Shown piece by piece: positions 1 through 64,000 of a stretch of 64,000 nt of DNA (positions are counted from its first letter, which is position 1; each line of letters starts with the position of its first letter). A program made the translations under genes and the position numbers. Under the pieces are notes generated by a model. It did not search any database, had not been told where the DNA came from, and saw only the letters and a list, made by a program, of their open reading frames with translations. Source of the DNA: Hyphomicrobiales bacterium (GTDB taxonomy: Bacteria > Pseudomonadota > Alphaproteobacteria > Rhizobiales > NORP267); the NCBI GenBank assembly GCA_021775855.1, contig JAJFGZ010000002.1, forward strand, positions 5,723 through 69,722, given 5' to 3'.

Positions 1-210
1 TTTTACGGCGACACGCTTGATATTCGCACCAAGATTGTAAAAGTAGGCAGCTCCAGCTTTGAACTCGAGCATGAAATTAGCCGGGGTGAAACGTTGCTGT
101 TGACCGGACAGGAGTTGCGCATCTGGGCTGTCGACAGTCCGGAACACGCATCCGGGATTACCGCAAAACCGATCCCCGAGGAGATCAGGCTGATATTGTT
201 CGGGCAATAA
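1..210 (+). CDS. Hotdog-fold acyl-CoA thioesterase (4HBT/YbgC-like), C-terminal fragment; 5' end lies outside the window
   Basis: Frame 1 is open from the window edge to TAA at 208-210. It translates to FYGDTLDIRTKIVKVGSSSFELEHEISRGETLLLTGQELRIWAVD...LFGQ*. The G-x-SS-x-F-x-Y/H-x-I pattern is typical of 4HBT thioesterase C-termini. It is absent from the ORF track because there is no start in the window. Confidence 0.55.
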   Translation, partial: FYGDTLDIRTKIVKVGSSSFELEHEISRGETLLLTGQELRIWAVDSPEHASGITAKPIPEEIRLILFGQ

Positions 211-328
211 TGCCTTGCAAACCGCGATGGTCTGAACAAATCGAGAAAGAGTCATTGGTATCGGCTTGTATCCCTGATGGTCGCGGACTAGCCTTATTCA
301 AAACCATTCGCCCTTTCCCGGAGTATTC

Positions 329-1366
329 ATGAATTACGATTCTAGCATTATCGATGCCATTGGCAACACGCCCCTGTTCAAGCTGCGCAAAGTATCCGAC
401 GAGACCGGGTGCACTATCCTTGGCAAGGCGGAGTTCTTGAACCCTGGCCAGTCAGTCAAGGATCGCGCCGCCCTGTTCATAATTCGCGAGGCAGAGAAGA
501 GCGGTGCGCTAAAGCCAGGTGGCACCATTGTCGAGGGTACAGCCGGCAATACGGGAATTGGCCTTGCGCTGGTCGGTAACGCACTCGGGTATCCGTCCGT
601 CATCGTCATTCCCGAAACCCAGTCGAGGGATAAAAAGGACATGCTGCGGCTCGCAGGAGCGGAACTCCTGCAAGTGCCTGCCGTGCCCTACAGCAATCCG
701 AACAATTACATCCATGTGTCGAGCAGGGTCGCTGAACTTCTGAACAAGAACCGGCCAAACGGCGCTATTTGGGCAAATCAGTTCGACAACCTTGCCAACC
801 GCGAAGCACATTTCCAGACGACCGGACCGGAAATCTGGAACGATACGGATGGCAAGGTCGATGGATTTGTATCCGCGATGGGTACCGGCGGCACTATTTC
901 CGGGACATCCATGGCGCTCAAGGAACGCAACGCAGATATCGTGACGGTGCTGGCGGACCCAGGCGGCTCAGGGATTTACTCGTTCCTGACAAATGGAAAT
1001 TTCGATCCCTCGGGAACATCAATTACCGAAGGGATTGGCAACAATCGTGAGACGGCCAATCTAAAGGGTGCACCGATTGACGAAGCCTACAAGATCGAAG
1101 ATGCCGAGGCCCTGCCCTATATATTCGATTTGCTACAATACGAGGGTCTGTGTGTCGGCAGCTCGTCCGGCATCAACATTGCCGGAGCTGTACGACTGGC
1201 CAAGAAAATGGGACCGGGTCATACGATTGTCACCCTGCTTTGCGATTACGGCACGCGGTATCAGGAGAAGCTGTACAACCCTGAATTCCTGCGCAGCAGG
1301 GAACTTCCCGTTCCCTCATGGTTGGAAAAAACGCCAAACATCGATGTATCGGCTGTCCTTCAATGA
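329..1366 (+). CDS. Cysteine synthase / cystathionine beta-synthase family PLP enzyme (no CBS domains)
   Basis: 345-aa ORF with the PLP-lysine motif NPGQSVKDR, glycine loop GTAGNTGIGLA and GTGGT. GGAG lies 7 nt upstream of the ATG. The exact substrate cannot be assigned from sequence alone. Confidence 0.85.
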   Translation: MNYDSSIIDAIGNTPLFKLRKVSDETGCTILGKAEFLNPGQSVKDRAALFIIREAEKSGALKPGGTIVEGTAGNTGIGLALVGNALGYPSVIVIPETQSRDKKDMLRLAGAELLQVPAVPYSNPNNYIHVSSRVAELLNKNRPNGAIWANQFDNLANREAHFQTTGPEIWNDTDGKVDGFVSAMGTGGTISGTSMALKERNADIVTVLADPGGSGIYSFLTNGNFDPSGTSITEGIGNNRETANLKGAPIDEAYKIEDAEALPYIFDLLQYEGLCVGSSSGINIAGAVRLAKKMGPGHTIVTLLCDYGTRYQEKLYNPEFLRSRELPVPSWLEKTPNIDVSAVLQ

Positions 1367-2094
1367 CGATCAAACTTTTCATCGACGACGCCTACCAGAA
1401 GACCTGCGAGGCGAAGGTTGATGGCGTCAATGAGCGCGGTGGGATTATTCTTGATCAAACAATTTTTTACCCGACAGGCGGTGGTCAGCCTGGCGACTCT
1501 GGCTGGCTGGAAACCGGATCGGGTGAGAAAATCGAGATAGCCACAACTGTGTATGACGAAGACCGGACAACCATTGTCCATGTCCCGGGCGCACCTGTCG
1601 GTTCTGCTGTTAAGTCCGGTGACAGGGTAAAATGTAAAATCAACTGGGATGTTCGGTACGCCCGGATGCGAATCCACACTGCCCTGCATCTGCTCTCGGC
1701 GGTCTTGCCCTACCCCGTAACCGGCGGGTCGGTTAGCGATGGCACCGGCAGGCTTGATTTTGATATCCAGGATGCAAACCTTGCGGACAAGGAAGAGCTG
1801 ACCGGAAAACTCCAGACACTGATCGCAGCCAATTATCCGGCTACTACAGAGTGGATTACGGACGAAGAACTGGCGGCCAATCCGGGTCTGGTCAAAACAA
1901 TGTCGGTCAAACCACCGACGGGAGCCGGTAAAGTCCGCCTTTTGAGGATTGGCGGCGATGTGGACTTGCAACCTTGCGGCGGCACTCATGTGCTTTCGAC
2001 TGGAGAAATCGGCGCTATTTTAATCAAGAAGATCGAAAAGAAAGGCCGGCAGAACCGCCGCGTACGGCTGGCACTTGTTGAGGGGAATTCATGA
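1363..2094 (+). CDS. Free-standing alanyl-tRNA editing protein (AlaX-type, tRNA_SAD domain)
   Basis: Zinc motifs HTALHLL (HxxxH) and CGGTH are present. Start is placed at ATG 1363 (MTIKLFIDDAYQ), which forms an ATGA overlap with the upstream stop, rather than the track start at 1318. Confidence 0.8.
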   Translation: MTIKLFIDDAYQKTCEAKVDGVNERGGIILDQTIFYPTGGGQPGDSGWLETGSGEKIEIATTVYDEDRTTIVHVPGAPVGSAVKSGDRVKCKINWDVRYARMRIHTALHLLSAVLPYPVTGGSVSDGTGRLDFDIQDANLADKEELTGKLQTLIAANYPATTEWITDEELAANPGLVKTMSVKPPTGAGKVRLLRIGGDVDLQPCGGTHVLSTGEIGAILIKKIEKKGRQNRRVRLALVEGNS

Positions 2095-2951
2095 CGATGG
2101 CGAAATCAGGGAGTTTGGTGGACGCGCATTGGCTCAAGGATCATCTGGATGCACCCGATGTAGTAGTTGTCGACGCGTCCTGGCATCTGCCGACCGAGCA
2201 GCGTGACGCAAAAGCCGAATATCTGGAACAGCATATCCCCGGAACAGTATTTTTCGATATAGACGATATCTCGGATACATCCAGCGATCTGCCCCATATG
2301 CTTCCCGACAATGCCAAGTTCGCTTCAAAGGTGCGCAAACTTGGCATTGGCGACGGCATGCGCATCGTTGTCTACGACACAGTCGGGATGTTTTCTGCGG
2401 CCAGAGTCTGGTGGATGTTCCGGGTGATGGGCGCTCAAGATGTGATCTTGCTCGATGGCGGCATGCCGAAATGGCTGGAAGCAGGTTATTCAACCGAGAT
2501 CGGACCAGTCCAGCGCCAGGAACGTCATTTCACTGTGCGCCGGAATATGGCGATCGTCCGCGATGTTGACGATATCCTGGATATCACCAAGGGCAGCGAT
2601 ATCCAGATTGTCGATGCGCGTGCTGAGGCACGATTTCGGGGCGATGCGCCTGAACCGCGCGCCGGATTGCGGGCCGGGCATATCCCCGGCGCTCGCACCG
2701 TGCCGTTTACAACGTTGCTGAACGATGATCGAACGCTGCGCAGTCGCGACGAAATGGCTGCCATATTCGAGGATGCCGGGGTCTCGAAGAACCGGCCGAT
2801 TGTCACGAGTTGTGGGTCTGGCGTGACTGCAGCCATTCTGTCATTCGCGCTGGAAGAACTGGGTCACCGCAATGTCAGTCTTTACGACGGATCCTGGACC
2901 GAATGGGGATCGCGCGAGGACCTGCCGATTGCAACAGGCCCTGCCGACTAA
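2091..2951 (+). CDS. sseA: 3-mercaptopyruvate/thiosulfate sulfurtransferase (tandem rhodanese)
   Basis: 286 aa with two rhodanese halves and the active-site loop CGSGVTAA. The start forms an ATGA overlap with the upstream stop at 2091-2094. Confidence 0.85.
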   Translation: MTMAKSGSLVDAHWLKDHLDAPDVVVVDASWHLPTEQRDAKAEYLEQHIPGTVFFDIDDISDTSSDLPHMLPDNAKFASKVRKLGIGDGMRIVVYDTVGMFSAARVWWMFRVMGAQDVILLDGGMPKWLEAGYSTEIGPVQRQERHFTVRRNMAIVRDVDDILDITKGSDIQIVDARAEARFRGDAPEPRAGLRAGHIPGARTVPFTTLLNDDRTLRSRDEMAAIFEDAGVSKNRPIVTSCGSGVTAAILSFALEELGHRNVSLYDGSWTEWGSREDLPIATGPAD

Positions 2952-2970
2952 TCTCGATTTACGCCAACAG

Positions 2971-3879
2971 TTAGTGCAGGATTTGACTCAGGAAGAGTTT
3001 GGTCCGTTCGTGCTGCGGCTTGGTGAAAAACGGTTCCGGCTCGTTCTGTTCGATGATCTGGCCTGCATCCATGAAGATAACGCGGTTTGCTACCTGCCGG
3101 GCAAAGCCCATTTCGTGGGTAACAACCAGCATGGTCATACCGGTTTCGGCCAAATCCACCATCACATCCAGCACTTCCTTGATCATTTCCGGGTCAAGCG
3201 CAGATGTCGGTTCATCGAACAGCATGATGCGCGGGTTCATGCAAAGGGACCTGGCAATCGCCACACGCTGCTGCTGGCCACCGGACAATTGACCGGGATA
3301 TTTGAGGGCCTGCTCCGGAATCTTGACTTTCTCCAGATATTCCATCGCAATCTTTTCGGCTTCCGACTTCGGCATTTTGCGAACCCAGATTGGCGCGAGG
3401 GTACAGTTTTCGAGGATCGTCAGGTGCGGGAAGAGATTAAAATGCTGGAACACCATGCCGACCTCGCGGCGGATTTCATCGATCTTCTTGAGGTCGTTGG
3501 TAAGCTCGATACCATCGACTTCGATCCGCCCCTTCTGATGCTCTTCGAGGCGGTTGATGCAGCGGATCATGGTGGACTTGCCGGATCCTGACGGGCCACA
3601 AATGACGATACGCTCGCCGCGCATGACTTTAAGATCGATGTCACGCAGAACGTGGAAATCGCCGTACCACTTGTTCATATCCGTTATGTGGATTGCAACT
3701 TCATCGGATACGGCCAAGTTGCTAGCGCCGCCGTTTGCTTTTGCGGTGACCGATTTTTTGCTACGCGCCGTGGTTGCCCGTTTGGCAGCCCCTGCCCGCT
3801 TGGTTGTCGCGCGCGCCTTGGCACCTCCGGCGGTTTTCGCCGGCGCTTTGGTGCTCTTCCTGGTTGCTTGTCTGGCCAT
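2971..3879 (-). CDS. aapP: Polar amino-acid ABC transporter ATP-binding protein (AapP-like) with a basic N-terminal extension of about 55 aa
   Basis: Walker [10 protein letters not shown], signature [13 protein letters not shown] and Walker [12 protein letters not shown] are present. The ATG at 3879 has AGGGGA about 8 nt upstream. The N-terminus is rich in Lys, Ala and Thr. Confidence 0.88.
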
Positions 3880-3891
3880 CTGCTTAATCCC

Positions 3892-5022
3892 CTAGCGCTT
3901 GTGTCCGGTATGCAGGCGGTTCTCCATGTAAATGGAATAGCGCGACATACTGAAACAGAAAATGAAAAATCCAATTGCGGCAAATACGTAGCCTGTATGG
4001 CTCGTCATGGGCGTCGACCATTTCGGGTCGGTAAAGCTCAACTGAATGGCGCCCAACAGGTCAAACAAGCCAACGATCAAGACAAGCGTTGTGTCCTTGA
4101 ACAGCCCGATAAATGTGTTGACGATGCCCGGGATGACGAGCTTCAGGGCCTGAGGCAAAATGATCAGGCCCATGGTTTTCCAATATGGCAATCCAAGCGC
4201 CTGTGAGCCTTCGTACTGGCCCTTGGGGATCGCCTGCAACCCGCCACGCACCACCTCGGCCATATAAGCCGCCGAGAATAATGCAACACCAATCAGGACC
4301 CGCATGAGTTTATCGAAGGTTACTCCTTCGGGCAGGAATAGCGGAAGCATCACGCTCGCCATAAACAGCACAGTGATCAACGGAACGCCGCGCCAGAACT
4401 CGATGAAAATGACTGATATCAGTCGAACGATCGGCATGTCGGATCGTCGGCCAAGGGCAAACAGGACACCCAATGGCAAAGAGACCACAATCCCGGTAAT
4501 CGCCACAACCAGGGTCACCAACAGGCCACCCCAGAGCGGCGTTTCGATATGTGGTAATCCGAAATACCCGCCTACCAGCAAGAAAAACGCCATGATCGGA
4601 AAGATCACCAGCATGAAAATGGAGTTCCATTTCTTGTAGGGCAACGTCGGTATGGCAAGGGTAATGGTCCCGATCGCCATAATTACAAAAACAATGTCGA
4701 CGCGCCAACGCTCTTCGACGGGATACCGGCCGTATATAAACTGGCCAAATTTGGCTTCCACGTATGCCCAACAGGCGCCGCCACCGCCTGCAAGACACCC
4801 TTCGCGATCATCAGCAACCCAGGTCGCGTCAATTATCACGAAATTTACGATCGGCGGAACGATGATCCAGACGAGATATATGGCGAACAGCGTCAGGGCT
4901 GTATTGATCCAGCTCGAAAACAAGTTCTTGCGCATCCAACCGACGAGACCAACCGTTGACGCCGGCGGCGCAGATTCGCCCACCATTTCGGAGCGGACAT
5001 ATGAAAGTGCAGTATCACTCAT
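3892..5022 (-). CDS. aapM: General L-amino-acid ABC transporter permease (AapM-like)
   Basis: Polytopic membrane protein with the EAA-loop region of amino-acid permeases (SQALGLPYWKTMGLIILPQALK). Start is placed at ATG 5022, which has GAGGAG 6 nt upstream, because the track start at 5061 overlaps aapQ. Confidence 0.85.
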   Translation of the reverse strand: MSDTALSYVRSEMVGESAPPASTVGLVGWMRKNLFSSWINTALTLFAIYLVWIIVPPIVNFVIIDATWVADDREGCLAGGGGACWAYVEAKFGQFIYGRYPVEERWRVDIVFVIMAIGTITLAIPTLPYKKWNSIFMLVIFPIMAFFLLVGGYFGLPHIETPLWGGLLVTLVVAITGIVVSLPLGVLFALGRRSDMPIVRLISVIFIEFWRGVPLITVLFMASVMLPLFLPEGVTFDKLMRVLIGVALFSAAYMAEVVRGGLQAIPKGQYEGSQALGLPYWKTMGLIILPQALKLVIPGIVNTFIGLFKDTTLVLIVGLFDLLGAIQLSFTDPKWSTPMTSHTGYVFAAIGFFIFCFSMSRYSIYMENRLHTGHKR

Positions 5023-5032
5023 AACTGGCTCC

Positions 5033-6241
5033 TCATCGCTCGACCAGCGCCATGCGCGCATTGTACCAATTCATAAATATCGACGTGACGATCGATATCG
5101 CGAGATAGACCGCCAGGGTGATCAGGAGAATCTCGACCGCCTGTCCGGTTTGATTGAGGACCGTGCCTGCAAAGACCGAGACCAGATCTGGGTATGCAAT
5201 TGCAACCGCCAGCGACGAATTCTTGGTCAGATTAAGATACTGGCTGGTTAGCGGCGGAATGATCACCCGCAAGGCCTGTGGAATGACGACGAGCCGGAGC
5301 GTTGGGCCGGACCGCACGCCCAGTGCATGGGCTGCCTCTGTCTGACCGTGGCTCACCGCCAGGATACCAGCCCGGACGATCTCGGCGATAAAGGTCGCGG
5401 TGTACAGCACCAGTGCCAGAAGCAGCGACATGAATTCGGGAATGACAACCATACCGCCCTGGAAATTAAAGCCAGTCAATTCTGGAATTTGCCACTGCAA
5501 AGGCAATCCGAGAATAAGGAATACAACGAGTGGCAGTCCCAGGATCAGGCCAATGCTCGTCCAGAAAACCGGAAACTGTTCCCCAGTCGCTTCCTGGCGT
5601 TTATGTGCCCAGCGGCGCACAAGGAAAGCTGCGACAATCCCGATCAAGACCATGATCCCGACCCATCCCATACCATCTTCTGGAAGGGGACGCGGCATAA
5701 ACAGGCCCCGCGTATTGAGGACAATGTTGGCGCCAAACTCTACGCTGTCGCGGGGGTTGGGCAAACTCCGTAGAACGGCGAAATACCAGAAAAATATTTG
5801 TAACAGCAGGGGAACGTTGCGCAGCGTTTCAATATAAACAGTCGATAGTTTGGCGATCACCCAGTTGTTTGAAAGCCTGGCGACGCCGAGAATGAAGCCC
5901 CAGATTGTGGCGAGAATGATGCCTATAAAAGCAACAAGCAGGGTGTTCACCAGGCCAACATAGAAGGCCGCCCCGTAGCTGGATTCTTCAGCATAATCGA
6001 CAATATATGTACCAAGTGACGGGGCGATACTGAACCCGGATGTGGTGCCCAGAAAACCGAAACCGGACGCGATCTGCTGTCTCTCAAGATTGCTGATCGT
6101 GTTGGTTATCATCGAATAACCCAACCATATCACCAGCAAGATAAGTGCGACTTGAGAGATAAGCGCGCGAATTTTCGGATCATATAAAAGCGAAGCACGG
6201 CCAGATTCCGCAACTTCAGCAGCAGGCTCTTGTACAGCCAT
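5033..6241 (-). CDS. aapQ: General L-amino-acid ABC transporter permease (AapQ-like)
   Basis: Polytopic permease with the motif EAAHALGVRSGPTLRLVVIPQALR. Start is placed at ATG 6241, which has GAGGGG upstream. The track start at 6262 is a GTG. Confidence 0.85.
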   Translation of the reverse strand: MAVQEPAAEVAESGRASLLYDPKIRALISQVALILLVIWLGYSMITNTISNLERQQIASGFGFLGTTSGFSIAPSLGTYIVDYAEESSYGAAFYVGLVNTLLVAFIGIILATIWGFILGVARLSNNWVIAKLSTVYIETLRNVPLLLQIFFWYFAVLRSLPNPRDSVEFGANIVLNTRGLFMPRPLPEDGMGWVGIMVLIGIVAAFLVRRWAHKRQEATGEQFPVFWTSIGLILGLPLVVFLILGLPLQWQIPELTGFNFQGGMVVIPEFMSLLLALVLYTATFIAEIVRAGILAVSHGQTEAAHALGVRSGPTLRLVVIPQALRVIIPPLTSQYLNLTKNSSLAVAIAYPDLVSVFAGTVLNQTGQAVEILLITLAVYLAISIVTSIFMNWYNARMALVER

Positions 6242-6330
6242 TTCCGCCCCTCGAGATTTCACATCGGGTCTCGCGCCATTTGTCTGGCGTCTCCTGACCC
6301 TAGTCAGTAATTTACGTATTCAAACTAGTA

Positions 6331-6360
6331 GAAAAACCGCCCCGGGAAATCCCGAGGCGG
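6331..6360 (-). terminator. Intrinsic terminator/attenuator between aapJ and aapQ
   Basis: On the minus strand, CCGCCTCGGGATTTCCCGGGGCGG forms a 10-bp stem with one mismatch and a 4-nt loop (6337-6360). TTTTT follows at 6332-6336. It starts 14 nt after the aapJ stop. Confidence 0.55.
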
Positions 6361-6373
6361 CTACAATTGTTTT

Positions 6374-7393
6374 TTAGCGAACCGGTGGTGCGTATTGCAG
6401 GCCACCATTCGACCAAAGGTCGTTTACGCCGCGAGAAATTCCCAGAGGCGTATCGGGTCCAACATTGGCATCAAAAATTTCGCCGTAATTACCGACGGAC
6501 TTGATAATGTTGTATGCCCAGTCGTTGCTGAGGCCAATGGCTTCACCAAACGCGCCTTCGGTGCCGAGAAGGCGTTTCACGCCAGGATTGGAACCATTGC
6601 GCATTTCATCAACATTTGCACTGGTTACACCCATTTCTTCAGCATTGATCATCGCGTTGAGTGACCATTTGACAATGTCAAACCACTGGTCGTCGCCGTG
6701 ACGGACAACAGGACCAAGCGGCTCTTTGGAAATGATTTCCGGAAGAACCGAATGCTCGCCAGGGTTGGTCAGCTTGAGGCGCTGAGCATAAAGACCCGAA
6801 GCGTCTGTTGTGTAAACGTCACAACGGCCTGAATCATATGCCTGCACAACTTCGTCGGCTTTCTCAAAGGCAACCACTTCGTAATTCATGTTGTTGCCAC
6901 GGAAATAGTCAGCGACGTTAAGTTCTGTTGTCGTGCCGGTGTTGGTGCAAACAGATGCGCCGTCAAGCTGGAGGGCACTGGTGACGCCAAGCGAATTGCG
7001 AACCATGAAGCCCTGGCCGTCATAATAGTTGACGCCAGCAAAGTTGAGACCAAGCGATGTGTCGCGGCTCATTGTCCAGGTCGTGTTGCGCGAGAGCACA
7101 TCAACTTCACCGGACTGCAGGGCGGTAAACCGCTCCTTGGCTGACAGAGGAGTGTATTTCACAGCGCTTGCATCGCCGAACACGGCGGCAGCAACGGCGC
7201 GACATACATCAACATCAATGCCTGTCCAATCGCCGGCATCGTTGGTGTTCGAGAAGCCGGGAAGTCCCTGGCTTACACCACATTGCACAAAGCCTTTTGC
7301 CTTGACGTCGTCAAGAGTGGCAGCACTGGACGCACCAGCTGATACACCCAATGACGCCATTCCTAGAATTACTGGAAGAATAATTTTCTTCAT
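6374..7393 (-). CDS. aapJ: General L-amino-acid ABC transporter periplasmic substrate-binding protein (AapJ-like)
   Basis: Start is placed at ATG 7393, giving the signal peptide MKKIILPVILGMASLGVSAGASSA. AGAAGG lies upstream. The mature part resembles family-3 solute-binding proteins. Confidence 0.85.
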   Translation of the reverse strand: MKKIILPVILGMASLGVSAGASSAATLDDVKAKGFVQCGVSQGLPGFSNTNDAGDWTGIDVDVCRAVAAAVFGDASAVKYTPLSAKERFTALQSGEVDVLSRNTTWTMSRDTSLGLNFAGVNYYDGQGFMVRNSLGVTSALQLDGASVCTNTGTTTELNVADYFRGNNMNYEVVAFEKADEVVQAYDSGRCDVYTTDASGLYAQRLKLTNPGEHSVLPEIISKEPLGPVVRHGDDQWFDIVKWSLNAMINAEEMGVTSANVDEMRNGSNPGVKRLLGTEGAFGEAIGLSNDWAYNIIKSVGNYGEIFDANVGPDTPLGISRGVNDLWSNGGLQYAPPVR

Positions 7394-7706
7394 AACTGAA
7401 CCTTCTTTCGTTACAGACTGAACGTGTTTCATCCCTGAATTTAATTGACCAGTTAAGCAATCCACCCCTGGCTCCCTCCCTTAGTCTATTGGGTGCCCGA
7501 CGTAAAATTCTCGTCGATCAATGGACACCGAACATTATCTATTTGGACTGCCCGGTGCAACCTGCAAAGAAGGCGAATTTGAACCTCACGTCAAGTGCAT
7601 AGGCGGCGGATTAATCGTCAAAGTGGTTCTCGACACGTTTTTTTTCGCATTTTCTGGAAATTCGTGATTATGGTCGTCGCAATTCCCAATAAATTTGGAT
7701 TTGAAT

Positions 7707-8900
7707 ATGGCATCTAAAAATTCCAAGACCGCGACAAGATTGGCCCATGGCGGGCGCACATCCAACGATCACTATGGCTTTATAAATACCCCTGTTTATC
7801 GTGGGTCGACGGTATTGTTTGAAAACACCGCCGCGCTGAAAAAGCGCGATGCCAGATACACCTACGGTATCCATGCAACGCCGACGACGGATTCACTTAC
7901 CGATCTGATCACCGAACTGGAGGGGGGCGCGGGAACGGTGCTGGCACCATCTGGAATGGCCTCCATAACCACCGCTTTGCTGGCGCTGGTGGAGGCCGGC
8001 GATCATGTCCTAATCACCGATAGCGTGTACCGCCCGACCCGGCGATTTGCGGATAAAGTACTTGCCGCGCTCGGTGTTGAAATTGAATATTATGACCCGC
8101 TGATTGGTGCAGAAATTTCACACCTGTTCAAAGAAAATACACGGGTTCTGTTTTTGGAGACACCAGGTTCCCAGACCATGGAAATGCAGGACATCCCGGC
8201 CCTCGTTACAGCAGCGAAAGCGCACAAAGGACGCCGGGAGATTTATACAATTGTCGACAATACCTGGGCGACGGCGCTGTTTTTCCGGGCGTTGGATTTT
8301 GGTGTCGACATCACCCTCCAGGCTGGAACCAAATATATCGGTGGGCATTCGGATATCATGCTTGGGGCTACAACGGCCAACGAACGAACTTGGCCGCTAT
8401 TGTCAAGAACCCATACGGCGCTCGGAATGTGCCCCGGGACGGAAGAAGTCTTTCTTGGGCTGCGCGGCATTCGAACCATGGAAGTGCGGTTGCGCCAGCA
8501 TATGGCCTCCGCCTTACTGATTGCGGCGTGGCTTCGCGAGCGGCCGGAAGTATCCGAAGTCTTACACCCTGGACTGCCAGGCGGCCCTGGCCACGACATC
8601 TGGTTGCGCGACTTCAAAGGATCCTGTGGCTTGTTCTCTATCATCTTCGAGCCAGTCAATGAAGCCTGCGTCGACGCGTTTCTTGACACGCTGGACTTGT
8701 TTGGCCTCGGATATTCGTGGGGCGGGTTCGAAAGCCTGGCGATCCCGTTCGACCCAAGCACCTATCGCAGTGCAACCGAATGGGTTGGAAAAGGGCCTGC
8801 TGTTCGATTTCATATCGGTCTCGAAGATCCGGATGATTTGATCGAGGATCTTGACTCCGGATTTTCCAGCCTGGCCCGCTGCCGGGACGGCAAAAATTGA
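7707..8900 (+). CDS. metC: Cystathionine beta-lyase (Cys/Met-metabolism PLP family)
   Basis: About 397 aa. TRLAHGGR near the N-terminus and the PLP-lysine context LQAGTKYIGGHSDIMLG are present. The first ATG (7707) is preferred over TTG 7695. Confidence 0.8.
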   Translation: MASKNSKTATRLAHGGRTSNDHYGFINTPVYRGSTVLFENTAALKKRDARYTYGIHATPTTDSLTDLITELEGGAGTVLAPSGMASITTALLALVEAGDHVLITDSVYRPTRRFADKVLAALGVEIEYYDPLIGAEISHLFKENTRVLFLETPGSQTMEMQDIPALVTAAKAHKGRREIYTIVDNTWATALFFRALDFGVDITLQAGTKYIGGHSDIMLGATTANERTWPLLSRTHTALGMCPGTEEVFLGLRGIRTMEVRLRQHMASALLIAAWLRERPEVSEVLHPGLPGGPGHDIWLRDFKGSCGLFSIIFEPVNEACVDAFLDTLDLFGLGYSWGGFESLAIPFDPSTYRSATEWVGKGPAVRFHIGLEDPDDLIEDLDSGFSSLARCRDGKN

Positions 8901-8946
8901 TCACCTTCCAGCCAGACGCAGCCAATTGCGCCCCTTAGACATTCTC

Positions 8947-9786
8947 ATGGCTGTCGGCGTTCCGGTTATTTGGGCGACCGGGTTCGTTTTGGCGAAAGTC
9001 GCTCTGCTGGATTTTCCTCCGATCCTGCTGATGTCGCTCAGGTTTGCATTGACGGCATTTGTCCTTGTCTGGTTTTTCCGGCCTCCTATGCCATTGCTCC
9101 CGAAGATATTCGTGATTTCTCTGATCTCGGCAACGATCCAATACGGTCTCACCTTCAATGGTCTCAAATTATTAGATGCTTCTACCGCAGGCCTCCTTAT
9201 TCAGGCCGAGGTGCCGATGTGTGCCCTGCTGGCGGCGGTGCTGCTCAAGGAACGGATCACACTCAAAATGACCCTCGGGATGATCCTGGCGTTTATCGGC
9301 GTTGCGATCATCGCGGGTGAACCCAGACTGGAGGGCAACGAATTTGCAATCCTGCTTGTGCTCGGGGGTGGATTTTTCTGGTCGTTGGGACAGGTTATGA
9401 CCCGGCAACTGGGCGGTATAAATGGCTTCGTACTTATTACGTGGATCGCCGTGTTCGCCACTCCGCAAATGTTTGTTGCGAGTTGGTTCTTTGAAAGCGG
9501 TCAGATTGAAGCCATACGAAACGCTGGTTCGGAGGTCTGGATCGCCGTTATCTATATGGGCCTGATCATGACCGCGATTGGATATGCAATCTGGTATCAT
9601 CTGTTGGGCAAATTTCCTGTGAACAAAGTCGCCCCGTTTCTTCTTTTGCTGCCAGTCACGATCCTTGTCGAGAGTGTGTTGTTTCTTGGTGAAGAGTTGA
9701 CATGGTTTACAATTGTCGGCGGCGTTTTGACAATATGTGGCGTCGCCGTATTGGTCACTTCCGATCCAAATTCCGCGTCTACATAA
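8947..9786 (+). CDS. EamA/DMT-family transporter
   Basis: Ten predicted TM helices arranged as two EamA repeats. The start is uncertain: ATG 8947 is used, and in-frame TTG 8926 would add MRPLDIL. The track start at 8851 overlaps metC. Confidence 0.78.
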   Translation: MAVGVPVIWATGFVLAKVALLDFPPILLMSLRFALTAFVLVWFFRPPMPLLPKIFVISLISATIQYGLTFNGLKLLDASTAGLLIQAEVPMCALLAAVLLKERITLKMTLGMILAFIGVAIIAGEPRLEGNEFAILLVLGGGFFWSLGQVMTRQLGGINGFVLITWIAVFATPQMFVASWFFESGQIEAIRNAGSEVWIAVIYMGLIMTAIGYAIWYHLLGKFPVNKVAPFLLLLPVTILVESVLFLGEELTWFTIVGGVLTICGVAVLVTSDPNSAST

Positions 9787-9843
9787 CCGGATTTGTGGCG
9801 GTTCATCTGTACAGAGACTTATAACCCCGATAATCTTGCTGCC

Positions 9844-10599
9844 ATGTGGAATCGCAGTCGGCTTTTTCGCTGGGCCAGACAAGGTGGTTGGCTCGCCGCC
9901 GCAACCTTGCTTGTGACTCCCCTCGCCTCCATCCATGCCGGAGAAATGCTCGCCCCCGAAGACCGGACCGGCTATTCCTTCATTTCGCTGCAGATCGGCG
10001 GCGCCATTCCCGACCCGGTAAAATCAACTGTATCAAACACCGCCGGCGCGGCATTCTCTGGCCGACAAGAAGTAAATTTCAATTCAGGCATCATCCTCGA
10101 TCTGTTGTACGGCAGGTATTTCACCGACCGGTTGCATGGCACGGTGAAATTGACTTACAGCCGTGGAGTTCCTTCCACGATCTCGAACGTATCCGGTTTT
10201 ACGGGAAACCCCCTTGCCGGTCTCACTGTGCCCGCTGCCGGATCCGGTAGCGCGATCGGGGTCGCGGCGGACCTGCGATACGATTTTGCGAAATACGATA
10301 ACGGTGCGCGGCTTTACGCAGGCGCGGGGGTGATCGCATCCCGGCTGACAATGACAAACCTTGGGCCGGAACCTAGCCCGTTTCACATCAGCGACAGCGA
10401 CATGGCCTACGCGCTTTGTGCGCTGACGGGTTTCAGTATCCCGGTCGCACAAAACCTCGAATTTATCGCGCAATATACAGCGGCCCTGGTATCGGGGACC
10501 TCCTACAGGTCGACAATCGGGCCAAACACGCTCTCCGTCAGCACACGAACTGATTTACGGCATATCGGCACGATCGGATTTCGATTTCTGTTCAACTGA
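9844..10599 (+). CDS. Outer-membrane beta-barrel protein (OmpW/OmpA-barrel-like)
   Basis: Signal peptide MWNRSRLFRWARQGGWLAAATLLVTPLASIHA. The sequence shows alternating amphipathic beta-strand patterning and an aromatic C-terminus (IGFRFLFN). Confidence 0.6.
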   Translation: MWNRSRLFRWARQGGWLAAATLLVTPLASIHAGEMLAPEDRTGYSFISLQIGGAIPDPVKSTVSNTAGAAFSGRQEVNFNSGIILDLLYGRYFTDRLHGTVKLTYSRGVPSTISNVSGFTGNPLAGLTVPAAGSGSAIGVAADLRYDFAKYDNGARLYAGAGVIASRLTMTNLGPEPSPFHISDSDMAYALCALTGFSIPVAQNLEFIAQYTAALVSGTSYRSTIGPNTLSVSTRTDLRHIGTIGFRFLFN

Positions 10600-10640
10600 A
10601 TTCGCATCAAACAATCTATCGCAAACGGGGAGCTGCAATC

Positions 10641-10883
10641 ATGACTGAAGAAACTACCGGCGTCGCGATGTGGAGAAGAATTCTGGCTTTCGTGCTGGAT
10701 TTGATCACCAGTTTTGCCGGGTTTGGGTATCTCGTCGCCCGCTTTACGGGCGGTCTTACTGAAAGCGGTTTCCAGTTGGACGGTGCGCCGGCATTGTTGT
10801 TGTTCGGCCTTGTAATCGGGTACTTTGTTGTCACCCGTTATATTGGGGGGACAATCTGGCAGCGTATTTTGCGCGCCAGGTAA
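10641..10883 (+). CDS. Small two-TM membrane protein (RDD-like)
   Basis: 80 aa. WRRILAFVLDLITSFAGFGYLV and ALLLFGLVIGYFVV are hydrophobic helices. GGGGAG lies upstream of the ATG. The family assignment is tentative. Confidence 0.45.
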   Translation: MTEETTGVAMWRRILAFVLDLITSFAGFGYLVARFTGGLTESGFQLDGAPALLLFGLVIGYFVVTRYIGGTIWQRILRAR

Positions 10884-11006
10884 TCTCCTTACAGATATCC
10901 GGTTTCCGACCTTTCTATTCATTGACGTTGCGGTCAATTCATATTCTATTGGTCGTTTCCGCTCGGTGAGACTACATCCCGAACCGGGAGGCAGGGGATC
11001 GGATAC

Positions 11007-12272
11007 ATGACGCGCAACGAGCAGGCAGACGCCAAACACATCGTTCTGACATCGCATCCGCCGCGGCGCGCGAATTCTGCCATTCCCCTCAACTGGGACG
11101 AGGCAGACCCGATCAAGCGCGGACCTGTCATCGGCACCCTGACAAAACCTGGCGACCGGAATGTCATTGGTTCCCATTCCGGTGGATACGCCATTTATCG
11201 CGCGCTCGCCGTTGCCGCCGGAACGCTCGACCCCGACCATAAAGCCGACCTGACAAATACCAGCCCCACCAATAAAATAGGGCCACATCCCCAATGGAGC
11301 GAACCGGGCCGCATCGTATCGCTCGATCCGTGGGGCCATATGGTGGCCGACGTATTCGGCGATCTGATTGCACAGGGGATTGATATCCGCCCCTCGATCG
11401 CGATCACCAAGGCGCGGATCAACATGCCCGAATTTCCGGAAGCCACAAAGACCGGGCGGCTGGTTCCGGACGGCAAGGTTTTGCAGGACAATGGCGATGT
11501 GAACGTAACGAAGGTCGCGATCGAACCGATCTGGCATCTGCCTGGTATTGCCGCGCGGTTTGATATTACGGAAAATGAATTGCGCCGGAAATTGTTCGAA
11601 CATACAGGTGGCATGTTTCCCGAACTTGTGACCCGCCCGGACTTGAAAGTGTTCCTGCCTCCGATTGGCGGCATGACGGTCTATGTTATCGGCAAATTTG
11701 AGGGGCTTGCAGACCCGTCCACAAAAGTTGCCTGCCGGGTCCACGATGAATGCAATGGCTCTGACGTGTTCGGATCCGATATCTGCACCTGCCGGCCCTA
11801 CCTCGCCCACGGCATCGAGGAATGCATCAAGATGGCGCAATCGGGCGGGACCGGGCTTGTGGTCTATAACCGAAAAGAGGGCCGCGCACTTGGCGAGGTC
11901 ACAAAGTTCCTGGTCTACAACGCCCGCAAGCGCCAGAAAGGCGGGGACACGGCAGACAAGTATTTTGAGCGCACCGAATGCGTCGCCGGGGTTCAGGATA
12001 TGCGGTTCCAGGAACTGATGCCGGACGTCTTCCATTGGCTCGACATCAGGCGGATCGACCGCTTTATGTCCATGAGCGATCTGAAGCACGATGCGTTGGT
12101 GCGGCAAGGGATCGAGATCATCGAGCGCGTGCCGATCCCTGACGAGTTGATCCCCTCGGACGCCCAGGTCGAGATGGACGCAAAGAAAGCTGCGGGCTAT
12201 TTTACGGACGATTCCGTATCAATGCCGACCGAGCTTGATGCCACCAAAGGGCGCAACCTTGACGACTATTGA
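11007..12272 (+). CDS. GTP cyclohydrolase II family protein with a long N-terminal domain (URC1-like)
   Basis: The C-terminal half aligns by eye to RibA. The zinc triad is in RVHDECNGSDVFGSDICTCRPYL, followed by YNRKEGRALG and IEIIERVPIP. An extra domain of about 230 aa precedes it. Confidence 0.8.
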   Translation: MTRNEQADAKHIVLTSHPPRRANSAIPLNWDEADPIKRGPVIGTLTKPGDRNVIGSHSGGYAIYRALAVAAGTLDPDHKADLTNTSPTNKIGPHPQWSEPGRIVSLDPWGHMVADVFGDLIAQGIDIRPSIAITKARINMPEFPEATKTGRLVPDGKVLQDNGDVNVTKVAIEPIWHLPGIAARFDITENELRRKLFEHTGGMFPELVTRPDLKVFLPPIGGMTVYVIGKFEGLADPSTKVACRVHDECNGSDVFGSDICTCRPYLAHGIEECIKMAQSGGTGLVVYNRKEGRALGEVTKFLVYNARKRQKGGDTADKYFERTECVAGVQDMRFQELMPDVFHWLDIRRIDRFMSMSDLKHDALVRQGIEIIERVPIPDELIPSDAQVEMDAKKAAGYFTDDSVSMPTELDATKGRNLDDY

Positions 12273-12282
12273 GGTTGGCAAG

Positions 12283-13494
12283 GTGGTAACAGCCGCCAAT
12301 TTGCTGTTAACGCCGGAAGCCGTACGCCTGCGCGCACAACAATTCCTTGCCCTTGCCCGAGAAGATCGGTTGCGCAATTTCGTTCTCCGGGAAGAGAATT
12401 TGCCTGGCGCCAGTGAGCATGTGATCCACCTGCTCAACGCCCGGTTTCCAGACAGAAAAGTTCCGTTCCACGCCCGTTGGCGGCATTTCGAGGTTGCCGG
12501 CATAGACCGGGCTGCGCTGCTATTGACAGGAATAGAGGGCCGCTTTGAAAAGGCCCGGGCACGCTTCGATTTGGCGATCACCAGCGTGCTTTTGGATGCG
12601 GGTGCGGGCGACAAATGGTTCTACCGAGATTCAAATGGTCAACAATTCAACCGCTCCGAAGGCCTCGCGGTTGCGAGCCTCGATATGTTTGGCGCGGGGT
12701 TTTTCGCGCTGGACAAGAAATTGTTGCAGGCCGACGCCAGCCGACTGTCGGCGTTACGGGAAAGCGATATGGCAGCTGCTTTCCAGGTCTCGCGCGATAA
12801 CCCGCTTACGGGTCTTGCTGGGCGGGTGGCACTATTGTCCTCATTGGGTCGCCGGGTTTTAGAGGCACCTGAATTCTTCCCTGGCGATACACCCCGACCC
12901 GGTAATTTGTTTGATTACCTGCGGACAAAAATAGACGGGAAGGAATTGGCCGCGCGCGAGATCTTGATTGCATTGCTGCATGCCCTTGGTCCGATCTGGC
13001 CGGATCGTTTATCCCTGGAAGGCATACCGCTCGGCGATACATGGCGCCACGCCCAGGCGAGCGGTGGTGATTTGCCTGACGGCTACATCCCTTTTCATAA
13101 ACTGTCGCAATGGCTGGCCTATTCCCTGATCGAACCGCTCCAGGAGGCCGGGGTCACGGTTACGGGGATTAACGCGCTGACCGGCCTGGCGGAATACCGG
13201 AATGGGGGCCTGTTCGTAGACTATGAAATCGTCCAACCGCGTCACAACGACATTTTGACAGACATCCATGAACCGGACAGTGACGTAATCATCGAATGGC
13301 GCGCGTTGACGGTAGCGTTGTTGGATGCAGTCGCCGATCTGGTACGTGATAATCTCAGTCTGGACGCCGAAAGTTTACCGCTCGCGAGCGTACTCGAAGC
13401 CGGAACCTGGGCAGCCGGCCGGGAGATTGCACAGGCAAAACGTCTAAATGCAGCGCCACCCATTGCGGTGTCCGCAGATGGTACGGTATTTTAA
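12283..13494 (+). CDS. URC4/urg3 family protein (DUF1688)
   Basis: Matches my recollection of DUF1688 N-termini ([14 protein letters not shown] ... [15 protein letters not shown]). Start is placed at GTG 12283, which has GAGG 8 nt upstream and lies 10 nt after the upstream stop. ATG 12238 is the alternative and would overlap by 35 nt. Confidence 0.72.
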
Positions 13495-13543
13495 GTTCAG
13501 GGATCGCACGATTGGGCTGCGGCAAACCAAGGGAATAATAATA

Positions 13544-14176
13544 ATGAGCGACAATCTGGTAGTGATTGATCACCCACTCGTGCAGCACAAACTATCCCTG
13601 ATGCGGGAAAAGAATACGCCGTCAGCGACGTTCAGAATGTTGCTGCGCGAGATCAGCCTGTTGCTCGGGTATGAGGTTCTGCGCGACCTGCCGCTTACCA
13701 CGAAGTCGATCGATACGCCGCTACAGGAAATGGACGCGCCGGTTCTGAAGGGGAAGAAACTTGTCTTTGTGTCTATTCTTCGGGCCGGCAATGGTTTGCT
13801 CGACGGCCTGCTCGATCTGGTACCGTCTGCGCGCGTCGGCCATGTGGGGCTCTACCGGGACCCGGAAACTCTGCAGGCTATCGAATATTACCTGAAGCTC
13901 CCTGAGGACATGGAATCACGCATCTGCATCGTGGTCGATCCCATGCTGGCCACCTCCAATTCGGCGAGCGCGGCGATTACCCGCCTCAAGCAAGCGGGCG
14001 CACAAAATATCCGCATGGTCTGCTTGCTGGCTGCGCCCGAAGGCGTCAAGGCACTCGGGGAAGCCCACCCTGACGTCAAGGTTTATACCGGAGCGCTCGA
14101 CACCCATTTGAATGAACACGGCTACATCGTGCCGGGTCTCGGCGATGCGGGAGACCGCATGTTCGGCACCAAGTAA
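13544..14176 (+). CDS. upp: Uracil phosphoribosyltransferase
   Basis: [25 protein letters not shown] is a canonical Upp N-terminus. The PRPP loop is [12 protein letters not shown], and the C-terminal motif is [12 protein letters not shown]. Confidence 0.93.
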
Positions 14177-14186
14177 CAGTCGATCG

Positions 14187-15113
14187 ATGCCGGGCCCCAT
14201 TCTGCCTGTTATCCTTTGTGGCGGCGGGGGAACTCGGCTCGCGCCGTTGTCGACGCCTGAATGCCCAAAACAGTTTCTGGAATTGTTTCAGAACAACCCA
14301 CACAGTCTGTTCGAGCGCACTTTGTCGCGGCTTTCCGCCGCGCCGGACATTCTACCGCCACTGATCATCGGGAATATTCAACACCACGAATTGATCCGTG
14401 ATCAGATCGGTGGTGCCGCGGCGAGCGTGATCCTTGAGCCGGTCGCCAGAAACACAGCACCGGCCGTCGCGATTGCCGCCCATTGGGCCAGGCTACATGT
14501 GCCCGAAGCTACTCTTGTCGTTATGCCCAGCGACCACGTGATCGGGGACCTTGCTACATTTCAAATAGATTTGATCAACGCGCGCCGCATCGCGAATGAC
14601 GGTTATATCGCTGTGTTCGGTGTCAAGCCTGACTGGCTTGAAACCGGGTACGGATATATCGAACCCGGTGCAGAAATTGAGGCGAACGGCGCTTCTGCGC
14701 ATTACGTCGAGGCATTTGTCGAAAAACCTGATCTGGCTACCGCGCAACGCTATCTCGATGACCAGACAAAATACTGGAATAGCGGAATTTTCGTTTTCAG
14801 TGCGACAACCATGCTTGCTGAGTTCGAAAGGTACGCCCCGGAAATCGTCAATCGGTCGGCGGCGGCGCTTCAAGAAGCCGAGGCGCGCAATCCGGCCCTT
14901 GTCCTGGCGCTGAGCGAATACGAAATGCTGGATCCAATTTCGCTGGACTATGCAATCATGGAAAAGACCAGCGTCGCGGCTTTGGTCCGGTTTTCCTCCC
15001 ACTGGCGGGACCTCGGGTCAATCGAAGCGTTGAGAGTGTTTTCGTCTTCGACCTCGGCAACAACCGATCCAGTGTCCCTGAAAGTTCAGACTTTTCTGGA
15101 TGGCAACGGCTGA
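14187..15113 (+). CDS. Mannose-1-phosphate guanylyltransferase-type nucleotidyltransferase (short form, no C-terminal cupin/PMI domain)
   Basis: The N-terminal motif PVILCGGGGTRLAPLS...PKQF is present. Start is at ATG 14187, 10 nt after the upp stop. Confidence 0.75.
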   Translation: MPGPILPVILCGGGGTRLAPLSTPECPKQFLELFQNNPHSLFERTLSRLSAAPDILPPLIIGNIQHHELIRDQIGGAAASVILEPVARNTAPAVAIAAHWARLHVPEATLVVMPSDHVIGDLATFQIDLINARRIANDGYIAVFGVKPDWLETGYGYIEPGAEIEANGASAHYVEAFVEKPDLATAQRYLDDQTKYWNSGIFVFSATTMLAEFERYAPEIVNRSAAALQEAEARNPALVLALSEYEMLDPISLDYAIMEKTSVAALVRFSSHWRDLGSIEALRVFSSSTSATTDPVSLKVQTFLDGNG

Positions 15114-15126
15114 TCGTCCAAATCTC

Positions 15127-15345
15127 TCAGTCCTGCGATTTCGTAAACAGCCGCTCGATCCTGGATATCAGGTAATCCGCAAAGGTGAGCAGCAGGAAGG
15201 ACACCAGGATCGCCGGGATGAATTTAAAGTTGGAGGCAGGGGTTCCCCTGATCTGTGTGCCGAGCAGGAGCCATATCTGATAACAGCCATAGGCCAGACC
15301 GGCCGTGATTACCAATGCGAGAATGCTGGATATGATTTTTTGCAT
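15127..15345 (-). CDS. Small two-TM membrane protein (last gene of the Rieske operon)
   Basis: 72 aa (MQKIISSILALVITAGLAYGCYQIWLLL...FIPAILVSFLLLTFADYLI). The ATG lies 2 nt after the upstream stop, and AAGGGTG is upstream. I recognise no family. Confidence 0.5.
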   Translation of the reverse strand: MQKIISSILALVITAGLAYGCYQIWLLLGTQIRGTPASNFKFIPAILVSFLLLTFADYLISRIERLFTKSQD

Positions 15346-15347
15346 GG

Positions 15348-16133
15348 CTAAAACACCCTTGCCTGTGAAACATCAACCTTGAATACGAGGATATCGTCGA
15401 GCCGCTCGATCTCGCCTTCAAGCTGAACCATAATTGCCACAAGGTCGTAAAATTCATCGGGCAGAGGACCGCCATTCTCATCGGCCAGCAAGAAGAACGA
15501 GGTCCCCTCCACTTCCCCGGTCGAGACAAAGACCGGGGGCACCCCGCCAATCAGACAAAGATTGGCGCAGGCCCGATGTGCTATCCCGGTGCCGGGACGC
15601 ATGGCGCCCCCATAGCATTTGCCGTCGCAGATCTCGCCCGACAACCGCCATCGCCCAAGGGATACCGGCGGGGCCGGGGTAAAAGCGCGCTGGAGATCCG
15701 TCAGGCCTTCGTCGGCCGGCACAAGCGCCTGTCCCCTGAGCTGGAGCATATCCATGTCGCCACGCGACAGAAAAAAGCCTGATGCATTGACAACTTGATC
15801 CCCCAGCTGAGCGGCCCGGTCCTGCAATCCAGCTTTTCCCGGCGCCGTCAGCATCAAGGTCCGTGGTTCCGGATGGCCTTCCGATGGCGCCGTTCTCAAA
15901 ACCGGGTAAGGCAGTTCTTGGACCACCCCCACAAATTGCTGCATATTGTTGCGCCCTCCGACAAAACGGCCATCACCGGGATCGCTGGTATTGCTGCCAA
16001 TCGCGAAGGACAGAGCCGCCATGCCGATAAGGATACCGAGCGTGGCCGCGAGCGAGAAGATGATCAGCGGCGCCTGGACGCGGTTAACATAGCCAACAAA
16101 AAAGGGTCGTTCCGGGGTGTGACTGGACATCAT
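15348..16133 (-). CDS. Membrane-anchored protein of unknown family with paired CxxxC motifs
   Basis: 261 aa. The start forms an ATGA overlap with the upstream gene at 16130-16133. There is one N-terminal TM helix (PLIIFSLAATLGILIGMAALSFAI). The soluble domain contains CDGKC and CANLC. Confidence 0.65.
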   Translation of the reverse strand: MMSSHTPERPFFVGYVNRVQAPLIIFSLAATLGILIGMAALSFAIGSNTSDPGDGRFVGGRNNMQQFVGVVQELPYPVLRTAPSEGHPEPRTLMLTAPGKAGLQDRAAQLGDQVVNASGFFLSRGDMDMLQLRGQALVPADEGLTDLQRAFTPAPPVSLGRWRLSGEICDGKCYGGAMRPGTGIAHRACANLCLIGGVPPVFVSTGEVEGTSFFLLADENGGPLPDEFYDLVAIMVQLEGEIERLDDILVFKVDVSQARVF

Positions 16134-17188
16134 GCAGCTCCTGGTACCTGGATGGGTTCAACGCGGGTTCCTGGCGCACAGGCTTGTGGGTCAAGCAGCA
16201 CCTGGTCGCCTTTCAACTTCAACCTGTAGGTCGCAATTTTCTCAGTAAACGGCGCCGGGGCACGGCCATCCTCGACCCGGTACTGGAATCCGTGCCAGGG
16301 ACAGGTCACGCAGCCATCGATGATCCGCCCCTCACCGAGCGGGCCGTTCTGGTGGGCGCAGACGTTCGATAGCGCGGATAATTTATTGCCGTGGCGGAAC
16401 ACCGCGACCCGCTCGTCGCCTTCCAGCGATACAATGACCGCACGATCCAGGGGAATGTCATCGACGGCACCGGCGATAACCCAGGAGGACGTATCATCGG
16501 TTTCCGCCGCTGCCCGGTCTTTTCGCCGCTCGGCTCGCCCTGCCAGGAAATGCAGCCCCGCCACCGCCATGCACGAAGTCACCACGACCATCGCAAAAAT
16601 GGGGTTGGCGGCTGCCTGAAGGTACCCAAGCGAGACGTGCAACACGATCAATGTATACGCCACGTAGACCGACATATGGATGGCTTTCCACACCCCAGGG
16701 GTGAGGAAATGCATCCAGAAATCGTGGCTTGTAACCGCCATGACCAGCAAAATCAGCAGAGCAAATACACCGAATAATTCGAAAGGAAACCCTAAAAATT
16801 GACCGAAACTGGTGTTGGCGCCCAGTACAGCCGCATATTTGTCGATCGAGCTGAATGAAAAATAGATGCTGATCACATATGTCGCGTGAACAAAGGCAAC
16901 AGCGCAGGTAATCACGCCAAAATGCCGTCGGTTATAGAGAAGAGGCAAGAAGCGGGTATCGAGACGCGCCAGCGGCCCTATACACAGGATCATGGTCAGC
17001 ATTAGAAATGCACACGTCCCAAATGCCTGAGCCTTGAAGATCGCGCCACTGACGCGGCGCGTAACTTCCTGAAAACTCGGTGTCAGCTCGACAAATATGA
17101 ACACATAGCCGAACACCATGATGAGCAGGATAAGATCGTAAATGATCTTGTTCGAATTCCAGGTAACCGGGGTGTATTTAACGCTCAT
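16130..17188 (-). CDS. Ferric-reductase-like (MsrQ/YedZ-type) six-TM domain fused to a C-terminal Rieske [2Fe-2S] domain
   Basis: The N-terminal ~210 aa is polytopic with conserved His in helices (FVHATYV, SHDFWMH, AIHMSVY, VLHVSLG). The C-terminus has CAH-x16-CPWH, encoded at 16292-16360. Confidence 0.8.
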   Translation of the reverse strand: MSVKYTPVTWNSNKIIYDLILLIMVFGYVFIFVELTPSFQEVTRRVSGAIFKAQAFGTCAFLMLTMILCIGPLARLDTRFLPLLYNRRHFGVITCAVAFVHATYVISIYFSFSSIDKYAAVLGANTSFGQFLGFPFELFGVFALLILLVMAVTSHDFWMHFLTPGVWKAIHMSVYVAYTLIVLHVSLGYLQAAANPIFAMVVVTSCMAVAGLHFLAGRAERRKDRAAAETDDTSSWVIAGAVDDIPLDRAVIVSLEGDERVAVFRHGNKLSALSNVCAHQNGPLGEGRIIDGCVTCPWHGFQYRVEDGRAPAPFTEKIATYRLKLKGDQVLLDPQACAPGTRVEPIQVPGAA

Positions 17189-17349
17189 TGGTCTGTCCCT
17201 CCGGCTTGCACCGGCGCTTCCAATAGCCTGGCCGGGCGTTCGATCGGGCCGTTCTGGCGGATAAACGTTGCCGCGACCAGGATGGCTGGTAGCAGGACGG
17301 CCAGCAAGGTCCAGATGCGGGCATGCGCGGTTCTATGACGGCGTTGCAT
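17185..17349 (-). CDS. 54-aa single-TM protein (not in the ORF track)
   Basis: My own translation gives MQRRHRTAHARIWTLLAVLLPAILVAATFIRQNGPIERPARLLEAPVQAGGTDQ*. GGGGGGAG lies upstream of ATG 17349. The stop forms an ATGA overlap with the start of the downstream gene at 17185-17188. Confidence 0.55.
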   Translation of the reverse strand: MQRRHRTAHARIWTLLAVLLPAILVAATFIRQNGPIERPARLLEAPVQAGGTDQ

Positions 17350-17353
17350 AATT

Positions 17354-17569
17354 CTACTCCCCCCGCTGTGTTTCGAGTTTGAGCCAACGCCAGAGAACCA
17401 GGGGCCACAACACGACGATGCCCGGTATCAAAAGCGCACGAAAGCCAAATGCCTGGTGCGAAGATGGGTCAATCCGGTCGATCCCGAACATCAGGAACGG
17501 CACAGAAACAGCCGCCCCGATATACCCGTAGATCTTCACGATTTCGATGATTTGAAGTGCGAGTTCCAA
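17354..17569 (-). CDS. 71-aa two-TM membrane protein
   Basis: Start is placed at TTG 17569, preceded by GGAGGG at 17575-17580. The track start at 17674 would overlap the upstream gene by 47 nt. Hydrophobic segments are IYGYIGAAVSVPFLMFGI and ALLIPGIVVLWPLVLW. Confidence 0.55.
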   Translation of the reverse strand: MELALQIIEIVKIYGYIGAAVSVPFLMFGIDRIDPSSHQAFGFRALLIPGIVVLWPLVLWRWLKLETQRGE

Positions 17570-17627
17570 TTGATCCCTCCAATCTGAACCTGTTTCGAAT
17601 TCGATTTTTCCCCTCGCCGTCTTTCCA

Positions 17628-19607
17628 TCAGACAAGGTCCGCGTCGGTAATAATCTCGACCAGCGCCGGGCCATCGTAGGCCAACGCCGCCTTCAGGGCT
17701 GGCTCAATCGCGACTGTCGCCGTGACTTTTGTTCCATGACCGCCGCACAGGCGGGCAAAAGCGGCGAATGACGGGTTGTGCAGGTTGGTTTCCCAGACCG
17801 GCCATTCACCGGCACGTTGTTCTTTCGATATTTTGCCAAGCTCTGAATTGTTGAGCAGGATGTGGGTAATGTCCATGCCGTATTTGACGGCCGTGGTGAA
17901 ATCCATCGGGTATTGACCGAAGCCGCCGTCGCCGGATATCGAGATCACCTTGCGGCCCTTATATTCGTCAAAATCCTGGGTTGCGGCCCAGGCACCCATG
18001 GCGGCTGGGAAACCGAATCCGATGGACCCCAGATATCCGGACATCAAGACCCGCTGGCCTTTTGTTTCGAAATACCGGCCGAATGAATACGTATTGTTGC
18101 CAACGTCCGCCGCGATAATTGCGTCGTCGGGACAAAGCTCACTCAGGTGCTTGAATATGGCAGCGGAATGAATCCCTTGCCCGCGTTCTTCCTGCAACCG
18201 GGAGGTTTTTTCATCGCGCCAGATGCGCCACCGTTCTACCAACTCCTTGATCTGATCGTCGGCGGCTTTTGGCAATGATAGCCGGGGCATGACCGCTTCG
18301 CAGAACGCCCCGATCTCGCCCCAGATTGGCAACTCCACGGGGTGAAACTTGCCAAGCTGCATGCGCTCGAAATCCACCTGGATGATCGGTTTCGAGCGCT
18401 CGATTCCGGTATGATTGGCGAACGACGATCCAAGCGCAATAATCAGATCCGCTTCGTTCATAAACCAACTCGCGACCGGCGTGCCGGATCGGCCCAAAAC
18501 ACCTGCGGCGTTCGGATGGGTGTCTGATATCAGCCCCTTGCCCTTGAACGTGGTCAGGACCGGAGCGCCCAGTTTCTCGGCCAATTCGATCACCGCAATC
18601 CGGGATTCAACCGCGCCGTGGCCAATGATGACGATGGGGCGCTTGGCGCTGTTGATCAATGTTGCTGCGCGGTCGAGATCGTCGGATGCCGGGATCACAA
18701 CGTGCCCACCAACCCGTCCGTCCGGGTTTCCGGCAGCGGCGGCACTCGGTTGGGTCTGGATATCGTCGGGAAAAATAAGGTGTGAGACATCGTGCTCCAG
18801 CAACGCCGTCTTGCAGGCAAGTGACATGAGTTCGGCATGATTGGAGGTGGACAGCACTGGCTGCGAGAACCGGGCAACGGCACCAAAGGCCGCGTGCAGA
18901 TCGATATCCTGGAAAGCGCCCGGACCAAATACCTGCGTTTGGACCTGGCCAGTGAGCGCCAATACCGGCGCGCGGTCGACCTTGGCGTCCCACAACCCGG
19001 TCATCAGGTTGGTGGCGCCCGGCCCGGCGATCGTCAGGCACGCCGCCGGTTTCCCGGTCAGTTTACCGTAGGCCGAGGCCGCGAAAGCCGCCGCGCCCTC
19101 GTGGCGCACGCCGATATAATCGAGCTCGTTATCGTTAGTGCGGCGGCGTATAGCATCCGACAGACCGAGGTTGGAATGCCCGACCATCCCGAAGACGCGC
19201 TTGACCCCCCAGTTGACCATGGTCTCCGCCATGACATCAGTCGTCGTTCGCTCGTGATCGGGTTCAGCCTCCAGCCCGACGAAAATTTCGCCATCACGTA
19301 TTTCGACGGGGTAGAGCTGCTGGCCAGAATCTTCATGACCGCCGGGAGGGGCACCGGTGAGCGGGTGAAAATCCCAGCCGTGCCACGGACACCGTATCCA
19401 GCATTCGCCATCAACACCGGTCTCAATCGAACCTTCGCCAAGCGGACCGCCCTGATGGGGGCAATGGTTGTTCATGGCGGCCCATTTGCCATCAAAATGC
19501 GACAGGCAGATCGATACGGTTCGTGCGGTCACGGTTTTGACCCGACCTTCCGGCAAGTCATCTTTGTGCCCGACACTTATCCATTCAATTTTCTTATCTA
19601 CCATCAT
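17628..19607 (-). CDS. N-terminal Rieske [2Fe-2S] domain fused to a thiamine-diphosphate enzyme (pyruvate oxidase/acetolactate synthase family)
   Basis: The Rieske motif CPH-x21-CPWH is encoded at 19380-19463. A TPP PYR domain follows (GVKRVFGMVGHSNLGLSDAI). The ThDP motif GDGGFGQYPMDFTTAVKYGMDITHILLNN is also present. Start is at ATG 19607 or 19604, after AGGGAAG. The track start at 19634 is a TTG. Confidence 0.85.
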   Translation of the reverse strand: MMVDKKIEWISVGHKDDLPEGRVKTVTARTVSICLSHFDGKWAAMNNHCPHQGGPLGEGSIETGVDGECWIRCPWHGWDFHPLTGAPPGGHEDSGQQLYPVEIRDGEIFVGLEAEPDHERTTTDVMAETMVNWGVKRVFGMVGHSNLGLSDAIRRRTNDNELDYIGVRHEGAAAFAASAYGKLTGKPAACLTIAGPGATNLMTGLWDAKVDRAPVLALTGQVQTQVFGPGAFQDIDLHAAFGAVARFSQPVLSTSNHAELMSLACKTALLEHDVSHLIFPDDIQTQPSAAAAGNPDGRVGGHVVIPASDDLDRAATLINSAKRPIVIIGHGAVESRIAVIELAEKLGAPVLTTFKGKGLISDTHPNAAGVLGRSGTPVASWFMNEADLIIALGSSFANHTGIERSKPIIQVDFERMQLGKFHPVELPIWGEIGAFCEAVMPRLSLPKAADDQIKELVERWRIWRDEKTSRLQEERGQGIHSAAIFKHLSELCPDDAIIAADVGNNTYSFGRYFETKGQRVLMSGYLGSIGFGFPAAMGAWAATQDFDEYKGRKVISISGDGGFGQYPMDFTTAVKYGMDITHILLNNSELGKISKEQRAGEWPVWETNLHNPSFAAFARLCGGHGTKVTATVAIEPALKAALAYDGPALVEIITDADLV

Positions 19608-19646
19608 CTTCCCTATCCCAGCATTGTCCCGCAACCAGCTACAGCT

Positions 19647-21257
19647 TTACGCGACGCCGCCGAACTGAATGCCGGACAATTCGGCCATGTCTTTTTTCCA
19701 GGTCGTCAAATCATCCGCATTGAAATTCGACAGATGATCGTGGCCGCACGCGCGCGCCATAACCTGCATCAGTTCGACGGAGGCTTCGAAAAAATTCTTG
19801 AGCTGGATTGCGGATTTTTCGACAACCAGGCGGCTGATCAGATGCGGTTTTTGCGACGCGATCCCGACCGGGCAATTATTGGTGTGGCAAGCCCGCATGG
19901 CGATGCAGCCGATCGCCTGCATCGCGGAATTGGAAACCGCGACCGCGTCGGCACCGAGCGCCATGGCCTTGATAAAATCGGCCGGTTTCCGCAACCCCCC
20001 GGTAATGACCAAGGTGATATTTCCGGGGCCATTCGTATCCAGATGCTGCCTTGCGCGGGCAAGGGCGGGGATCGTCGGCACCGATATATTGTCGCGAAAA
20101 ATAATCGGCGCCGCGCCAGTGCCACCACCGCGCCCGTCGAGGATGATGTAGTTGACACCGACCTCCAGTGCCGCGTCGATATCATTCTCGATATGCTGCG
20201 CGGATAACTTATACCCGATGGGGATACCCCCAGTGCGGTCGCGCACCTCGTCGGCAAAGTCCTTGATCTGGCTGACTTCGGTCCAGTCAGGAAAACGCGG
20301 TGGGGATATTGCGTCTTCGCCTTCGTTCAATCCGCGGACAGCAGCGATCTTGCCTTTGACCTTGGGACCCGGCAGATGCCCGCCGGTTCCGGTTTTGGCG
20401 CCCTGCCCACCCTTGAAATGGAACGCCTGGACTTTGGCCAACTTGTCCCAGTCGAACCCGAAGCGGGCAGATGCCAGTTCATAAAAATACCGGGAATTGG
20501 CCTGCTGCTCCTCGGGCAACATGCCGCCTTCGCCGGAGCAGATCCCGGTTCCTGCCAATTCGGCGCCGCGCGCCAGCGCCACCTTGGCTGGTTCCGAAAG
20601 CGCGCCGAAGCTCATGTCGGACACAAAAAGCGGGATATCGAGCTTCAGCGGTTTTTGCGCGTTGGGGCCGATCACGACATCGGTCGCGACTGCATCATTG
20701 TCTAGTAGAGGTGGAGTGGCAAGCTGTGCCGTGACGATCTGGATATCGTCCCAGTTGGGTAATTCGCCGCGTGGTACCCCCATGGCGTCGACCTTGCCGT
20801 GGTGACCGGTCTTGGATAGTCCGTCACGGGCGTATTGTTGGATCAGGCCGTTATAGGGCTCTTCCTCGGTCCCGTGGGAGGTGTCGGCGTAGAGGCCCAG
20901 ATAATCGTCGCGCTGGAACGGTTGAGGGTTTGCCTCGGCCCAGACGCCTATTTCATCTTCGTCGACGAGAATTTCACCCTTCTCGATCCACGACAAAAAT
21001 TTTGGCAACACCTCTTCATTGGCATATTCGGACACGCCGGTATCGAGGCGGTAATCCCAGTAATGCACGCCACAAATCAGGTTGTTGCCACGTACGAAAC
21101 CGTCTGACATGAGTGCACCGCGGTGCAGGCAACGTCCATAAAATACGGACACCTCTTCGTCGATCCGGACAACGACGAGGTCAACCTCGCCGACAAGCGC
21201 GTATTCCGGCTTCCGGTCTTTAAGATCATCAAATTTTGCAACTGACACTTTATTCAT
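19647..21257 (-). CDS. N-terminal Rieske [2Fe-2S] domain fused to a glutamate-synthase-type FMN/Fe-S domain (GltB domain 2-like)
   Basis: The Rieske motif CLH-x16-CGVH is encoded at 21063-21131. The GltS FMN-domain motifs are FHFKGGQGAKTGTGGHLPG and LDGRGGGTGAAP. The Cys cluster is C-x5-C-x4-C (GCIAMRACHTNNCPVGIASQ). Confidence 0.85.
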   Translation of the reverse strand: MNKVSVAKFDDLKDRKPEYALVGEVDLVVVRIDEEVSVFYGRCLHRGALMSDGFVRGNNLICGVHYWDYRLDTGVSEYANEEVLPKFLSWIEKGEILVDEDEIGVWAEANPQPFQRDDYLGLYADTSHGTEEEPYNGLIQQYARDGLSKTGHHGKVDAMGVPRGELPNWDDIQIVTAQLATPPLLDNDAVATDVVIGPNAQKPLKLDIPLFVSDMSFGALSEPAKVALARGAELAGTGICSGEGGMLPEEQQANSRYFYELASARFGFDWDKLAKVQAFHFKGGQGAKTGTGGHLPGPKVKGKIAAVRGLNEGEDAISPPRFPDWTEVSQIKDFADEVRDRTGGIPIGYKLSAQHIENDIDAALEVGVNYIILDGRGGGTGAAPIIFRDNISVPTIPALARARQHLDTNGPGNITLVITGGLRKPADFIKAMALGADAVAVSNSAMQAIGCIAMRACHTNNCPVGIASQKPHLISRLVVEKSAIQLKNFFEASVELMQVMARACGHDHLSNFNADDLTTWKKDMAELSGIQFGGVA

Positions 21258-21278
21258 TCTTGTATCCGCTTTCCCGTA

Positions 21279-22559
21279 TTATTCATTGATTAAAACTCCC
21301 ATATCCTCGACGGGAATCGTGATCAGAGGTTTTGCCGAGGATTCAACTTTCCTAGTCTCCGGGCAGTCGCCCATTAAGCGGACTTTCTCGGCGTACCATT
21401 TGGCGCCAGGTACAGCCGTCATGCCATGGAGCAAGGCGCTGATCCAAACCGCGTTGATGGCAATATTGATGACTTGGTCGGAAAACACCATCCCGATATC
21501 TTTCATGACCAGAAGCGCGAACAGGGCGGTTGCCAATCCGCGCGGGCCGAACCATCCGAAGAATAAACGGGTTACCGGAGCAGAATCGGTCTCGATCAGG
21601 GATATCCAGATCGCAACAGGGCGTACAACGAACAGACTGACCAGGATAAGCGCCAGAGTTCCGGGCGTGAGTTCCTGCAAAGCATCGGGGACAAGCGCCA
21701 AGCCAAGCAGGAAAAAAGCGCACCATGTGAGCATCTGTCCTTCGCTCTCCACAAACTCAAAAATAAACCGACACCGGCCGCGCACCATATTACCGAAGCA
21801 TAGCCCAGCGACAAAGGCAGATATAAATCCGTTGCCGCCAATCAAAGTTGCCCCGATATAGGCGATGCCGGCCAAGGCCAGCGCACCGATGCCTTCATAA
21901 ATTTCCGATGTAAATTGGCTGTCTTTAGAGATCAGCAGCAATTTTCCGCCAAGCAGGCCCACTGAGATTCCGGCGAGTGGGCCAAGCAGCAATTGTTGTG
22001 CACCAAACAAGGCCCAATCCAACGAGTCGTTGCTCATCGCCATGGCGGTCAAGCTCGCAAACAGCAGCACCGCTGGCAAGGCCAATCCGTCATTTAGACC
22101 ACTCTCGACAGTCAGCGCACGGCGGACCCGTTCGGGAACAATCGGGTTGGTTACGACCGCCTGCCCCAGCGCGGCATCAGTTGGCGCGAGAATGGCTGCG
22201 ATAAGTGCAACACCCACCAAAGGCCATCCCGGCAAAAACAGAATTGCAGCCAGGGTCCCCAATGCCACCGAGATCGGGAGCCCTATGGCGAGCATTCGCA
22301 CCGGCCATACGTGGCGCCTGCGCAGAGCATCCAGGTCGATCTGCGCGGCATCAAGGAACAGCAAGACGATCAGCGTGATCTCCGCAACCAGGTGGAGTCC
22401 CGCCTCCGCCTCCTCAGCTGGCAGAATATCCGTTAGAGAGACGAAATACCCGAGCAGGAGGAAAATCATCGGTGCCGTGACAATGGTGCTGGAAAGACGT
22501 TTCGCGATCATCGCAAAACCCAGTGTAAAAACACATAAAATTAGTATACCCAATAGCAT
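21279..22559 (-). CDS. Cation:proton antiporter (CPA1 / Na+/H+ exchanger family)
   Basis: 426-aa polytopic protein with the exchanger motif TVESGLNDGLALP. A gap of only 21 nt separates it from the downstream Rieske-GltS gene on the same strand. Confidence 0.85.
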   Translation of the reverse strand: MLLGILILCVFTLGFAMIAKRLSSTIVTAPMIFLLLGYFVSLTDILPAEEAEAGLHLVAEITLIVLLFLDAAQIDLDALRRRHVWPVRMLAIGLPISVALGTLAAILFLPGWPLVGVALIAAILAPTDAALGQAVVTNPIVPERVRRALTVESGLNDGLALPAVLLFASLTAMAMSNDSLDWALFGAQQLLLGPLAGISVGLLGGKLLLISKDSQFTSEIYEGIGALALAGIAYIGATLIGGNGFISAFVAGLCFGNMVRGRCRFIFEFVESEGQMLTWCAFFLLGLALVPDALQELTPGTLALILVSLFVVRPVAIWISLIETDSAPVTRLFFGWFGPRGLATALFALLVMKDIGMVFSDQVINIAINAVWISALLHGMTAVPGAKWYAEKVRLMGDCPETRKVESSAKPLITIPVEDMGVLINE

Positions 22560-22810
22560 TCAAAATTCTCTTTTTCGGGTGATTTGACAGGCTTTATTAT
22601 CTGAGTTCCACTTGCTAAAAATTCATCAAAGCGGGCTTCTTCCAATGTCTACCCACACGTATACGGAGGCCACGAAGTTGAGCCCGTTCATGATCCTATC
22701 AACGAACCTAACAAGAACAGGGGTTCCGGCATAATATCGATTGACTTTCGCTTCGATAGTTTCAGGCTATAGAAGGGAAAGGCAAAGAGGCGGAACCCGG
22801 AGCTCAGCGC

Positions 22811-23701
22811 ATGGAAATGCATCAGATACGCTATTTCCTGATGGTATCGAAGACACTCAATTTCACGCGCGCGGCTGAGCAATGTCACGTTGCCCAGCCT
22901 TCCCTGACGCGCGCCATCAAAAAACTCGAAGATGAACTTGGTGGCGAATTATTCCGCCGCGAGGGGCGCCGGACCCATTTGACCGATCTTGGCAACGCGA
23001 TGCTACCTCTGCTCACGCAGAGCTACGAATTTGCAAAAGCTGCCAAAGAACAGGCGGAAAGCCATGGCAAATCCGAGACCGGGCAATTGCGACTGGGCCT
23101 CGCCGAAGGCGTCGATATCCGCATCCTGATGCCGGCCATGAACGAAATAGGCCGCACGCTGCCAGAACTGGAATTCCAGGTCATTCGCGGGACCGCGTCG
23201 GACATCGAGAGAAGCCTGGAAGACGGTCAAATCGAAGTTGCAATAACAGCAAGTGAAGCCCAAGGCTGGGAGCGGATCAATCACTGGCTGTTATTTTCAG
23301 AAGAATTCCACGTCGCGATCAATTCGGATCACCGTTTAGCCAGCAAAAGCGAATTCAAGCTCAACGATTTTTCCGACCAGAGTGTTTTGAAATGCAAATA
23401 TTGTGAATATTCAAAAGCTTTCCCGATGCTGTTGAACGATCAGGATATTTCCACCGGGGCCATCCATGAAGTCACATCAGTCCCCGACCTTGAGATCATG
23501 CTGGCTGCAAATTTTGGGCTGGGGATCGTGCCGGAAAGTATGGAATTGGGCGAGACAGGCGTCGTGAAACTGCCGATTGAGGATGCCGGACTCAAACGTT
23601 CGCTGGAATTGCTGGCGGTTGCCGGACGGCAATATTCCAGGCCGGCGGCGCTTCTCATCGGGCTGCTGCGCGCGACAGATTGGTCGTCCCCCGAGGCGTG
23701 A
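22811..23701 (+). CDS. LysR-family transcriptional regulator
   Basis: The N-terminal HTH is MEMHQIRYFLMVSKTLNFTRAAEQCHVAQPSLTRAIKKLEDELG. It is divergent from the antiporter/Rieske operon. Confidence 0.9.
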   Translation: MEMHQIRYFLMVSKTLNFTRAAEQCHVAQPSLTRAIKKLEDELGGELFRREGRRTHLTDLGNAMLPLLTQSYEFAKAAKEQAESHGKSETGQLRLGLAEGVDIRILMPAMNEIGRTLPELEFQVIRGTASDIERSLEDGQIEVAITASEAQGWERINHWLLFSEEFHVAINSDHRLASKSEFKLNDFSDQSVLKCKYCEYSKAFPMLLNDQDISTGAIHEVTSVPDLEIMLAANFGLGIVPESMELGETGVVKLPIEDAGLKRSLELLAVAGRQYSRPAALLIGLLRATDWSSPEA

Positions 23702-23715
23702 TCCAGGTTGCTTTG

Positions 23716-25602
23716 TTATTTTCGTCGTGAGCTAGAGCCTGTATCCTCTTTTTCCTCATTCTCAACTTCTTTTGGCACGTAGTCGACGGAACCTTTTGGT
23801 GGAAAGTCAAGGGTCGACTGCAGGTCCTCGCGTTGTTGCGCCGGCATAAATGGGAAAGGCAATTCTCCAGCCTCCCGCCAGGCCTCAACCTGCGCCTCGG
23901 CAGCGGCCGTCCGGTCTTCTTCCGGGCCAGCATCGCGCGACACATAATTCATGCGAACCGGCACGGCAAGCCGGGTGCCAGCGCTTTCGATCGTCTCCAA
24001 TGTGCGCATGTAAATGTCCTCCCGGACCGCGGCATATTCGCCCCAGTCCAAAGTATCCACGTAGGCAATAAGCTGGATTTCGAGAGAACTTTCACCCAAA
24101 CCAACCAGGGTCAAACGCGGCCATTCGACCTTTGGATGGGCAAACAACATCTCTCGTAGTTTGGCCAGAACAAAGCGGAGCTGATCGGTGCTGGTATCCA
24201 GGCGAAGACCAAAATTCCCACGCAGGAGAATATATTTCATATCGCTGTAGTTGATCAGTTGGAAATCTGCGAATTGCGAGTTCGGCAACGAAATCATGTT
24301 GCCGTCCCACTGCCTGATGCGCGTCGACCGCAGACCGATCTCCTCGACATTTCCCATGACGTCCTCGAACTGGCAGAAGTCGCCGACCCGGACTGGCTTG
24401 TCGAGATACAATGTTACGCCAGCAATCAGGTTTTCGAGTGTTGGTCGCGCTGCAAGAGCGCCTGCAAGACCACCAACACCCAAACTTCCGATCACCGCTT
24501 CGATGGGCACACCCAACTGACTGGCGCCAATGGTCAGAAAAATTAAAACAGCAATCCAGGCGATCATGTTTACGGTGATCGAAATGAGGTGCCCGTCGAT
24601 CTTTCTAGGATCGATTTTTCGGGAAGCGATGATCGTCTGCGCGATCGCATTGCCCAAATTCAAAATCGCAACAGCGCCAAGCAGTTGGATAAAGATAAAA
24701 AAACTGAAGCTGGTAACCGCGTAGACAGCACCGATGAGAATGATCTGTGCTTCCAGGAGGAACAGTACGAAATAGGTCAGACCTACGCCCCCGAGAGCCA
24801 GGACAAAGCGTTGCCAATATCGATGATTCCCATCGCGGGAGCGGGAATAGCGGTGGGCACTGGTCAACGCCATTCCCCAGATCCCAACAACCAGGAAAGT
24901 GGCAAACCATTTCCACACAGCCTGATCAAGAATGGTTTTCTTGGCCCATTCAGGTAGTTGTTCGATCCAGGTGCGGTATATCATGGGACCCGGCGCAACG
25001 GAGAATAGCCTGTACAACCCTTTCATGGATCGCGGTTGGGGCGTCACGCCGGCGGTCAACGCATACAATACGCGAAGGTGGGTTATGGTCCCTGTGGAAA
25101 ACAGAAACTCGCCTTCGCGGGGGCCGCTTTCCGTTTCAGTGATTATGACGTAGGTGCCGGGAATCCGGTAAATAATCGGCCCGCCTCCCGCCGCTGCCCT
25201 CAACTCATCGACACTTGGGATATCGTCATACGCGGGTAGCACGGCGTGATCGAGAACCTCGTTCAGCAGGACCGCGGCTTCGGCCGCCAGCCTTATTGCG
25301 TCAGCGGGCGGTAATTGGCTTTCGTCCAGAGTCCGAAGACCGCGGTATTGTGCAGCAGTGCGATGGGGAGCAGGCACATCGGGAGACTCATAAAACGCGC
25401 GGTAGGCAGCTTCCATATTCTCCCGAAAGCTTTGCAATGTCGCGCGCGGGCTGGACGTATCCGGCGGCGATAAGGGACTAGGTTCATCTTCCGTCGCCAA
25501 AACTGGCGCGGAAATAACGAGTATCAGGAAAATCAGAACTGCGCGCAGCGACGAAAGCCAATTCCCGGACGTGGGCAAATATCTCCAAAAATTCCCGGAC
25601 AT
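23716..25602 (-). CDS. Mechanosensitive ion channel (MscS family) with a large N-terminal periplasmic region
   Basis: A signal-like N-terminus and several TM helices are present. The MscS beta-domain motif is PVRVGDFCQFEDVMGNVEEIGLRSTRIRQWDGNMISLPNSQF. Confidence 0.85.
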   Translation of the reverse strand: MSGNFWRYLPTSGNWLSSLRAVLIFLILVISAPVLATEDEPSPLSPPDTSSPRATLQSFRENMEAAYRAFYESPDVPAPHRTAAQYRGLRTLDESQLPPADAIRLAAEAAVLLNEVLDHAVLPAYDDIPSVDELRAAAGGGPIIYRIPGTYVIITETESGPREGEFLFSTGTITHLRVLYALTAGVTPQPRSMKGLYRLFSVAPGPMIYRTWIEQLPEWAKKTILDQAVWKWFATFLVVGIWGMALTSAHRYSRSRDGNHRYWQRFVLALGGVGLTYFVLFLLEAQIILIGAVYAVTSFSFFIFIQLLGAVAILNLGNAIAQTIIASRKIDPRKIDGHLISITVNMIAWIAVLIFLTIGASQLGVPIEAVIGSLGVGGLAGALAARPTLENLIAGVTLYLDKPVRVGDFCQFEDVMGNVEEIGLRSTRIRQWDGNMISLPNSQFADFQLINYSDMKYILLRGNFGLRLDTSTDQLRFVLAKLREMLFAHPKVEWPRLTLVGLGESSLEIQLIAYVDTLDWGEYAAVREDIYMRTLETIESAGTRLAVPVRMNYVSRDAGPEEDRTAAAEAQVEAWREAGELPFPFMPAQQREDLQSTLDFPPKGSVDYVPKEVENEEKEDTGSSSRRK

Positions 25603-25668
25603 GAATGCGCCTCCCCTTTGCGCGATACGTCTATGACCTGACTGGGTAATCTAGCATGACTTATTGCG

Positions 25669-26427
25669 TCAGGCACGCGCCGCTTTAAGCGCGGCGATAA
25701 CATCTTCAGGGGGCATGCGTTTGCGAAAATCCGGGCTTGTGAAGGCGTCCAGGACGGTCCCGTCGGAAGCGATGACATAGGTCGCCGGGATCGGCAGGAA
25801 AATACCGTGGTTGCCCTGAAATGAGGCCAGGTCGATATCGTAGGCAAGGTACGTCAGGCGGGCCTCCTCACCGATCGAGATCATCAATCCGTTGGACAGC
25901 GCGTAACCATTGTCAATATCGCAGAGCACCGGAAAGGGAAGCGTGTATTTCTCCTTGATGCCGGGTGCCGATACATTCTTCTCCGGAGTTATAGAGACGA
26001 TTTCACAGCCCAACGCCTTCACCTGATCATAAATCTCTATAAGCGATAACAATTCAAGCGCGCAATACCTGCACCAGCGCCCGCGGTTAAAACTCAAGAG
26101 CAGCGGGCCGGATGCAAGCAGGTCGCTTGAGTTGATCAGCTGTCCGTCGGTATCGGGCAAAAGAAACGGCGGTAGGACAGCTCCCTTGCCCAACGCACCC
26201 TCGCCCGCACCTCCAAGAATCAACCGCTTGACCAGTCGATCATAATCGTCGGCCAACTCTGGGTATTTGGCTTGAATTTTTTGCGTAAACGCCGCGAGCT
26301 CGCCAGAAAGCTTTTCACTCAGGCTGTGGATCGCCTCGGTATTCGGTTCAATCGTAGGCGGTCTATCAGGCATTGTAAGCCGAGCTTTAATCAGTTTCAG
26401 ACGTTCGAGTATATTGCAGAATTCCAT
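25669..26427 (-). CDS. Peroxiredoxin-like / AhpC-TSA (thioredoxin-fold) family protein
   Basis: The redoxin core contains a CxxC (FNRGRWCRYCALELLSL), and an extra helical region of about 70 aa sits at the N-terminus. Confidence 0.7.
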   Translation of the reverse strand: MEFCNILERLKLIKARLTMPDRPPTIEPNTEAIHSLSEKLSGELAAFTQKIQAKYPELADDYDRLVKRLILGGAGEGALGKGAVLPPFLLPDTDGQLINSSDLLASGPLLLSFNRGRWCRYCALELLSLIEIYDQVKALGCEIVSITPEKNVSAPGIKEKYTLPFPVLCDIDNGYALSNGLMISIGEEARLTYLAYDIDLASFQGNHGIFLPIPATYVIASDGTVLDAFTSPDFRKRMPPEDVIAALKAARA

Positions 26428-26500
26428 AGTTTGTGACTATGAAAACCATCTACAGCGTTCACCGTGGTTCGCGGCAAATTTCCATACAATCTGAAATCTG

Positions 26501-26577
26501 TGGCGACCCCGGCAGGATTCGAACCTGCGACCTGCGGATTAGAAGTCCGCTGCTCTATCCATCTGAGCTACGGGGTC
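26501..26577 (-). tRNA. tRNA-Arg (anticodon UCU)
   Basis: The minus strand reads GACCCCGTAGCTCAGATGGATAGAGCAGCGGACTTCTAATCCGCAGGTCGCAGGTTCGAATCCTGCCGGGGTCGCCA. It has a 7-bp acceptor stem, anticodon loop CTTCTAA, a GTTCGAATC T-loop and an encoded CCA. Confidence 0.9.
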
Positions 26578-26592
26578 GGACCGGTTCACCGG

Positions 26593-26898
26593 TTAGTGGG
26601 TCCAGTTTTCCGCGCGCCCAAAACGAAAATTGTCTGCGTAGGAGGCCGGTTTCGGGTTCCTGCTCTGGCTTTCCTGCACAGTATAGGCAAGACGGTTGCG
26701 CTTGGCGTAGGCGATAGCTTCATCCTTGGACGCGAATCTGATCTTTACCTGATTTTGCATGTCGGACGATGACGTCCAGCCCATTAGCGGTTCTACACTG
26801 TTCGGGCGGCTGCGTTCGAATTCCAGCACCCAGCCGGTCTCCCCCGCCCTTCCCGATTGCATGGCGTTTTTGGTCGGTGAATAAATCCGCGCGGCCAT
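26593..26898 (-). CDS. NADH:ubiquinone oxidoreductase NDUFS4-like protein (ETC complex I subunit conserved region)
   Basis: 101 aa. ARIYSPTKNAMQSGRA...W.LEFE...EPLMGWTSS.D...QV...F.SKEEAIAYA resembles the 18-kDa/AQDQ subunit homologues found in alphaproteobacteria. Confidence 0.8.
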   Translation of the reverse strand: MAARIYSPTKNAMQSGRAGETGWVLEFERSRPNSVEPLMGWTSSSDMQNQVKIRFASKDEAIAYAKRNRLAYTVQESQSRNPKPASYADNFRFGRAENWTH

Positions 26899-26945
26899 CT
26901 GGTCTGCCTCCCTGCCGGGTCGTTATACGTCCATTTTTCCGGTTC

Positions 26946-27022
26946 TGGTCGGGGCAGCAAGATTCGAACTTGCGACCCCCTGGTCCCAAACCAGGTGCGC
27001 TACCAGACTGCGCCATGCCCCG
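26946..27022 (-). tRNA. tRNA-Pro (anticodon UGG)
   Basis: The minus strand reads CGGGGCATGGCGCAGTCTGGTAGCGCACCTGGTTTGGGACCAGGGGGTCGCAAGTTCGAATCTTGCTGCCCCGACCA. It folds as a cloverleaf with anticodon loop TTTGGGA and an encoded CCA. Confidence 0.9.
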
Positions 27023-27085
27023 CCAACCGGATCAGGTTCCGCCTATGCCAGAAAGTAGTCTCAGGCTCAAGTCATATCAGCAATA

Positions 27086-28264
27086 TCAATCGTTACCCGA
27101 CATTTCCGCCCCGAGCGTTTCGGTCACCAGGTTCACCCAATAAGTCGCGCCAAGGGGCAGCAGGTCGTCGTTGAAATCATAGGCCGGGTTGTGAAGATTG
27201 ATATGATCCTCGCCGGCCCCGATCCAGGCATAGGCGCCCGGCTTTTCCTGAAGCAGGAAGGCAAAATCCTCGGCACCCATGCTGGGATTAGCTGTGTCCA
27301 CCACATTGTCCGGTCCCACAAGGCGCGCTGCCGCGTTGGCCGCAATGCCGGTTTCACGCTCGGAATTCACAGTCGGCGGGTAGCCGCGCTCATAACGGAG
27401 AAGCGCGTTGGCGCCGTGGGCCTCGGCAATCCCGGAAGCAATCTTTTTAATCGCCGGTTCCAGACGGTCCTGCACGGCGTCTTTGAATGCGCGGACGGTA
27501 CCGCGCAGCACCACTTCTTCCGGGATCACGTTCCAGGTATCACCGCCATGGAATTGCGTCACTGACACGACGACAGGGTCTACGGGATCGAACATGCGGC
27601 TGGCAATCGTCTGTAACGCGCCGACTATCTCGGCAGCCGCAACAATTGTATCGATCCCCTGATGGGGCATGGCTGCATGTGCGCCTTTCCCCGTCACAAT
27701 AATCTCAAACGTATCGGTAGAAGCCATGACCGGGCCAGCGCGCACGCCCATCTGCCCGACCGGCATGCCCGGCCAGTTGTGCAGGCCATACACCTGATCC
27801 ATGGGAAATTGCTCGAACAGGCCTTCTTCGACCATTTTCTGACCACCCCCCTCATTCTCTTCGGCTGGCTGAAAGATAAAATGGACGGTGCCGGCAAAGT
27901 CACGGTTGCCGGCAAGATGCCGAGCAGCGCCAAGCAGCATGGTTGTGTGACCATCGTGGCCGCAGGCATGCATTTTCCCGGCATTCTGCGAGCGATAATC
28001 CAAGTTGGTCTGCTCCTCGATATCGAGCGCATCCATGTCGGCGCGCAGCCCGATCGCGCCGCCGTCCCCGCCTGTGCCCCGCAAGACGCCAACGACGCCG
28101 GTGCCCGCCAGTCCGCGATGTACTTCGATGCCAAAGGCTTCAAGTTTTTCCGCAACCAGGTCCGACGTCCTGAATTCCTCAAAGGCGGTTTCCGGGTGGG
28201 CATGAATATCCTGGCGCCAGGATTTCATATCGTCGAGAAACGATGCGATGTCTTTGTGGACCAT
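27086..28264 (-). CDS. M20-family amidohydrolase (N-acyl-amino-acid / hippurate hydrolase-like)
   Basis: WRQDIHAHPE, MHACGHDGH and FQPAEE metal-binding motifs are present. Confidence 0.85.
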   Translation of the reverse strand: MVHKDIASFLDDMKSWRQDIHAHPETAFEEFRTSDLVAEKLEAFGIEVHRGLAGTGVVGVLRGTGGDGGAIGLRADMDALDIEEQTNLDYRSQNAGKMHACGHDGHTTMLLGAARHLAGNRDFAGTVHFIFQPAEENEGGGQKMVEEGLFEQFPMDQVYGLHNWPGMPVGQMGVRAGPVMASTDTFEIIVTGKGAHAAMPHQGIDTIVAAAEIVGALQTIASRMFDPVDPVVVSVTQFHGGDTWNVIPEEVVLRGTVRAFKDAVQDRLEPAIKKIASGIAEAHGANALLRYERGYPPTVNSERETGIAANAAARLVGPDNVVDTANPSMGAEDFAFLLQEKPGAYAWIGAGEDHINLHNPAYDFNDDLLPLGATYWVNLVTETLGAEMSGND

Positions 28265-28281
28265 ATTTATTCCTGTCCGGT

Positions 28282-28707
28282 TTAGTTGAATAAAGGGTGT
28301 GTTACGCGATCTCCCGGGCGAATTCCCAACCTCCGGGAGGTGCCGGCCGGTACTTCAAGTACCCCCGTCACGTCGCCGTTTGACGATATCGTTGCCAGCG
28401 AATGAGGCTCTGTATTCTGTTCAATGCGACGAATTACACCGTCTGATTTGATAAAAATCATGTCGAGGGAGATATAGGTGTTCTTCATCCACATCGAGAC
28501 TTCGGTAGGGTCCCCGAAATCAAACAGCATCCCGGTATCAGGCGCCATAGATTGGCGAAACATCAGCCCTTGTGCGCGCTGTTGGGGCGTCGCTGCAAAT
28601 TCGACCTGGATGGTCACTGGTCCTGCTTCGGTATCGATGGACAGGGTATCTTCCGAAGCAATGGCACCATTAATAGCTGAAGAAAAGATCAGCAGGAAAG
28701 CCGCCAA
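28282..28707 (-). CDS. DUF192 domain protein (secreted); start codon unresolved
   Basis: The DUF192-like core is QGLMFR...MLFDF...SMWMKNTYISLDMIF. The first canonical start in frame is TTG 28707. The frame stays open upstream to 28749. The 275-aa track ORF runs through the csp gene and is not credible. Confidence 0.62.
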   Translation of the reverse strand: MAAFLLIFSSAINGAIASEDTLSIDTEAGPVTIQVEFAATPQQRAQGLMFRQSMAPDTGMLFDFGDPTEVSMWMKNTYISLDMIFIKSDGVIRRIEQNTEPHSLATISSNGDVTGVLEVPAGTSRRLGIRPGDRVTHPLFN

Positions 28708-28745
28708 GACCGTCCGCGCGGCCAGACTGAATTGAATTCCAAAAT

Positions 28746-29327
28746 TCAGTTTGTGGTGACCGCCGGCGGTATATCGCCGTCCGGGTATATTTCGGCAGCC
28801 ATACGGCCCTTGTCGCCGTCGCCCCACCTGACTTTTACCTTTTGTCCCGGAATCAACTCCGCGAAACCGTAAATCCGCAAGGTTTCCATATGCACAAATA
28901 TGTCTGAGGTCTCCGGACCCTGGGTCAGAAAACCGTATCCCCGAACGCGATTGAACCATTTGACTTCCGCAATCTCTATGCCACTCGTGGGAGTCACGGT
29001 GACATGAGTACGCGGTCCCTGCAACTCCGACGGATGAAATGCGGTCGAATCGTCCATGGACAGGATTTTGAATGCCTGCATGCCGCGGGGCCGTTTGAGC
29101 GCCTCGCACACCACACGGGCCCCTTCATAGGCCGCATGAAATCCATCGCGCCGAAGACACGTCACGTGCAACAGGACATCGGGCATGCCGTTATCCGGTA
29201 CGATAAAGCCGTATCCCCGGGACGCATCAAACCATTTGATCGTTCCAGATATCTCTATGACATCGACGTTCGCTTCGTCGAGATTTTCAAGATCAAGGGC
29301 CAGTTCTTCCGGCCTTGTATCCCCCAT
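28746..29327 (-). CDS. Cold-shock-domain protein with two tandem CSDs
   Basis: The two CSDs are [20 protein letters not shown]...DVLLHV and [31 protein letters not shown]1-like motifs are present in both. Confidence 0.85.
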
Positions 29328-29799
29328 GCCGCATCACCTCACTCAACTTACAGGGTTCCACCTACCCAATCCGAACAGGTTGCCTATCCCTCTCCGTTAC
29401 CTAAACATATCACCGGACAATTGTGGGGAAAGTCCCCAGTTCAATTATCCTGTGAATGCAAGTGAACAACTAAGTTGATTCAGGCGCTATGACTTTCCGT
29501 AATAATTTGAAATCGCTCGGTTTATCTATTGTTGATCCGCCTGGAAAAGAATTTCCCCGGTTAATCGCAAAGACCCTAACAATATCCTCATTTGGTGTAA
29601 TTTTAATTTTACTCAACTGTATGTTGTACATGATTTGCAAATAACGGGAAAAATCGTGGTTTTGATTCGGCCTCAATAATGCGGTTTGGATGTCAATCCC
29701 AGATCGGTGAAATTGGGTTGTTGACAATGTTTCCTTCAGTCAGGTTGAGTTGGGCCAACTACGAACATGCGCGTCCACACCCATTTGAAGGAATTCCGA

Positions 29800-30240
29800 A
29801 TGAGATATTTGCATACGATGGTGAGGGTCAAAGATCTGGAATCGTCGCTTGATTTTTATTGCAACAAACTTGGTATGACCGAAGTCGACCGGCGGGAATT
29901 TCCCGGTGCGCGCTTCACGCTTGTTTTCCTTGCCGCGTCCGAAGATAAGACGTCCGGCATGTCTAACCGTGCACCCCTGCTGGAGCTGACCTACAATTGG
30001 GATGATCAGGACTATCCCGAGGGGCGTAATTTTGGCCACCTCGCGTTCGAGGTCGAGGATATCTATGCCACGTGCCAAAGCCTCACCGACGCAGGCGTGG
30101 TCATAAACCGTCCGCCGCGGGATGGACGCATGGCGTTCATCCGCTCCCCCGACTGCGTCTCCATCGAACTCCTGCAGCGGGGCGACGCACAAGCGGTTGC
30201 GGAACCCTGGAACAGTATGGAGAATACCGGCACATGGTGA
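29800..30240 (+). CDS. gloA: Lactoylglutathione lyase (glyoxalase I)
   Basis: [30 protein letters not shown] and [10 protein letters not shown] motifs are present. Start is at ATG 29800, inside the track ORF that starts at 29767. Confidence 0.88.
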
Positions 30241-30352
30241 ACCGATTTGAGCGGCGCGACTGTGTAGTTCCTGTTTCAGGCACCGAATAATTGCATCGCA
30301 ATTTCCAGACTGCTACACAGACCCCAATCGGATTCAGGCTGGACAACATTTT

Positions 30353-31090
30353 ATGAGCGAAACCAATCAGGCAATTATTGAATTCGACCCGCCGGACGGC
30401 GTGCCGGCAACGAGCGAAGATCCGAATGACTTTCTCGCGTCGACGCCTTATCTCGACTTTGACAACGAATTAGTCCGGGCTTTTGCGGAAGATTCAATTG
30501 ACGGAGCCACAGACGATGTCGAGAAGGCGATAAAACTGTTTTACGCGGTGCGCGACGGAGTTCGCTACAACCCCTATGAGACGAGCCGGATAAAGAACCG
30601 GTACCGCGCAAGTTGGACCTTGTCACAAAAGACCGGCTGGTGCGTCCAAAAGGGAATCCTCATGGCTGCCCTGTCACGGGCAGTGGGTATCCCGGCGCGC
30701 GTTGGATATGCTGATGTACGCAATCATCTGGCGAGCGAACGCCTACTGGAAATCATGGGAACGGACGTATTCGCGTTCCATGGCTGGGTCGAACTCTGGT
30801 TGGAAGGGCGCTGGATAAAAGTTACCCCCGTATTCAATAAAGAATTGTGCGAAAAATTTCACGTCAAGCCGCAGGAATTTGACGGTGTCCACGAAACCCT
30901 TTTTCAAGAACACGATCAGCGCGGCAACAAGCATATGGAATATTTACGCGAACGCGGTCCCTATACCGATTTACCGCTACAGGAAATGCTCGACGATTTT
31001 GACGAACGGTATCACTCATTCATCGAATCCGCCACAAGCGAAGGCGGCGATTTCCATGCCGAGGCGGATTCCCAGGGCCAGTCTTCCTAG
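30353..31090 (+). CDS. Transglutaminase-like cysteine-protease-fold protein
   Basis: The catalytic-Cys context is KTGWCVQKGILMAALSRAVGIPAR, and the His context is FHGWVELWLEGRWIKVTP. Confidence 0.75.
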   Translation: MSETNQAIIEFDPPDGVPATSEDPNDFLASTPYLDFDNELVRAFAEDSIDGATDDVEKAIKLFYAVRDGVRYNPYETSRIKNRYRASWTLSQKTGWCVQKGILMAALSRAVGIPARVGYADVRNHLASERLLEIMGTDVFAFHGWVELWLEGRWIKVTPVFNKELCEKFHVKPQEFDGVHETLFQEHDQRGNKHMEYLRERGPYTDLPLQEMLDDFDERYHSFIESATSEGGDFHAEADSQGQSS

Positions 31091-31118
31091 TCACAAATTT
31101 ATAGCTCAAATTCCTGTT

Positions 31119-32003
31119 CTAAACCTGCTCCGAAATAAATTGCCAGAGCCGATTGGCGACCGGGCCGTGTGGATAGGCCCGCAACTTTGCTGCCACGATT
31201 TCGGCTTCCCCACCCGCAAAATGCTTGCCCGCAATTGTGATCAACCGCCCTTCCATTAGTTCCCGCTCGATTAGAAAATCCGGAAGATGGCCCCACCCCA
31301 TGCCCTGGAGAATGATTTCCTTTTTCATCAGTTGATCGCTGACGGTCCAACTGCGGGCACCTTCAATCATATAGTATGATTGATGCGGTGAATGTCGGGC
31401 AGTGTCGCGAATTATGCATTGGGCATACGGTCGCATTTGTTCCGGGGTGATCTCATTGGTAATTTCGAAATCCAGAAATCCCTCTGCAACAACTGGGATA
31501 AACCGGACTTTACGCAGGTCGACGAATTCCAGGCGTGGATCGCTTTTGTCGATATGATGCAAAATGAGATCCGCATCATTGTCGAGAAGACGCTCGACGG
31601 GGCCACCCAACGCTTCAAAATGCAGATCCAGCCGGGTATCCGGGCAATTTACAAAAAACGAATTAAGCAAGCCGAGAGATTCGGACAGTGGACAGGAATC
31701 TCCCACTATTATCGAAAGAGCCGTTTCTTCGCCTTTGGCCATATGTTCGGCGTGGACTTCAAGGACCCTCGCCTCTTGTAGCAGCACTTTCGTTTTTTCG
31801 TGGAATGATTGCCCATCTGGGGTCAATGCAACACGGTAACCGCTCCGGTCCAACAGTGCGACACCAACCTGTTCTTCGAGTGCCTTGATGGCCACGAAGA
31901 TGGTAGGGTGGGTGCGATTGAGTATTTTAGCCGCTGCCTGGAAACTGCCTGCCCCGACCACAGCTTCAAAACATCGCAATTGATGTAAGGTCAATCCATT
32001 CAT
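31119..32003 (-). CDS. LysR-family transcriptional regulator
   Basis: The HTH is LTLHQLRCFEAVVGAGSFQAAAKILNRTHPTIFVAIKALEEQVG. It is divergent from the oxidoreductase gene at 32101. Confidence 0.9.
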   Translation of the reverse strand: MNGLTLHQLRCFEAVVGAGSFQAAAKILNRTHPTIFVAIKALEEQVGVALLDRSGYRVALTPDGQSFHEKTKVLLQEARVLEVHAEHMAKGEETALSIIVGDSCPLSESLGLLNSFFVNCPDTRLDLHFEALGGPVERLLDNDADLILHHIDKSDPRLEFVDLRKVRFIPVVAEGFLDFEITNEITPEQMRPYAQCIIRDTARHSPHQSYYMIEGARSWTVSDQLMKKEIILQGMGWGHLPDFLIERELMEGRLITIAGKHFAGGEAEIVAAKLRAYPHGPVANRLWQFISEQV

Positions 32004-32100
32004 TGTCGCTTTATATTACAATTTTTGACGATATTTTGTAATATTTTTTCTAAATAATGATGCGTAAGAAATTGCCTCATTCTAACAGGAGGCAAAGCTA

Positions 32101-33081
32101 ATGCAGGCAATCGTCATCAAAAAATATGGAGGTCCAGACAATCTGGCTGTTGTGGATATCCCCGAACCTGAGCCGATGGCAGGGCATATTATTGTTGAGG
32201 TCAAAGCTTTCGGGATCAACCGGGCGGAGATGTATTTCCGCGAAGGTGTTTGGGGAGACGTCGCCAGGGTCAGCGGGATTGAGTGCGTTGGACGTGTAAA
32301 ATCTGACCCATCCGGGCAGATGCCGGTTGGCCAGAAGGTTTTTGGGCTAATGGGGGGAATGGGCCGAACGATAGATGGAAGTTATGCCGAATATGTATCG
32401 GTGCCTGCTGCCAATGTTGTCGCTATCGAATCTGAATTACCGTGGGAAGAGTTGGCAGCGATACCTGAATCCTACGCCACGGCATGGACATGCCTGTCTC
32501 GCAACCTCACCTTGAAAACCGGCCAGACAATATTGATCCGGGGGGCGACGTCTGCACTTGGGCAGGCCGCCGTTAATATCACACGTCATTTGGGCGCGAC
32601 GGTGCTCGCGACCACACGAAAAAAAGATCGGTTTGAGTCCCTCGCAGACCTTGGCGCGGAACCACTCCTGGACGACGCGGAATTGTCGCCAGCCATACGT
32701 GATCGCTGGAAGGGGGGTATAGACGCGGTGTTGGACATTGTTGGCAACAGCACAATCCTGGATTCCCTGGCCATGACCAGGGCGGACGGCAAAGTTTGCC
32801 TTGTCGGATTCCTTGGCGGCGGGGACCCAATTCCCAATTTCAATCCAATGACGCAGATGCCGAGCGGCGTTCACCTGAGTTTCTTCGCAAGTGCATTCGT
32901 ATTCGGTTCACCAGACTACCCTCTTACAGGTATTCCCTTTCAGGATATTGTAAATCGCGTCGGCAACGGTGCTTATAAGGCCAAGCCAGCAGAGGTATTC
33001 GATTTTGTGCAGATCGCAGATGCCCACCGCTTCATGGAATCCAACAAGGCAAATGGAAAGATCGTTGTACGCGGTCCCTAG
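32101..33081 (+). CDS. NADPH:quinone oxidoreductase / zinc-type alcohol dehydrogenase-like (MDR superfamily)
   Basis: 326 aa with a GroES-like N-terminus, the Rossmann motif IRGATSALGQAAV and the C-terminal motif NGKIVV. Confidence 0.85.
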   Translation: MQAIVIKKYGGPDNLAVVDIPEPEPMAGHIIVEVKAFGINRAEMYFREGVWGDVARVSGIECVGRVKSDPSGQMPVGQKVFGLMGGMGRTIDGSYAEYVSVPAANVVAIESELPWEELAAIPESYATAWTCLSRNLTLKTGQTILIRGATSALGQAAVNITRHLGATVLATTRKKDRFESLADLGAEPLLDDAELSPAIRDRWKGGIDAVLDIVGNSTILDSLAMTRADGKVCLVGFLGGGDPIPNFNPMTQMPSGVHLSFFASAFVFGSPDYPLTGIPFQDIVNRVGNGAYKAKPAEVFDFVQIADAHRFMESNKANGKIVVRGP

Positions 33082-33104
33082 GTCGGGGCGAGATCAAACG
33101 CGCT

Positions 33105-33782
33105 TCAACGGTTTTCCTTCTGAAATTGAGCCGTCAGAAATTCTCCCGTCCGTTTGCGGGCCAGACGCGAACTTTCGGAATCGAATTCCGACCGAGCATC
33201 GCAATCGAAGCCGTGACCGGCGGGGTAAACGTATGATTCAACGTCGGGATGCAGCTTTCGGATGTCCTCCACGTGATCCATGGGGACCAGTCGGTCCGTT
33301 TCGCCAAAATGAAGCAACGTCGGACAGCCTGGTGTTTCACGTCTATGCGGGTGGATTTGCCCACCATAAAAGCAGATCGCCGCGGCGATCGGCAAGCGGC
33401 AGGCGGCCAGCCAGGCAATGGATCCACCCCAGCAATAACCAACGACCGTAACGCGGCCAGCACGGCCTGCATATTTCGCTGCTGCATCAACGTCCAACAC
33501 CACATCGTTCCAGGGGATCGAATTTCGGATATCGCGACCCCGCGCCACGTCGTCACCAGTATATCCGAGCTCAACATCACGCTGTTTCCGATCAAAGAAT
33601 GCCGGCGCAATGGCGAGATAACCCTGCCTGGCATACCTTTCCGCAACATCACGAATATGCGCATTCACGCCCATGACCTCCTGACAAACAACGAGACCGC
33701 CCAAGGGCACGCCTGCCGGACTGGCAACATAAGCGCCTAGTTGATGGCCATCGGCTGCGGTTAAGATTTCCCTGCTTCTCAT
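33105..33782 (-). CDS. Dienelactone hydrolase family protein
   Basis: 225 aa. The nucleophile elbow is VVGYCWGGSIAW (G-x-C-x-G), and HGF lies near the C-terminus. Confidence 0.85.
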   Translation of the reverse strand: MRSREILTAADGHQLGAYVASPAGVPLGGLVVCQEVMGVNAHIRDVAERYARQGYLAIAPAFFDRKQRDVELGYTGDDVARGRDIRNSIPWNDVVLDVDAAAKYAGRAGRVTVVGYCWGGSIAWLAACRLPIAAAICFYGGQIHPHRRETPGCPTLLHFGETDRLVPMDHVEDIRKLHPDVESYVYPAGHGFDCDARSEFDSESSRLARKRTGEFLTAQFQKENR

Positions 33783-33812
33783 ACCAACAATCCCCTTTCA
33801 GATTTTAGGCGT

Positions 33813-34283
33813 TCAAGTCCGAATTTCGAAAATTGCCTCGATTTCAAGAGGCGTACTTCGTGGTAACTCCGCGAGACCAATAGCGCTTCTCGCATGCTGG
33901 CCGCGTTCCGGGCCGAACAGTTCATAGAACAGGTCGGAAGCGCCGTCGATTACCTCTGGTTGGCTATCAAATCCAGGCGACGAATTTACCATTCCAAGCA
34001 ATTTGATCACCCTGTGAATGTGGTCAAGATTTCCAATTTTCTGTTTCACGGATGCCAATATATTCAGAGCGGATGCCTTCGCTGCTTTGCGCGCTTCCTC
34101 AAGAGAAACATCGGCGACCACTTTCCCCTTCACTGCAACCCCGAAGTTGGCCGGAGGATGGTGGCCGGATGTGTATAGAAATTGCCCCACCTGGATGCAC
34201 CCGGTCCTGCTCGGGTTTGGATAGACAAAAGGCGGTGGCAACGTGAGTTTCATTTCGGACAACCGGTTTTCAACATCACTCAT
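33813..34283 (-). CDS. RidA/YjgF/UK114 family protein
   Basis: 156 aa with RSAIGLAELP...LEIEAIFE at the C-terminus, typical of the family. Confidence 0.8.
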   Translation of the reverse strand: MSDVENRLSEMKLTLPPPFVYPNPSRTGCIQVGQFLYTSGHHPPANFGVAVKGKVVADVSLEEARKAAKASALNILASVKQKIGNLDHIHRVIKLLGMVNSSPGFDSQPEVIDGASDLFYELFGPERGQHARSAIGLAELPRSTPLEIEAIFEIRT

Positions 34284-34319
34284 TGATCTCTTCCCTTTTT
34301 CTGAATTTAACTATTTGAA

Positions 34320-35507
34320 TCACGCGCCGGCGGTTTCGCGGCTGGATGCGGAAAGACAGCCGAGCGCCGCCGTGACTCCGCCCGTCGAATGCGGAATGCC
34401 GGTCAGGCCCAATCCCATCTCGACGCCGCAAAGCGTTGCCGCAAGCATGAGATCATTGAAGTCACCCAGATGACCGATCCGGAATATTTTTCCGGACAAT
34501 TTACCGAGGCCGCTGCCAAGCGACATATTGAAATGGTCGAGAACAAATTTGCGAAACCCATCTGCGTCGCTCCCTTCGGGTACCAAAATCGCTGTCAAAG
34601 CACTGGAATATTCTTCCGGTGTCTCACAGACCAATTCCAGGCCCCAGTGGCGCACGGCACTTCGGGTCGCTTCGCCGTGCCGATCGTGCCGGACAAAGAC
34701 GTTCCCAAGACCCTCTTCGTTCAACATGTCGAGAGCTTCACGTAGTCCGAATAACAGGTTTGTTGCCGGCGTATAGGGAAACGAACCCGCCTCATTTGCG
34801 GAAATTATGGCCTGCCAATCCCAGTAAGAGCTGGGCAGCCGGGCACTTGCATGGGTGGCCATCGCCTTGTCGCTGACTGCGTTGAAGCTCAGGCCGGGGG
34901 GCAGCATCAACCCTTTCTGGGAACCGGCGATGGTCACATCGACACCCCATTCATCATGTCGGTAATCGATTGAAGCAAGCGAAGATATTGCGTCAACCAT
35001 CAGCAATGCAGGGTGACCGGCGCGATCAATCGCCTGGCGCACGGCCGCTATGTTGGACGTAATGCCCGTGGCGGTGTCGTTATGTACAATGCAGACGGCT
35101 TTGATCTCATTTGCAGTATCATCCGCCAATACCGCCTCTATCCGGGATGCGTCCACGCCGTGCCGCCAATCGCCTGAGATGAATTCCGGATTGAGGCCCA
35201 GACGTACAGCAAGGTCTTTCCAAAGCGTCGCAAACTGGCCGGTTTCGTACATCAATACCCTGTCGCCTGGCGACAGGGTATTGACCAGTGCAGCTTCCCA
35301 CGCGCCGGTTCCAGAGGCCGGGTAGATTACCACCGGGTCCCTGGTCTTGAATATTGTGCGGATATCGACCAACAACCCATTGGTCATCTCAGCAAATTCT
35401 GGCCCCCTATGATCAATCGTCGGGGCACAAATCGCCCTCAATATCCGATCGGGTACGTTGGTTGGCCCGGGTATTTGAAGAAAATGTCTCCCGCCAGAAT
35501 ATGACAT
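34320..35507 (-). CDS. Class V aminotransferase (serine/alanine-glyoxylate aminotransferase family)
   Basis: The N-terminus is HFLQIPGPTNVPDRILRA...DHRGPEF. The PLP-lysine context is AGSQKGLMLPPG. Confidence 0.85.
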   Translation of the reverse strand: MSYSGGRHFLQIPGPTNVPDRILRAICAPTIDHRGPEFAEMTNGLLVDIRTIFKTRDPVVIYPASGTGAWEAALVNTLSPGDRVLMYETGQFATLWKDLAVRLGLNPEFISGDWRHGVDASRIEAVLADDTANEIKAVCIVHNDTATGITSNIAAVRQAIDRAGHPALLMVDAISSLASIDYRHDEWGVDVTIAGSQKGLMLPPGLSFNAVSDKAMATHASARLPSSYWDWQAIISANEAGSFPYTPATNLLFGLREALDMLNEEGLGNVFVRHDRHGEATRSAVRHWGLELVCETPEEYSSALTAILVPEGSDADGFRKFVLDHFNMSLGSGLGKLSGKIFRIGHLGDFNDLMLAATLCGVEMGLGLTGIPHSTGGVTAALGCLSASSRETAGA

Positions 35508-35659
35508 GTTCGTCGCTCCATGGTTCTAAAGTTAGGGGATTCTTTCCGGAACTCCGCCGGGTGCACCAAAGGCGCAGAATTTGAACCTGCCATCGCCCGG
35601 GAATTCCTTCCCCGGGCAACTTTGCCGTGGCATCTAAACGGATGTCGTCTGTCGTGAGG

Positions 35660-36193
35660 CTACGCGGCCTGAATTTTTTCCATGAAGGAGCGGAAAACCG
35701 GCGTGTAACCTTTCATCTGAACCGTTGCTGCACCCATTTCGTCGAATGCTGCTTCGGGTAGCGCCTTGAAACCGAGCCCGTTGGCGAGGATGCTGTAGAC
35801 TTTGAGGACGGCCACAAGTCCGACTACGTCCTCCACCGTCTGGTCGTTCCAGCCGGCGTCGCGGATGGCCTGGATATCCATTTCTGTAACCGAGCTGGAA
35901 TCCTCGTTGAGCTTTTGGGCAAACGTCAGAATGGCCTGGAGCTTGTCATTTCCGTTCAGATTCGTGTCGCCTCCCAGGGCTTTGATCATGCCTGTCCGGA
36001 TGCCGGCACAAAATACCGATTTGTTCTGTTCGCCAAGCGCCAGCCCGACCTGTTCGCAATCCGCCCAGCTTAGCTCTGATGTATTCAGAATGATCGCGTC
36101 GAGGAATTCGATGATCGGCAAATAACGCTGATGGTCACGCAAAAGGGCTTCGAGGAAATTATCCATATTCTTGGTTTGACTGAGATGCGGCAT
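35660..36193 (-). CDS. AhpD/carboxymuconolactone-decarboxylase-like (peroxidase-related) protein
   Basis: The C-terminal pattern IQAIRDAGWNDQTVEDVVGLVAVLKVYSILANGLG is typical of CMD/AhpD-core proteins. Start is placed at ATG 36193. The track start at 36301 adds an implausible leader. Confidence 0.55.
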   Translation of the reverse strand: MPHLSQTKNMDNFLEALLRDHQRYLPIIEFLDAIILNTSELSWADCEQVGLALGEQNKSVFCAGIRTGMIKALGGDTNLNGNDKLQAILTFAQKLNEDSSSVTEMDIQAIRDAGWNDQTVEDVVGLVAVLKVYSILANGLGFKALPEAAFDEMGAATVQMKGYTPVFRSFMEKIQAA

Positions 36194-36623
36194 GCGAGAA
36201 GAACTCCATGATAATTTAATTACGATACGAATCGTATCATATATAACAGAACATCGGAGTGCAACCCGGGAACACGGCCTGGTGGCAATAATCTCGATCA
36301 TGATTGCGCGTATTTCAGGACGGAGCCCCGGAAAACGGCTGGAGCTCTCCCTTGCCCAGAACTGGAGAAATGGTGTGTATTTGGATTGTCTTGAAACCGG
36401 GATAAACTTCAGGTGAAGCGAATCCAGCTCGTTTTACCAGAAATGAAATGCGCTCTATATAATGCAGATCGTGTCCGCGCTATGGATGAGCTACCCAAGA
36501 CGACAGCATGCAAACTGTTGAAATTCGTCATGAGTGACGCGATGAACGAAGAACGCGGTCTGATCATTTCTGAAACGATTCAAAAGCCTTCACTGGCATC
36601 AACGGAAAAATGAGATACTTAAA

Positions 36624-37100
36624 ATGAGCAAGACTGATCTTCCGATCCTCGAGCAGCGGCGAATCGAAGCCAATATCATCAAGCCAATCTACGAGGAAAT
36701 GGTCATGGAACTGGGTGCCGCGAAGGCCGGTTCCATTCTCAAGTCAGCTATTGTTAAAAACGCCATTGCGCATGGCCAGGCTTATGCTGAGGCACAGACT
36801 GAGCCGACGTCATTGTCGAGTTTTCACGAATTGCTGGAGCAATGGAAAGCCGGCGGTGCACTGGAAGTCGAGATGCTCCACGAAAGCGAGCAGAAGATCG
36901 ACTATAATATTACCCGGTGCCGGTTCGCCGAAATGTACCGCGAGATGGGGCTGGCGGATATCGGCCATATTCTATCGTGTGGCCGCGACGGGACATTCTG
37001 CACCGGCTACGATCCAAAGATAAAACTGGAGCGAACCCAGACAATCATGCAGGGCTCCAGCCATTGCGATTTTCGTTATTCGTATGAACAGGATTCCTGA
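36624..37100 (+). CDS. L-2-amino-thiazoline-4-carboxylic acid hydrolase family protein
   Basis: ITRCRFAEMYREMGLADIGHILSCGRDGTFCTGYDPKIKLERTQTIMQGSSHCDFRY matches the Cys-rich C-terminal signature of this family as I remember it. Confidence 0.65.
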   Translation: MSKTDLPILEQRRIEANIIKPIYEEMVMELGAAKAGSILKSAIVKNAIAHGQAYAEAQTEPTSLSSFHELLEQWKAGGALEVEMLHESEQKIDYNITRCRFAEMYREMGLADIGHILSCGRDGTFCTGYDPKIKLERTQTIMQGSSHCDFRYSYEQDS

Positions 37101-37244
37101 CACAGCAAAACCTGCGCCAAATAGGCATTCAGACGGATCTTGAGAGTCTCCGGTATGGATAAACTCGAAAATGAATCCGGAATAAAAAGAGCCTAGACAA
37201 TATTTGTCGTTAGCAATTGAAATAATGGGAATAGAAATTTTGGA

Positions 37245-37319
37245 TGGTACGCCCTAGGGGAATCGAACCCCTCTTTCCAGGTTGAAAACCTGGCGTCCTA
37301 ACCGATAGACGAAGGGCGC
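37245..37319 (-). tRNA. tRNA-Glu (anticodon UUC)
   Basis: The minus strand reads GCGCCCTTCGTCTATCGGTTAGGACGCCAGGTTTTCAACCTGGAAAGAGGGGTTCGATTCCCCTAGGGCGTACCA. The anticodon loop is TTTTCAA, the first acceptor pair is G1:U72, and CCA is encoded. Confidence 0.88.
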
Positions 37320-37425
37320 ACATCGCCGCAGCTTATAAGGCCGAATTGCCCCCAAACGCAATATCTGTATGTGGATTATTCTCGCCCGCATTTTGGGCGG
37401 CGTTTAGGCGCCGGATATGACCTCG

Positions 37426-39234
37426 CTATTTTGAGACGGCGGCGTCGGTTATCTGCAATTGCACGCGCTCCCGGCCCTGCCAGCGATCGAGCCGCAGGCG
37501 ACCGGCCAAATGGACTGGAGCCGGTGGTTTCGAGAGCAGGAACGCGCCGAGCGGGGCATCGGCGGCGCGAAAGGCGATGGCGTCCAGGCGCTTCCCATCC
37601 GCAGACTGGAGCGCGACCTTGACGTGACCTGTGCCGACGATATCGGCATAGGTGATTTTATGCGCAGGGAGTACGAATTGCGGCTCCGGGTTGCCCATCC
37701 CGTAGGGGCTTGCGCGTGACAGGAGACGCATCAGCGCCGGGGTGGCAGCCGACGCTGTCAGGGCGCCGTCGACGGCCAGGCTGTCGGACGCCCGCGATTG
37801 TACGACGTCATCGGCCATGTGTTCACTTAGATAGGCCCTTAGATCGCCGAGGCGGGATCGTTCGATTGTCAGGCCTGCGGCCATTGCGTGGCCACCGCCC
37901 TTCAGCAGGATGCCCTCTTCCACTGCTGATCGGATGGCTTTTCCCAGATCAACACCGGAGATCGAACGGCCCGAGCCAGTACCCTTCCCGTCCGAGTCGA
38001 AGGCAATCGCGATGGTCGGCAATTGGAACCGGTCCTTGACCCGGGTCGCGACCAGCCCGACGACGCCCGGGTGCCAATCATTGCCACTGGTGACAATGAC
38101 AGAATTGTCTGCTTCCTTGCCGAGGCCCCGCTCGGCTTCTGCCAGCGCGACTTCGATTGTACGCTGCTCGATTTCCTGGCGCTCGGCGTTCAACCGATCA
38201 AGGGTTGTGGCGATCTCGCCGGCCTCGAAGTCTTCTGTTGTGGTCAACAGGCACGCGCCGAGATTTGCGCGACCGATCCGGCCACCGGCATTGATCCGGG
38301 GGCCGAGTAAAAACCCGAGATGGTAGGTGCTGGCCTCCCCGCTTGCGCGCGCAGTTCGGCGTAGGGCCCGCAATCCGGCATTCTGCTCGTTGTCCATGAT
38401 CGCCAGACCGCGCGTCACAAAGGCGCGGTTCAACCCGGTCAAAGCAACGGAATCGCATACTGTTCCGAGCGCCACCAGATCGAGCCACTGCATCAGATCC
38501 GGTGCGGGTCGCGTCTCTGTATACCATCCTGATTGGCGGAGAGCCCGGTTGACCGCGACGATGGTGAGAAACGTCACGCCGACCGCGGCCAGGTGACTTA
38601 GCCCGCTCAGATCATCCTGGCGGTTGGGATTTACGATTGCATAGGCGGGTGGGAGATTATCATCTGTCTGGTGATGATCGAGGACAACAATATCGAGCCC
38701 GGATTGCGCCATTTCCTCAAATACAGCGTGGCTGGCGGTGCCGCAATCGACGGTGATCAGCAGGGTTGTTCCACCCTTTCGGATTTCCTTCAGTGCTTCG
38801 ATATTTGGCCCATAGCCCTCAAATATCCGGTCCGGGATATAGATATCTGCGCTGACACCGGCCGCGCCGAGGAACCTTGCAAGGGTTGCTGACGAGGTCG
38901 CACCGTCGACATCGTAGTCGCCGAATATGGTGATTTTCTCGCCTGATTTGACAGCTTCCGCAATCCGTTCGGCGGCGCGGTCCATATCGGCCAGGGAAGA
39001 TGGATCAGGCATTTGATTCCTGATCGAAGGGTTCAGGTACAATTCTGCATCGTCCGGTTGCACGCCGCGCCCGGCCAAAACCCGGCCAAGCAATTCGGGC
39101 AAATCAAGTTTTTGCGCGATTGCGGTTGCGATCCGCTCCTCGCCTGGTGCCAGTCGCGACCGCCAGCGTCGGCCCGACACGGAGCGATCAACGCCCAGAA
39201 ACGGTGCGGCCTCTGCAATATCGTTTATTTTCAA
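37426..39234 (-). CDS. recJ: Single-stranded-DNA-specific exonuclease RecJ
   Basis: 602 aa with the DHH-family motifs FGDYDVDGATS, TVDCG and VVLDHHQ, plus the DHHA1 motif GGGHAMAAG. Confidence 0.92.
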   Translation of the reverse strand: MKINDIAEAAPFLGVDRSVSGRRWRSRLAPGEERIATAIAQKLDLPELLGRVLAGRGVQPDDAELYLNPSIRNQMPDPSSLADMDRAAERIAEAVKSGEKITIFGDYDVDGATSSATLARFLGAAGVSADIYIPDRIFEGYGPNIEALKEIRKGGTTLLITVDCGTASHAVFEEMAQSGLDIVVLDHHQTDDNLPPAYAIVNPNRQDDLSGLSHLAAVGVTFLTIVAVNRALRQSGWYTETRPAPDLMQWLDLVALGTVCDSVALTGLNRAFVTRGLAIMDNEQNAGLRALRRTARASGEASTYHLGFLLGPRINAGGRIGRANLGACLLTTTEDFEAGEIATTLDRLNAERQEIEQRTIEVALAEAERGLGKEADNSVIVTSGNDWHPGVVGLVATRVKDRFQLPTIAIAFDSDGKGTGSGRSISGVDLGKAIRSAVEEGILLKGGGHAMAAGLTIERSRLGDLRAYLSEHMADDVVQSRASDSLAVDGALTASAATPALMRLLSRASPYGMGNPEPQFVLPAHKITYADIVGTGHVKVALQSADGKRLDAIAFRAADAPLGAFLLSKPPAPVHLAGRLRLDRWQGRERVQLQITDAAVSK

Positions 39235-39259
39235 GGAGGTGGGCAGCGGCGTAGGCCTC

Positions 39260-40258
39260 CTATGTCAGGCCACCGGTGAATTTATTCCCGTGGCTATGGG
39301 CTGCTGAAATTCTGCGCACCGTTTTCGTCGACGACCGCATAACCAACGAATCGGTGCGGATGCAATTTTTTTCGAATTTCACGCCCAGAAGCATGTTGCC
39401 ATCGGTTACGCCAGTCGCCGAAAACAGAACATCGCCGCGCGCCATGTCTTCCATGGAATATACCCGCTTCGGGTCTTCGATCCCCATACGTGCCGCGCGG
39501 GCGACCTTCTCGTCCGTATCGAGAATAAGGCGCGACTGCATTTGCCCGCCAATACAACGCAGCGCGGCAGCGGCCAGAACACCTTCTGGCGCGCCGCCGA
39601 TACCGATATAAATATCGATGCCGGTTTCTTCCGGGTTGGTGGTGTGTATGACGCCGGCAACGTCACCATCGCCGATCAACCGGATAGCGGCGCCGCAATC
39701 CCGCACTGCCTCGATAACGCGGGCGTGGCGCGGGCGGTCCAGGATGCAGGCGGTGATTTCATCGACCGGCACGCCCTTGGCCAAAGCCAATTTTTTGATG
39801 TTATCTTCGGGCGAAGCGTCAATATCGACCAACCCGGGTTCAAACCCGGGGCCGATCGCGATCTTATCCATATAGACGTCAGGGGCGTTTAACAGACTGC
39901 CCTTTTCTGCCATGGCGATCACCGCAAGTGAATTTGGCAGGGACTTGGCGCATATCGTGGTGCCTTCCAGCGGATCCAAAGCGATATCGACTTCCTGCCC
40001 CTCCCCGGTACCAACTTCTTCGCCGATAAACAGCATAGGTGCCTCGTCGCGTTCGCCCTCGCCGATCACGACCGTTCCCCGGATCTGGAGACTATTTAAT
40101 TCGGTTCGCATCGCGTCGACCGCAACCTGGTCGGCCGCGTGTTCGTCGCCACGGCCGCGTAGACGCGCGGCAGCAACAGCCGCGCGTTCTGTCACGCGGA
40201 CAATTTCCAGTGTCAGCACGCGGTCTAGAACATGCTCCCCGGATTTATCGCTTCCCAT
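39260..40258 (-). CDS. glpX: Class II fructose-1,6-bisphosphatase (GlpX type)
   Basis: The GlpX signature is VTERAAVAAA...GRGDEHAADQVAVDAM...IGEGERDEAPML...DIALDPLEGT. Confidence 0.9.
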   Translation of the reverse strand: MGSDKSGEHVLDRVLTLEIVRVTERAAVAAARLRGRGDEHAADQVAVDAMRTELNSLQIRGTVVIGEGERDEAPMLFIGEEVGTGEGQEVDIALDPLEGTTICAKSLPNSLAVIAMAEKGSLLNAPDVYMDKIAIGPGFEPGLVDIDASPEDNIKKLALAKGVPVDEITACILDRPRHARVIEAVRDCGAAIRLIGDGDVAGVIHTTNPEETGIDIYIGIGGAPEGVLAAAALRCIGGQMQSRLILDTDEKVARAARMGIEDPKRVYSMEDMARGDVLFSATGVTDGNMLLGVKFEKNCIRTDSLVMRSSTKTVRRISAAHSHGNKFTGGLT

Positions 40259-40283
40259 CCCGTATTGCTCCCCGATTTTGATG

Positions 40284-41582
40284 TTACCGTTCGATGCGGA
40301 TCATCTGTGGTTGGTTATCTATATGGCCGTCTTCGCGGATTGCAGCCAACGCCATGCGTACATTTTCCTCCAGCGTCTCGTGGGTTACAAGGGTGACCGA
40401 TTGCCGCCCGCTCACGACGTCCTGATCGTCCTGGTGCTGGAGAATGTGTTCAAGGGATATGTCTTGCTCAGCCATCCGCGAGGCAATGGCTGCGAACGCG
40501 CCCGGACGGTCGTAGACGTTGAGGCGGATAAAATACCCGCCCTCGTGGGCGCGCATGCGCGCATTCTGATATTGCTTTAGCTCAGCTGCCGGACGACCCA
40601 AAGGCGTACGGATAGTTCCGGCAGCGATATCAGCCACATCGCCCAATATGGCGGACGCGGTTGCAGACCCACCAGCGCCCGGTCCCGCCAACAGAATTTC
40701 TCCGACAATATCGCCGTCAATAACGACCGCATTGGTTACCCCATCGATTTGTGCGATTTGAGAAGATTTCTCAACCAGGGTCGGGTGGACCCGTTGCTCG
40801 ATCCCGGAATCGGTGGCAACGGCGACGCCAAGCAGCTTGATACGGTAACCGAGATTGTCGGCCGCTTTGATATCGGCGGTTGCGACCGCCTCTATACCCT
40901 CAACGTATATGGAATCACTGTTGATCCGGGTCCCGAACGCCAGGCTGGTAAGGATCGCCAGTTTGTGGGCGGTGTCGTGGCCGCCGATATCGAAGGTAGG
41001 GTCGGCTTCAGCGTAACCGAGATTTTGGGCGTCTTTCAGGACCGCTTCGAAGGACAGGTCCTCTTTTTCCATGCGTGTCAGGATATAATTGCAGGTACCG
41101 TTGAGGATTCCGAATACGCGGGTCACACAGTTCGCCGCCAGGCTTTCCCTGATCGTCTTGATGATCGGGATCCCGCCTGCAACGGCCGCTTCGAACCCAA
41201 GCGAAACCATGTTGTCTTCAGCGCTTTGCGCCAGCTCGTTGCCGTGGCGCGCAAGCAACGCCTTGTTGGCGGTAATGACGTGCTTTCTGGCGCCCAGTGC
41301 TTCGGTCACCGAGGCAAGTGCGATGCCGTCTTCGCCGCCAATCAGTTCTACAAAGACATCAATTGAAGGATCTCGTGCAAGTGCCAGTGCGTCGTCGAAC
41401 CATGTTGCATTGGACAGATCGATGCCACGGTCTTTGTTTCTGTCGCGCGCAGATACCCCGACCAACTCAACCGGGCGCCCGGACCGGGCCGCCAGAAGCG
41501 GCCCTTTTTCAGCCAAAAGCCGGGCGACTTCCACGCCAACCGTGCCGAGACCGGCGACACCAATTTTCAAGCTGTTTGTCAT
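40284..41582 (-). CDS. hom: Homoserine dehydrogenase
   Basis: Start is at ATG 41582 (MTNSLKIGVAGLGTVGVEV, the NAD-binding motif). A C-terminal ACT domain is present. The track start at 41786 is a TTG that overlaps the upstream gene. Confidence 0.9.
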   Translation of the reverse strand: MTNSLKIGVAGLGTVGVEVARLLAEKGPLLAARSGRPVELVGVSARDRNKDRGIDLSNATWFDDALALARDPSIDVFVELIGGEDGIALASVTEALGARKHVITANKALLARHGNELAQSAEDNMVSLGFEAAVAGGIPIIKTIRESLAANCVTRVFGILNGTCNYILTRMEKEDLSFEAVLKDAQNLGYAEADPTFDIGGHDTAHKLAILTSLAFGTRINSDSIYVEGIEAVATADIKAADNLGYRIKLLGVAVATDSGIEQRVHPTLVEKSSQIAQIDGVTNAVVIDGDIVGEILLAGPGAGGSATASAILGDVADIAAGTIRTPLGRPAAELKQYQNARMRAHEGGYFIRLNVYDRPGAFAAIASRMAEQDISLEHILQHQDDQDVVSGRQSVTLVTHETLEENVRMALAAIREDGHIDNQPQMIRIER

Positions 41583-41643
41583 CCCTGGAGGGATCCTGTC
41601 ATGACCAGATAAATACAAGGGAGCCGGACAGTCCGGATTGCGA

Positions 41644-42861
41644 TTATCGAGCCCCAATAGGGATGACGTTGTGCATGGTTTCAGGGGCGGTTGCAAGAAA
41701 ACGGCGGATATTTCGCGCGGCCTGGCGGATCCGCTGCTCGTTTTCCACAAGGGCAATCCGCACATAACCTTCGCCGTATTCGCCAAACCCGATCCCCGGT
41801 GAAACAGCGACGTCTGCTTTATCGATCAAAAGCTTGGAAAATTCCAGGGATCCAAGTTCCCGGAAAGGGTCCGGGACCGGCGCCCAGGCGAACATTGTGG
41901 CAGCGGGCGACGGTATTTCCCATCCGGCCCGGCCAAAAGAATCAACCAAAACGTCCCGCCGGCTTCGGTATGTTTCACGGATATCATCGATCACCGAGTC
42001 CGGGCCATTCAAGGCGGCCGTTGCGGCTACCTGGATGGGCGTGAAGGCGCCGTAATCAAGGTAAGACTTGATCCGCGCGAGAGCTGCAATCAAGCGCTCG
42101 TTGCCGACTGCGAAACCCATCCTCCATCCGGGCATGGCGTAGGTTTTAGACATTGAGGAAAATTCCACTGTCATGTCCATGGCGCCCGGGACTTCCAACA
42201 TTGATGGCGGTGGATTGTCGTCGAAATACATTTCTGCGTAGGCCACATCCGACAACACGAACAGATCGTGTTTGCGGGCCAGCGCAATTACTTCGACATA
42301 GAAATCCATATCCGCCGTATAGGCAGTGGGATTGGCTGGGAAATTGATTACGACAACAATCGGCTTCGGGATCGAATGGCGAACCGCGTGATCCAACCGT
42401 CGCAAATATTCCTCGCCCGGTTGCGCCGGCAAATGACGGATCGCGCCACCGGACAGAAGAAACCCGAACATATGGATCGGGTAGGTGGGGTTCGGTACCA
42501 ATACCACATCGCCTGGTGCGGTAATGGCCTGGGCCATATTGGCGAACCCTTCCTTGGAGCCGAGTGTGGCGACAATCTGGGTATCGGGATCGAGCTTGAC
42601 GCCAAATCGGCGGCCGTAATAGCCGGCCTGGGCCTTGCGCAAGCCCTGGATACCGCGCGACGCCGAATACCGGTGGGTGCGCGGTTTACGAACCGTTTCC
42701 ACCAGCTTTTCGATGATATGGTCCGGTGTCGACATATCCGGATTGCCCATGCCGAAATCGATAATATCAATGTCCTTGGCGCGGGCTTTGGCCTTGGCGG
42801 CGTTGACCTCCTCAAAAATATATGGCGGGAGGCGTTTTATACGGTGAAACTGGTTGGGCAT
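41644..42861 (-). CDS. Class I/II aminotransferase (AlaC / LL-diaminopimelate aminotransferase-like)
   Basis: The N-terminus is FHRIKRLPPYIFEEVN...IDFGMGNPD. The PLP-lysine context is FSSMSKTYAMPGWRMG. Confidence 0.88.
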   Translation of the reverse strand: MPNQFHRIKRLPPYIFEEVNAAKAKARAKDIDIIDFGMGNPDMSTPDHIIEKLVETVRKPRTHRYSASRGIQGLRKAQAGYYGRRFGVKLDPDTQIVATLGSKEGFANMAQAITAPGDVVLVPNPTYPIHMFGFLLSGGAIRHLPAQPGEEYLRRLDHAVRHSIPKPIVVVINFPANPTAYTADMDFYVEVIALARKHDLFVLSDVAYAEMYFDDNPPPSMLEVPGAMDMTVEFSSMSKTYAMPGWRMGFAVGNERLIAALARIKSYLDYGAFTPIQVAATAALNGPDSVIDDIRETYRSRRDVLVDSFGRAGWEIPSPAATMFAWAPVPDPFRELGSLEFSKLLIDKADVAVSPGIGFGEYGEGYVRIALVENEQRIRQAARNIRRFLATAPETMHNVIPIGAR

Positions 42862-42885
42862 GGTCTGGATCCAAAGCGCGAAATC

Positions 42886-43179
42886 TTATCGGTCTACAAT
42901 CTGCTCGGTCCTGGCGGAATCGTGGGAGGCGGCCAGATCATTCAGTTCCATCCGTAACGCCGTTACCTCGGCTGGCGAAAGGGACGTATTTACCGGATTT
43001 GGCGTGTCGCTGAATTTGGGATAGGTCGTCGGTACTGCCAGTGTCGTTCCCAGGTCATCATTGAGTGAGCAGGCCGTGGCCAGTCCTAAAATGCAAGTTA
43101 TCAGCGCTATTCGCACCGGCCTTGAACTGAACGAACTGCGATGAAATTTGGATTTAACCAGGATTTTAAGAGACACCAT
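42886..43179 (-). CDS. Small putative lipoprotein/secreted protein
   Basis: 97 aa with a basic N-terminus followed by VRIALITCILGLATAC, an approximate lipobox. I recognise no family. Confidence 0.4.
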   Translation of the reverse strand: MVSLKILVKSKFHRSSFSSRPVRIALITCILGLATACSLNDDLGTTLAVPTTYPKFSDTPNPVNTSLSPAEVTALRMELNDLAASHDSARTEQIVDR

Positions 43180-43311
43180 GTGACTCGGCCTGCCAATGCG
43201 TTAAGCTATGTCACGACCCTATGCCATGACCGACTGGAAGAAGTGAAATAACTTTGTGACTGAATCATGGAATATTTGATTAACAAATCGCCTCTGCGAA
43301 ATTCTTGAATC

Positions 43312-45102
43312 ATGACAGACGACAAGAAACCTGCTGACGAAGTTGCCTCAAATGCCGAGGAAGTTCTACAAAATGTCGTTCGCTTATTCGAAGAAAGCGG
43401 CAAGGCCCTCTCCAATCTTGCGGCGGCGCAGGGTAGTAAAAACACCGGTCAATCCCTCAACGCCGCGGCGCGGATCCTCGGCACTGTTGCCGAACGGTGG
43501 ATGGCGGACCCTGAAAAGGCCGTAAAAGCGCAATCCGACCTGATGACCGGGTATTTCGATCTCTGGAGCAAGAGCATGCACCGCTTCATGGGCGAGTATG
43601 TTGAGCCAGCTGCCGAGCCCGACCCGGGAGATAAACGCTTCAAAGATGAGGAATGGAGCAACAACCAGTATTTTGACTTTGTGAAGCAAGCCTATTTGGT
43701 TACCTCACGCTGGGCCGAGCACCAAGTCGATGATACCGACAATATCGATGAGGTCACCAAAAAGAAGGCAGAATTTTATCTCTCCCAACTGATCAACGCC
43801 TTGTCGCCCTCAAATTTCGTGCCAACGAACCCGGAGCTTCTCCGCGAGACGCTAACCTCGAAAGGCGAAAATCTTGTCCGGGGCATGAAGATGCTGGCGG
43901 AGGATATTCAGCGTGGCGGTGGTAATCTGAAGATCCGGCAGTCCGACTATGATGCCTTTTCAGTTGGCGAAAACCTCGCCACCACCCCGGGTAAAGTGAT
44001 TTATCAAAACGAACTGATCCAGCTCATCCAGTACGAGGCCTCCACTGAGAAAGTGCTAAAGCGCCCTCTCCTGATCATCCCGCCCTGGATCAACAAATTT
44101 TACATCCTCGACCTCAACGAGAAAAAGAGTTTCATCAAGTGGTGCGTTGATCAGGGGCACAGTGTCTTTGTCATTTCCTGGGTCAATCCGACCCGCGAAA
44201 TTGCCACCAAGACGTTTGAAAATTATATGCACGAAGGCATCATTGAGGCCTGCAACATAGTCGAGCAAGCGACCGGGGAAAAATCACTTAACGCGATCGG
44301 GTACTGCGTTGGCGGAACCCTGCTCGCGACGACCCTGGCGTTCATGGCGAAGGGGCGCAAGAAACCAATCAAGAGTGCGACATTTTTTACGACCCAAATC
44401 GATTTTACTTATGCCGGCGACCTAATGGTCTTCGTCGACGAGGAACAGATCCAGGCGGTTGAAAAAGAGATGGCAGCGACCGGCTATTTGGAGAGCAATC
44501 ATATGTCGAGCGCCTTCAACATGTTGCGCGCGAACGACCTGATCTGGCCTTACATGGTCAATGTTTATGGCAAAGGTGAAGCCCCTTTCCCGTTCGACTT
44601 GCTCTTCTGGAATTCGGATTCCACCAACATGCCGGCGGCCAATCATTCGTTTTATCTGCGCGAATATTACCTCAATAATAATCTGACGGGTGGGCGCATG
44701 ATGATGGGCAGCAAGACACTGGATCTCAGTAAAGTCACCATTCCCGTCTACAATCTGGCAACGAAGGAAGACCATATCGCACCTGCCAAATCTGCGTATC
44801 ATGGAAGCCGTTTTCTTGGCGGCGAAGTCCGGTTTGTTCTTGCCGGCTCCGGTCATATTGCGGGCGTTATAAATTCTCCCGCCAAAAACAAATACCAATT
44901 TTGGACGGGCGCAGCGCCGGTTGACGGTGACCTAGAGGATTGGATGGCAAATGCGACCGAGACTCCTGGGTCCTGGTGGCCCGACTGGCATTCGTGGATT
45001 GCTGGGCTCGACAATAAACACGTGGACGCCCGTGAAATCGGTGGCGGGGAGCTGAAGCCGATCGAGGACGCGCCCGGATCTTACGTCAGAGCAAAGGGAT
45101 AA
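43312..45102 (+). CDS. phaC: Class I poly(3-hydroxyalkanoate) synthase
   Basis: 596 aa with the lipase box GYCVGGTLL, the PhaC N-terminal region (RFKDEEWSNNQYFDF) and the catalytic-His region SGHIAGVINSP. Confidence 0.92.
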   Translation: MTDDKKPADEVASNAEEVLQNVVRLFEESGKALSNLAAAQGSKNTGQSLNAAARILGTVAERWMADPEKAVKAQSDLMTGYFDLWSKSMHRFMGEYVEPAAEPDPGDKRFKDEEWSNNQYFDFVKQAYLVTSRWAEHQVDDTDNIDEVTKKKAEFYLSQLINALSPSNFVPTNPELLRETLTSKGENLVRGMKMLAEDIQRGGGNLKIRQSDYDAFSVGENLATTPGKVIYQNELIQLIQYEASTEKVLKRPLLIIPPWINKFYILDLNEKKSFIKWCVDQGHSVFVISWVNPTREIATKTFENYMHEGIIEACNIVEQATGEKSLNAIGYCVGGTLLATTLAFMAKGRKKPIKSATFFTTQIDFTYAGDLMVFVDEEQIQAVEKEMAATGYLESNHMSSAFNMLRANDLIWPYMVNVYGKGEAPFPFDLLFWNSDSTNMPAANHSFYLREYYLNNNLTGGRMMMGSKTLDLSKVTIPVYNLATKEDHIAPAKSAYHGSRFLGGEVRFVLAGSGHIAGVINSPAKNKYQFWTGAAPVDGDLEDWMANATETPGSWWPDWHSWIAGLDNKHVDAREIGGGELKPIEDAPGSYVRAKG

Positions 45103-45110
45103 CCAGCGAC

Positions 45111-45461
45111 GTGACCAACATGGAGAAACCTATCTCCAGTATCAAGAGCTACCACGCGCATATCTACTACGATGCTGAGACCAAGGACCTGGCGCAGGAA
45201 GTTCGCGGCAGGCTGGAAGTAAATTTTCCTGACCTGACCTACGGGCGTTGGCACGACAAGCCCGTTGGGCCGCATCCCGACTGGAGCAGTCAGGTGGCGT
45301 TTCCGGCGTCAAAATTCGCCGACGTCGCACCGTGGTTCGCCTTGAACCGGGCCGGTCTGGTAATTTTCATCCACCCTGAAAGCGGCGACGAACTGGTCGA
45401 TCACCGCGATCATGCCATTTGGCTGGGCGCCAAACGGGACCTCGATCTGTCGATTTTTTAA
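45111..45461 (+). CDS. DOPA 4,5-dioxygenase family protein
   Basis: 116 aa with YHAHIYYD...VGPHP...FIHPESG motifs. The start is GTG 45111 or ATG 45120. It lies 8 nt after the phaC stop. Confidence 0.7.
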
Positions 45462-46411
45462 CGCGCCGCGCGGGCAGCTTTGAGGCGGGCGAAGTCCTCG
45501 CCCGCGTGATGCGACGAACGCGTCAGCGGGCTCGAAGAGACAAGCAGGAAACCCTTCGAGCGGGCAATGTCAGCGTAGCTCTCGAATTGCTCCGGGGGCA
45601 CGAATTCGGCGACCGAAATATGCTTTCGGGTCGGTTGCAGATATTGACCGATGGTGAGGAAATCCACGTCCGCGCTCCGCAGGTCATCCATCAATTGCAG
45701 GACTTCGTTGCGGGTTTCGCCGAGACCCACCATGATTCCGGACTTGGTGAACATGGTGGCGTCGATTTCCTTTACCCGCTGTAACAGTCGGATCGAATGA
45801 AAATACCGCGCACCGGGGCGTACGGTCAGGTAGTTGGATGGCACCGTCTCCAGATTGTGGTTGAAGACGTCGGGCTTCGCAGCGACGACGGTCTCGAGCG
45901 CGCCGTCCTTGCGTAGGAAATCCGGTGTCAGCACTTCGATGGTTGTCGCAGGCGTTGCCTGTCGGATCGCTGCAATCACATCGGCGATATGCTGCCCGCC
46001 GCCATCCTTGAGGTCGTCGCGGTCAACCGAGGTGATCACCACATGCTTGAGAGACAGCTGGCGCACGGCGCTCGCTACGTTTTTTGGCTCATCCGCATCC
46101 AATGGCGCAGGGATGCCAGTGCGCACGTTGCAGAAGGCACAGGCGCGGGTGCAGGTATCGCCCATGACCATGAAAGTGGCATGGCGCTTGGTCCAGCATT
46201 CGCCGATATTCGGGCAGCCCGCCTCCTCACACACCGTGACAAGATTATTGTCTTGCACGATTTTTTTTGTCTCGTGGTAGATCGGCGATCCGGGAGCCTT
46301 GACCCTGATCCAGGAAGGTTTACGCAGGACCGGTTGGTCCGGCTTGTGCGCCTTTTCCGGATGGCGCGCGCCGCGCGACGACTGACCTAACGTATCGACC
46401 AAAGTGACCAT
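45458..46411 (-). CDS. lipA: Lipoyl synthase
   Basis: The auxiliary cluster motif is [12 protein letters not shown] and the radical-SAM motif is [10 protein letters not shown]. Start is at ATG 46411, because the track start at 46480 overlaps the upstream gene. Confidence 0.92.
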
Positions 46412-46418
46412 GACGGCG

Positions 46419-46697
46419 TTACCTGTTCTTGACGGCGCGCCATATATAGACCAGGGCGATGGCGCCGATCGCCGAGACAATCAGGTTTCCCCAGAACCAA
46501 CCGGCAAAACGGATATTGAGCGTATCCGCGACCGCGCGACCTACAAACGATCCGGCGATCCCGACGATCATGTTGGTCAGCAACCCGTGGTTACTTTTGG
46601 TCGCTTTTTCCGCGATCCACCCAGCCAGCATCCCGATTATGATCATGCTGAATAGGCCGGCGCCGGGCATCGACATAATTCCCATGACATCGTTCAT
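46419..46697 (-). CDS. GlsB/YeaQ/YmgE-family stress-response membrane protein
   Basis: 92 aa. [13 protein letters not shown]...[16 protein letters not shown] is typical of the transglycosylase-associated family. Confidence 0.8.
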
Positions 46698-46716
46698 GGT
46701 GTATTCCTTTCAAAAA

Positions 46717-48111
46717 TCAGAAATGAATGGCCCGGCCATACGCGCCGAGTACACTTTCGTGCATCATCTCACTCAACGTGGGATGTGGAAAGACGGAATG
46801 CATCAATTCCTCTTCCGTTGTTTCCAGGTTCATCGCCACCACAAATCCCTGAATAAGCTCGGTCACCTCGGTGCCGACCATGTGCGCGCCCAGCAACTGT
46901 CCGGTATTTGCGTCGAATATCGTTTTGACCAGCCCATCGGCCTCCCCAAGCGCGATCGCCTTGCCGTTGGCGAGAAACGGGAATCGGCCGATTTTGACTG
47001 CAATTCCGGCTTCCTTGGCGGCTTTTTCCGTCAAACCGACAGACGCAATTTGCGGCGTGCAATAGGTGCAGCCGGGGATTTTGTCTTTCTCAACCGGGTG
47101 CGGATGCCCGCCTGCAATGGCTTCCACGCAGACAACCCCTTCGTGTTCTGCTTTGTGGGCCAGCATGGGCGGACCCGCCACATCACCGATGGCGTAGATG
47201 CCGGGAACATTTGTGCGGCCTAAATTGTCGGCAACAATGGTGCCGCGATCGGTTTTTATTTTGAGGGCTTCCAGGCCGAGGTCTTCGATATTGCCGACAA
47301 CGCCGACCGCGGCGATGACCCGGTCGACGGTCAGTTTATGGGCCTTGCCGTCCTTGTCTGTGATGTTGGCTTCCACACTGTCCTTGCCCTTTTTGAGCCC
47401 GTCGACCTTGGCGGAGGACATGATCTTGATGCCCTGTTTTTCGAACCTTTTCCGAGCGATTGCGGCGATTTCCTCATCTTCCACTGGAAGTATCTGCGGC
47501 AATAGCTCGACGACGGTTACGTCCGCGCCAAGGGTCGCGAAAAAGGAGGCAAATTCGATCCCGATCGCGCCCGATCCGATGACCAGCAAAGATTTTGGCA
47601 TTTTTTCCGGCACCATGGCTTCGAAATAGGTCCAGATCAGCTTCTTGTCCGGCTCAAGGCCGGGCAAAACGCGTGGTCGGGCGCCAGTGGCGACGATTAT
47701 ATGCTTGGCCAGAACCTCGCCCGCATCCTTGCCTGTGACCGCGATTTTACCGATAGCGGTTATTTTTGCCTCTCCGTCGATCACCTTGATTTTGTTTTTC
47801 TTCATGAGATGGCCGACGCCACCGTTTAGTTGTTTGGAGATACCACGGGAGCGCTCGACGATTTTTTTCAGGTCGAAACCGGTCTTGCCCGCCGACAGGC
47901 CGTAATCTTCCGCATGCTGTATATGGTGGTATATTTCGGCTGAGCGGAGCAACGCTTTGGTCGGGATGCAGCCCCAGTTGAGGCAAATGCCTCCAAGGTA
48001 CGCGCGCTCGATCACAACCGTCTTGAGGCCCAGTTGAGCAGCCCGGATGGCCGCCACATACCCGCCGGGACCGCCGCCGATGATAGCTACGTCGAACTGA
48101 TTTTCTGCCAT
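46717..48111 (-). CDS. lpdA: Dihydrolipoyl dehydrogenase (E3)
   Basis: The FAD motif is IIGGGPGGY, the redox disulfide is GGICLNWGCIPTK, and the C-terminal motif is HPTLSE. Confidence 0.93.
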   Translation of the reverse strand: MAENQFDVAIIGGGPGGYVAAIRAAQLGLKTVVIERAYLGGICLNWGCIPTKALLRSAEIYHHIQHAEDYGLSAGKTGFDLKKIVERSRGISKQLNGGVGHLMKKNKIKVIDGEAKITAIGKIAVTGKDAGEVLAKHIIVATGARPRVLPGLEPDKKLIWTYFEAMVPEKMPKSLLVIGSGAIGIEFASFFATLGADVTVVELLPQILPVEDEEIAAIARKRFEKQGIKIMSSAKVDGLKKGKDSVEANITDKDGKAHKLTVDRVIAAVGVVGNIEDLGLEALKIKTDRGTIVADNLGRTNVPGIYAIGDVAGPPMLAHKAEHEGVVCVEAIAGGHPHPVEKDKIPGCTYCTPQIASVGLTEKAAKEAGIAVKIGRFPFLANGKAIALGEADGLVKTIFDANTGQLLGAHMVGTEVTELIQGFVVAMNLETTEEELMHSVFPHPTLSEMMHESVLGAYGRAIHF

Positions 48112-48126
48112 GGCTCAAACTCTGCC

Positions 48127-48549
48127 TCAGGGATGGAGAATCTTGTTGTGCGACCAGCCGCCAATCGTAGTGATTGCGAGAATGGCCCACCCGAAAAATT
48201 CCGCGCCAGGCGCCGGGCCAAAACTGCGGAACCCGGCAACGACGATGACCAGTATCAGGCCAGTCCCCAAGCCGATTAAAATCGCTGCGCGGGAAGACAT
48301 CTGTCCGCGTTTGCGGTCATAAAGAAACCAGATCGGCAGCCAGATCAACAGCCCATAGACGCTTGCATATATGGGAAACACGACGACCGCCGCTCCTGTG
48401 CCAAAACCGGTCTGGCTAATCCCCATGACGCGGGTGACGAACATCAACCAGAGGAACGCCACCGCGAACCCGATGGCCGGAAACAGAATCAGGCCAACCA
48501 AATGCCGCAACACCGTGCCGCTCGGTTTTTCGCCGTGCGCGATGCTCAT
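48127..48549 (-). CDS. Four-TM membrane protein of unknown function embedded in the pdh operon
   Basis: 140 aa. The start forms an ATGA overlap with the pdhC stop at 48546-48549, and the gene ends 15 nt before the lpd start. Hydrophobic segments include LVGLILFPAIGFAVAFLWLMFV and VVVFPIYASVYGLLIWLPIWFLY. Confidence 0.6.
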   Translation of the reverse strand: MSIAHGEKPSGTVLRHLVGLILFPAIGFAVAFLWLMFVTRVMGISQTGFGTGAAVVVFPIYASVYGLLIWLPIWFLYDRKRGQMSSRAAILIGLGTGLILVIVVAGFRSFGPAPGAEFFGWAILAITTIGGWSHNKILHP

Positions 48550-49850
48550 ACGAACATCCGGACCGGCTTTTCGATAAAGCCCTTGAAGGCCGCAAGCAAT
48601 TCCGCGCCCAACGCGCCGTCGACCACCCGATGGTCGCAGGAAAGCGTCGCCGACATGATGGTCGCGACCGCAACCTCACCGTCCTTGACAACAGGGCGTG
48701 GGGTCCCTGCCCCGACCGCCAGAATGGTGCCGTGGGGCGGATTGATCACGGCGGAGAATTCGCGGATACCGAACATGCCGAGGTTGGAAACGGCGGTAGC
48801 CCCGCCCTGGTATTCGTGAGGCGCAAGTTTCTTGTTTCGGGCGCGGCCCGCAAGGTCCTTCATCTCGTTGGAGATGGTCGACAGGGTTTTTTCGTCGGCG
48901 CTGCGGATAACCGGCGTGAACAATCCATCCTCGACCGCCACGGCGACACCTACATCGGAATGCTTGTGGATCAGCCGGGCATCGTCGGTCCAGGTAGCGT
49001 TGGCCATTGGGGTCACTTTCAGCGCCATTGCGAGCGCCTTGATGACAAAGTCGTTGACCGAAACCCTGTAAGCCGGTTTGCCGTCGGTTTCAGGCGCCTG
49101 GCCATTTATGTCTTTGCGCATGGCCAACAATTTGTCGAGTTCGCACTCAATCGTGAGGTAGAAATGCGGCACCGTTTGCTTGGATTCAGTTAACCGCTCC
49201 GCGACGATCTTGCGCATTGCGTTGTGGGGGATCTCTTCGTAACTGCCATCCTCGTACATGGCCCGGATCTTGTCGCCGGACATGCTTGTGGCCATGGGGG
49301 AGCTGGCGGCAAACGGCGCAGCCTTGGCGCCACCGGATTTGAGCGCCGCTTCCACGTCGCGCTTGATGATCCGCCCCTTTGGCCCGGACCCGCTGATTGC
49401 AGCAAGGTCGAGACCCTCGGCGGCCGCGATGCGGCGCGCCAGGGGTGAGGCGAACACCCGCGCGCCGCCATTGATGGCGATGGACGGTGCGGCCAAGGGC
49501 TCGGGGGCAGCAGCAGGCGACGGCACGGCTGATGGCGCGGGTTGGTCGGGTACCGGGGAGGCCTTTGGCGCGCCAGCCGATGAAGCCTTGATCGCCGACG
49601 CGTCTTCGCCGTCTTCCAGTAAAACCGCGATCAGCTGGTTAACGGGCACATCCACCGTTCCTTCGGCGATCAGAATTTTACCAACCGTCCCTTCGTCAAT
49701 GGATTCGATCTCCATCGTCGCCTTGTCGGTCTCGATCTCGGCAATGATATCGCCGGCGCTGACGCTGTCGCCTTCCTTGACGTGCCATTTGGCAAGATTG
49801 CCCACTTCCATGGTGGGCGACAATGCTGGCATCAGGATGTCGATTGGCAT
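48546..49850 (-). CDS. pdhC: Pyruvate dehydrogenase complex dihydrolipoamide acetyltransferase (E2)
   Basis: The lipoyl domain ([15 protein letters not shown]), an Ala/Pro linker, an E3-binding domain (ASPLARRIA) and the catalytic motif CDHRVVDG are present. Confidence 0.92.
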   Translation of the reverse strand: MPIDILMPALSPTMEVGNLAKWHVKEGDSVSAGDIIAEIETDKATMEIESIDEGTVGKILIAEGTVDVPVNQLIAVLLEDGEDASAIKASSAGAPKASPVPDQPAPSAVPSPAAAPEPLAAPSIAINGGARVFASPLARRIAAAEGLDLAAISGSGPKGRIIKRDVEAALKSGGAKAAPFAASSPMATSMSGDKIRAMYEDGSYEEIPHNAMRKIVAERLTESKQTVPHFYLTIECELDKLLAMRKDINGQAPETDGKPAYRVSVNDFVIKALAMALKVTPMANATWTDDARLIHKHSDVGVAVAVEDGLFTPVIRSADEKTLSTISNEMKDLAGRARNKKLAPHEYQGGATAVSNLGMFGIREFSAVINPPHGTILAVGAGTPRPVVKDGEVAVATIMSATLSCDHRVVDGALGAELLAAFKGFIEKPVRMFV

Positions 49851-49859
49851 GCAGCCCTC

Positions 49860-51224
49860 CTAACGGTAAGAGACGGATTTCACCGCCTCGATCACTTCGG
49901 CGGTGTTTGGCAATGCTAGCTTTTCAAGATTGGCAGCGTACGGCATGGGGACATCCTTGCCGGCAACAGTTGCCGGCGGCGCGTCGAGATAATCGAAGGC
50001 TTGTTGGGTGACACGGGCGGCAATTTCGGCTGAGACGCCGCATTGGGGCCAGCCCTCCTCGACGATCACGATGCGTCCGGTTTTGCGGACCGAAGTGAGG
50101 ATCGTTTCCATATCCATCGGACGGATGGTCCTCAGATCGATCAATTCCACATCCACCCCGTCGGCGGTCAATTGCCCGGTCGCCTCGAGGGCGTAGGTCA
50201 TGGCGTGGGACCAGGCAACCAAAGTGACGTCCGCACCGGGGCGCTCGATTTTCGCCTTGCCGATGGGAACGATCCAGTCCTCGATATCCGGCACTTCAAA
50301 GGTCTGGCCGTAGAGAATCTCGTTTTCCAGAAAAATAACCGGGTTGGGATCGCGGATCGCGGATTTAAGCAAGCCCTTGGCGTCTGCAGCGCTATAGGGC
50401 GAGACGACCTTGAGGCCGGGCACATTGGCGTACCAGGGGGCGTAATCCTGACTGTGCTGCGCGCCGACCCGGGCGGCTGCTCCGTTGGCTCCACGAAACA
50501 CGATCGAACAACCCAACTGGCCGCCCGACATGTATAGGGTTTTCGCGGCCGAATTGATGATGTGATCAATCGCCTGCATGGCGAAATTGAAGGTCATGAA
50601 TTCAACAATAGGTTTTAGCCCGGAGAGCGCCGCGCCTGTCGCAAGGCCGGTAAAGCCGTGTTCGGTAATAGGTGTATCGATGACCCGCTCTGGCCCGAAT
50701 TCTTCGAGCATGCCCTGGCTGATCTTGTAGGCACCCTGGTATTCGGCCACCTCTTCGCCGATCAGGAACACATCCGCATCTGCCCGCATTTCTTCGCGCA
50801 TGGCAGCGTTCAGGGCGTCGCGGACGGTCATTTCGACCATTGCCGTGCCCTCCGGTAGATCGGCTTCCAGGGGTACTGATACATAAGCGGGCGCGGTAAC
50901 GGGCGCTTCAACGGTTTCGCCGGCAGGGGCTGGCGCGGGGTCGGGAGCCGTGACGGGTGCCGGCGCTTCCGACGCCTCCTCGCCGTCACCCAACAATTCG
51001 GCGATCGGGGCGTTGACCGGCACGTTCTCCGTGCCTTCGGCAACCAGAATCCGGCCGACTACGCCTTCATCAACCGCTTCCACTTCCATGGTCGCTTTAT
51101 CGGTTTCAATCTCAGCGATGATATCGCCAGAAGTGACGGAATCGCCCTCTTTCACCAACCATTTGGCAAGCGTGCCTTCTTCCATGGTGGGGGACAAAGC
51201 GGGCATGAGAATTTGGACAGCCAT
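49860..51224 (-). CDS. pdhB: Pyruvate dehydrogenase E1 beta subunit with N-terminal lipoyl domain
   Basis: Start is at ATG 51224 ([17 protein letters not shown]), with GGGGGA upstream, 10 nt after the pdhA stop. The lipoyl domain is followed by the transketolase-like beta subunit. Confidence 0.92.
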
Positions 51225-51234
51225 CGAATTCCCC

Positions 51235-52302
51235 CTAAACCAGGATGTCTGTCCAGAGCTCGGCCGGATCAGGTTCCGGGCCGGTCTGGGCAAATTCTGC
51301 GGCTTCGTTCACGGTCGCCCGGATCTCTTTGTCGAAATCCTTCAGTACGGCTTCATCCGCGACGCCGGCATCGACAATCCGGACCCGGCATTGCTCGATC
51401 GGGTCGTGGTGTTCGCGCATATCCTTGACTTCGTCGCGGCTCCTATATTTGGCCGGATCGGACATGGAATGGCCGCGATAGCGGTAGGTACGCATTTCGA
51501 GAATATAAGGTCCTTCGCCGTCCCGGCAATGTGCCAGAGCCCGGGCACCGGCGGCGCGCACGGCACGCACATCCATCCCGTCGACCTGTTCGCCGGGGAT
51601 GCCGTACACCGAGCCGCGATTGTAAAGCTCTTCAGATTTAGCCGCCGCACGGGTCACCGATGTACCCATGGCGTATTGGTTATTTTCGAGAACGTAGATG
51701 ACCGGCAATTTCCACAGCGCGGCCATATTGAAGCTCTCGTAGACCTGCCCCTGGTTGAGCGCGCCTTCGCCGAAATAGGTCATCGAGACTGAACCGTCGT
51801 CCCGGTATTTGTTGGCGAAAGCCAAACCAGTTCCAAGCGAGACCTGGGCGCCGACGATACCGTGGCCGCCGTAGAAATTTTTCTCCCGCGAGAACATGTG
51901 CATGGACCCGCCTTTGCCACGGGAATACCCGGTCGCCCGGCCGGTCAATTCCGCCATAACGCCTTTCGGGTCCATGTCGCAAGCGAGCATGTGGCCGTGG
52001 TCGCGGTATGATGTGATGACTTGATCGCCTTCGTTTGCGGCCATCTGCATCCCCGTCACCACTGCTTCCTGGCCGATGTAGAGGTGGCAAAATCCGCCGA
52101 TAAAGCCCATGCCGTATAGCTGCCCAGCTTTTTCCTCAAAACGGCGGATAAGCAACATGCGCTTGTAGGCGTCGATTTCTTCTTCGCTGGTAAATTCAAT
52201 AGCCGTATTCGAACCGGAGGCCGGGCGCGGAGAACTGTCTTTTTTGCTGGACTGTTTCTTACTGTTTCCGCGAGATGCCGGTTTTCTTTTTGTTGCCGCC
52301 AT
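51235..52302 (-). CDS. pdhA: Pyruvate dehydrogenase E1 alpha subunit
   Basis: [32 protein letters not shown] and the ThDP-binding region [19 protein letters not shown] are present. The N-terminal tail is basic. Confidence 0.92.
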
Positions 52303-52403
52303 ATGGGTCCGCCCTGATTAACCGCTAAACGCCAAGCCTAGTGCCTTTCTTCCCTATATGGAAGCAATTGATCGGCCAAAGTGGCCTATTCAACAAGGCG
52401 CAA

Positions 52404-52721
52404 TCAGTTCAACGAGCGGAGGATGATAATTTCGTCTGGATGGGCGAGGTTGAGGATTTCCCGGGCACGTTGGTCGAGCATATCGGGGTCGAGATTGTCC
52501 GGCTGTAACAAGGCAATGCGCTGCTCCAGTCGCGCGCGCTCGAGGCGCATTGCGTCCAGATCGCTCTGCAATTCAACCACTTCCAGTTGCAATTGCTGCC
52601 AGGCGATCAACCCTCGATTTCCGTTGATCGCGTGGTAGGCAAAATAGGCAATCACAATGGTGCAAAATGCCGGAAAAAGTGAGCGTTTCACGTACCTGCT
52701 TATGGTGCGGGTATTGGTCAT
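52404..52721 (-). CDS. ftsB: Septum formation initiator (FtsB/DivIC family)
   Basis: 105 aa with one TM helix followed by a coiled coil. It sits in the conserved position between eno and pdhA. Confidence 0.8.
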   Translation of the reverse strand: MTNTRTISRYVKRSLFPAFCTIVIAYFAYHAINGNRGLIAWQQLQLEVVELQSDLDAMRLERARLEQRIALLQPDNLDPDMLDQRAREILNLAHPDEIIILRSLN

Positions 52722-52784
52722 TTCAATCCTTGTCCCGTTGCCAGGACAATGGTGATGGCGATAGGTAAACGAAAGCTAAATCAC

Positions 52785-54107
<1,323 letters not shown>

Positions 54108-54246
54108 TCATAGACGTTGGGCGAGGAAAATAAAGCCGTCATGGCACAAAAGCTCTTGCTCCAGCGCCTAAAATTGTTCCGTTTGCCGATCTCCCGCGCT
54201 TTGTGACATAAACGGGATGCTGATCAGTGACGGGACAAATTTGAAA

Positions 54247-54456
54247 ATGGATGAAACCTCGAGCAACCGCAATCAGCGGGCGATAAAGCGTGGAATTACA
54301 GTTGCGGCTTTTATTGGCCCCCTGCTCACCCTGATCAACCAATGGGAAGCCATTGCTGGGCAGGTCCCGATCGTCATGTGGAAAGTTGTCCTGACATTTA
54401 TTGTGCCCTTCTGCGTGTCATATATTTCCTCCAGAATGGCTCATCGCGAGAGTTGA
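54247..54456 (+). CDS. NrtS-like small membrane protein
   Basis: About 69 aa. [24 protein letters not shown] resembles the NrtS family (nitrate/nitrite transporter-associated) as I remember it. It ends 5 nt before queF. Confidence 0.5.
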
Positions 54457-54461
54457 TATTC

Positions 54462-54914
54462 ATGGAACAGAACGAATTGCAACTGGGCAAGAATGCCGAG
54501 GCTCCAACGTCGCCGGATGCGGCGGTTCTCGACAGGGTTCCAAATCCGCATGTGGATTCGGACTATCTAGTGCGCTTTACCTGCCCGGAATTTACGTCGA
54601 TTTGTCCGGTGACCGGGCAACCTGATTTTGCTCACTTGGTGATCGATTTCGTTGCCGACAGATGGCTGGTTGAATCGAAGTCTCTCAAACTCTATCTGGC
54701 CTCATTTCGCAACCACGGGGCATTCCACGAAGATTGCACGGTCGCCATCGGCAAGCGGCTGGTCGACCTACTCGAGCCGAGGTTTTTCAGGATTGGTGGC
54801 TATTGGTACCCGCGCGGTGGCATCCCGATCGATGTTTTCTGGCAACATGGCAGTGTGCCGAACAATCTCTGGCTGCCGGACCAGGGCGTCGCGCCGTACC
54901 GGGGACGTGGCTGA
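54462..54914 (+). CDS. queF: NADPH-dependent 7-cyano-7-deazaguanine (preQ0) reductase, type I
   Basis: 150 aa with the nucleophile context [14 protein letters not shown] and the motif ESKSLKLYL. Confidence 0.9.
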
Positions 54915-54919
54915 GGCCC

Positions 54920-55897
54920 ATGGCAACACTGGTCCTAACCAACGGCGACACAGCCGCAGATCTTTTAACCGAAGCCGGTAAGAAAGCAGTCATCGAACCC
55001 TGGCGGGATTGCCTGCATCTGGGTCCGGTTCCTTTGACAAATTCTGATAAAGGCCTTCGGGACATCAGGGCTAATTTTTTATCAGACGCTTTTGAGGGTG
55101 ATGAAGGCGATATCCTGGCGGGCATGGCCGCACGCGACGGATTGATCGAGTTACATGAGAAATTCGACCAGATTGAACTCTGGTTCGAACACGATCTGTA
55201 CGACCAGTTGCAACTCATTCAGATCCTGGACATGTTGACAAATGCCGGGCGCAAAAAGCATGTTTCCCTCATCCAGGCGTCTGTGTATCTGGGCATGCAG
55301 TCGCCCGAAACGATCCTCGATCTCGCACATGAATCTGTTGACGTTGACGAGGATATGTTTTCGGACGCGCAACGAGTTTGGCGGGCGTTCCGGGCGGACG
55401 CGCCGGTCGAATTTGCAGGCTGCCTCGCCGATGGATTTCCCAAACTACCATATCTGAACAAAGCCATATCACGGATGCTCGAGGAACTTCCGAGATCCGA
55501 TGGTTTGAACCGCACGGAACGACAAATGTTGTTCTGTATCAGTCGCGGTATAAACCGTCCCGGCCCGCTCTTTGCCCGCACCATGGCGATGGAGGAAGCG
55601 GCGTTCTGGGGTGACACCGGGTTTTTCACAATACTCGCCCATCTGGCTGGCTGCCCTGCACCTCTGGTGGAAGGATTGTCCGAGCCGTTCGCGGCTGGAT
55701 TGCTTCAAGACGACGATCGGCGCAAAGCCTTTATTACAGGCGAAATCGACCTGACGGACGTGGGCCTAGCGGTACTCCGTGGCGAAAAGGATCACACAGG
55801 CCTGAACCCGGTCGATCGCTGGATCGGTGGCACCCATGTCACCAACAACAATCTGTGGCGGTGGGATTCCGAAACGGCAAAACTCACGGCGCCATAA
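54920..55897 (+). CDS. DUF1835 domain-containing protein
   Basis: Start is at ATG 54920 (MATLVLTNGDTAADLL), 5 nt after the queF stop. The N-terminal pattern and ELWFEHDLYDQLQL are typical of DUF1835 as I remember it. Confidence 0.65.
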   Translation: MATLVLTNGDTAADLLTEAGKKAVIEPWRDCLHLGPVPLTNSDKGLRDIRANFLSDAFEGDEGDILAGMAARDGLIELHEKFDQIELWFEHDLYDQLQLIQILDMLTNAGRKKHVSLIQASVYLGMQSPETILDLAHESVDVDEDMFSDAQRVWRAFRADAPVEFAGCLADGFPKLPYLNKAISRMLEELPRSDGLNRTERQMLFCISRGINRPGPLFARTMAMEEAAFWGDTGFFTILAHLAGCPAPLVEGLSEPFAAGLLQDDDRRKAFITGEIDLTDVGLAVLRGEKDHTGLNPVDRWIGGTHVTNNNLWRWDSETAKLTAP

Positions 55898-56096
55898 TAG
55901 TTCGCGCGACTTTTTTCTCATAAAGAGTGCACAAATTTCAAAATTTGATCCAGATCAATGAGTGCCCCTGCAGATTCATCCACATTAGACGCGTACCAAG
56001 TGGAGATTCTTGCCGATTTCACTATTCCAGATGTAGTTTCAACCATCGCCCGCATGGTTTTTTCTACAGGAATATGATCTTCCCCCGGCAAGATAA

Positions 56097-56134
56097 GCCG
56101 CCGCAGCCTACCCGGCTGCGGCGGCTCTCTTTTT
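56097..56134 (+). terminator. Strong intrinsic terminator (plus-strand polarity; possibly bidirectional)
   Basis: A perfect 12-bp GC-rich stem pairs GCCGCCGCAGCC (56097-56108) with GGCTGCGGCGGC (56114-56125) around a 5-nt loop. TCTCTTTTT follows at 56126-56134. The right arm and loop lie inside the last codons of kdsA. On the minus strand the stem is followed by TTATCTT. Confidence 0.6.
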
Positions 56135-56941
56135 GGCAAGAGCATCAAACGCCATCAAATCGCTCAACAGGGCTTCGAGTTCGTTGAGAGGCACCATGTT
56201 TGGGCCGTCTGACGGCGCGCTATCAGGGTCCTGGTGGGTTTCGATAAAGACCGCCGCCACACCGACCGCAACGGCTGCACGCGCCAACACGGGAACGAAT
56301 TCCCGCTGCCCGCCGCTGGTCCCGCCCTGACCGCCCGGCTGCTGCACCGAGTGGGTCGCGTCGAATACGACAGGGCACCCGGTGTCGCGTAAAACAGGAA
56401 GCGCACGCATATCAGATACAAGCGTGTTGTAACCGAAACTCGCCCCACGCTCTGTGAGTAGGATATTGTCGTTACCGGCATTTTTCAGCTTGGCAACCAC
56501 GTTGGCCATGTCCCAGGGCGCCAGGAACTGCCCCTTTTTGACGTTGACTGTTTTGCCTGTCGCTGCGGCGGCCAGCAACAGATCGGTCTGGCGGCAGAGG
56601 AAGGCCGGGATCTGCAACACATCTACAGCTTCTGCAACGATCGCGCATTGCGCCGGATCGTGGACGTCGGTCACGACCGGCAGACCGGTTGTTTCGCGGA
56701 TTTCGGCAAAAATCGGTAGTGCATTCTCAAGGCCCAGACCACGCGGGCTGTCGAGGCTTGTCCGGTTGGCCTTGTCAAACGACGACTTGTAAATCAGCCC
56801 GATGCCGAGACGCTCGGAAATCTCTTTCAACGCTGCCGCCATTTCAAGGGCGTGGTCCCGGCTCTCCAGTGCGCACGGCCCGGCAAGAACCGTTAGCGGT
56901 TTGTCGTTTCCGATTTCAAGCGGACCAACGTTCACTGTCAT
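56108..56941 (-). CDS. kdsA: 3-deoxy-8-phosphooctulonate (KDO-8-P) synthase
   Basis: 277 aa with [16 protein letters not shown] and FDATHSVQ motifs. Confidence 0.93.
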
Positions 56942-57016
56942 GCCTATTGCCTCTCGAAGCTAAAGCGGATTCCCGGGCGACATATATTGCAATTGCCGCC
57001 GGGATGCGAGCGTGGA

Positions 57017-57880
57017 TCAGGCCTGCTCCAGGATAATTGCCGTGCCCATGGTTTCAGACACCGGAAAAAGGATTTCCTTGTCCCGGTCTGCAAAGGAAAG
57101 CCCATTGTCGCTGGCACATTTTTTCGCCTCGGAAAGACTGGCGACCGCGATGCGAAATCCCCTGAGATACGGCGCATCAAACGCGGGGTTTGGTGCGCCC
57201 CATATTTCAGCGCTTCTGGACGGGGTCTGGACCGCAATCCGGCCCCTTGGGGTCTCGACGAGAAGTTCGTCCGGTCCTGCCGTTGTCGTTTTGCTACCGG
57301 AAAATCCTGTCAGAAATTTCGCGTGGGATCCCGGGTCGGCGGATACCATTGCGACCTCGGTGACCGCCTTGGCGGTGTTCGGGTGGCTCTGGTATTCCTT
57401 TTTCCAGAAATATTGCGGTGCATGGTGCTGACAGGAAAAATAGCCAATATCCGGGGTCGTATCGTCTCCAACAAAGGCCAGCGAGAAGGATACCGTGACG
57501 GCTTCTCCTGATGGTAAAATTGCCTGGCGGGAAAAGCCGAACGGCTCGTATACCTTCAAACCGCCGGATCGAAAATCCTGAAGATCGCCGTCCCTGTCGG
57601 TGCTTTCCAGCACCATCATGGAAAAGCCCTCTCCGCGCTTCAGGAATGCCTCGGCAAATCGTCCGAACGAAAATTCATTTTCTTTGGGATCAATCAGCAA
57701 TTCAGGGCGGTCCACGGTCAAGACTTCGATGAAGCTGCCGTCCAACTGGACCAGAAAATTGGCCGTTCCCCAGTCGTGCTGGCCTTTTGGCGTGCATGTA
57801 AATCCGAGGCCGGTATAAACCTCTCGGGCTTTGTCGAGGTCCCGGACTGCCGGCACCAGATGATCTATTCCTCTGGCCAT
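57017..57880 (-). CDS. VOC (glyoxalase/dioxygenase-fold) family protein
   Basis: 287 aa. The N-terminus GIDHLVPAVRDLDKAREVYTGLGF is a typical VOC beta-alpha-beta-beta-beta module. The start lies 2 nt after the pyrG stop. Confidence 0.7.
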   Translation of the reverse strand: MARGIDHLVPAVRDLDKAREVYTGLGFTCTPKGQHDWGTANFLVQLDGSFIEVLTVDRPELLIDPKENEFSFGRFAEAFLKRGEGFSMMVLESTDRDGDLQDFRSGGLKVYEPFGFSRQAILPSGEAVTVSFSLAFVGDDTTPDIGYFSCQHHAPQYFWKKEYQSHPNTAKAVTEVAMVSADPGSHAKFLTGFSGSKTTTAGPDELLVETPRGRIAVQTPSRSAEIWGAPNPAFDAPYLRGFRIAVASLSEAKKCASDNGLSFADRDKEILFPVSETMGTAIILEQA

Positions 57881-57882
57881 GA

Positions 57883-59586
<1,704 letters not shown>

Positions 59587-59600
59587 CTACCTCAGCATGA

Positions 59601-60416
59601 TTATTGCCGGGCCCACACAACCGGCCATAAATCGCTATCAAGCGGGCCTCCGGATTTGATATCCGGGGTCCAGGCCATGGGCTGGATTTTCGGGTGTGGG
59701 GTATAAACAGCATCGTCTCCGGCCCAGCGGGTTATCATCGCACGGCGCCGACGGTCCGGATTTGCATTTCCCGGCGCGCCGTGGACGAGCAACCCGTGAT
59801 GCACCGTGCAGTCCCCCGGCTCCATATCGAATTGTGCGAATTCAAGTTCGTCGCGCATGGACGCAATATCCGGGACTTTGGGCAAGCCCGTATCGTAGCG
59901 GCTATCCCCGGCAAATGCAGGCGGCGCGTATTCAGCCCCCCAAAGATGGGAACCTTTGACATATTCGACTGCGCCGGAATTCTGATCGACCACGTCGAGT
60001 GCAAGCCATACGGTGCAAACCTGCCGTCCGCGCACGGGCCAATAAGTCATATCGTGGTGCCACGGCGTTGGTTCTTCCGTGCCCGGTTCCTTGATCAGCA
60101 ACTGGTCGAAGAAAATATTCACTTTATCGGAGCGCATGGCCGAGGCAGCGATTTTCGCGGCGGGCGATTCAAACACGAAATCCTTAAAACCCGTCATCCT
60201 GGTCCACATGAAGGTATCGAAAAAGAACCGGCCGGGGCCATCGCCTTTTTCCAGTTCCATATGAAGCGGACCCGGATTGGCCATGTCTTCATCCGCCAAC
60301 GCAGCCAGACGCGCCAGCCATTCAGCACTAAACAATCCTTTCAAGCAGACGATGCCGTCTACTTCAAACTGCCGGATTTCGTCTTCGGTCAAATCGCGGA
60401 TTTTGGTATCCGTCAT
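59601..60416 (-). CDS. Phytanoyl-CoA dioxygenase (PhyH) family Fe(II)/2-oxoglutarate oxygenase
   Basis: Start is at ATG 60416 (MTDTKIRDLTEDEIRQFEVDGIVCLKGLF). The metal triad context is WHHDMTYW...HGAPGN. Confidence 0.8.
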   Translation of the reverse strand: MTDTKIRDLTEDEIRQFEVDGIVCLKGLFSAEWLARLAALADEDMANPGPLHMELEKGDGPGRFFFDTFMWTRMTGFKDFVFESPAAKIAASAMRSDKVNIFFDQLLIKEPGTEEPTPWHHDMTYWPVRGRQVCTVWLALDVVDQNSGAVEYVKGSHLWGAEYAPPAFAGDSRYDTGLPKVPDIASMRDELEFAQFDMEPGDCTVHHGLLVHGAPGNANPDRRRRAMITRWAGDDAVYTPHPKIQPMAWTPDIKSGGPLDSDLWPVVWARQ

Positions 60417-60575
60417 GGGTGCATAGCTCCATTGGTCGGCTGCCAGCGAGGTCTTGGAGTACCCAACATGATCGCCGAGATTTGATCGCGACGCAATCTT
60501 TCCGGAGCGGAATATTAGACTGTGCACTGCCTGGGAGGTGGCCTGACAGAATATTTACAGATATTGACCCGGGGA

Positions 60576-60956
60576 CTATTCGGACTGGGGAACCACTGGC
60601 CCGGACGGCTGACTTTGCTGGCGCAGGATATCCAGTACGCCGCCGCTTCCCGTACCCGTTTCACCACCCTCGCCGGTTGATGTCGGAACCTGAATTTCGG
60701 TCTCGATATTGTCGAAAATTGCACCGGGTCCAGTTTCCGAATTGCGGGCATACAATGTAAGGCTGATGCTGGTTGCAAAGAAGACAACCGCCAGAATGCC
60801 GGTTGTCTTGGTCAAAATGTCGCCGGCGCCGCGGGCGCTCATAAATCCACCGCCACCACCGATACCAAGCGCACCCCCTTCAGAGCGCTGCAGGAGCACG
60901 ACGCCTATCAGCGCCAACACCACCATCAGGTGAATTGTTATCAATACGGTTTGCAT
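60576..60956 (-). CDS. secG: Preprotein translocase subunit SecG
   Basis: MQTVLITIHLMVVLALIGVVLLQRSEGG...GGGG...R is the canonical SecG pattern. A long C-terminal tail follows. Confidence 0.85.
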   Translation of the reverse strand: MQTVLITIHLMVVLALIGVVLLQRSEGGALGIGGGGGFMSARGAGDILTKTTGILAVVFFATSISLTLYARNSETGPGAIFDNIETEIQVPTSTGEGGETGTGSGGVLDILRQQSQPSGPVVPQSE

Positions 60957-61061
60957 GGATTCGCTGTCCGGCCACGTTCATTGGAGAAACTGTGGGTTCT
61001 ATATAGGCATCGCGTGGCAAATACCATAATTTTTGAGGGTGTTTTTATGCCCTTTTCCAAG

Positions 61062-62054
61062 TCAACTGTTTAAACGATCCGGCCAGATTTCGGGAACCGT
61101 GTCCATCAACAATGACCTGAGCCATCGATGGGCGTTGTCGCCGTCATTTCGACTGTGCCAAATTGCATGGACCGGGGTCGGGGTATCGGCATAGGGCAAT
61201 TCGTGGACCGCCAGTTGCCGTGTCTGCTCAAAATGAGACGCCAGCGCTGCCGGGACAATCCCCAAAAGCCGAGATTCGGCGAGGATATCCGGCATCGCCA
61301 GAAAGTGAGGGAGCATCATTGAAAATCTTGCCTGTTCGCCATTTTTTGATAGCGCCGAAACCAAGGCCGCGCGGTCAAACATCTCCGAGCGGCGCGCCAA
61401 TCCCCGCTCCGAGATAAACCCCTCCTTCGCGCCTTCTTCCAGACCACCAAGGGATACCGCCACCAACAGAAATTCGACCAGATCGGAAATTTCGATGCGC
61501 TTGCCCACGAGCGGGTGATTTTTGCACGATACCAGGAGATCCCGGTCGCGGAAAAGTTCGACAGAATCATAGCGTCGCGGAACAAGTCCGAAACCAGCGA
61601 TCGCGATATCTATCCGGCCTAAATCAAGTTGTTCGGCGAGGTCGATGCGCGTACCCGGACGTATAATGAATTCGATGTTTGGTGCAATCGACCGGGTCTT
61701 TGCGCCAATTTTTGGCAAAAGCATGGTGCTCAAATAGTCATTCGCGGCGATGACGAATTGCCGGTCTGATCGCAACGGAACAAACCCTGTTGCCGATACC
61801 GCCAATTCGACCCTCACCAGCGCTTCACGGGTATTCTCCGCCATGGCAAGTGCCCGCGATGTCGGCTGCATGCCGGCCCCGGTGCGCACGAACAATTCGT
61901 CTCCAAACTGGGCTCGCATTTTTGCGAGGGAATGGCTGATTGCCGAAGAACTGATGCCGATACGTGTGGCGGCTCCCCTGACACTGCGTTCCTGCATCAA
62001 GGCGTCAAAAACACGCAGAAAATTTAGATCGAGGTTATTCCGAAATATATCCAT
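61062..62054 (-). CDS. LysR-family transcriptional regulator
   Basis: The HTH is LNFLRVFDALMQERSVRGAATRIGISSSAISHSLAKMRAQFG. It is divergent from the nitroreductase gene. Confidence 0.88.
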   Translation of the reverse strand: MDIFRNNLDLNFLRVFDALMQERSVRGAATRIGISSSAISHSLAKMRAQFGDELFVRTGAGMQPTSRALAMAENTREALVRVELAVSATGFVPLRSDRQFVIAANDYLSTMLLPKIGAKTRSIAPNIEFIIRPGTRIDLAEQLDLGRIDIAIAGFGLVPRRYDSVELFRDRDLLVSCKNHPLVGKRIEISDLVEFLLVAVSLGGLEEGAKEGFISERGLARRSEMFDRAALVSALSKNGEQARFSMMLPHFLAMPDILAESRLLGIVPAALASHFEQTRQLAVHELPYADTPTPVHAIWHSRNDGDNAHRWLRSLLMDTVPEIWPDRLNS

Positions 62055-62311
62055 GTGCCGAACTTTCTCAAAATTCAGATTTTTGCCCGCTGTCCGCAGG
62101 GCTCCAATTGCACCAATGGGTCAAATTACTATGATGAGCAATTCGAAATATAACAATGCTTATTTTTCATTTTGTTCATGTTGATGCGCGTGATCTATTC
62201 CTCTCGATCGGGTCCCGTCAATTGTTCAAAATTGGAGGTGTGACGCCGGCTTCTGGCGCAAAGGAGAATGACAATGGTTTCGAACGGGTTCGATGACAGG
62301 AAGTCAGGGGA

Positions 62312-63025
62312 ATGACGGACGGGTCCGCGAAACGTCACCGGGACAGGAGGCTCAACGCTGTTGATCAGGCCATCGTCGACCGGTATTCCGCACGCTATTT
62401 CCTGGACAAGCAGGTATCGCGGAATGAAATTGCTGAAATCCTGGAGATCGCCGGTCATGCCCCAAGTGGCGCAAACATCCAGCCTTGGCGCGTCTACGTG
62501 GTCGGAGGAGAGGTCAAGGAATCCCTATGCACTGCGATCTCGCGGGAATATGCCGCGAACGCCGCTGGCCATGTTTCCGAGTATAAATATTATACTGAAC
62601 CGCTGCACGAGCCTTTCCTCTCCCGACGGAAAAAATTTGGTGAGATTTTTTATGGCGCGCTGGATATTGAATATTCAGACCTGGAAGCCCGACAAAGACA
62701 GACGGCCAGAAATTTCCAATTTTTTGAAGCCCCTGTTGGGTTGATTTTCACGATCAACCGCCGCCTCGAGGTTGGGAGCTGGTTGGACCTGGGCATGTTT
62801 ATTCAGTCCTTCATGGTTTCCGCAAAAGGACGCGGGTTTGATACTTGCGCCCAGGAAACCTGGTCGAAATTTCACACCGAGATCCGGCACCACCTGCCCT
62901 TGTCGGAGGAAGAGCTTGTTGTCTGTGCGGTATCACTAGGTTTTTCCGACCCGGGAAAGAGTAAAACGCGCGGCGTTCAAACCCGGCTTAGAATTGATGA
63001 ATTTTCCCAGTTTTTTGGCTTCTAA
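62312..63025 (+). CDS. Nitroreductase family protein
   Basis: 237 aa. RYSARYFLDKQVSRNEIAEILEIAGHAPSGANIQPWRVYVV is the canonical nitroreductase N-terminal FMN-binding region. Confidence 0.85.
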   Translation: MTDGSAKRHRDRRLNAVDQAIVDRYSARYFLDKQVSRNEIAEILEIAGHAPSGANIQPWRVYVVGGEVKESLCTAISREYAANAAGHVSEYKYYTEPLHEPFLSRRKKFGEIFYGALDIEYSDLEARQRQTARNFQFFEAPVGLIFTINRRLEVGSWLDLGMFIQSFMVSAKGRGFDTCAQETWSKFHTEIRHHLPLSEEELVVCAVSLGFSDPGKSKTRGVQTRLRIDEFSQFFGF

Positions 63026-63078
63026 GCAGGCACCTGCTTTTGGGTCCGGATCCACATATCGGCGATTGAGGTGAAAGA

Positions 63079-63606
63079 ATGGATATGAAGGCGCAATTGA
63101 TTGAGCGGAGCATCGCGTTTTTGGAGGTTTTCAAAAACCATACACCGGGTGCGGAACTAGAAACGCTCCTCAACGAGGAGTATGGACCAGGTACGGAAAC
63201 CTACGAAGTCCTTGCGAGACTTGTTAAGACAGGGGTTTCGGACGGTTGGGCGGCCGACGAAGAAATATCCGGACGGCGCTACCGCCGCAGTCGGTTGGCG
63301 GATCCCTGTTCCGATACTTTCTATTTCAGTATCACAACGGTGTATATGGACAGTCAGGATATCTTTCGGGGTGACTACCACGCGCACCCCTATGGCGAAA
63401 TCAACCTTGTGGTGCCAGTCGAAGATGGCGCGGCGATAGCCGGCCCAAACGGATGGTGCAGCGGTGGCTGGACCGCGCCCCCGCCAGGCAGCCATCACTA
63501 CCCGGAAGTCAGAGGAGGCAGTGCAATTGCGCTCTTCTACCTGCCGGCAGGGCGCATTTCATATAATATTTCTCCACTCGCAGTGGGGATGCCCGGAAAG
63601 GATTGA
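63079..63606 (+). CDS. DUF4863 family protein (possible hydroxylaminobenzoate-lyase-like)
   Basis: 175 aa. YHAHPYGEINLVVP...GGW...GSHHYPEV...ALFYLPAGRI resembles DUF4863 proteins as I remember them. Confidence 0.65.
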   Translation: MDMKAQLIERSIAFLEVFKNHTPGAELETLLNEEYGPGTETYEVLARLVKTGVSDGWAADEEISGRRYRRSRLADPCSDTFYFSITTVYMDSQDIFRGDYHAHPYGEINLVVPVEDGAAIAGPNGWCSGGWTAPPPGSHHYPEVRGGSAIALFYLPAGRISYNISPLAVGMPGKD

Positions 63607-63868
63607 AGCTTTGCCCACCGCCAATCGACTATGAAACATAGAAAATTGAAGGAGTTTTTTACTTCCTCTTCGATTTGTCGCGATTGCCAATAGGGGCTAT
63701 ACTTCCCACTATCATTTCAGGTTTGTGGGTAAAGTAGGATTTGTTTAACAAGTAAAATAAAGTTTGGATGCGAGAACATTCCAGACTAGCATTAAATATA
63801 AAAAATTGCAGACCGGCCAAAGACAATGAGGGTTTGGCCAAGTGAGTGGAAGAAACAGGGAGACTGAA

Positions 63869-64000
63869 ATGAGCATATCTTACAAAGGCTTGGCGATAGG
63901 CGCCGTAATGGCGCTGACGTCGCTTGGAGCAACAACACCAACTTTCTCGCAAGAGGTTACCTTGACCGGCGCGAGCTGTTTTCCAATCGGGAGCCCTCCG
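63869..64000 (+). CDS. Secreted/periplasmic protein, N-terminal fragment (possibly a solute-binding protein); 3' end lies outside the window
   Basis: ATG 63869 is preceded by GGGAG. The signal peptide is MSISYKGLAIGAVMALTSLGATTPTFS. The frame is open to the window end. Confidence 0.45.
   Translation, partial: MSISYKGLAIGAVMALTSLGATTPTFSQEVTLTGASCFPIGSPP

Follow-up and report, generated by a model that had tools for sequence, protein, structure and literature searches.

A Rieske domain fused to a glutamate-synthase-type FMN protein in an operon of Rieske-tagged redox modules

To our knowledge, the stand-alone FMN/Fe-S proteins that resemble glutamate synthase (GltS) form a very large family to which almost no functions have been assigned. 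In one catalogued group, the type 5 CISD proteins, a tandem CDGSH motif is fused to the glutamate synthase FMN domain (Lin et al. 2011, PMC3174974), and the joining of a ferric-reductase-like (FRD) domain to a Rieske domain was also catalogued earlier (Zhang et al. 2013, PMC3591440). Catalogue mentions of these two architectures were all that a full-text literature search returned; no paper on a Rieske-GltS fusion or on the operon described here was found, and a marine-transcriptome paper that was matched concerned the mgs pathway, not Rieske-GltS. Our study examined such a fusion in a window of 64,000 nucleotides, which is the whole stretch of DNA analysed. An earlier note on this sequence had described the protein but did not mention its operon context, which is the most informative evidence and points to a shared electron-transfer system, not to ordinary glutamate synthesis.

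Architecture of the Rieske-GltS protein

The gene was read as one unbroken frame of 536 codons with an ATG start, and its features were placed as follows.

19647..21257, minus strand: Rieske-GltS open reading frame, 536 aa
20928..21257, minus strand: Rieske [2Fe-2S] domain, residues 1-110, placed by Pfam, invariant ligands and AlphaFold2
20763..20927, minus strand: linker, residues 111-165, conserved in sequence, pLDDT <50
19743..20696, minus strand: GltB-type FMN TIM-barrel (Pfam stretch, residues 188-505), holding QGAK288, R308 and GGTGAAP
19872..19907, minus strand: C451-x5-C457-x4-C462, invariant and aligned to the GltB [3Fe-4S] triad (1ea0/7mfm)

The fusion of a Rieske domain to a GltB-type FMN domain, as claimed in the earlier note, is real. 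Pfam assigned residues 3-74 to Rieske (PF00355; E 8.7e-12, with 45.2 bits where 20.3 is the cut-off) and residues 188-505 to Glu_synthase (PF01645; E 6.6e-88), with only weak FMN_dh/IMPDH matches besides; a weak NirD match was also recorded. The motifs and ligand coordinates that the note had quoted were all found where it had put them. C43-L-H45 is encoded at 21123-21131 and C62-G-V-H65 at 21063-21074, and the resulting pattern, C43-L-H45-x16-C62-G-V-H65, fits C-x-H...C-x-x-H with a spacing of 15-17 residues and lies in a domain above the Pfam threshold. GGQGAKTGTGGHLPG spans residues 283-297 (20367-20411) and contains QGAK288, and LDGRGGGTGAAP spans residues 373-384 (20106-20141) and contains GGTGAAP. 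The possibility that the N-terminal region belonged to a separate ORF through a frameshift was ruled out, as the frame is single, both domains were present in all of the 120 best matches listed (of >8000), at lengths of 535-546 aa, and 80 genome loci carried the same full-length protein in a single frame.

The FMN synthase domain possesses both the [3Fe-4S] cysteine triad (C451/C457/C462) and the catalytic Lys/Arg (K288, R308). Among solved structures, GltB FMN domains were its best relatives (7mfm, E 3e-34, followed by 1ea0, 2vdc and 1llw), and flavocytochrome b2 was among the next-best structural matches after GltB in a fold search. Alignment to GltB located K288, R308 and Q285 in the QGAK...IAxxR block, and we take these three residues to be the equivalents of K972, R992 and Q969 of Synechocystis GltS. 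The position that presumably corresponds to GltS Q978 is occupied by His in the clade of the window protein and by hydrophobic residues in other clades of the alignment; the substrate of Rieske-GltS therefore need not be glutamate.

AlphaFold2 predicted with confidence both the Rieske beta-fold of residues 1-110 (block pLDDT 77-96, and about 90 across the all-beta residues 1-99) and the catalytic TIM-barrel; confidence was low for the linker at 113-163 and for the placement of the domains relative to each other (pTM 0.67). The linker, of about 50 residues, is probably a flexible tether in this model. When the three Rieske domains of the operon were compared, that of Rieske-GltS was seen to be without the bc1-type disulfide cysteines, and it was consequently assigned to the low-potential ferredoxin type.

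Classical glutamate synthase activity, which the earlier note had also doubted, is unlikely as judged from the sequence, because neither the protein nor its neighbourhood has amidotransferase, central or GXGXG domains or a GltD partner. Pfam found no Ntn amidotransferase (PF00310), central (PF04898) or GXGXG (PF01493) domain in the Rieske-GltS protein, and its score with the NCBIfam GltB model was 130 bits, where the cut-off is 1047. The note's statement that no glutaminase or GltD-like gene is encoded nearby also held, as no amidotransferase, GXGXG or GltD-type gene was present within about 10 kb or among the other large window ORFs scanned. The lone Pyr_redox protein among the scanned ORFs adjoins 2-oxoacid dehydrogenase E1-beta/E2 genes and was for this reason read as the E3 of that complex.

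Distribution of the family and exchange of its carriers

A check of the domain architecture that the note had proposed found Rieske plus Glu_synthase in more than 8000 database matches across several phyla, with named members in Alphaproteobacteria, Nitrospinota, Chloroflexi and Acidimicrobiia, and this very high frequency makes the fusion itself less novel. Marine genomes and metagenomes are rich in this protein, which is therefore likely to be of physiological importance in Roseobacter, Stappiaceae and Hoeflea-type bacteria. Across alphaproteobacterial orders Rieske-GltS was 81-88% identical, compared to only 41-82% for its operon neighbours. An alignment of 40 homologs (38-87% identity) showed C43, H45, C62, H65, C451, C457, C462, K288, R308 and E243 to be invariant.

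The N-terminal position of the Rieske domain is occupied by CDGSH in close relatives that are 67-68% identical in the catalytic part, and zf-CDGSH, present in these sister clades, was not found by Pfam in the window protein. In more distant relatives the carrier is CDGSH+Fer4_19, rubredoxin or rubrerythrin, placed at either the N- or the C-terminus; one of these, P0140, is fused to rubrerythrin and is 45% identical to Rieske-GltS. As carriers are swapped among relatives in this way, the Rieske domain appears to act like an exchangeable one-electron port. The earlier note's view of this domain as an electron-relay module is thus favoured at the level of sequence, by four ligands that are invariant across phyla and by the interchange of carriers. 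The Rieske domain might instead be a redox sensor, or a structural docking module of the NirD kind that regulates or oligomerizes the flavoenzyme. The Rieske fold is known to be cluster-less and structural in some NirD proteins, the window protein has its weak NirD match, and the operon adjoins a redox-sensing ZAS anti-sigma/ECF sigma pair in some genomes. The invariance of the four ligands in all three Rieske fusions and the exchange of this position with bona fide electron carriers nevertheless render a sensing or docking role highly improbable.

Some homologs have been labelled 'methylamine---glutamate N-methyltransferase subunit C' by JGI, and MgsC also belongs to PF01645. This raises the alternative that Rieske-GltS supplies N-methylglutamate synthase with its FMN subunit, or is itself a related redox-neutral enzyme that exchanges amines in methylamine metabolism. 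However, neither mgsA (amidotransferase-like), mgsB (GXGXG), gmaS nor mgdABCD was present in the operon or among the recurrent neighbours at 80 loci, and the invariant fused Rieske domain and [3Fe-4S] triad would be needless in a redox-neutral enzyme. With its partner genes missing, this reading was rejected and is given very little credence.

The operon and its conservation

In the window, all three Rieske-tagged modules were found in one co-directional, tightly spaced run of genes. These are listed below in operon order around Rieske-GltS, which lies second, together with a divergent regulator.

21279..22559, minus strand: CPA1-type cation/proton antiporter (Na_H_Exchanger), first operon gene, 21 nt upstream of Rieske-GltS
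17628..19634, minus strand: Rieske + PoxB/pyruvate-oxidase-like TPP enzyme, likely ATG at 19607, giving 659 aa
17354..17674, minus strand: small membrane (TM) protein preceding the FRD-Rieske gene, true start probably internal
16130..17188, minus strand: ferric-reductase/MsrQ-like di-heme cytochrome b with six TM and a C-terminal Rieske domain (FRD-Rieske)
15348..16133, minus strand: orphan Cys/His-rich protein, 261 aa, N-terminal TM helix and two OB-like beta-barrels
15127..15345, minus strand: small membrane protein, 72 aa, last operon gene
22811..23701, plus strand: LysR-family regulator, divergent

The cluster ligands are conserved in each of the three Rieske fusions. In FRD-Rieske the heme histidines H89, H101, H171 and H184 and the Rieske ligands C277, H279, C296 and H299 were invariant (n=29 sequences), and its Rieske domain would be cytoplasmic. 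The TPP enzyme had its best PDB match in 3eya/3ey9 (E 6e-71), with an alignment that stops at residue 527 of 572, and it is therefore taken to lack the C-terminal end of PoxB. The 261-aa protein is predicted to be periplasmic and its gene nearly always adjoins that of FRD-Rieske; within one of its loops C169 was at least 90% conserved, and C173, H186, C189, C193 and M178 were invariant. The small membrane protein at 17354..17674 has its equivalent in an ORF of locus L010, at 47% identity. The divergent LysR is the probable regulator of the operon in the source genome, and in other genomes an ECF sigma/ZAS anti-sigma pair stands in its place. GltC was the best NCBIfam match for this LysR protein, at 136 bits against a cut-off of 350, and the identification was rejected as sub-threshold. 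A promoter and terminator scan of 14.9-23 kb gave nothing above shuffled expectation.

Conservation of these neighbours was assessed by inspecting 80 + 80 loci, with counts taken from 60 GltS-centred and 29 TPP-centred loci that were well flanked. Rieske-TPP accompanied Rieske-GltS in 38 of the 60, the antiporter in 37 and FRD-Rieske in 24, with none of the partner genes nearby in 10; reciprocally, Rieske-GltS was found in 21/29 TPP-centred loci. Gene order differs between clades, the modules recur in varied pairings, and every pairwise combination of modules occurs. The commonest pairing was GltS with TPP, which in many loci had no FRD module within 10 kb and which was also found in an Acidimicrobiia genome. 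The FRD module was paired with GltS, without TPP, in five loci (L010, L011, L017, L029 and L071) and with TPP, without GltS, in two (L112 and L113). In Chloroflexi the Rieske-GltS genes stand alone, with a GSDH gene adjoining in both contexts inspected (L084/L085 and L086), and two CDGSH-paralog contexts that were inspected contained no Rieske-TPP or FRD partners. Two further candidates were set aside: the 245-aa gene that separates GltS from TPP in the Acidimicrobiia genome proved unrelated to the 261-aa family, and a 226-aa membrane protein that some loci encode downstream seemed TrkA_C-like by eye, an assignment that neither Pfam nor NCBIfam supported.

These neighbourhoods also bear on whether Rieske-GltS could be one part of a split classical glutamate synthase of the archaeal, multi-gene type, with its other parts elsewhere in the genome and Rieske standing in for the ferredoxin domain. 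Archaeal-type GltS does consist of separate genes, and the distant relative P0207 carries GXGXG, 4Fe-4S and FMN domains. Among the 80 + 80 loci, however, no amidotransferase or GXGXG neighbour recurred, and Rieske-TPP, FRD-Rieske and the antiporter recurred instead. The split-enzyme explanation was therefore also rejected for want of its partner genes, and we would assign it only a slight chance.

A proposed shared electron chain and the direction of flow

Our study proposes, at roughly even odds, that Rieske-GltS is a stand-alone deaminating dehydrogenase of the GltB FMN/[3Fe-4S] type, which feeds an electron chain shared by the Rieske modules of the operon. The GltS-like domain would oxidatively deaminate a glutamate-type alpha-amino acid to the 2-imino/2-oxo acid and NH3, which corresponds to the second half-reaction of GltS in reverse, and its FMN would then give up two electrons singly, via [3Fe-4S], to the tethered Rieske domain. 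The Rieske-PoxB-like TPP/FAD enzyme would carry out the oxidative decarboxylation of a 2-oxo acid, perhaps the one formed by the GltS-like domain, and load a Rieske domain of its own. Both flavoenzymes would hand their electrons to FRD-Rieske, the MsrQ-like di-heme cytochrome b, through its cytoplasmic Rieske domain, and this cytochrome would send them across the membrane to the 261-aa Cys/His-rich partner, or else to quinone. The scheme would do without NAD(P)H, and the co-transcribed antiporter may, speculatively, handle K+ or NH4+.

Several points suggest oxidation as the direction of this chain. Decarboxylation of the PoxB type only donates electrons, so that an FRD-Rieske module paired with TPP alone is most readily understood as an acceptor. 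Rubrerythrin only accepts electrons, and its fusion in P0140 was likewise counted toward the oxidative direction. The membrane potential favours outward transfer of electrons through a transmembrane di-heme protein. Rieske ferredoxins have potentials of about -150 mV and the glutamate/2-oxoglutarate+NH4+ couple lies at about -130 mV; the GltS step would thus be nearly isopotential, which makes the reverse direction feasible. The 10 of 60 loci with no partner gene nearby and the solitary Chloroflexi genes also count against the proposed chain.

The same enzymes could run in reduction, as a 2-oxoacid-driven synthase of glutamate or another amino acid that is independent of NAD(P)H and ferredoxin. 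The Rieske-PoxB-like enzyme would oxidize pyruvate, electrons would pass from Rieske to Rieske, and 2-oxoglutarate or another 2-oxo acid would be aminated with free NH3, which the antiporter might supply as NH4+. The loci with GltS and TPP but without the FRD module fit direct TPP-to-GltS electron transfer equally well, and it is in favour of synthesis that this pairing is the commonest, often lacks the FRD module and is kept in Acidimicrobiia. The residues for imino-acid reduction are intact, the homologous domain of GltB is well established as physiologically reductive, and GltC is the best match, albeit far under its cut-off, of the divergent LysR. Synthesis leaves unexplained the loci in which FRD-Rieske accompanies GltS alone or TPP alone, as well as the rubrerythrin-fused relative, and no glutaminase is present to deliver ammonia. 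We therefore regard the reductive direction as a serious but improbable alternative to oxidative deamination.

As a more tentative proposal, which we think less likely than not, the operon would represent an undescribed NAD(P)H-free system, widespread in marine Alphaproteobacteria, in which cytoplasmic flavoenzymes bearing a Rieske 'plug' reduce, by single electrons, a Rieske-tagged cytochrome b that in turn serves a new periplasmic Cys/His/Met family. Its output could be the repair of metal or protein oxidation, or a respiratory branch, and in many genomes its control would fall to an ECF sigma/ZAS pair that senses thiol oxidation. Through its genomic context, an otherwise orphan type of flavoprotein gains partners that can be tested, namely an electron donor (PoxB-like) and a membrane conduit (MsrQ-like cytochrome b), and all of these proteins carry one type of docking and relay domain. 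If the proposed oxidative chain is true, the oxidation of central metabolites would be wired directly to the membrane and periplasm without NAD(P)H, and a function would be gained also for the type 5 CISD and related fusions.

Compared to described systems, Rieske-GltS shares with GltB and Fd-GltS (1ea0, 1llw/1ofd and 7mfm) an FMN TIM-barrel that is 24-29% identical in structural alignment, the QGAK...R block, the GGTGA(A/S)P loop and the C-x5-C-x4-C triad. Unlike them, it has neither Ntn amidotransferase, central or GXGXG domains nor a GltD or ferredoxin partner; it carries an N-terminal Rieske domain instead, and His stands at what we take to be the Q978 equivalent. MgsC of MgsABC belongs to the same Pfam family, but has no Rieske domain, and Rieske-GltS has no MgsA/MgsB partners. 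The closest relatives of the operon TPP enzyme are PoxB (pyruvate:ubiquinone oxidoreductase) and pyruvate oxidase, from which it is distinguished by its N-terminal Rieske domain and the absence of PoxB's C-terminal end. FRD-Rieske has the FRD/MsrQ fold and four heme histidines in common with MsrQ/YedZ, whereas its C-terminal Rieske domain and its adjoining partner, an orphan 261-aa protein in place of the molybdoenzyme MsrP, set it apart. Flavocytochrome b2 (L-lactate:cytochrome c oxidoreductase) offers a parallel in mechanism, as an FMN TIM-barrel dehydrogenase whose hinged N-terminal carrier turns a two-electron oxidation into single-electron transfers, although its carrier is a heme b5 domain, a [3Fe-4S] cluster is absent and the enzyme falls in the alpha-hydroxy-acid oxidase family, outside that of GltS. 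The type 5 CISD proteins P0122 and P0123 are 67-68% identical to Rieske-GltS over residues ~125-535 and likewise carry a small N-terminal 2Fe-2S carrier, which is CDGSH in those proteins and a Rieske fold in the protein described here.

Domain architecture and conservation of Rieske-GltS

In Rieske-GltS, the 536-aa protein under study, residues 3-74 match the Pfam Rieske [2Fe-2S] domain (E 8.7e-12, over the gathering score) and residues 188-505 match PF01645, 'conserved region in glutamate synthase' (E 6.6e-88). By sequence, the best-matching solved structures are GltB and Fd-GltS FMN domains (7mfm, 1ea0, 2vdc, 6s6s and 1llw), and Rieske-GltS falls within the PF01645 GltS-FMN family. The motifs quoted in the earlier note were all found where it had placed them: the Rieske ligands C43-L-H45 and C62-G-V-H65 are encoded at 21063-21131, GGQGAKTGTGGHLPG and LDGRGGGTGAAP occupy residues 283-297 and 373-384, and the triad C451-x5-C457-x4-C462 aligns with the [3Fe-4S] cluster cysteines of GltB (HMMER alignment). 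In that alignment, the QGAK...IAxxR block falls on the part of the GltB synthase site that holds the catalytic Lys and Arg, which we take to be K972/R992 in Synechocystis numbering. Residues C43, H45, C62, H65, C451, C457, C462, K288, R308 and E243 were invariant in an alignment of 40 sequences (38-87 % identity; named members from Alphaproteobacteria, Nitrospinota, Chloroflexi and Acidimicrobiia). The positions presumed to match K972, R992 and Q969 are retained, and the one presumed to match Q978 is His in the clade of the window protein and hydrophobic in the other clades of this alignment. The proposed fusion of a Rieske domain to a GltB-type FMN domain was thus borne out by the presence of both domains and by the invariant cluster ligands.

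An AlphaFold2 model built from the 40-sequence alignment above (mean pLDDT 80, pTM 0.67) was confident for the TIM barrel and for residues 1-110, which form the Rieske domain. In a Foldseek search GltS structures came top, with the glycolate oxidase/flavocytochrome b2 family next. Residues 113-163 had a pLDDT <50 and the inter-domain placement is uncertain. Because this linker is of low confidence in the model yet conserved in sequence, it fits a tethered, mobile carrier domain.

The Rieske+Glu_synthase architecture, whose domain composition and taxonomic spread had been singled out for checking, is very common and spans several phyla. A word-indexed search returned at least 8000 matches, and the best 120 of these all carried both domains at about 536 aa (535-546 aa). 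Together with full-length Rieske-GltS in one frame at 80 genome loci, this excludes the frameshift or separate N-terminal ORF that the earlier note had named as counting against a fusion. Databases call the homologs 'glutamate synthase-related protein' or 'Rieske 2Fe-2S domain-containing protein'; some bear the JGI name 'methylamine-glutamate N-methyltransferase subunit C', and we give very little credence to Rieske-GltS being an MgsC-like enzyme.

Among GTDB species genomes, Rieske-GltS was 81-88 % identical across alphaproteobacterial lineages, namely Rhodobacterales (Paracoccaceae), Hyphomicrobiales (Stappiaceae, Rhizobiaceae and Parvibaculaceae), Rhodospirillales and one Parasphingopyxis (Sphingomonadales) MAG. 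A MAG labelled Burkholderiaceae (L078) also fell within this range. Neighbours in the same loci are far less conserved (antiporter ~55-70 %, TPP enzyme 73-82 %, FRD-Rieske 51-60 %, 261-aa protein 41-49 %), which argues for unusually strong constraint on Rieske-GltS; the high identity against 41-82 % for the neighbours would reflect either such constraint or recent horizontal spread. A distant clade of the same architecture (~40-45 % identity) occurs in Nitrospinota, Chloroflexi and Acidimicrobiia. Two gene contexts of this clade, with proteins P0463 (NCBI: Chloroflexi) and P0401, have a glucose/sorbosone dehydrogenase gene (GSDH, PF07995) adjoining a stand-alone Rieske-GltS (L084/L085 5529-6896, L086 5632-6894), in differing orientations.

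The operon and its partner proteins

Rieske-GltS lies in a co-directional, tightly spaced gene run, a setting that the earlier note had overlooked, with a LysR regulator gene divergent from the run.

Genes of the Rieske-GltS operon (window coordinates)
21279-22559 (-): CPA1-type cation/proton antiporter; 21-nt gap to Rieske-GltS
19647-21257 (-): Rieske-GltS ORF; single 536-codon frame, ATG start
17628-19634 (-): complete PoxB/pyruvate-oxidase-like TPP enzyme with an N-terminal Rieske domain (Rieske-TPP); 12-39-nt gap after Rieske-GltS
17354-17674 (-): small membrane protein, between Rieske-TPP and FRD-Rieske
16130-17188 (-): six-TM ferric-reductase/MsrQ-like protein with C-terminal Rieske domain (FRD-Rieske)
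15348-16133 (-): 261-aa protein, no family assignment; 4-nt overlap with the FRD-Rieske gene
15127-15345 (-): 72-aa membrane protein, after the 261-aa gene

Glutaminase and GXGXG parts and a GltD partner were tested for and are absent from Rieske-GltS and its surroundings, in agreement with the earlier statement that no glutaminase or GltD-like subunit is encoded nearby; that Rieske-GltS is part of a split classical GltS is highly improbable. All three Rieske domains of the operon have the full CxH...CxxH set and lack the additional disulfide-forming cysteines seen in bc1/b6f Rieske proteins; Rieske domains of this kind are of the low-potential ferredoxin type. A non-redox role for the Rieske domain of Rieske-GltS is very unlikely.

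For the TPP enzyme, the best match was E. coli PoxB (3eya/3ey9, E 6e-71), and its nearest NCBIfam models were 'pyruvate oxidase' and 'ubiquinone-dependent pyruvate dehydrogenase', all under equivalog cut-offs. The alignment stops at PoxB residue 527 of 572, so that the C-terminal end is absent, presumably including the lipid-binding C-terminus of PoxB. The Rieske-TPP family was 65-83 % identical across 80 metagenome loci, and no paper on a Rieske and PoxB-like fusion was found in the literature searched. In FRD-Rieske the Rieske ligands are invariant, as are four histidines (H89/H101 and H171/H184) whose placement matches that in di-heme FRD proteins. With six predicted helices and a basic stretch directly after the last, its Rieske domain would be cytoplasmic. 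The FRD+Rieske architecture was listed in a 2013 survey (PMC3591440).

The FRD-Rieske gene nearly always has the 261-aa gene directly after it, and small membrane proteins flank the pair. This 261-aa protein belongs to an orphan family of ~2000 homologs, with no Pfam or NCBIfam match and no significant structural or profile match in the PDB. In its AlphaFold2 model (pLDDT 84.6), a TM helix at the N-terminus is followed by two OB-like beta-barrels; C169 (conserved in at least 90 %) and the invariant C173, H186, C189, C193 and M178 lie in or around a low-confidence loop. The N-terminus is short and basic with no twin-arginine motif, and we infer a periplasmic, Sec-inserted domain that would, by analogy with MsrP and MsrQ, accept electrons from the cytochrome b.

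Beyond the LysR gene, 23716-26427 (-) encodes a 628-aa mechanosensitive channel of the MscS family and an AhpC/TSA-redoxin protein extended by 80 residues at its N-terminus. The proximity of LysR and redoxin is probably coincidental, as L063 is the only locus with relatives of both close to the operon. Elsewhere the window has ordinary housekeeping content, among it enolase, CTP synthase, PhaC, homoserine dehydrogenase, GlpX and RecJ genes, and a probably pyruvate-type 2-oxoacid dehydrogenase set at 46717-52302 (-): E1-beta with a lipoyl domain, E2 and a Pyr_redox E3-type protein. The organism therefore probably has a conventional pyruvate dehydrogenase complex besides the Rieske-PoxB-like enzyme.

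Conservation of gene context

The operon context is conserved in the form of modules that are shuffled between loci. Of the 60 genome loci centred on GltS that had enough flank, the antiporter was present in 37, Rieske-TPP in 38, FRD-Rieske in 24 and the 261-aa gene in 25; 42 had a TPP or FRD partner and 10 had no partner. In reverse, 80 metagenome loci were found with the Rieske-TPP protein, and 21 of the 29 with at least 4 kb on both sides contained Rieske-GltS. The two genes are one gene apart in an Acidimicrobiia genome. The order NaH (antiporter)-GltS-TPP-(small)-FRD-261 is found in the window and Stappiaceae-like loci (Roseibium, Labrenzia), and NaH-GltS-(small)-FRD-261-(small)-TPP in Rhodobacterales. 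Every pairwise module combination was seen, including GltS and TPP without FRD, GltS and FRD without TPP (L010, L011, L017, L029, L071), and TPP and FRD without GltS (L112, L113); the genes upstream in L113 are unrelated (ComEC, LexA, DUF1194 and a B12-radical SAM enzyme).

In 13/80 loci the gene ahead of the operon encodes a divergent ECF sigma factor (e.g. L001 7614-8539, L003, L007, L020, L028, L035, L049, L076), where the window has the LysR regulator. An anti-sigma ORF of ~100 aa with a zf-HC2 domain accompanies 8 of the 13, the L001 copy having an HxxxCxxC (ZAS) motif, and the pair hints at thiol or oxidative-stress control.

In loci without the FRD-Rieske module, a 280-aa protein gene follows Rieske-TPP or Rieske-GltS (L003 13663-15201; also L020, L021, L028, L031, L033, L049, L073, L076). 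This protein has a weak DUF5996-like match (E 0.001) and its gene is often followed by that of a 226-aa membrane protein that matches no family; the two may form an alternative partner module.

Exchangeable carriers, proposed mechanism and known systems

Carriers were surveyed by an exhaustive representative search, with Pfam scans of the matches. The nearest non-Rieske relatives, P0122 and P0123 (67-68 % identical over residues ~125-535), carry N-terminal tandem CDGSH 2Fe-2S motifs, and other relatives have Fer4_19+CDGSH, Fer4_19+CDGSH+Rieske, CCG+rubredoxin, a C-terminal rubrerythrin or GXGXG+2x[4Fe-4S]. To judge from these domain compositions, the Rieske domain of Rieske-GltS is an exchangeable carrier. 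Such swapping of small one-electron carriers (CDGSH, Fer4_19, rubredoxin, rubrerythrin) at the termini of one catalytic core supports the dedicated one-electron relay suggested earlier, and is the best available evidence for it.

The reading to which we give about even weight is that the GltS-like and PoxB-like enzymes both donate electrons to FRD-Rieske, with the GltS half-reaction run oxidatively. Rieske-TPP would be a donor because PoxB-type oxidative decarboxylation is effectively irreversible, and FRD-Rieske an acceptor because there are operons in which the FRD module is the only partner of Rieske-TPP. As the GltS-like enzyme also pairs with that module alone, it would by parsimony be a second donor, acting as a deaminating amino-acid dehydrogenase through the GltS synthase half-reaction in reverse; GltS oxidises L-glutamate with artificial acceptors. 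Electrons would move through the di-heme protein from cytoplasm to periplasm, a direction that the membrane potential favours. On this view GltS and TPP genes would often be adjacent because the two enzymes act in succession (amino acid to 2-oxo acid, then to acid and CO2), mirroring taurine dehydrogenase/Xsc logic.

The main rival runs the other way: the TPP enzyme would oxidise pyruvate, and transfer from its Rieske domain to that of the GltS-like enzyme would drive a reductive amination there. We consider this rather improbable: it accounts for the commonest pairing (GltS and TPP), but leaves the FRD pairings and the rubrerythrin fusion unexplained. Rubrerythrin only accepts electrons, so the rubrerythrin-fused relative supports the oxidative direction.

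A classical GltB identity for Rieske-GltS was rejected: the FMN domain is common to both, whereas three of the defining domains of GltB, and its GltD partner, were tested for and are all missing. In flavocytochrome b2 an FMN barrel carries a one-electron domain on a tether, as proposed here. The CDGSH-GltS version has been catalogued as 'type 5 CISD' without an assigned function (Lin et al. 2011, PMC3174974), and these fusions parallel Rieske-GltS with CDGSH in place of Rieske. The Rieske-GltS fusion is abundant in sequence databases, yet neither a paper on it nor a description of the three-Rieske operon was found in the literature searched. The fusion alone would not surprise a specialist; it is the conserved wiring of GltS-like and PoxB-like flavoenzymes to an MsrQ-like cytochrome via identical Rieske tags that, with the extreme conservation of Rieske-GltS, provides a concrete, testable hypothesis for a large uncharacterised family.
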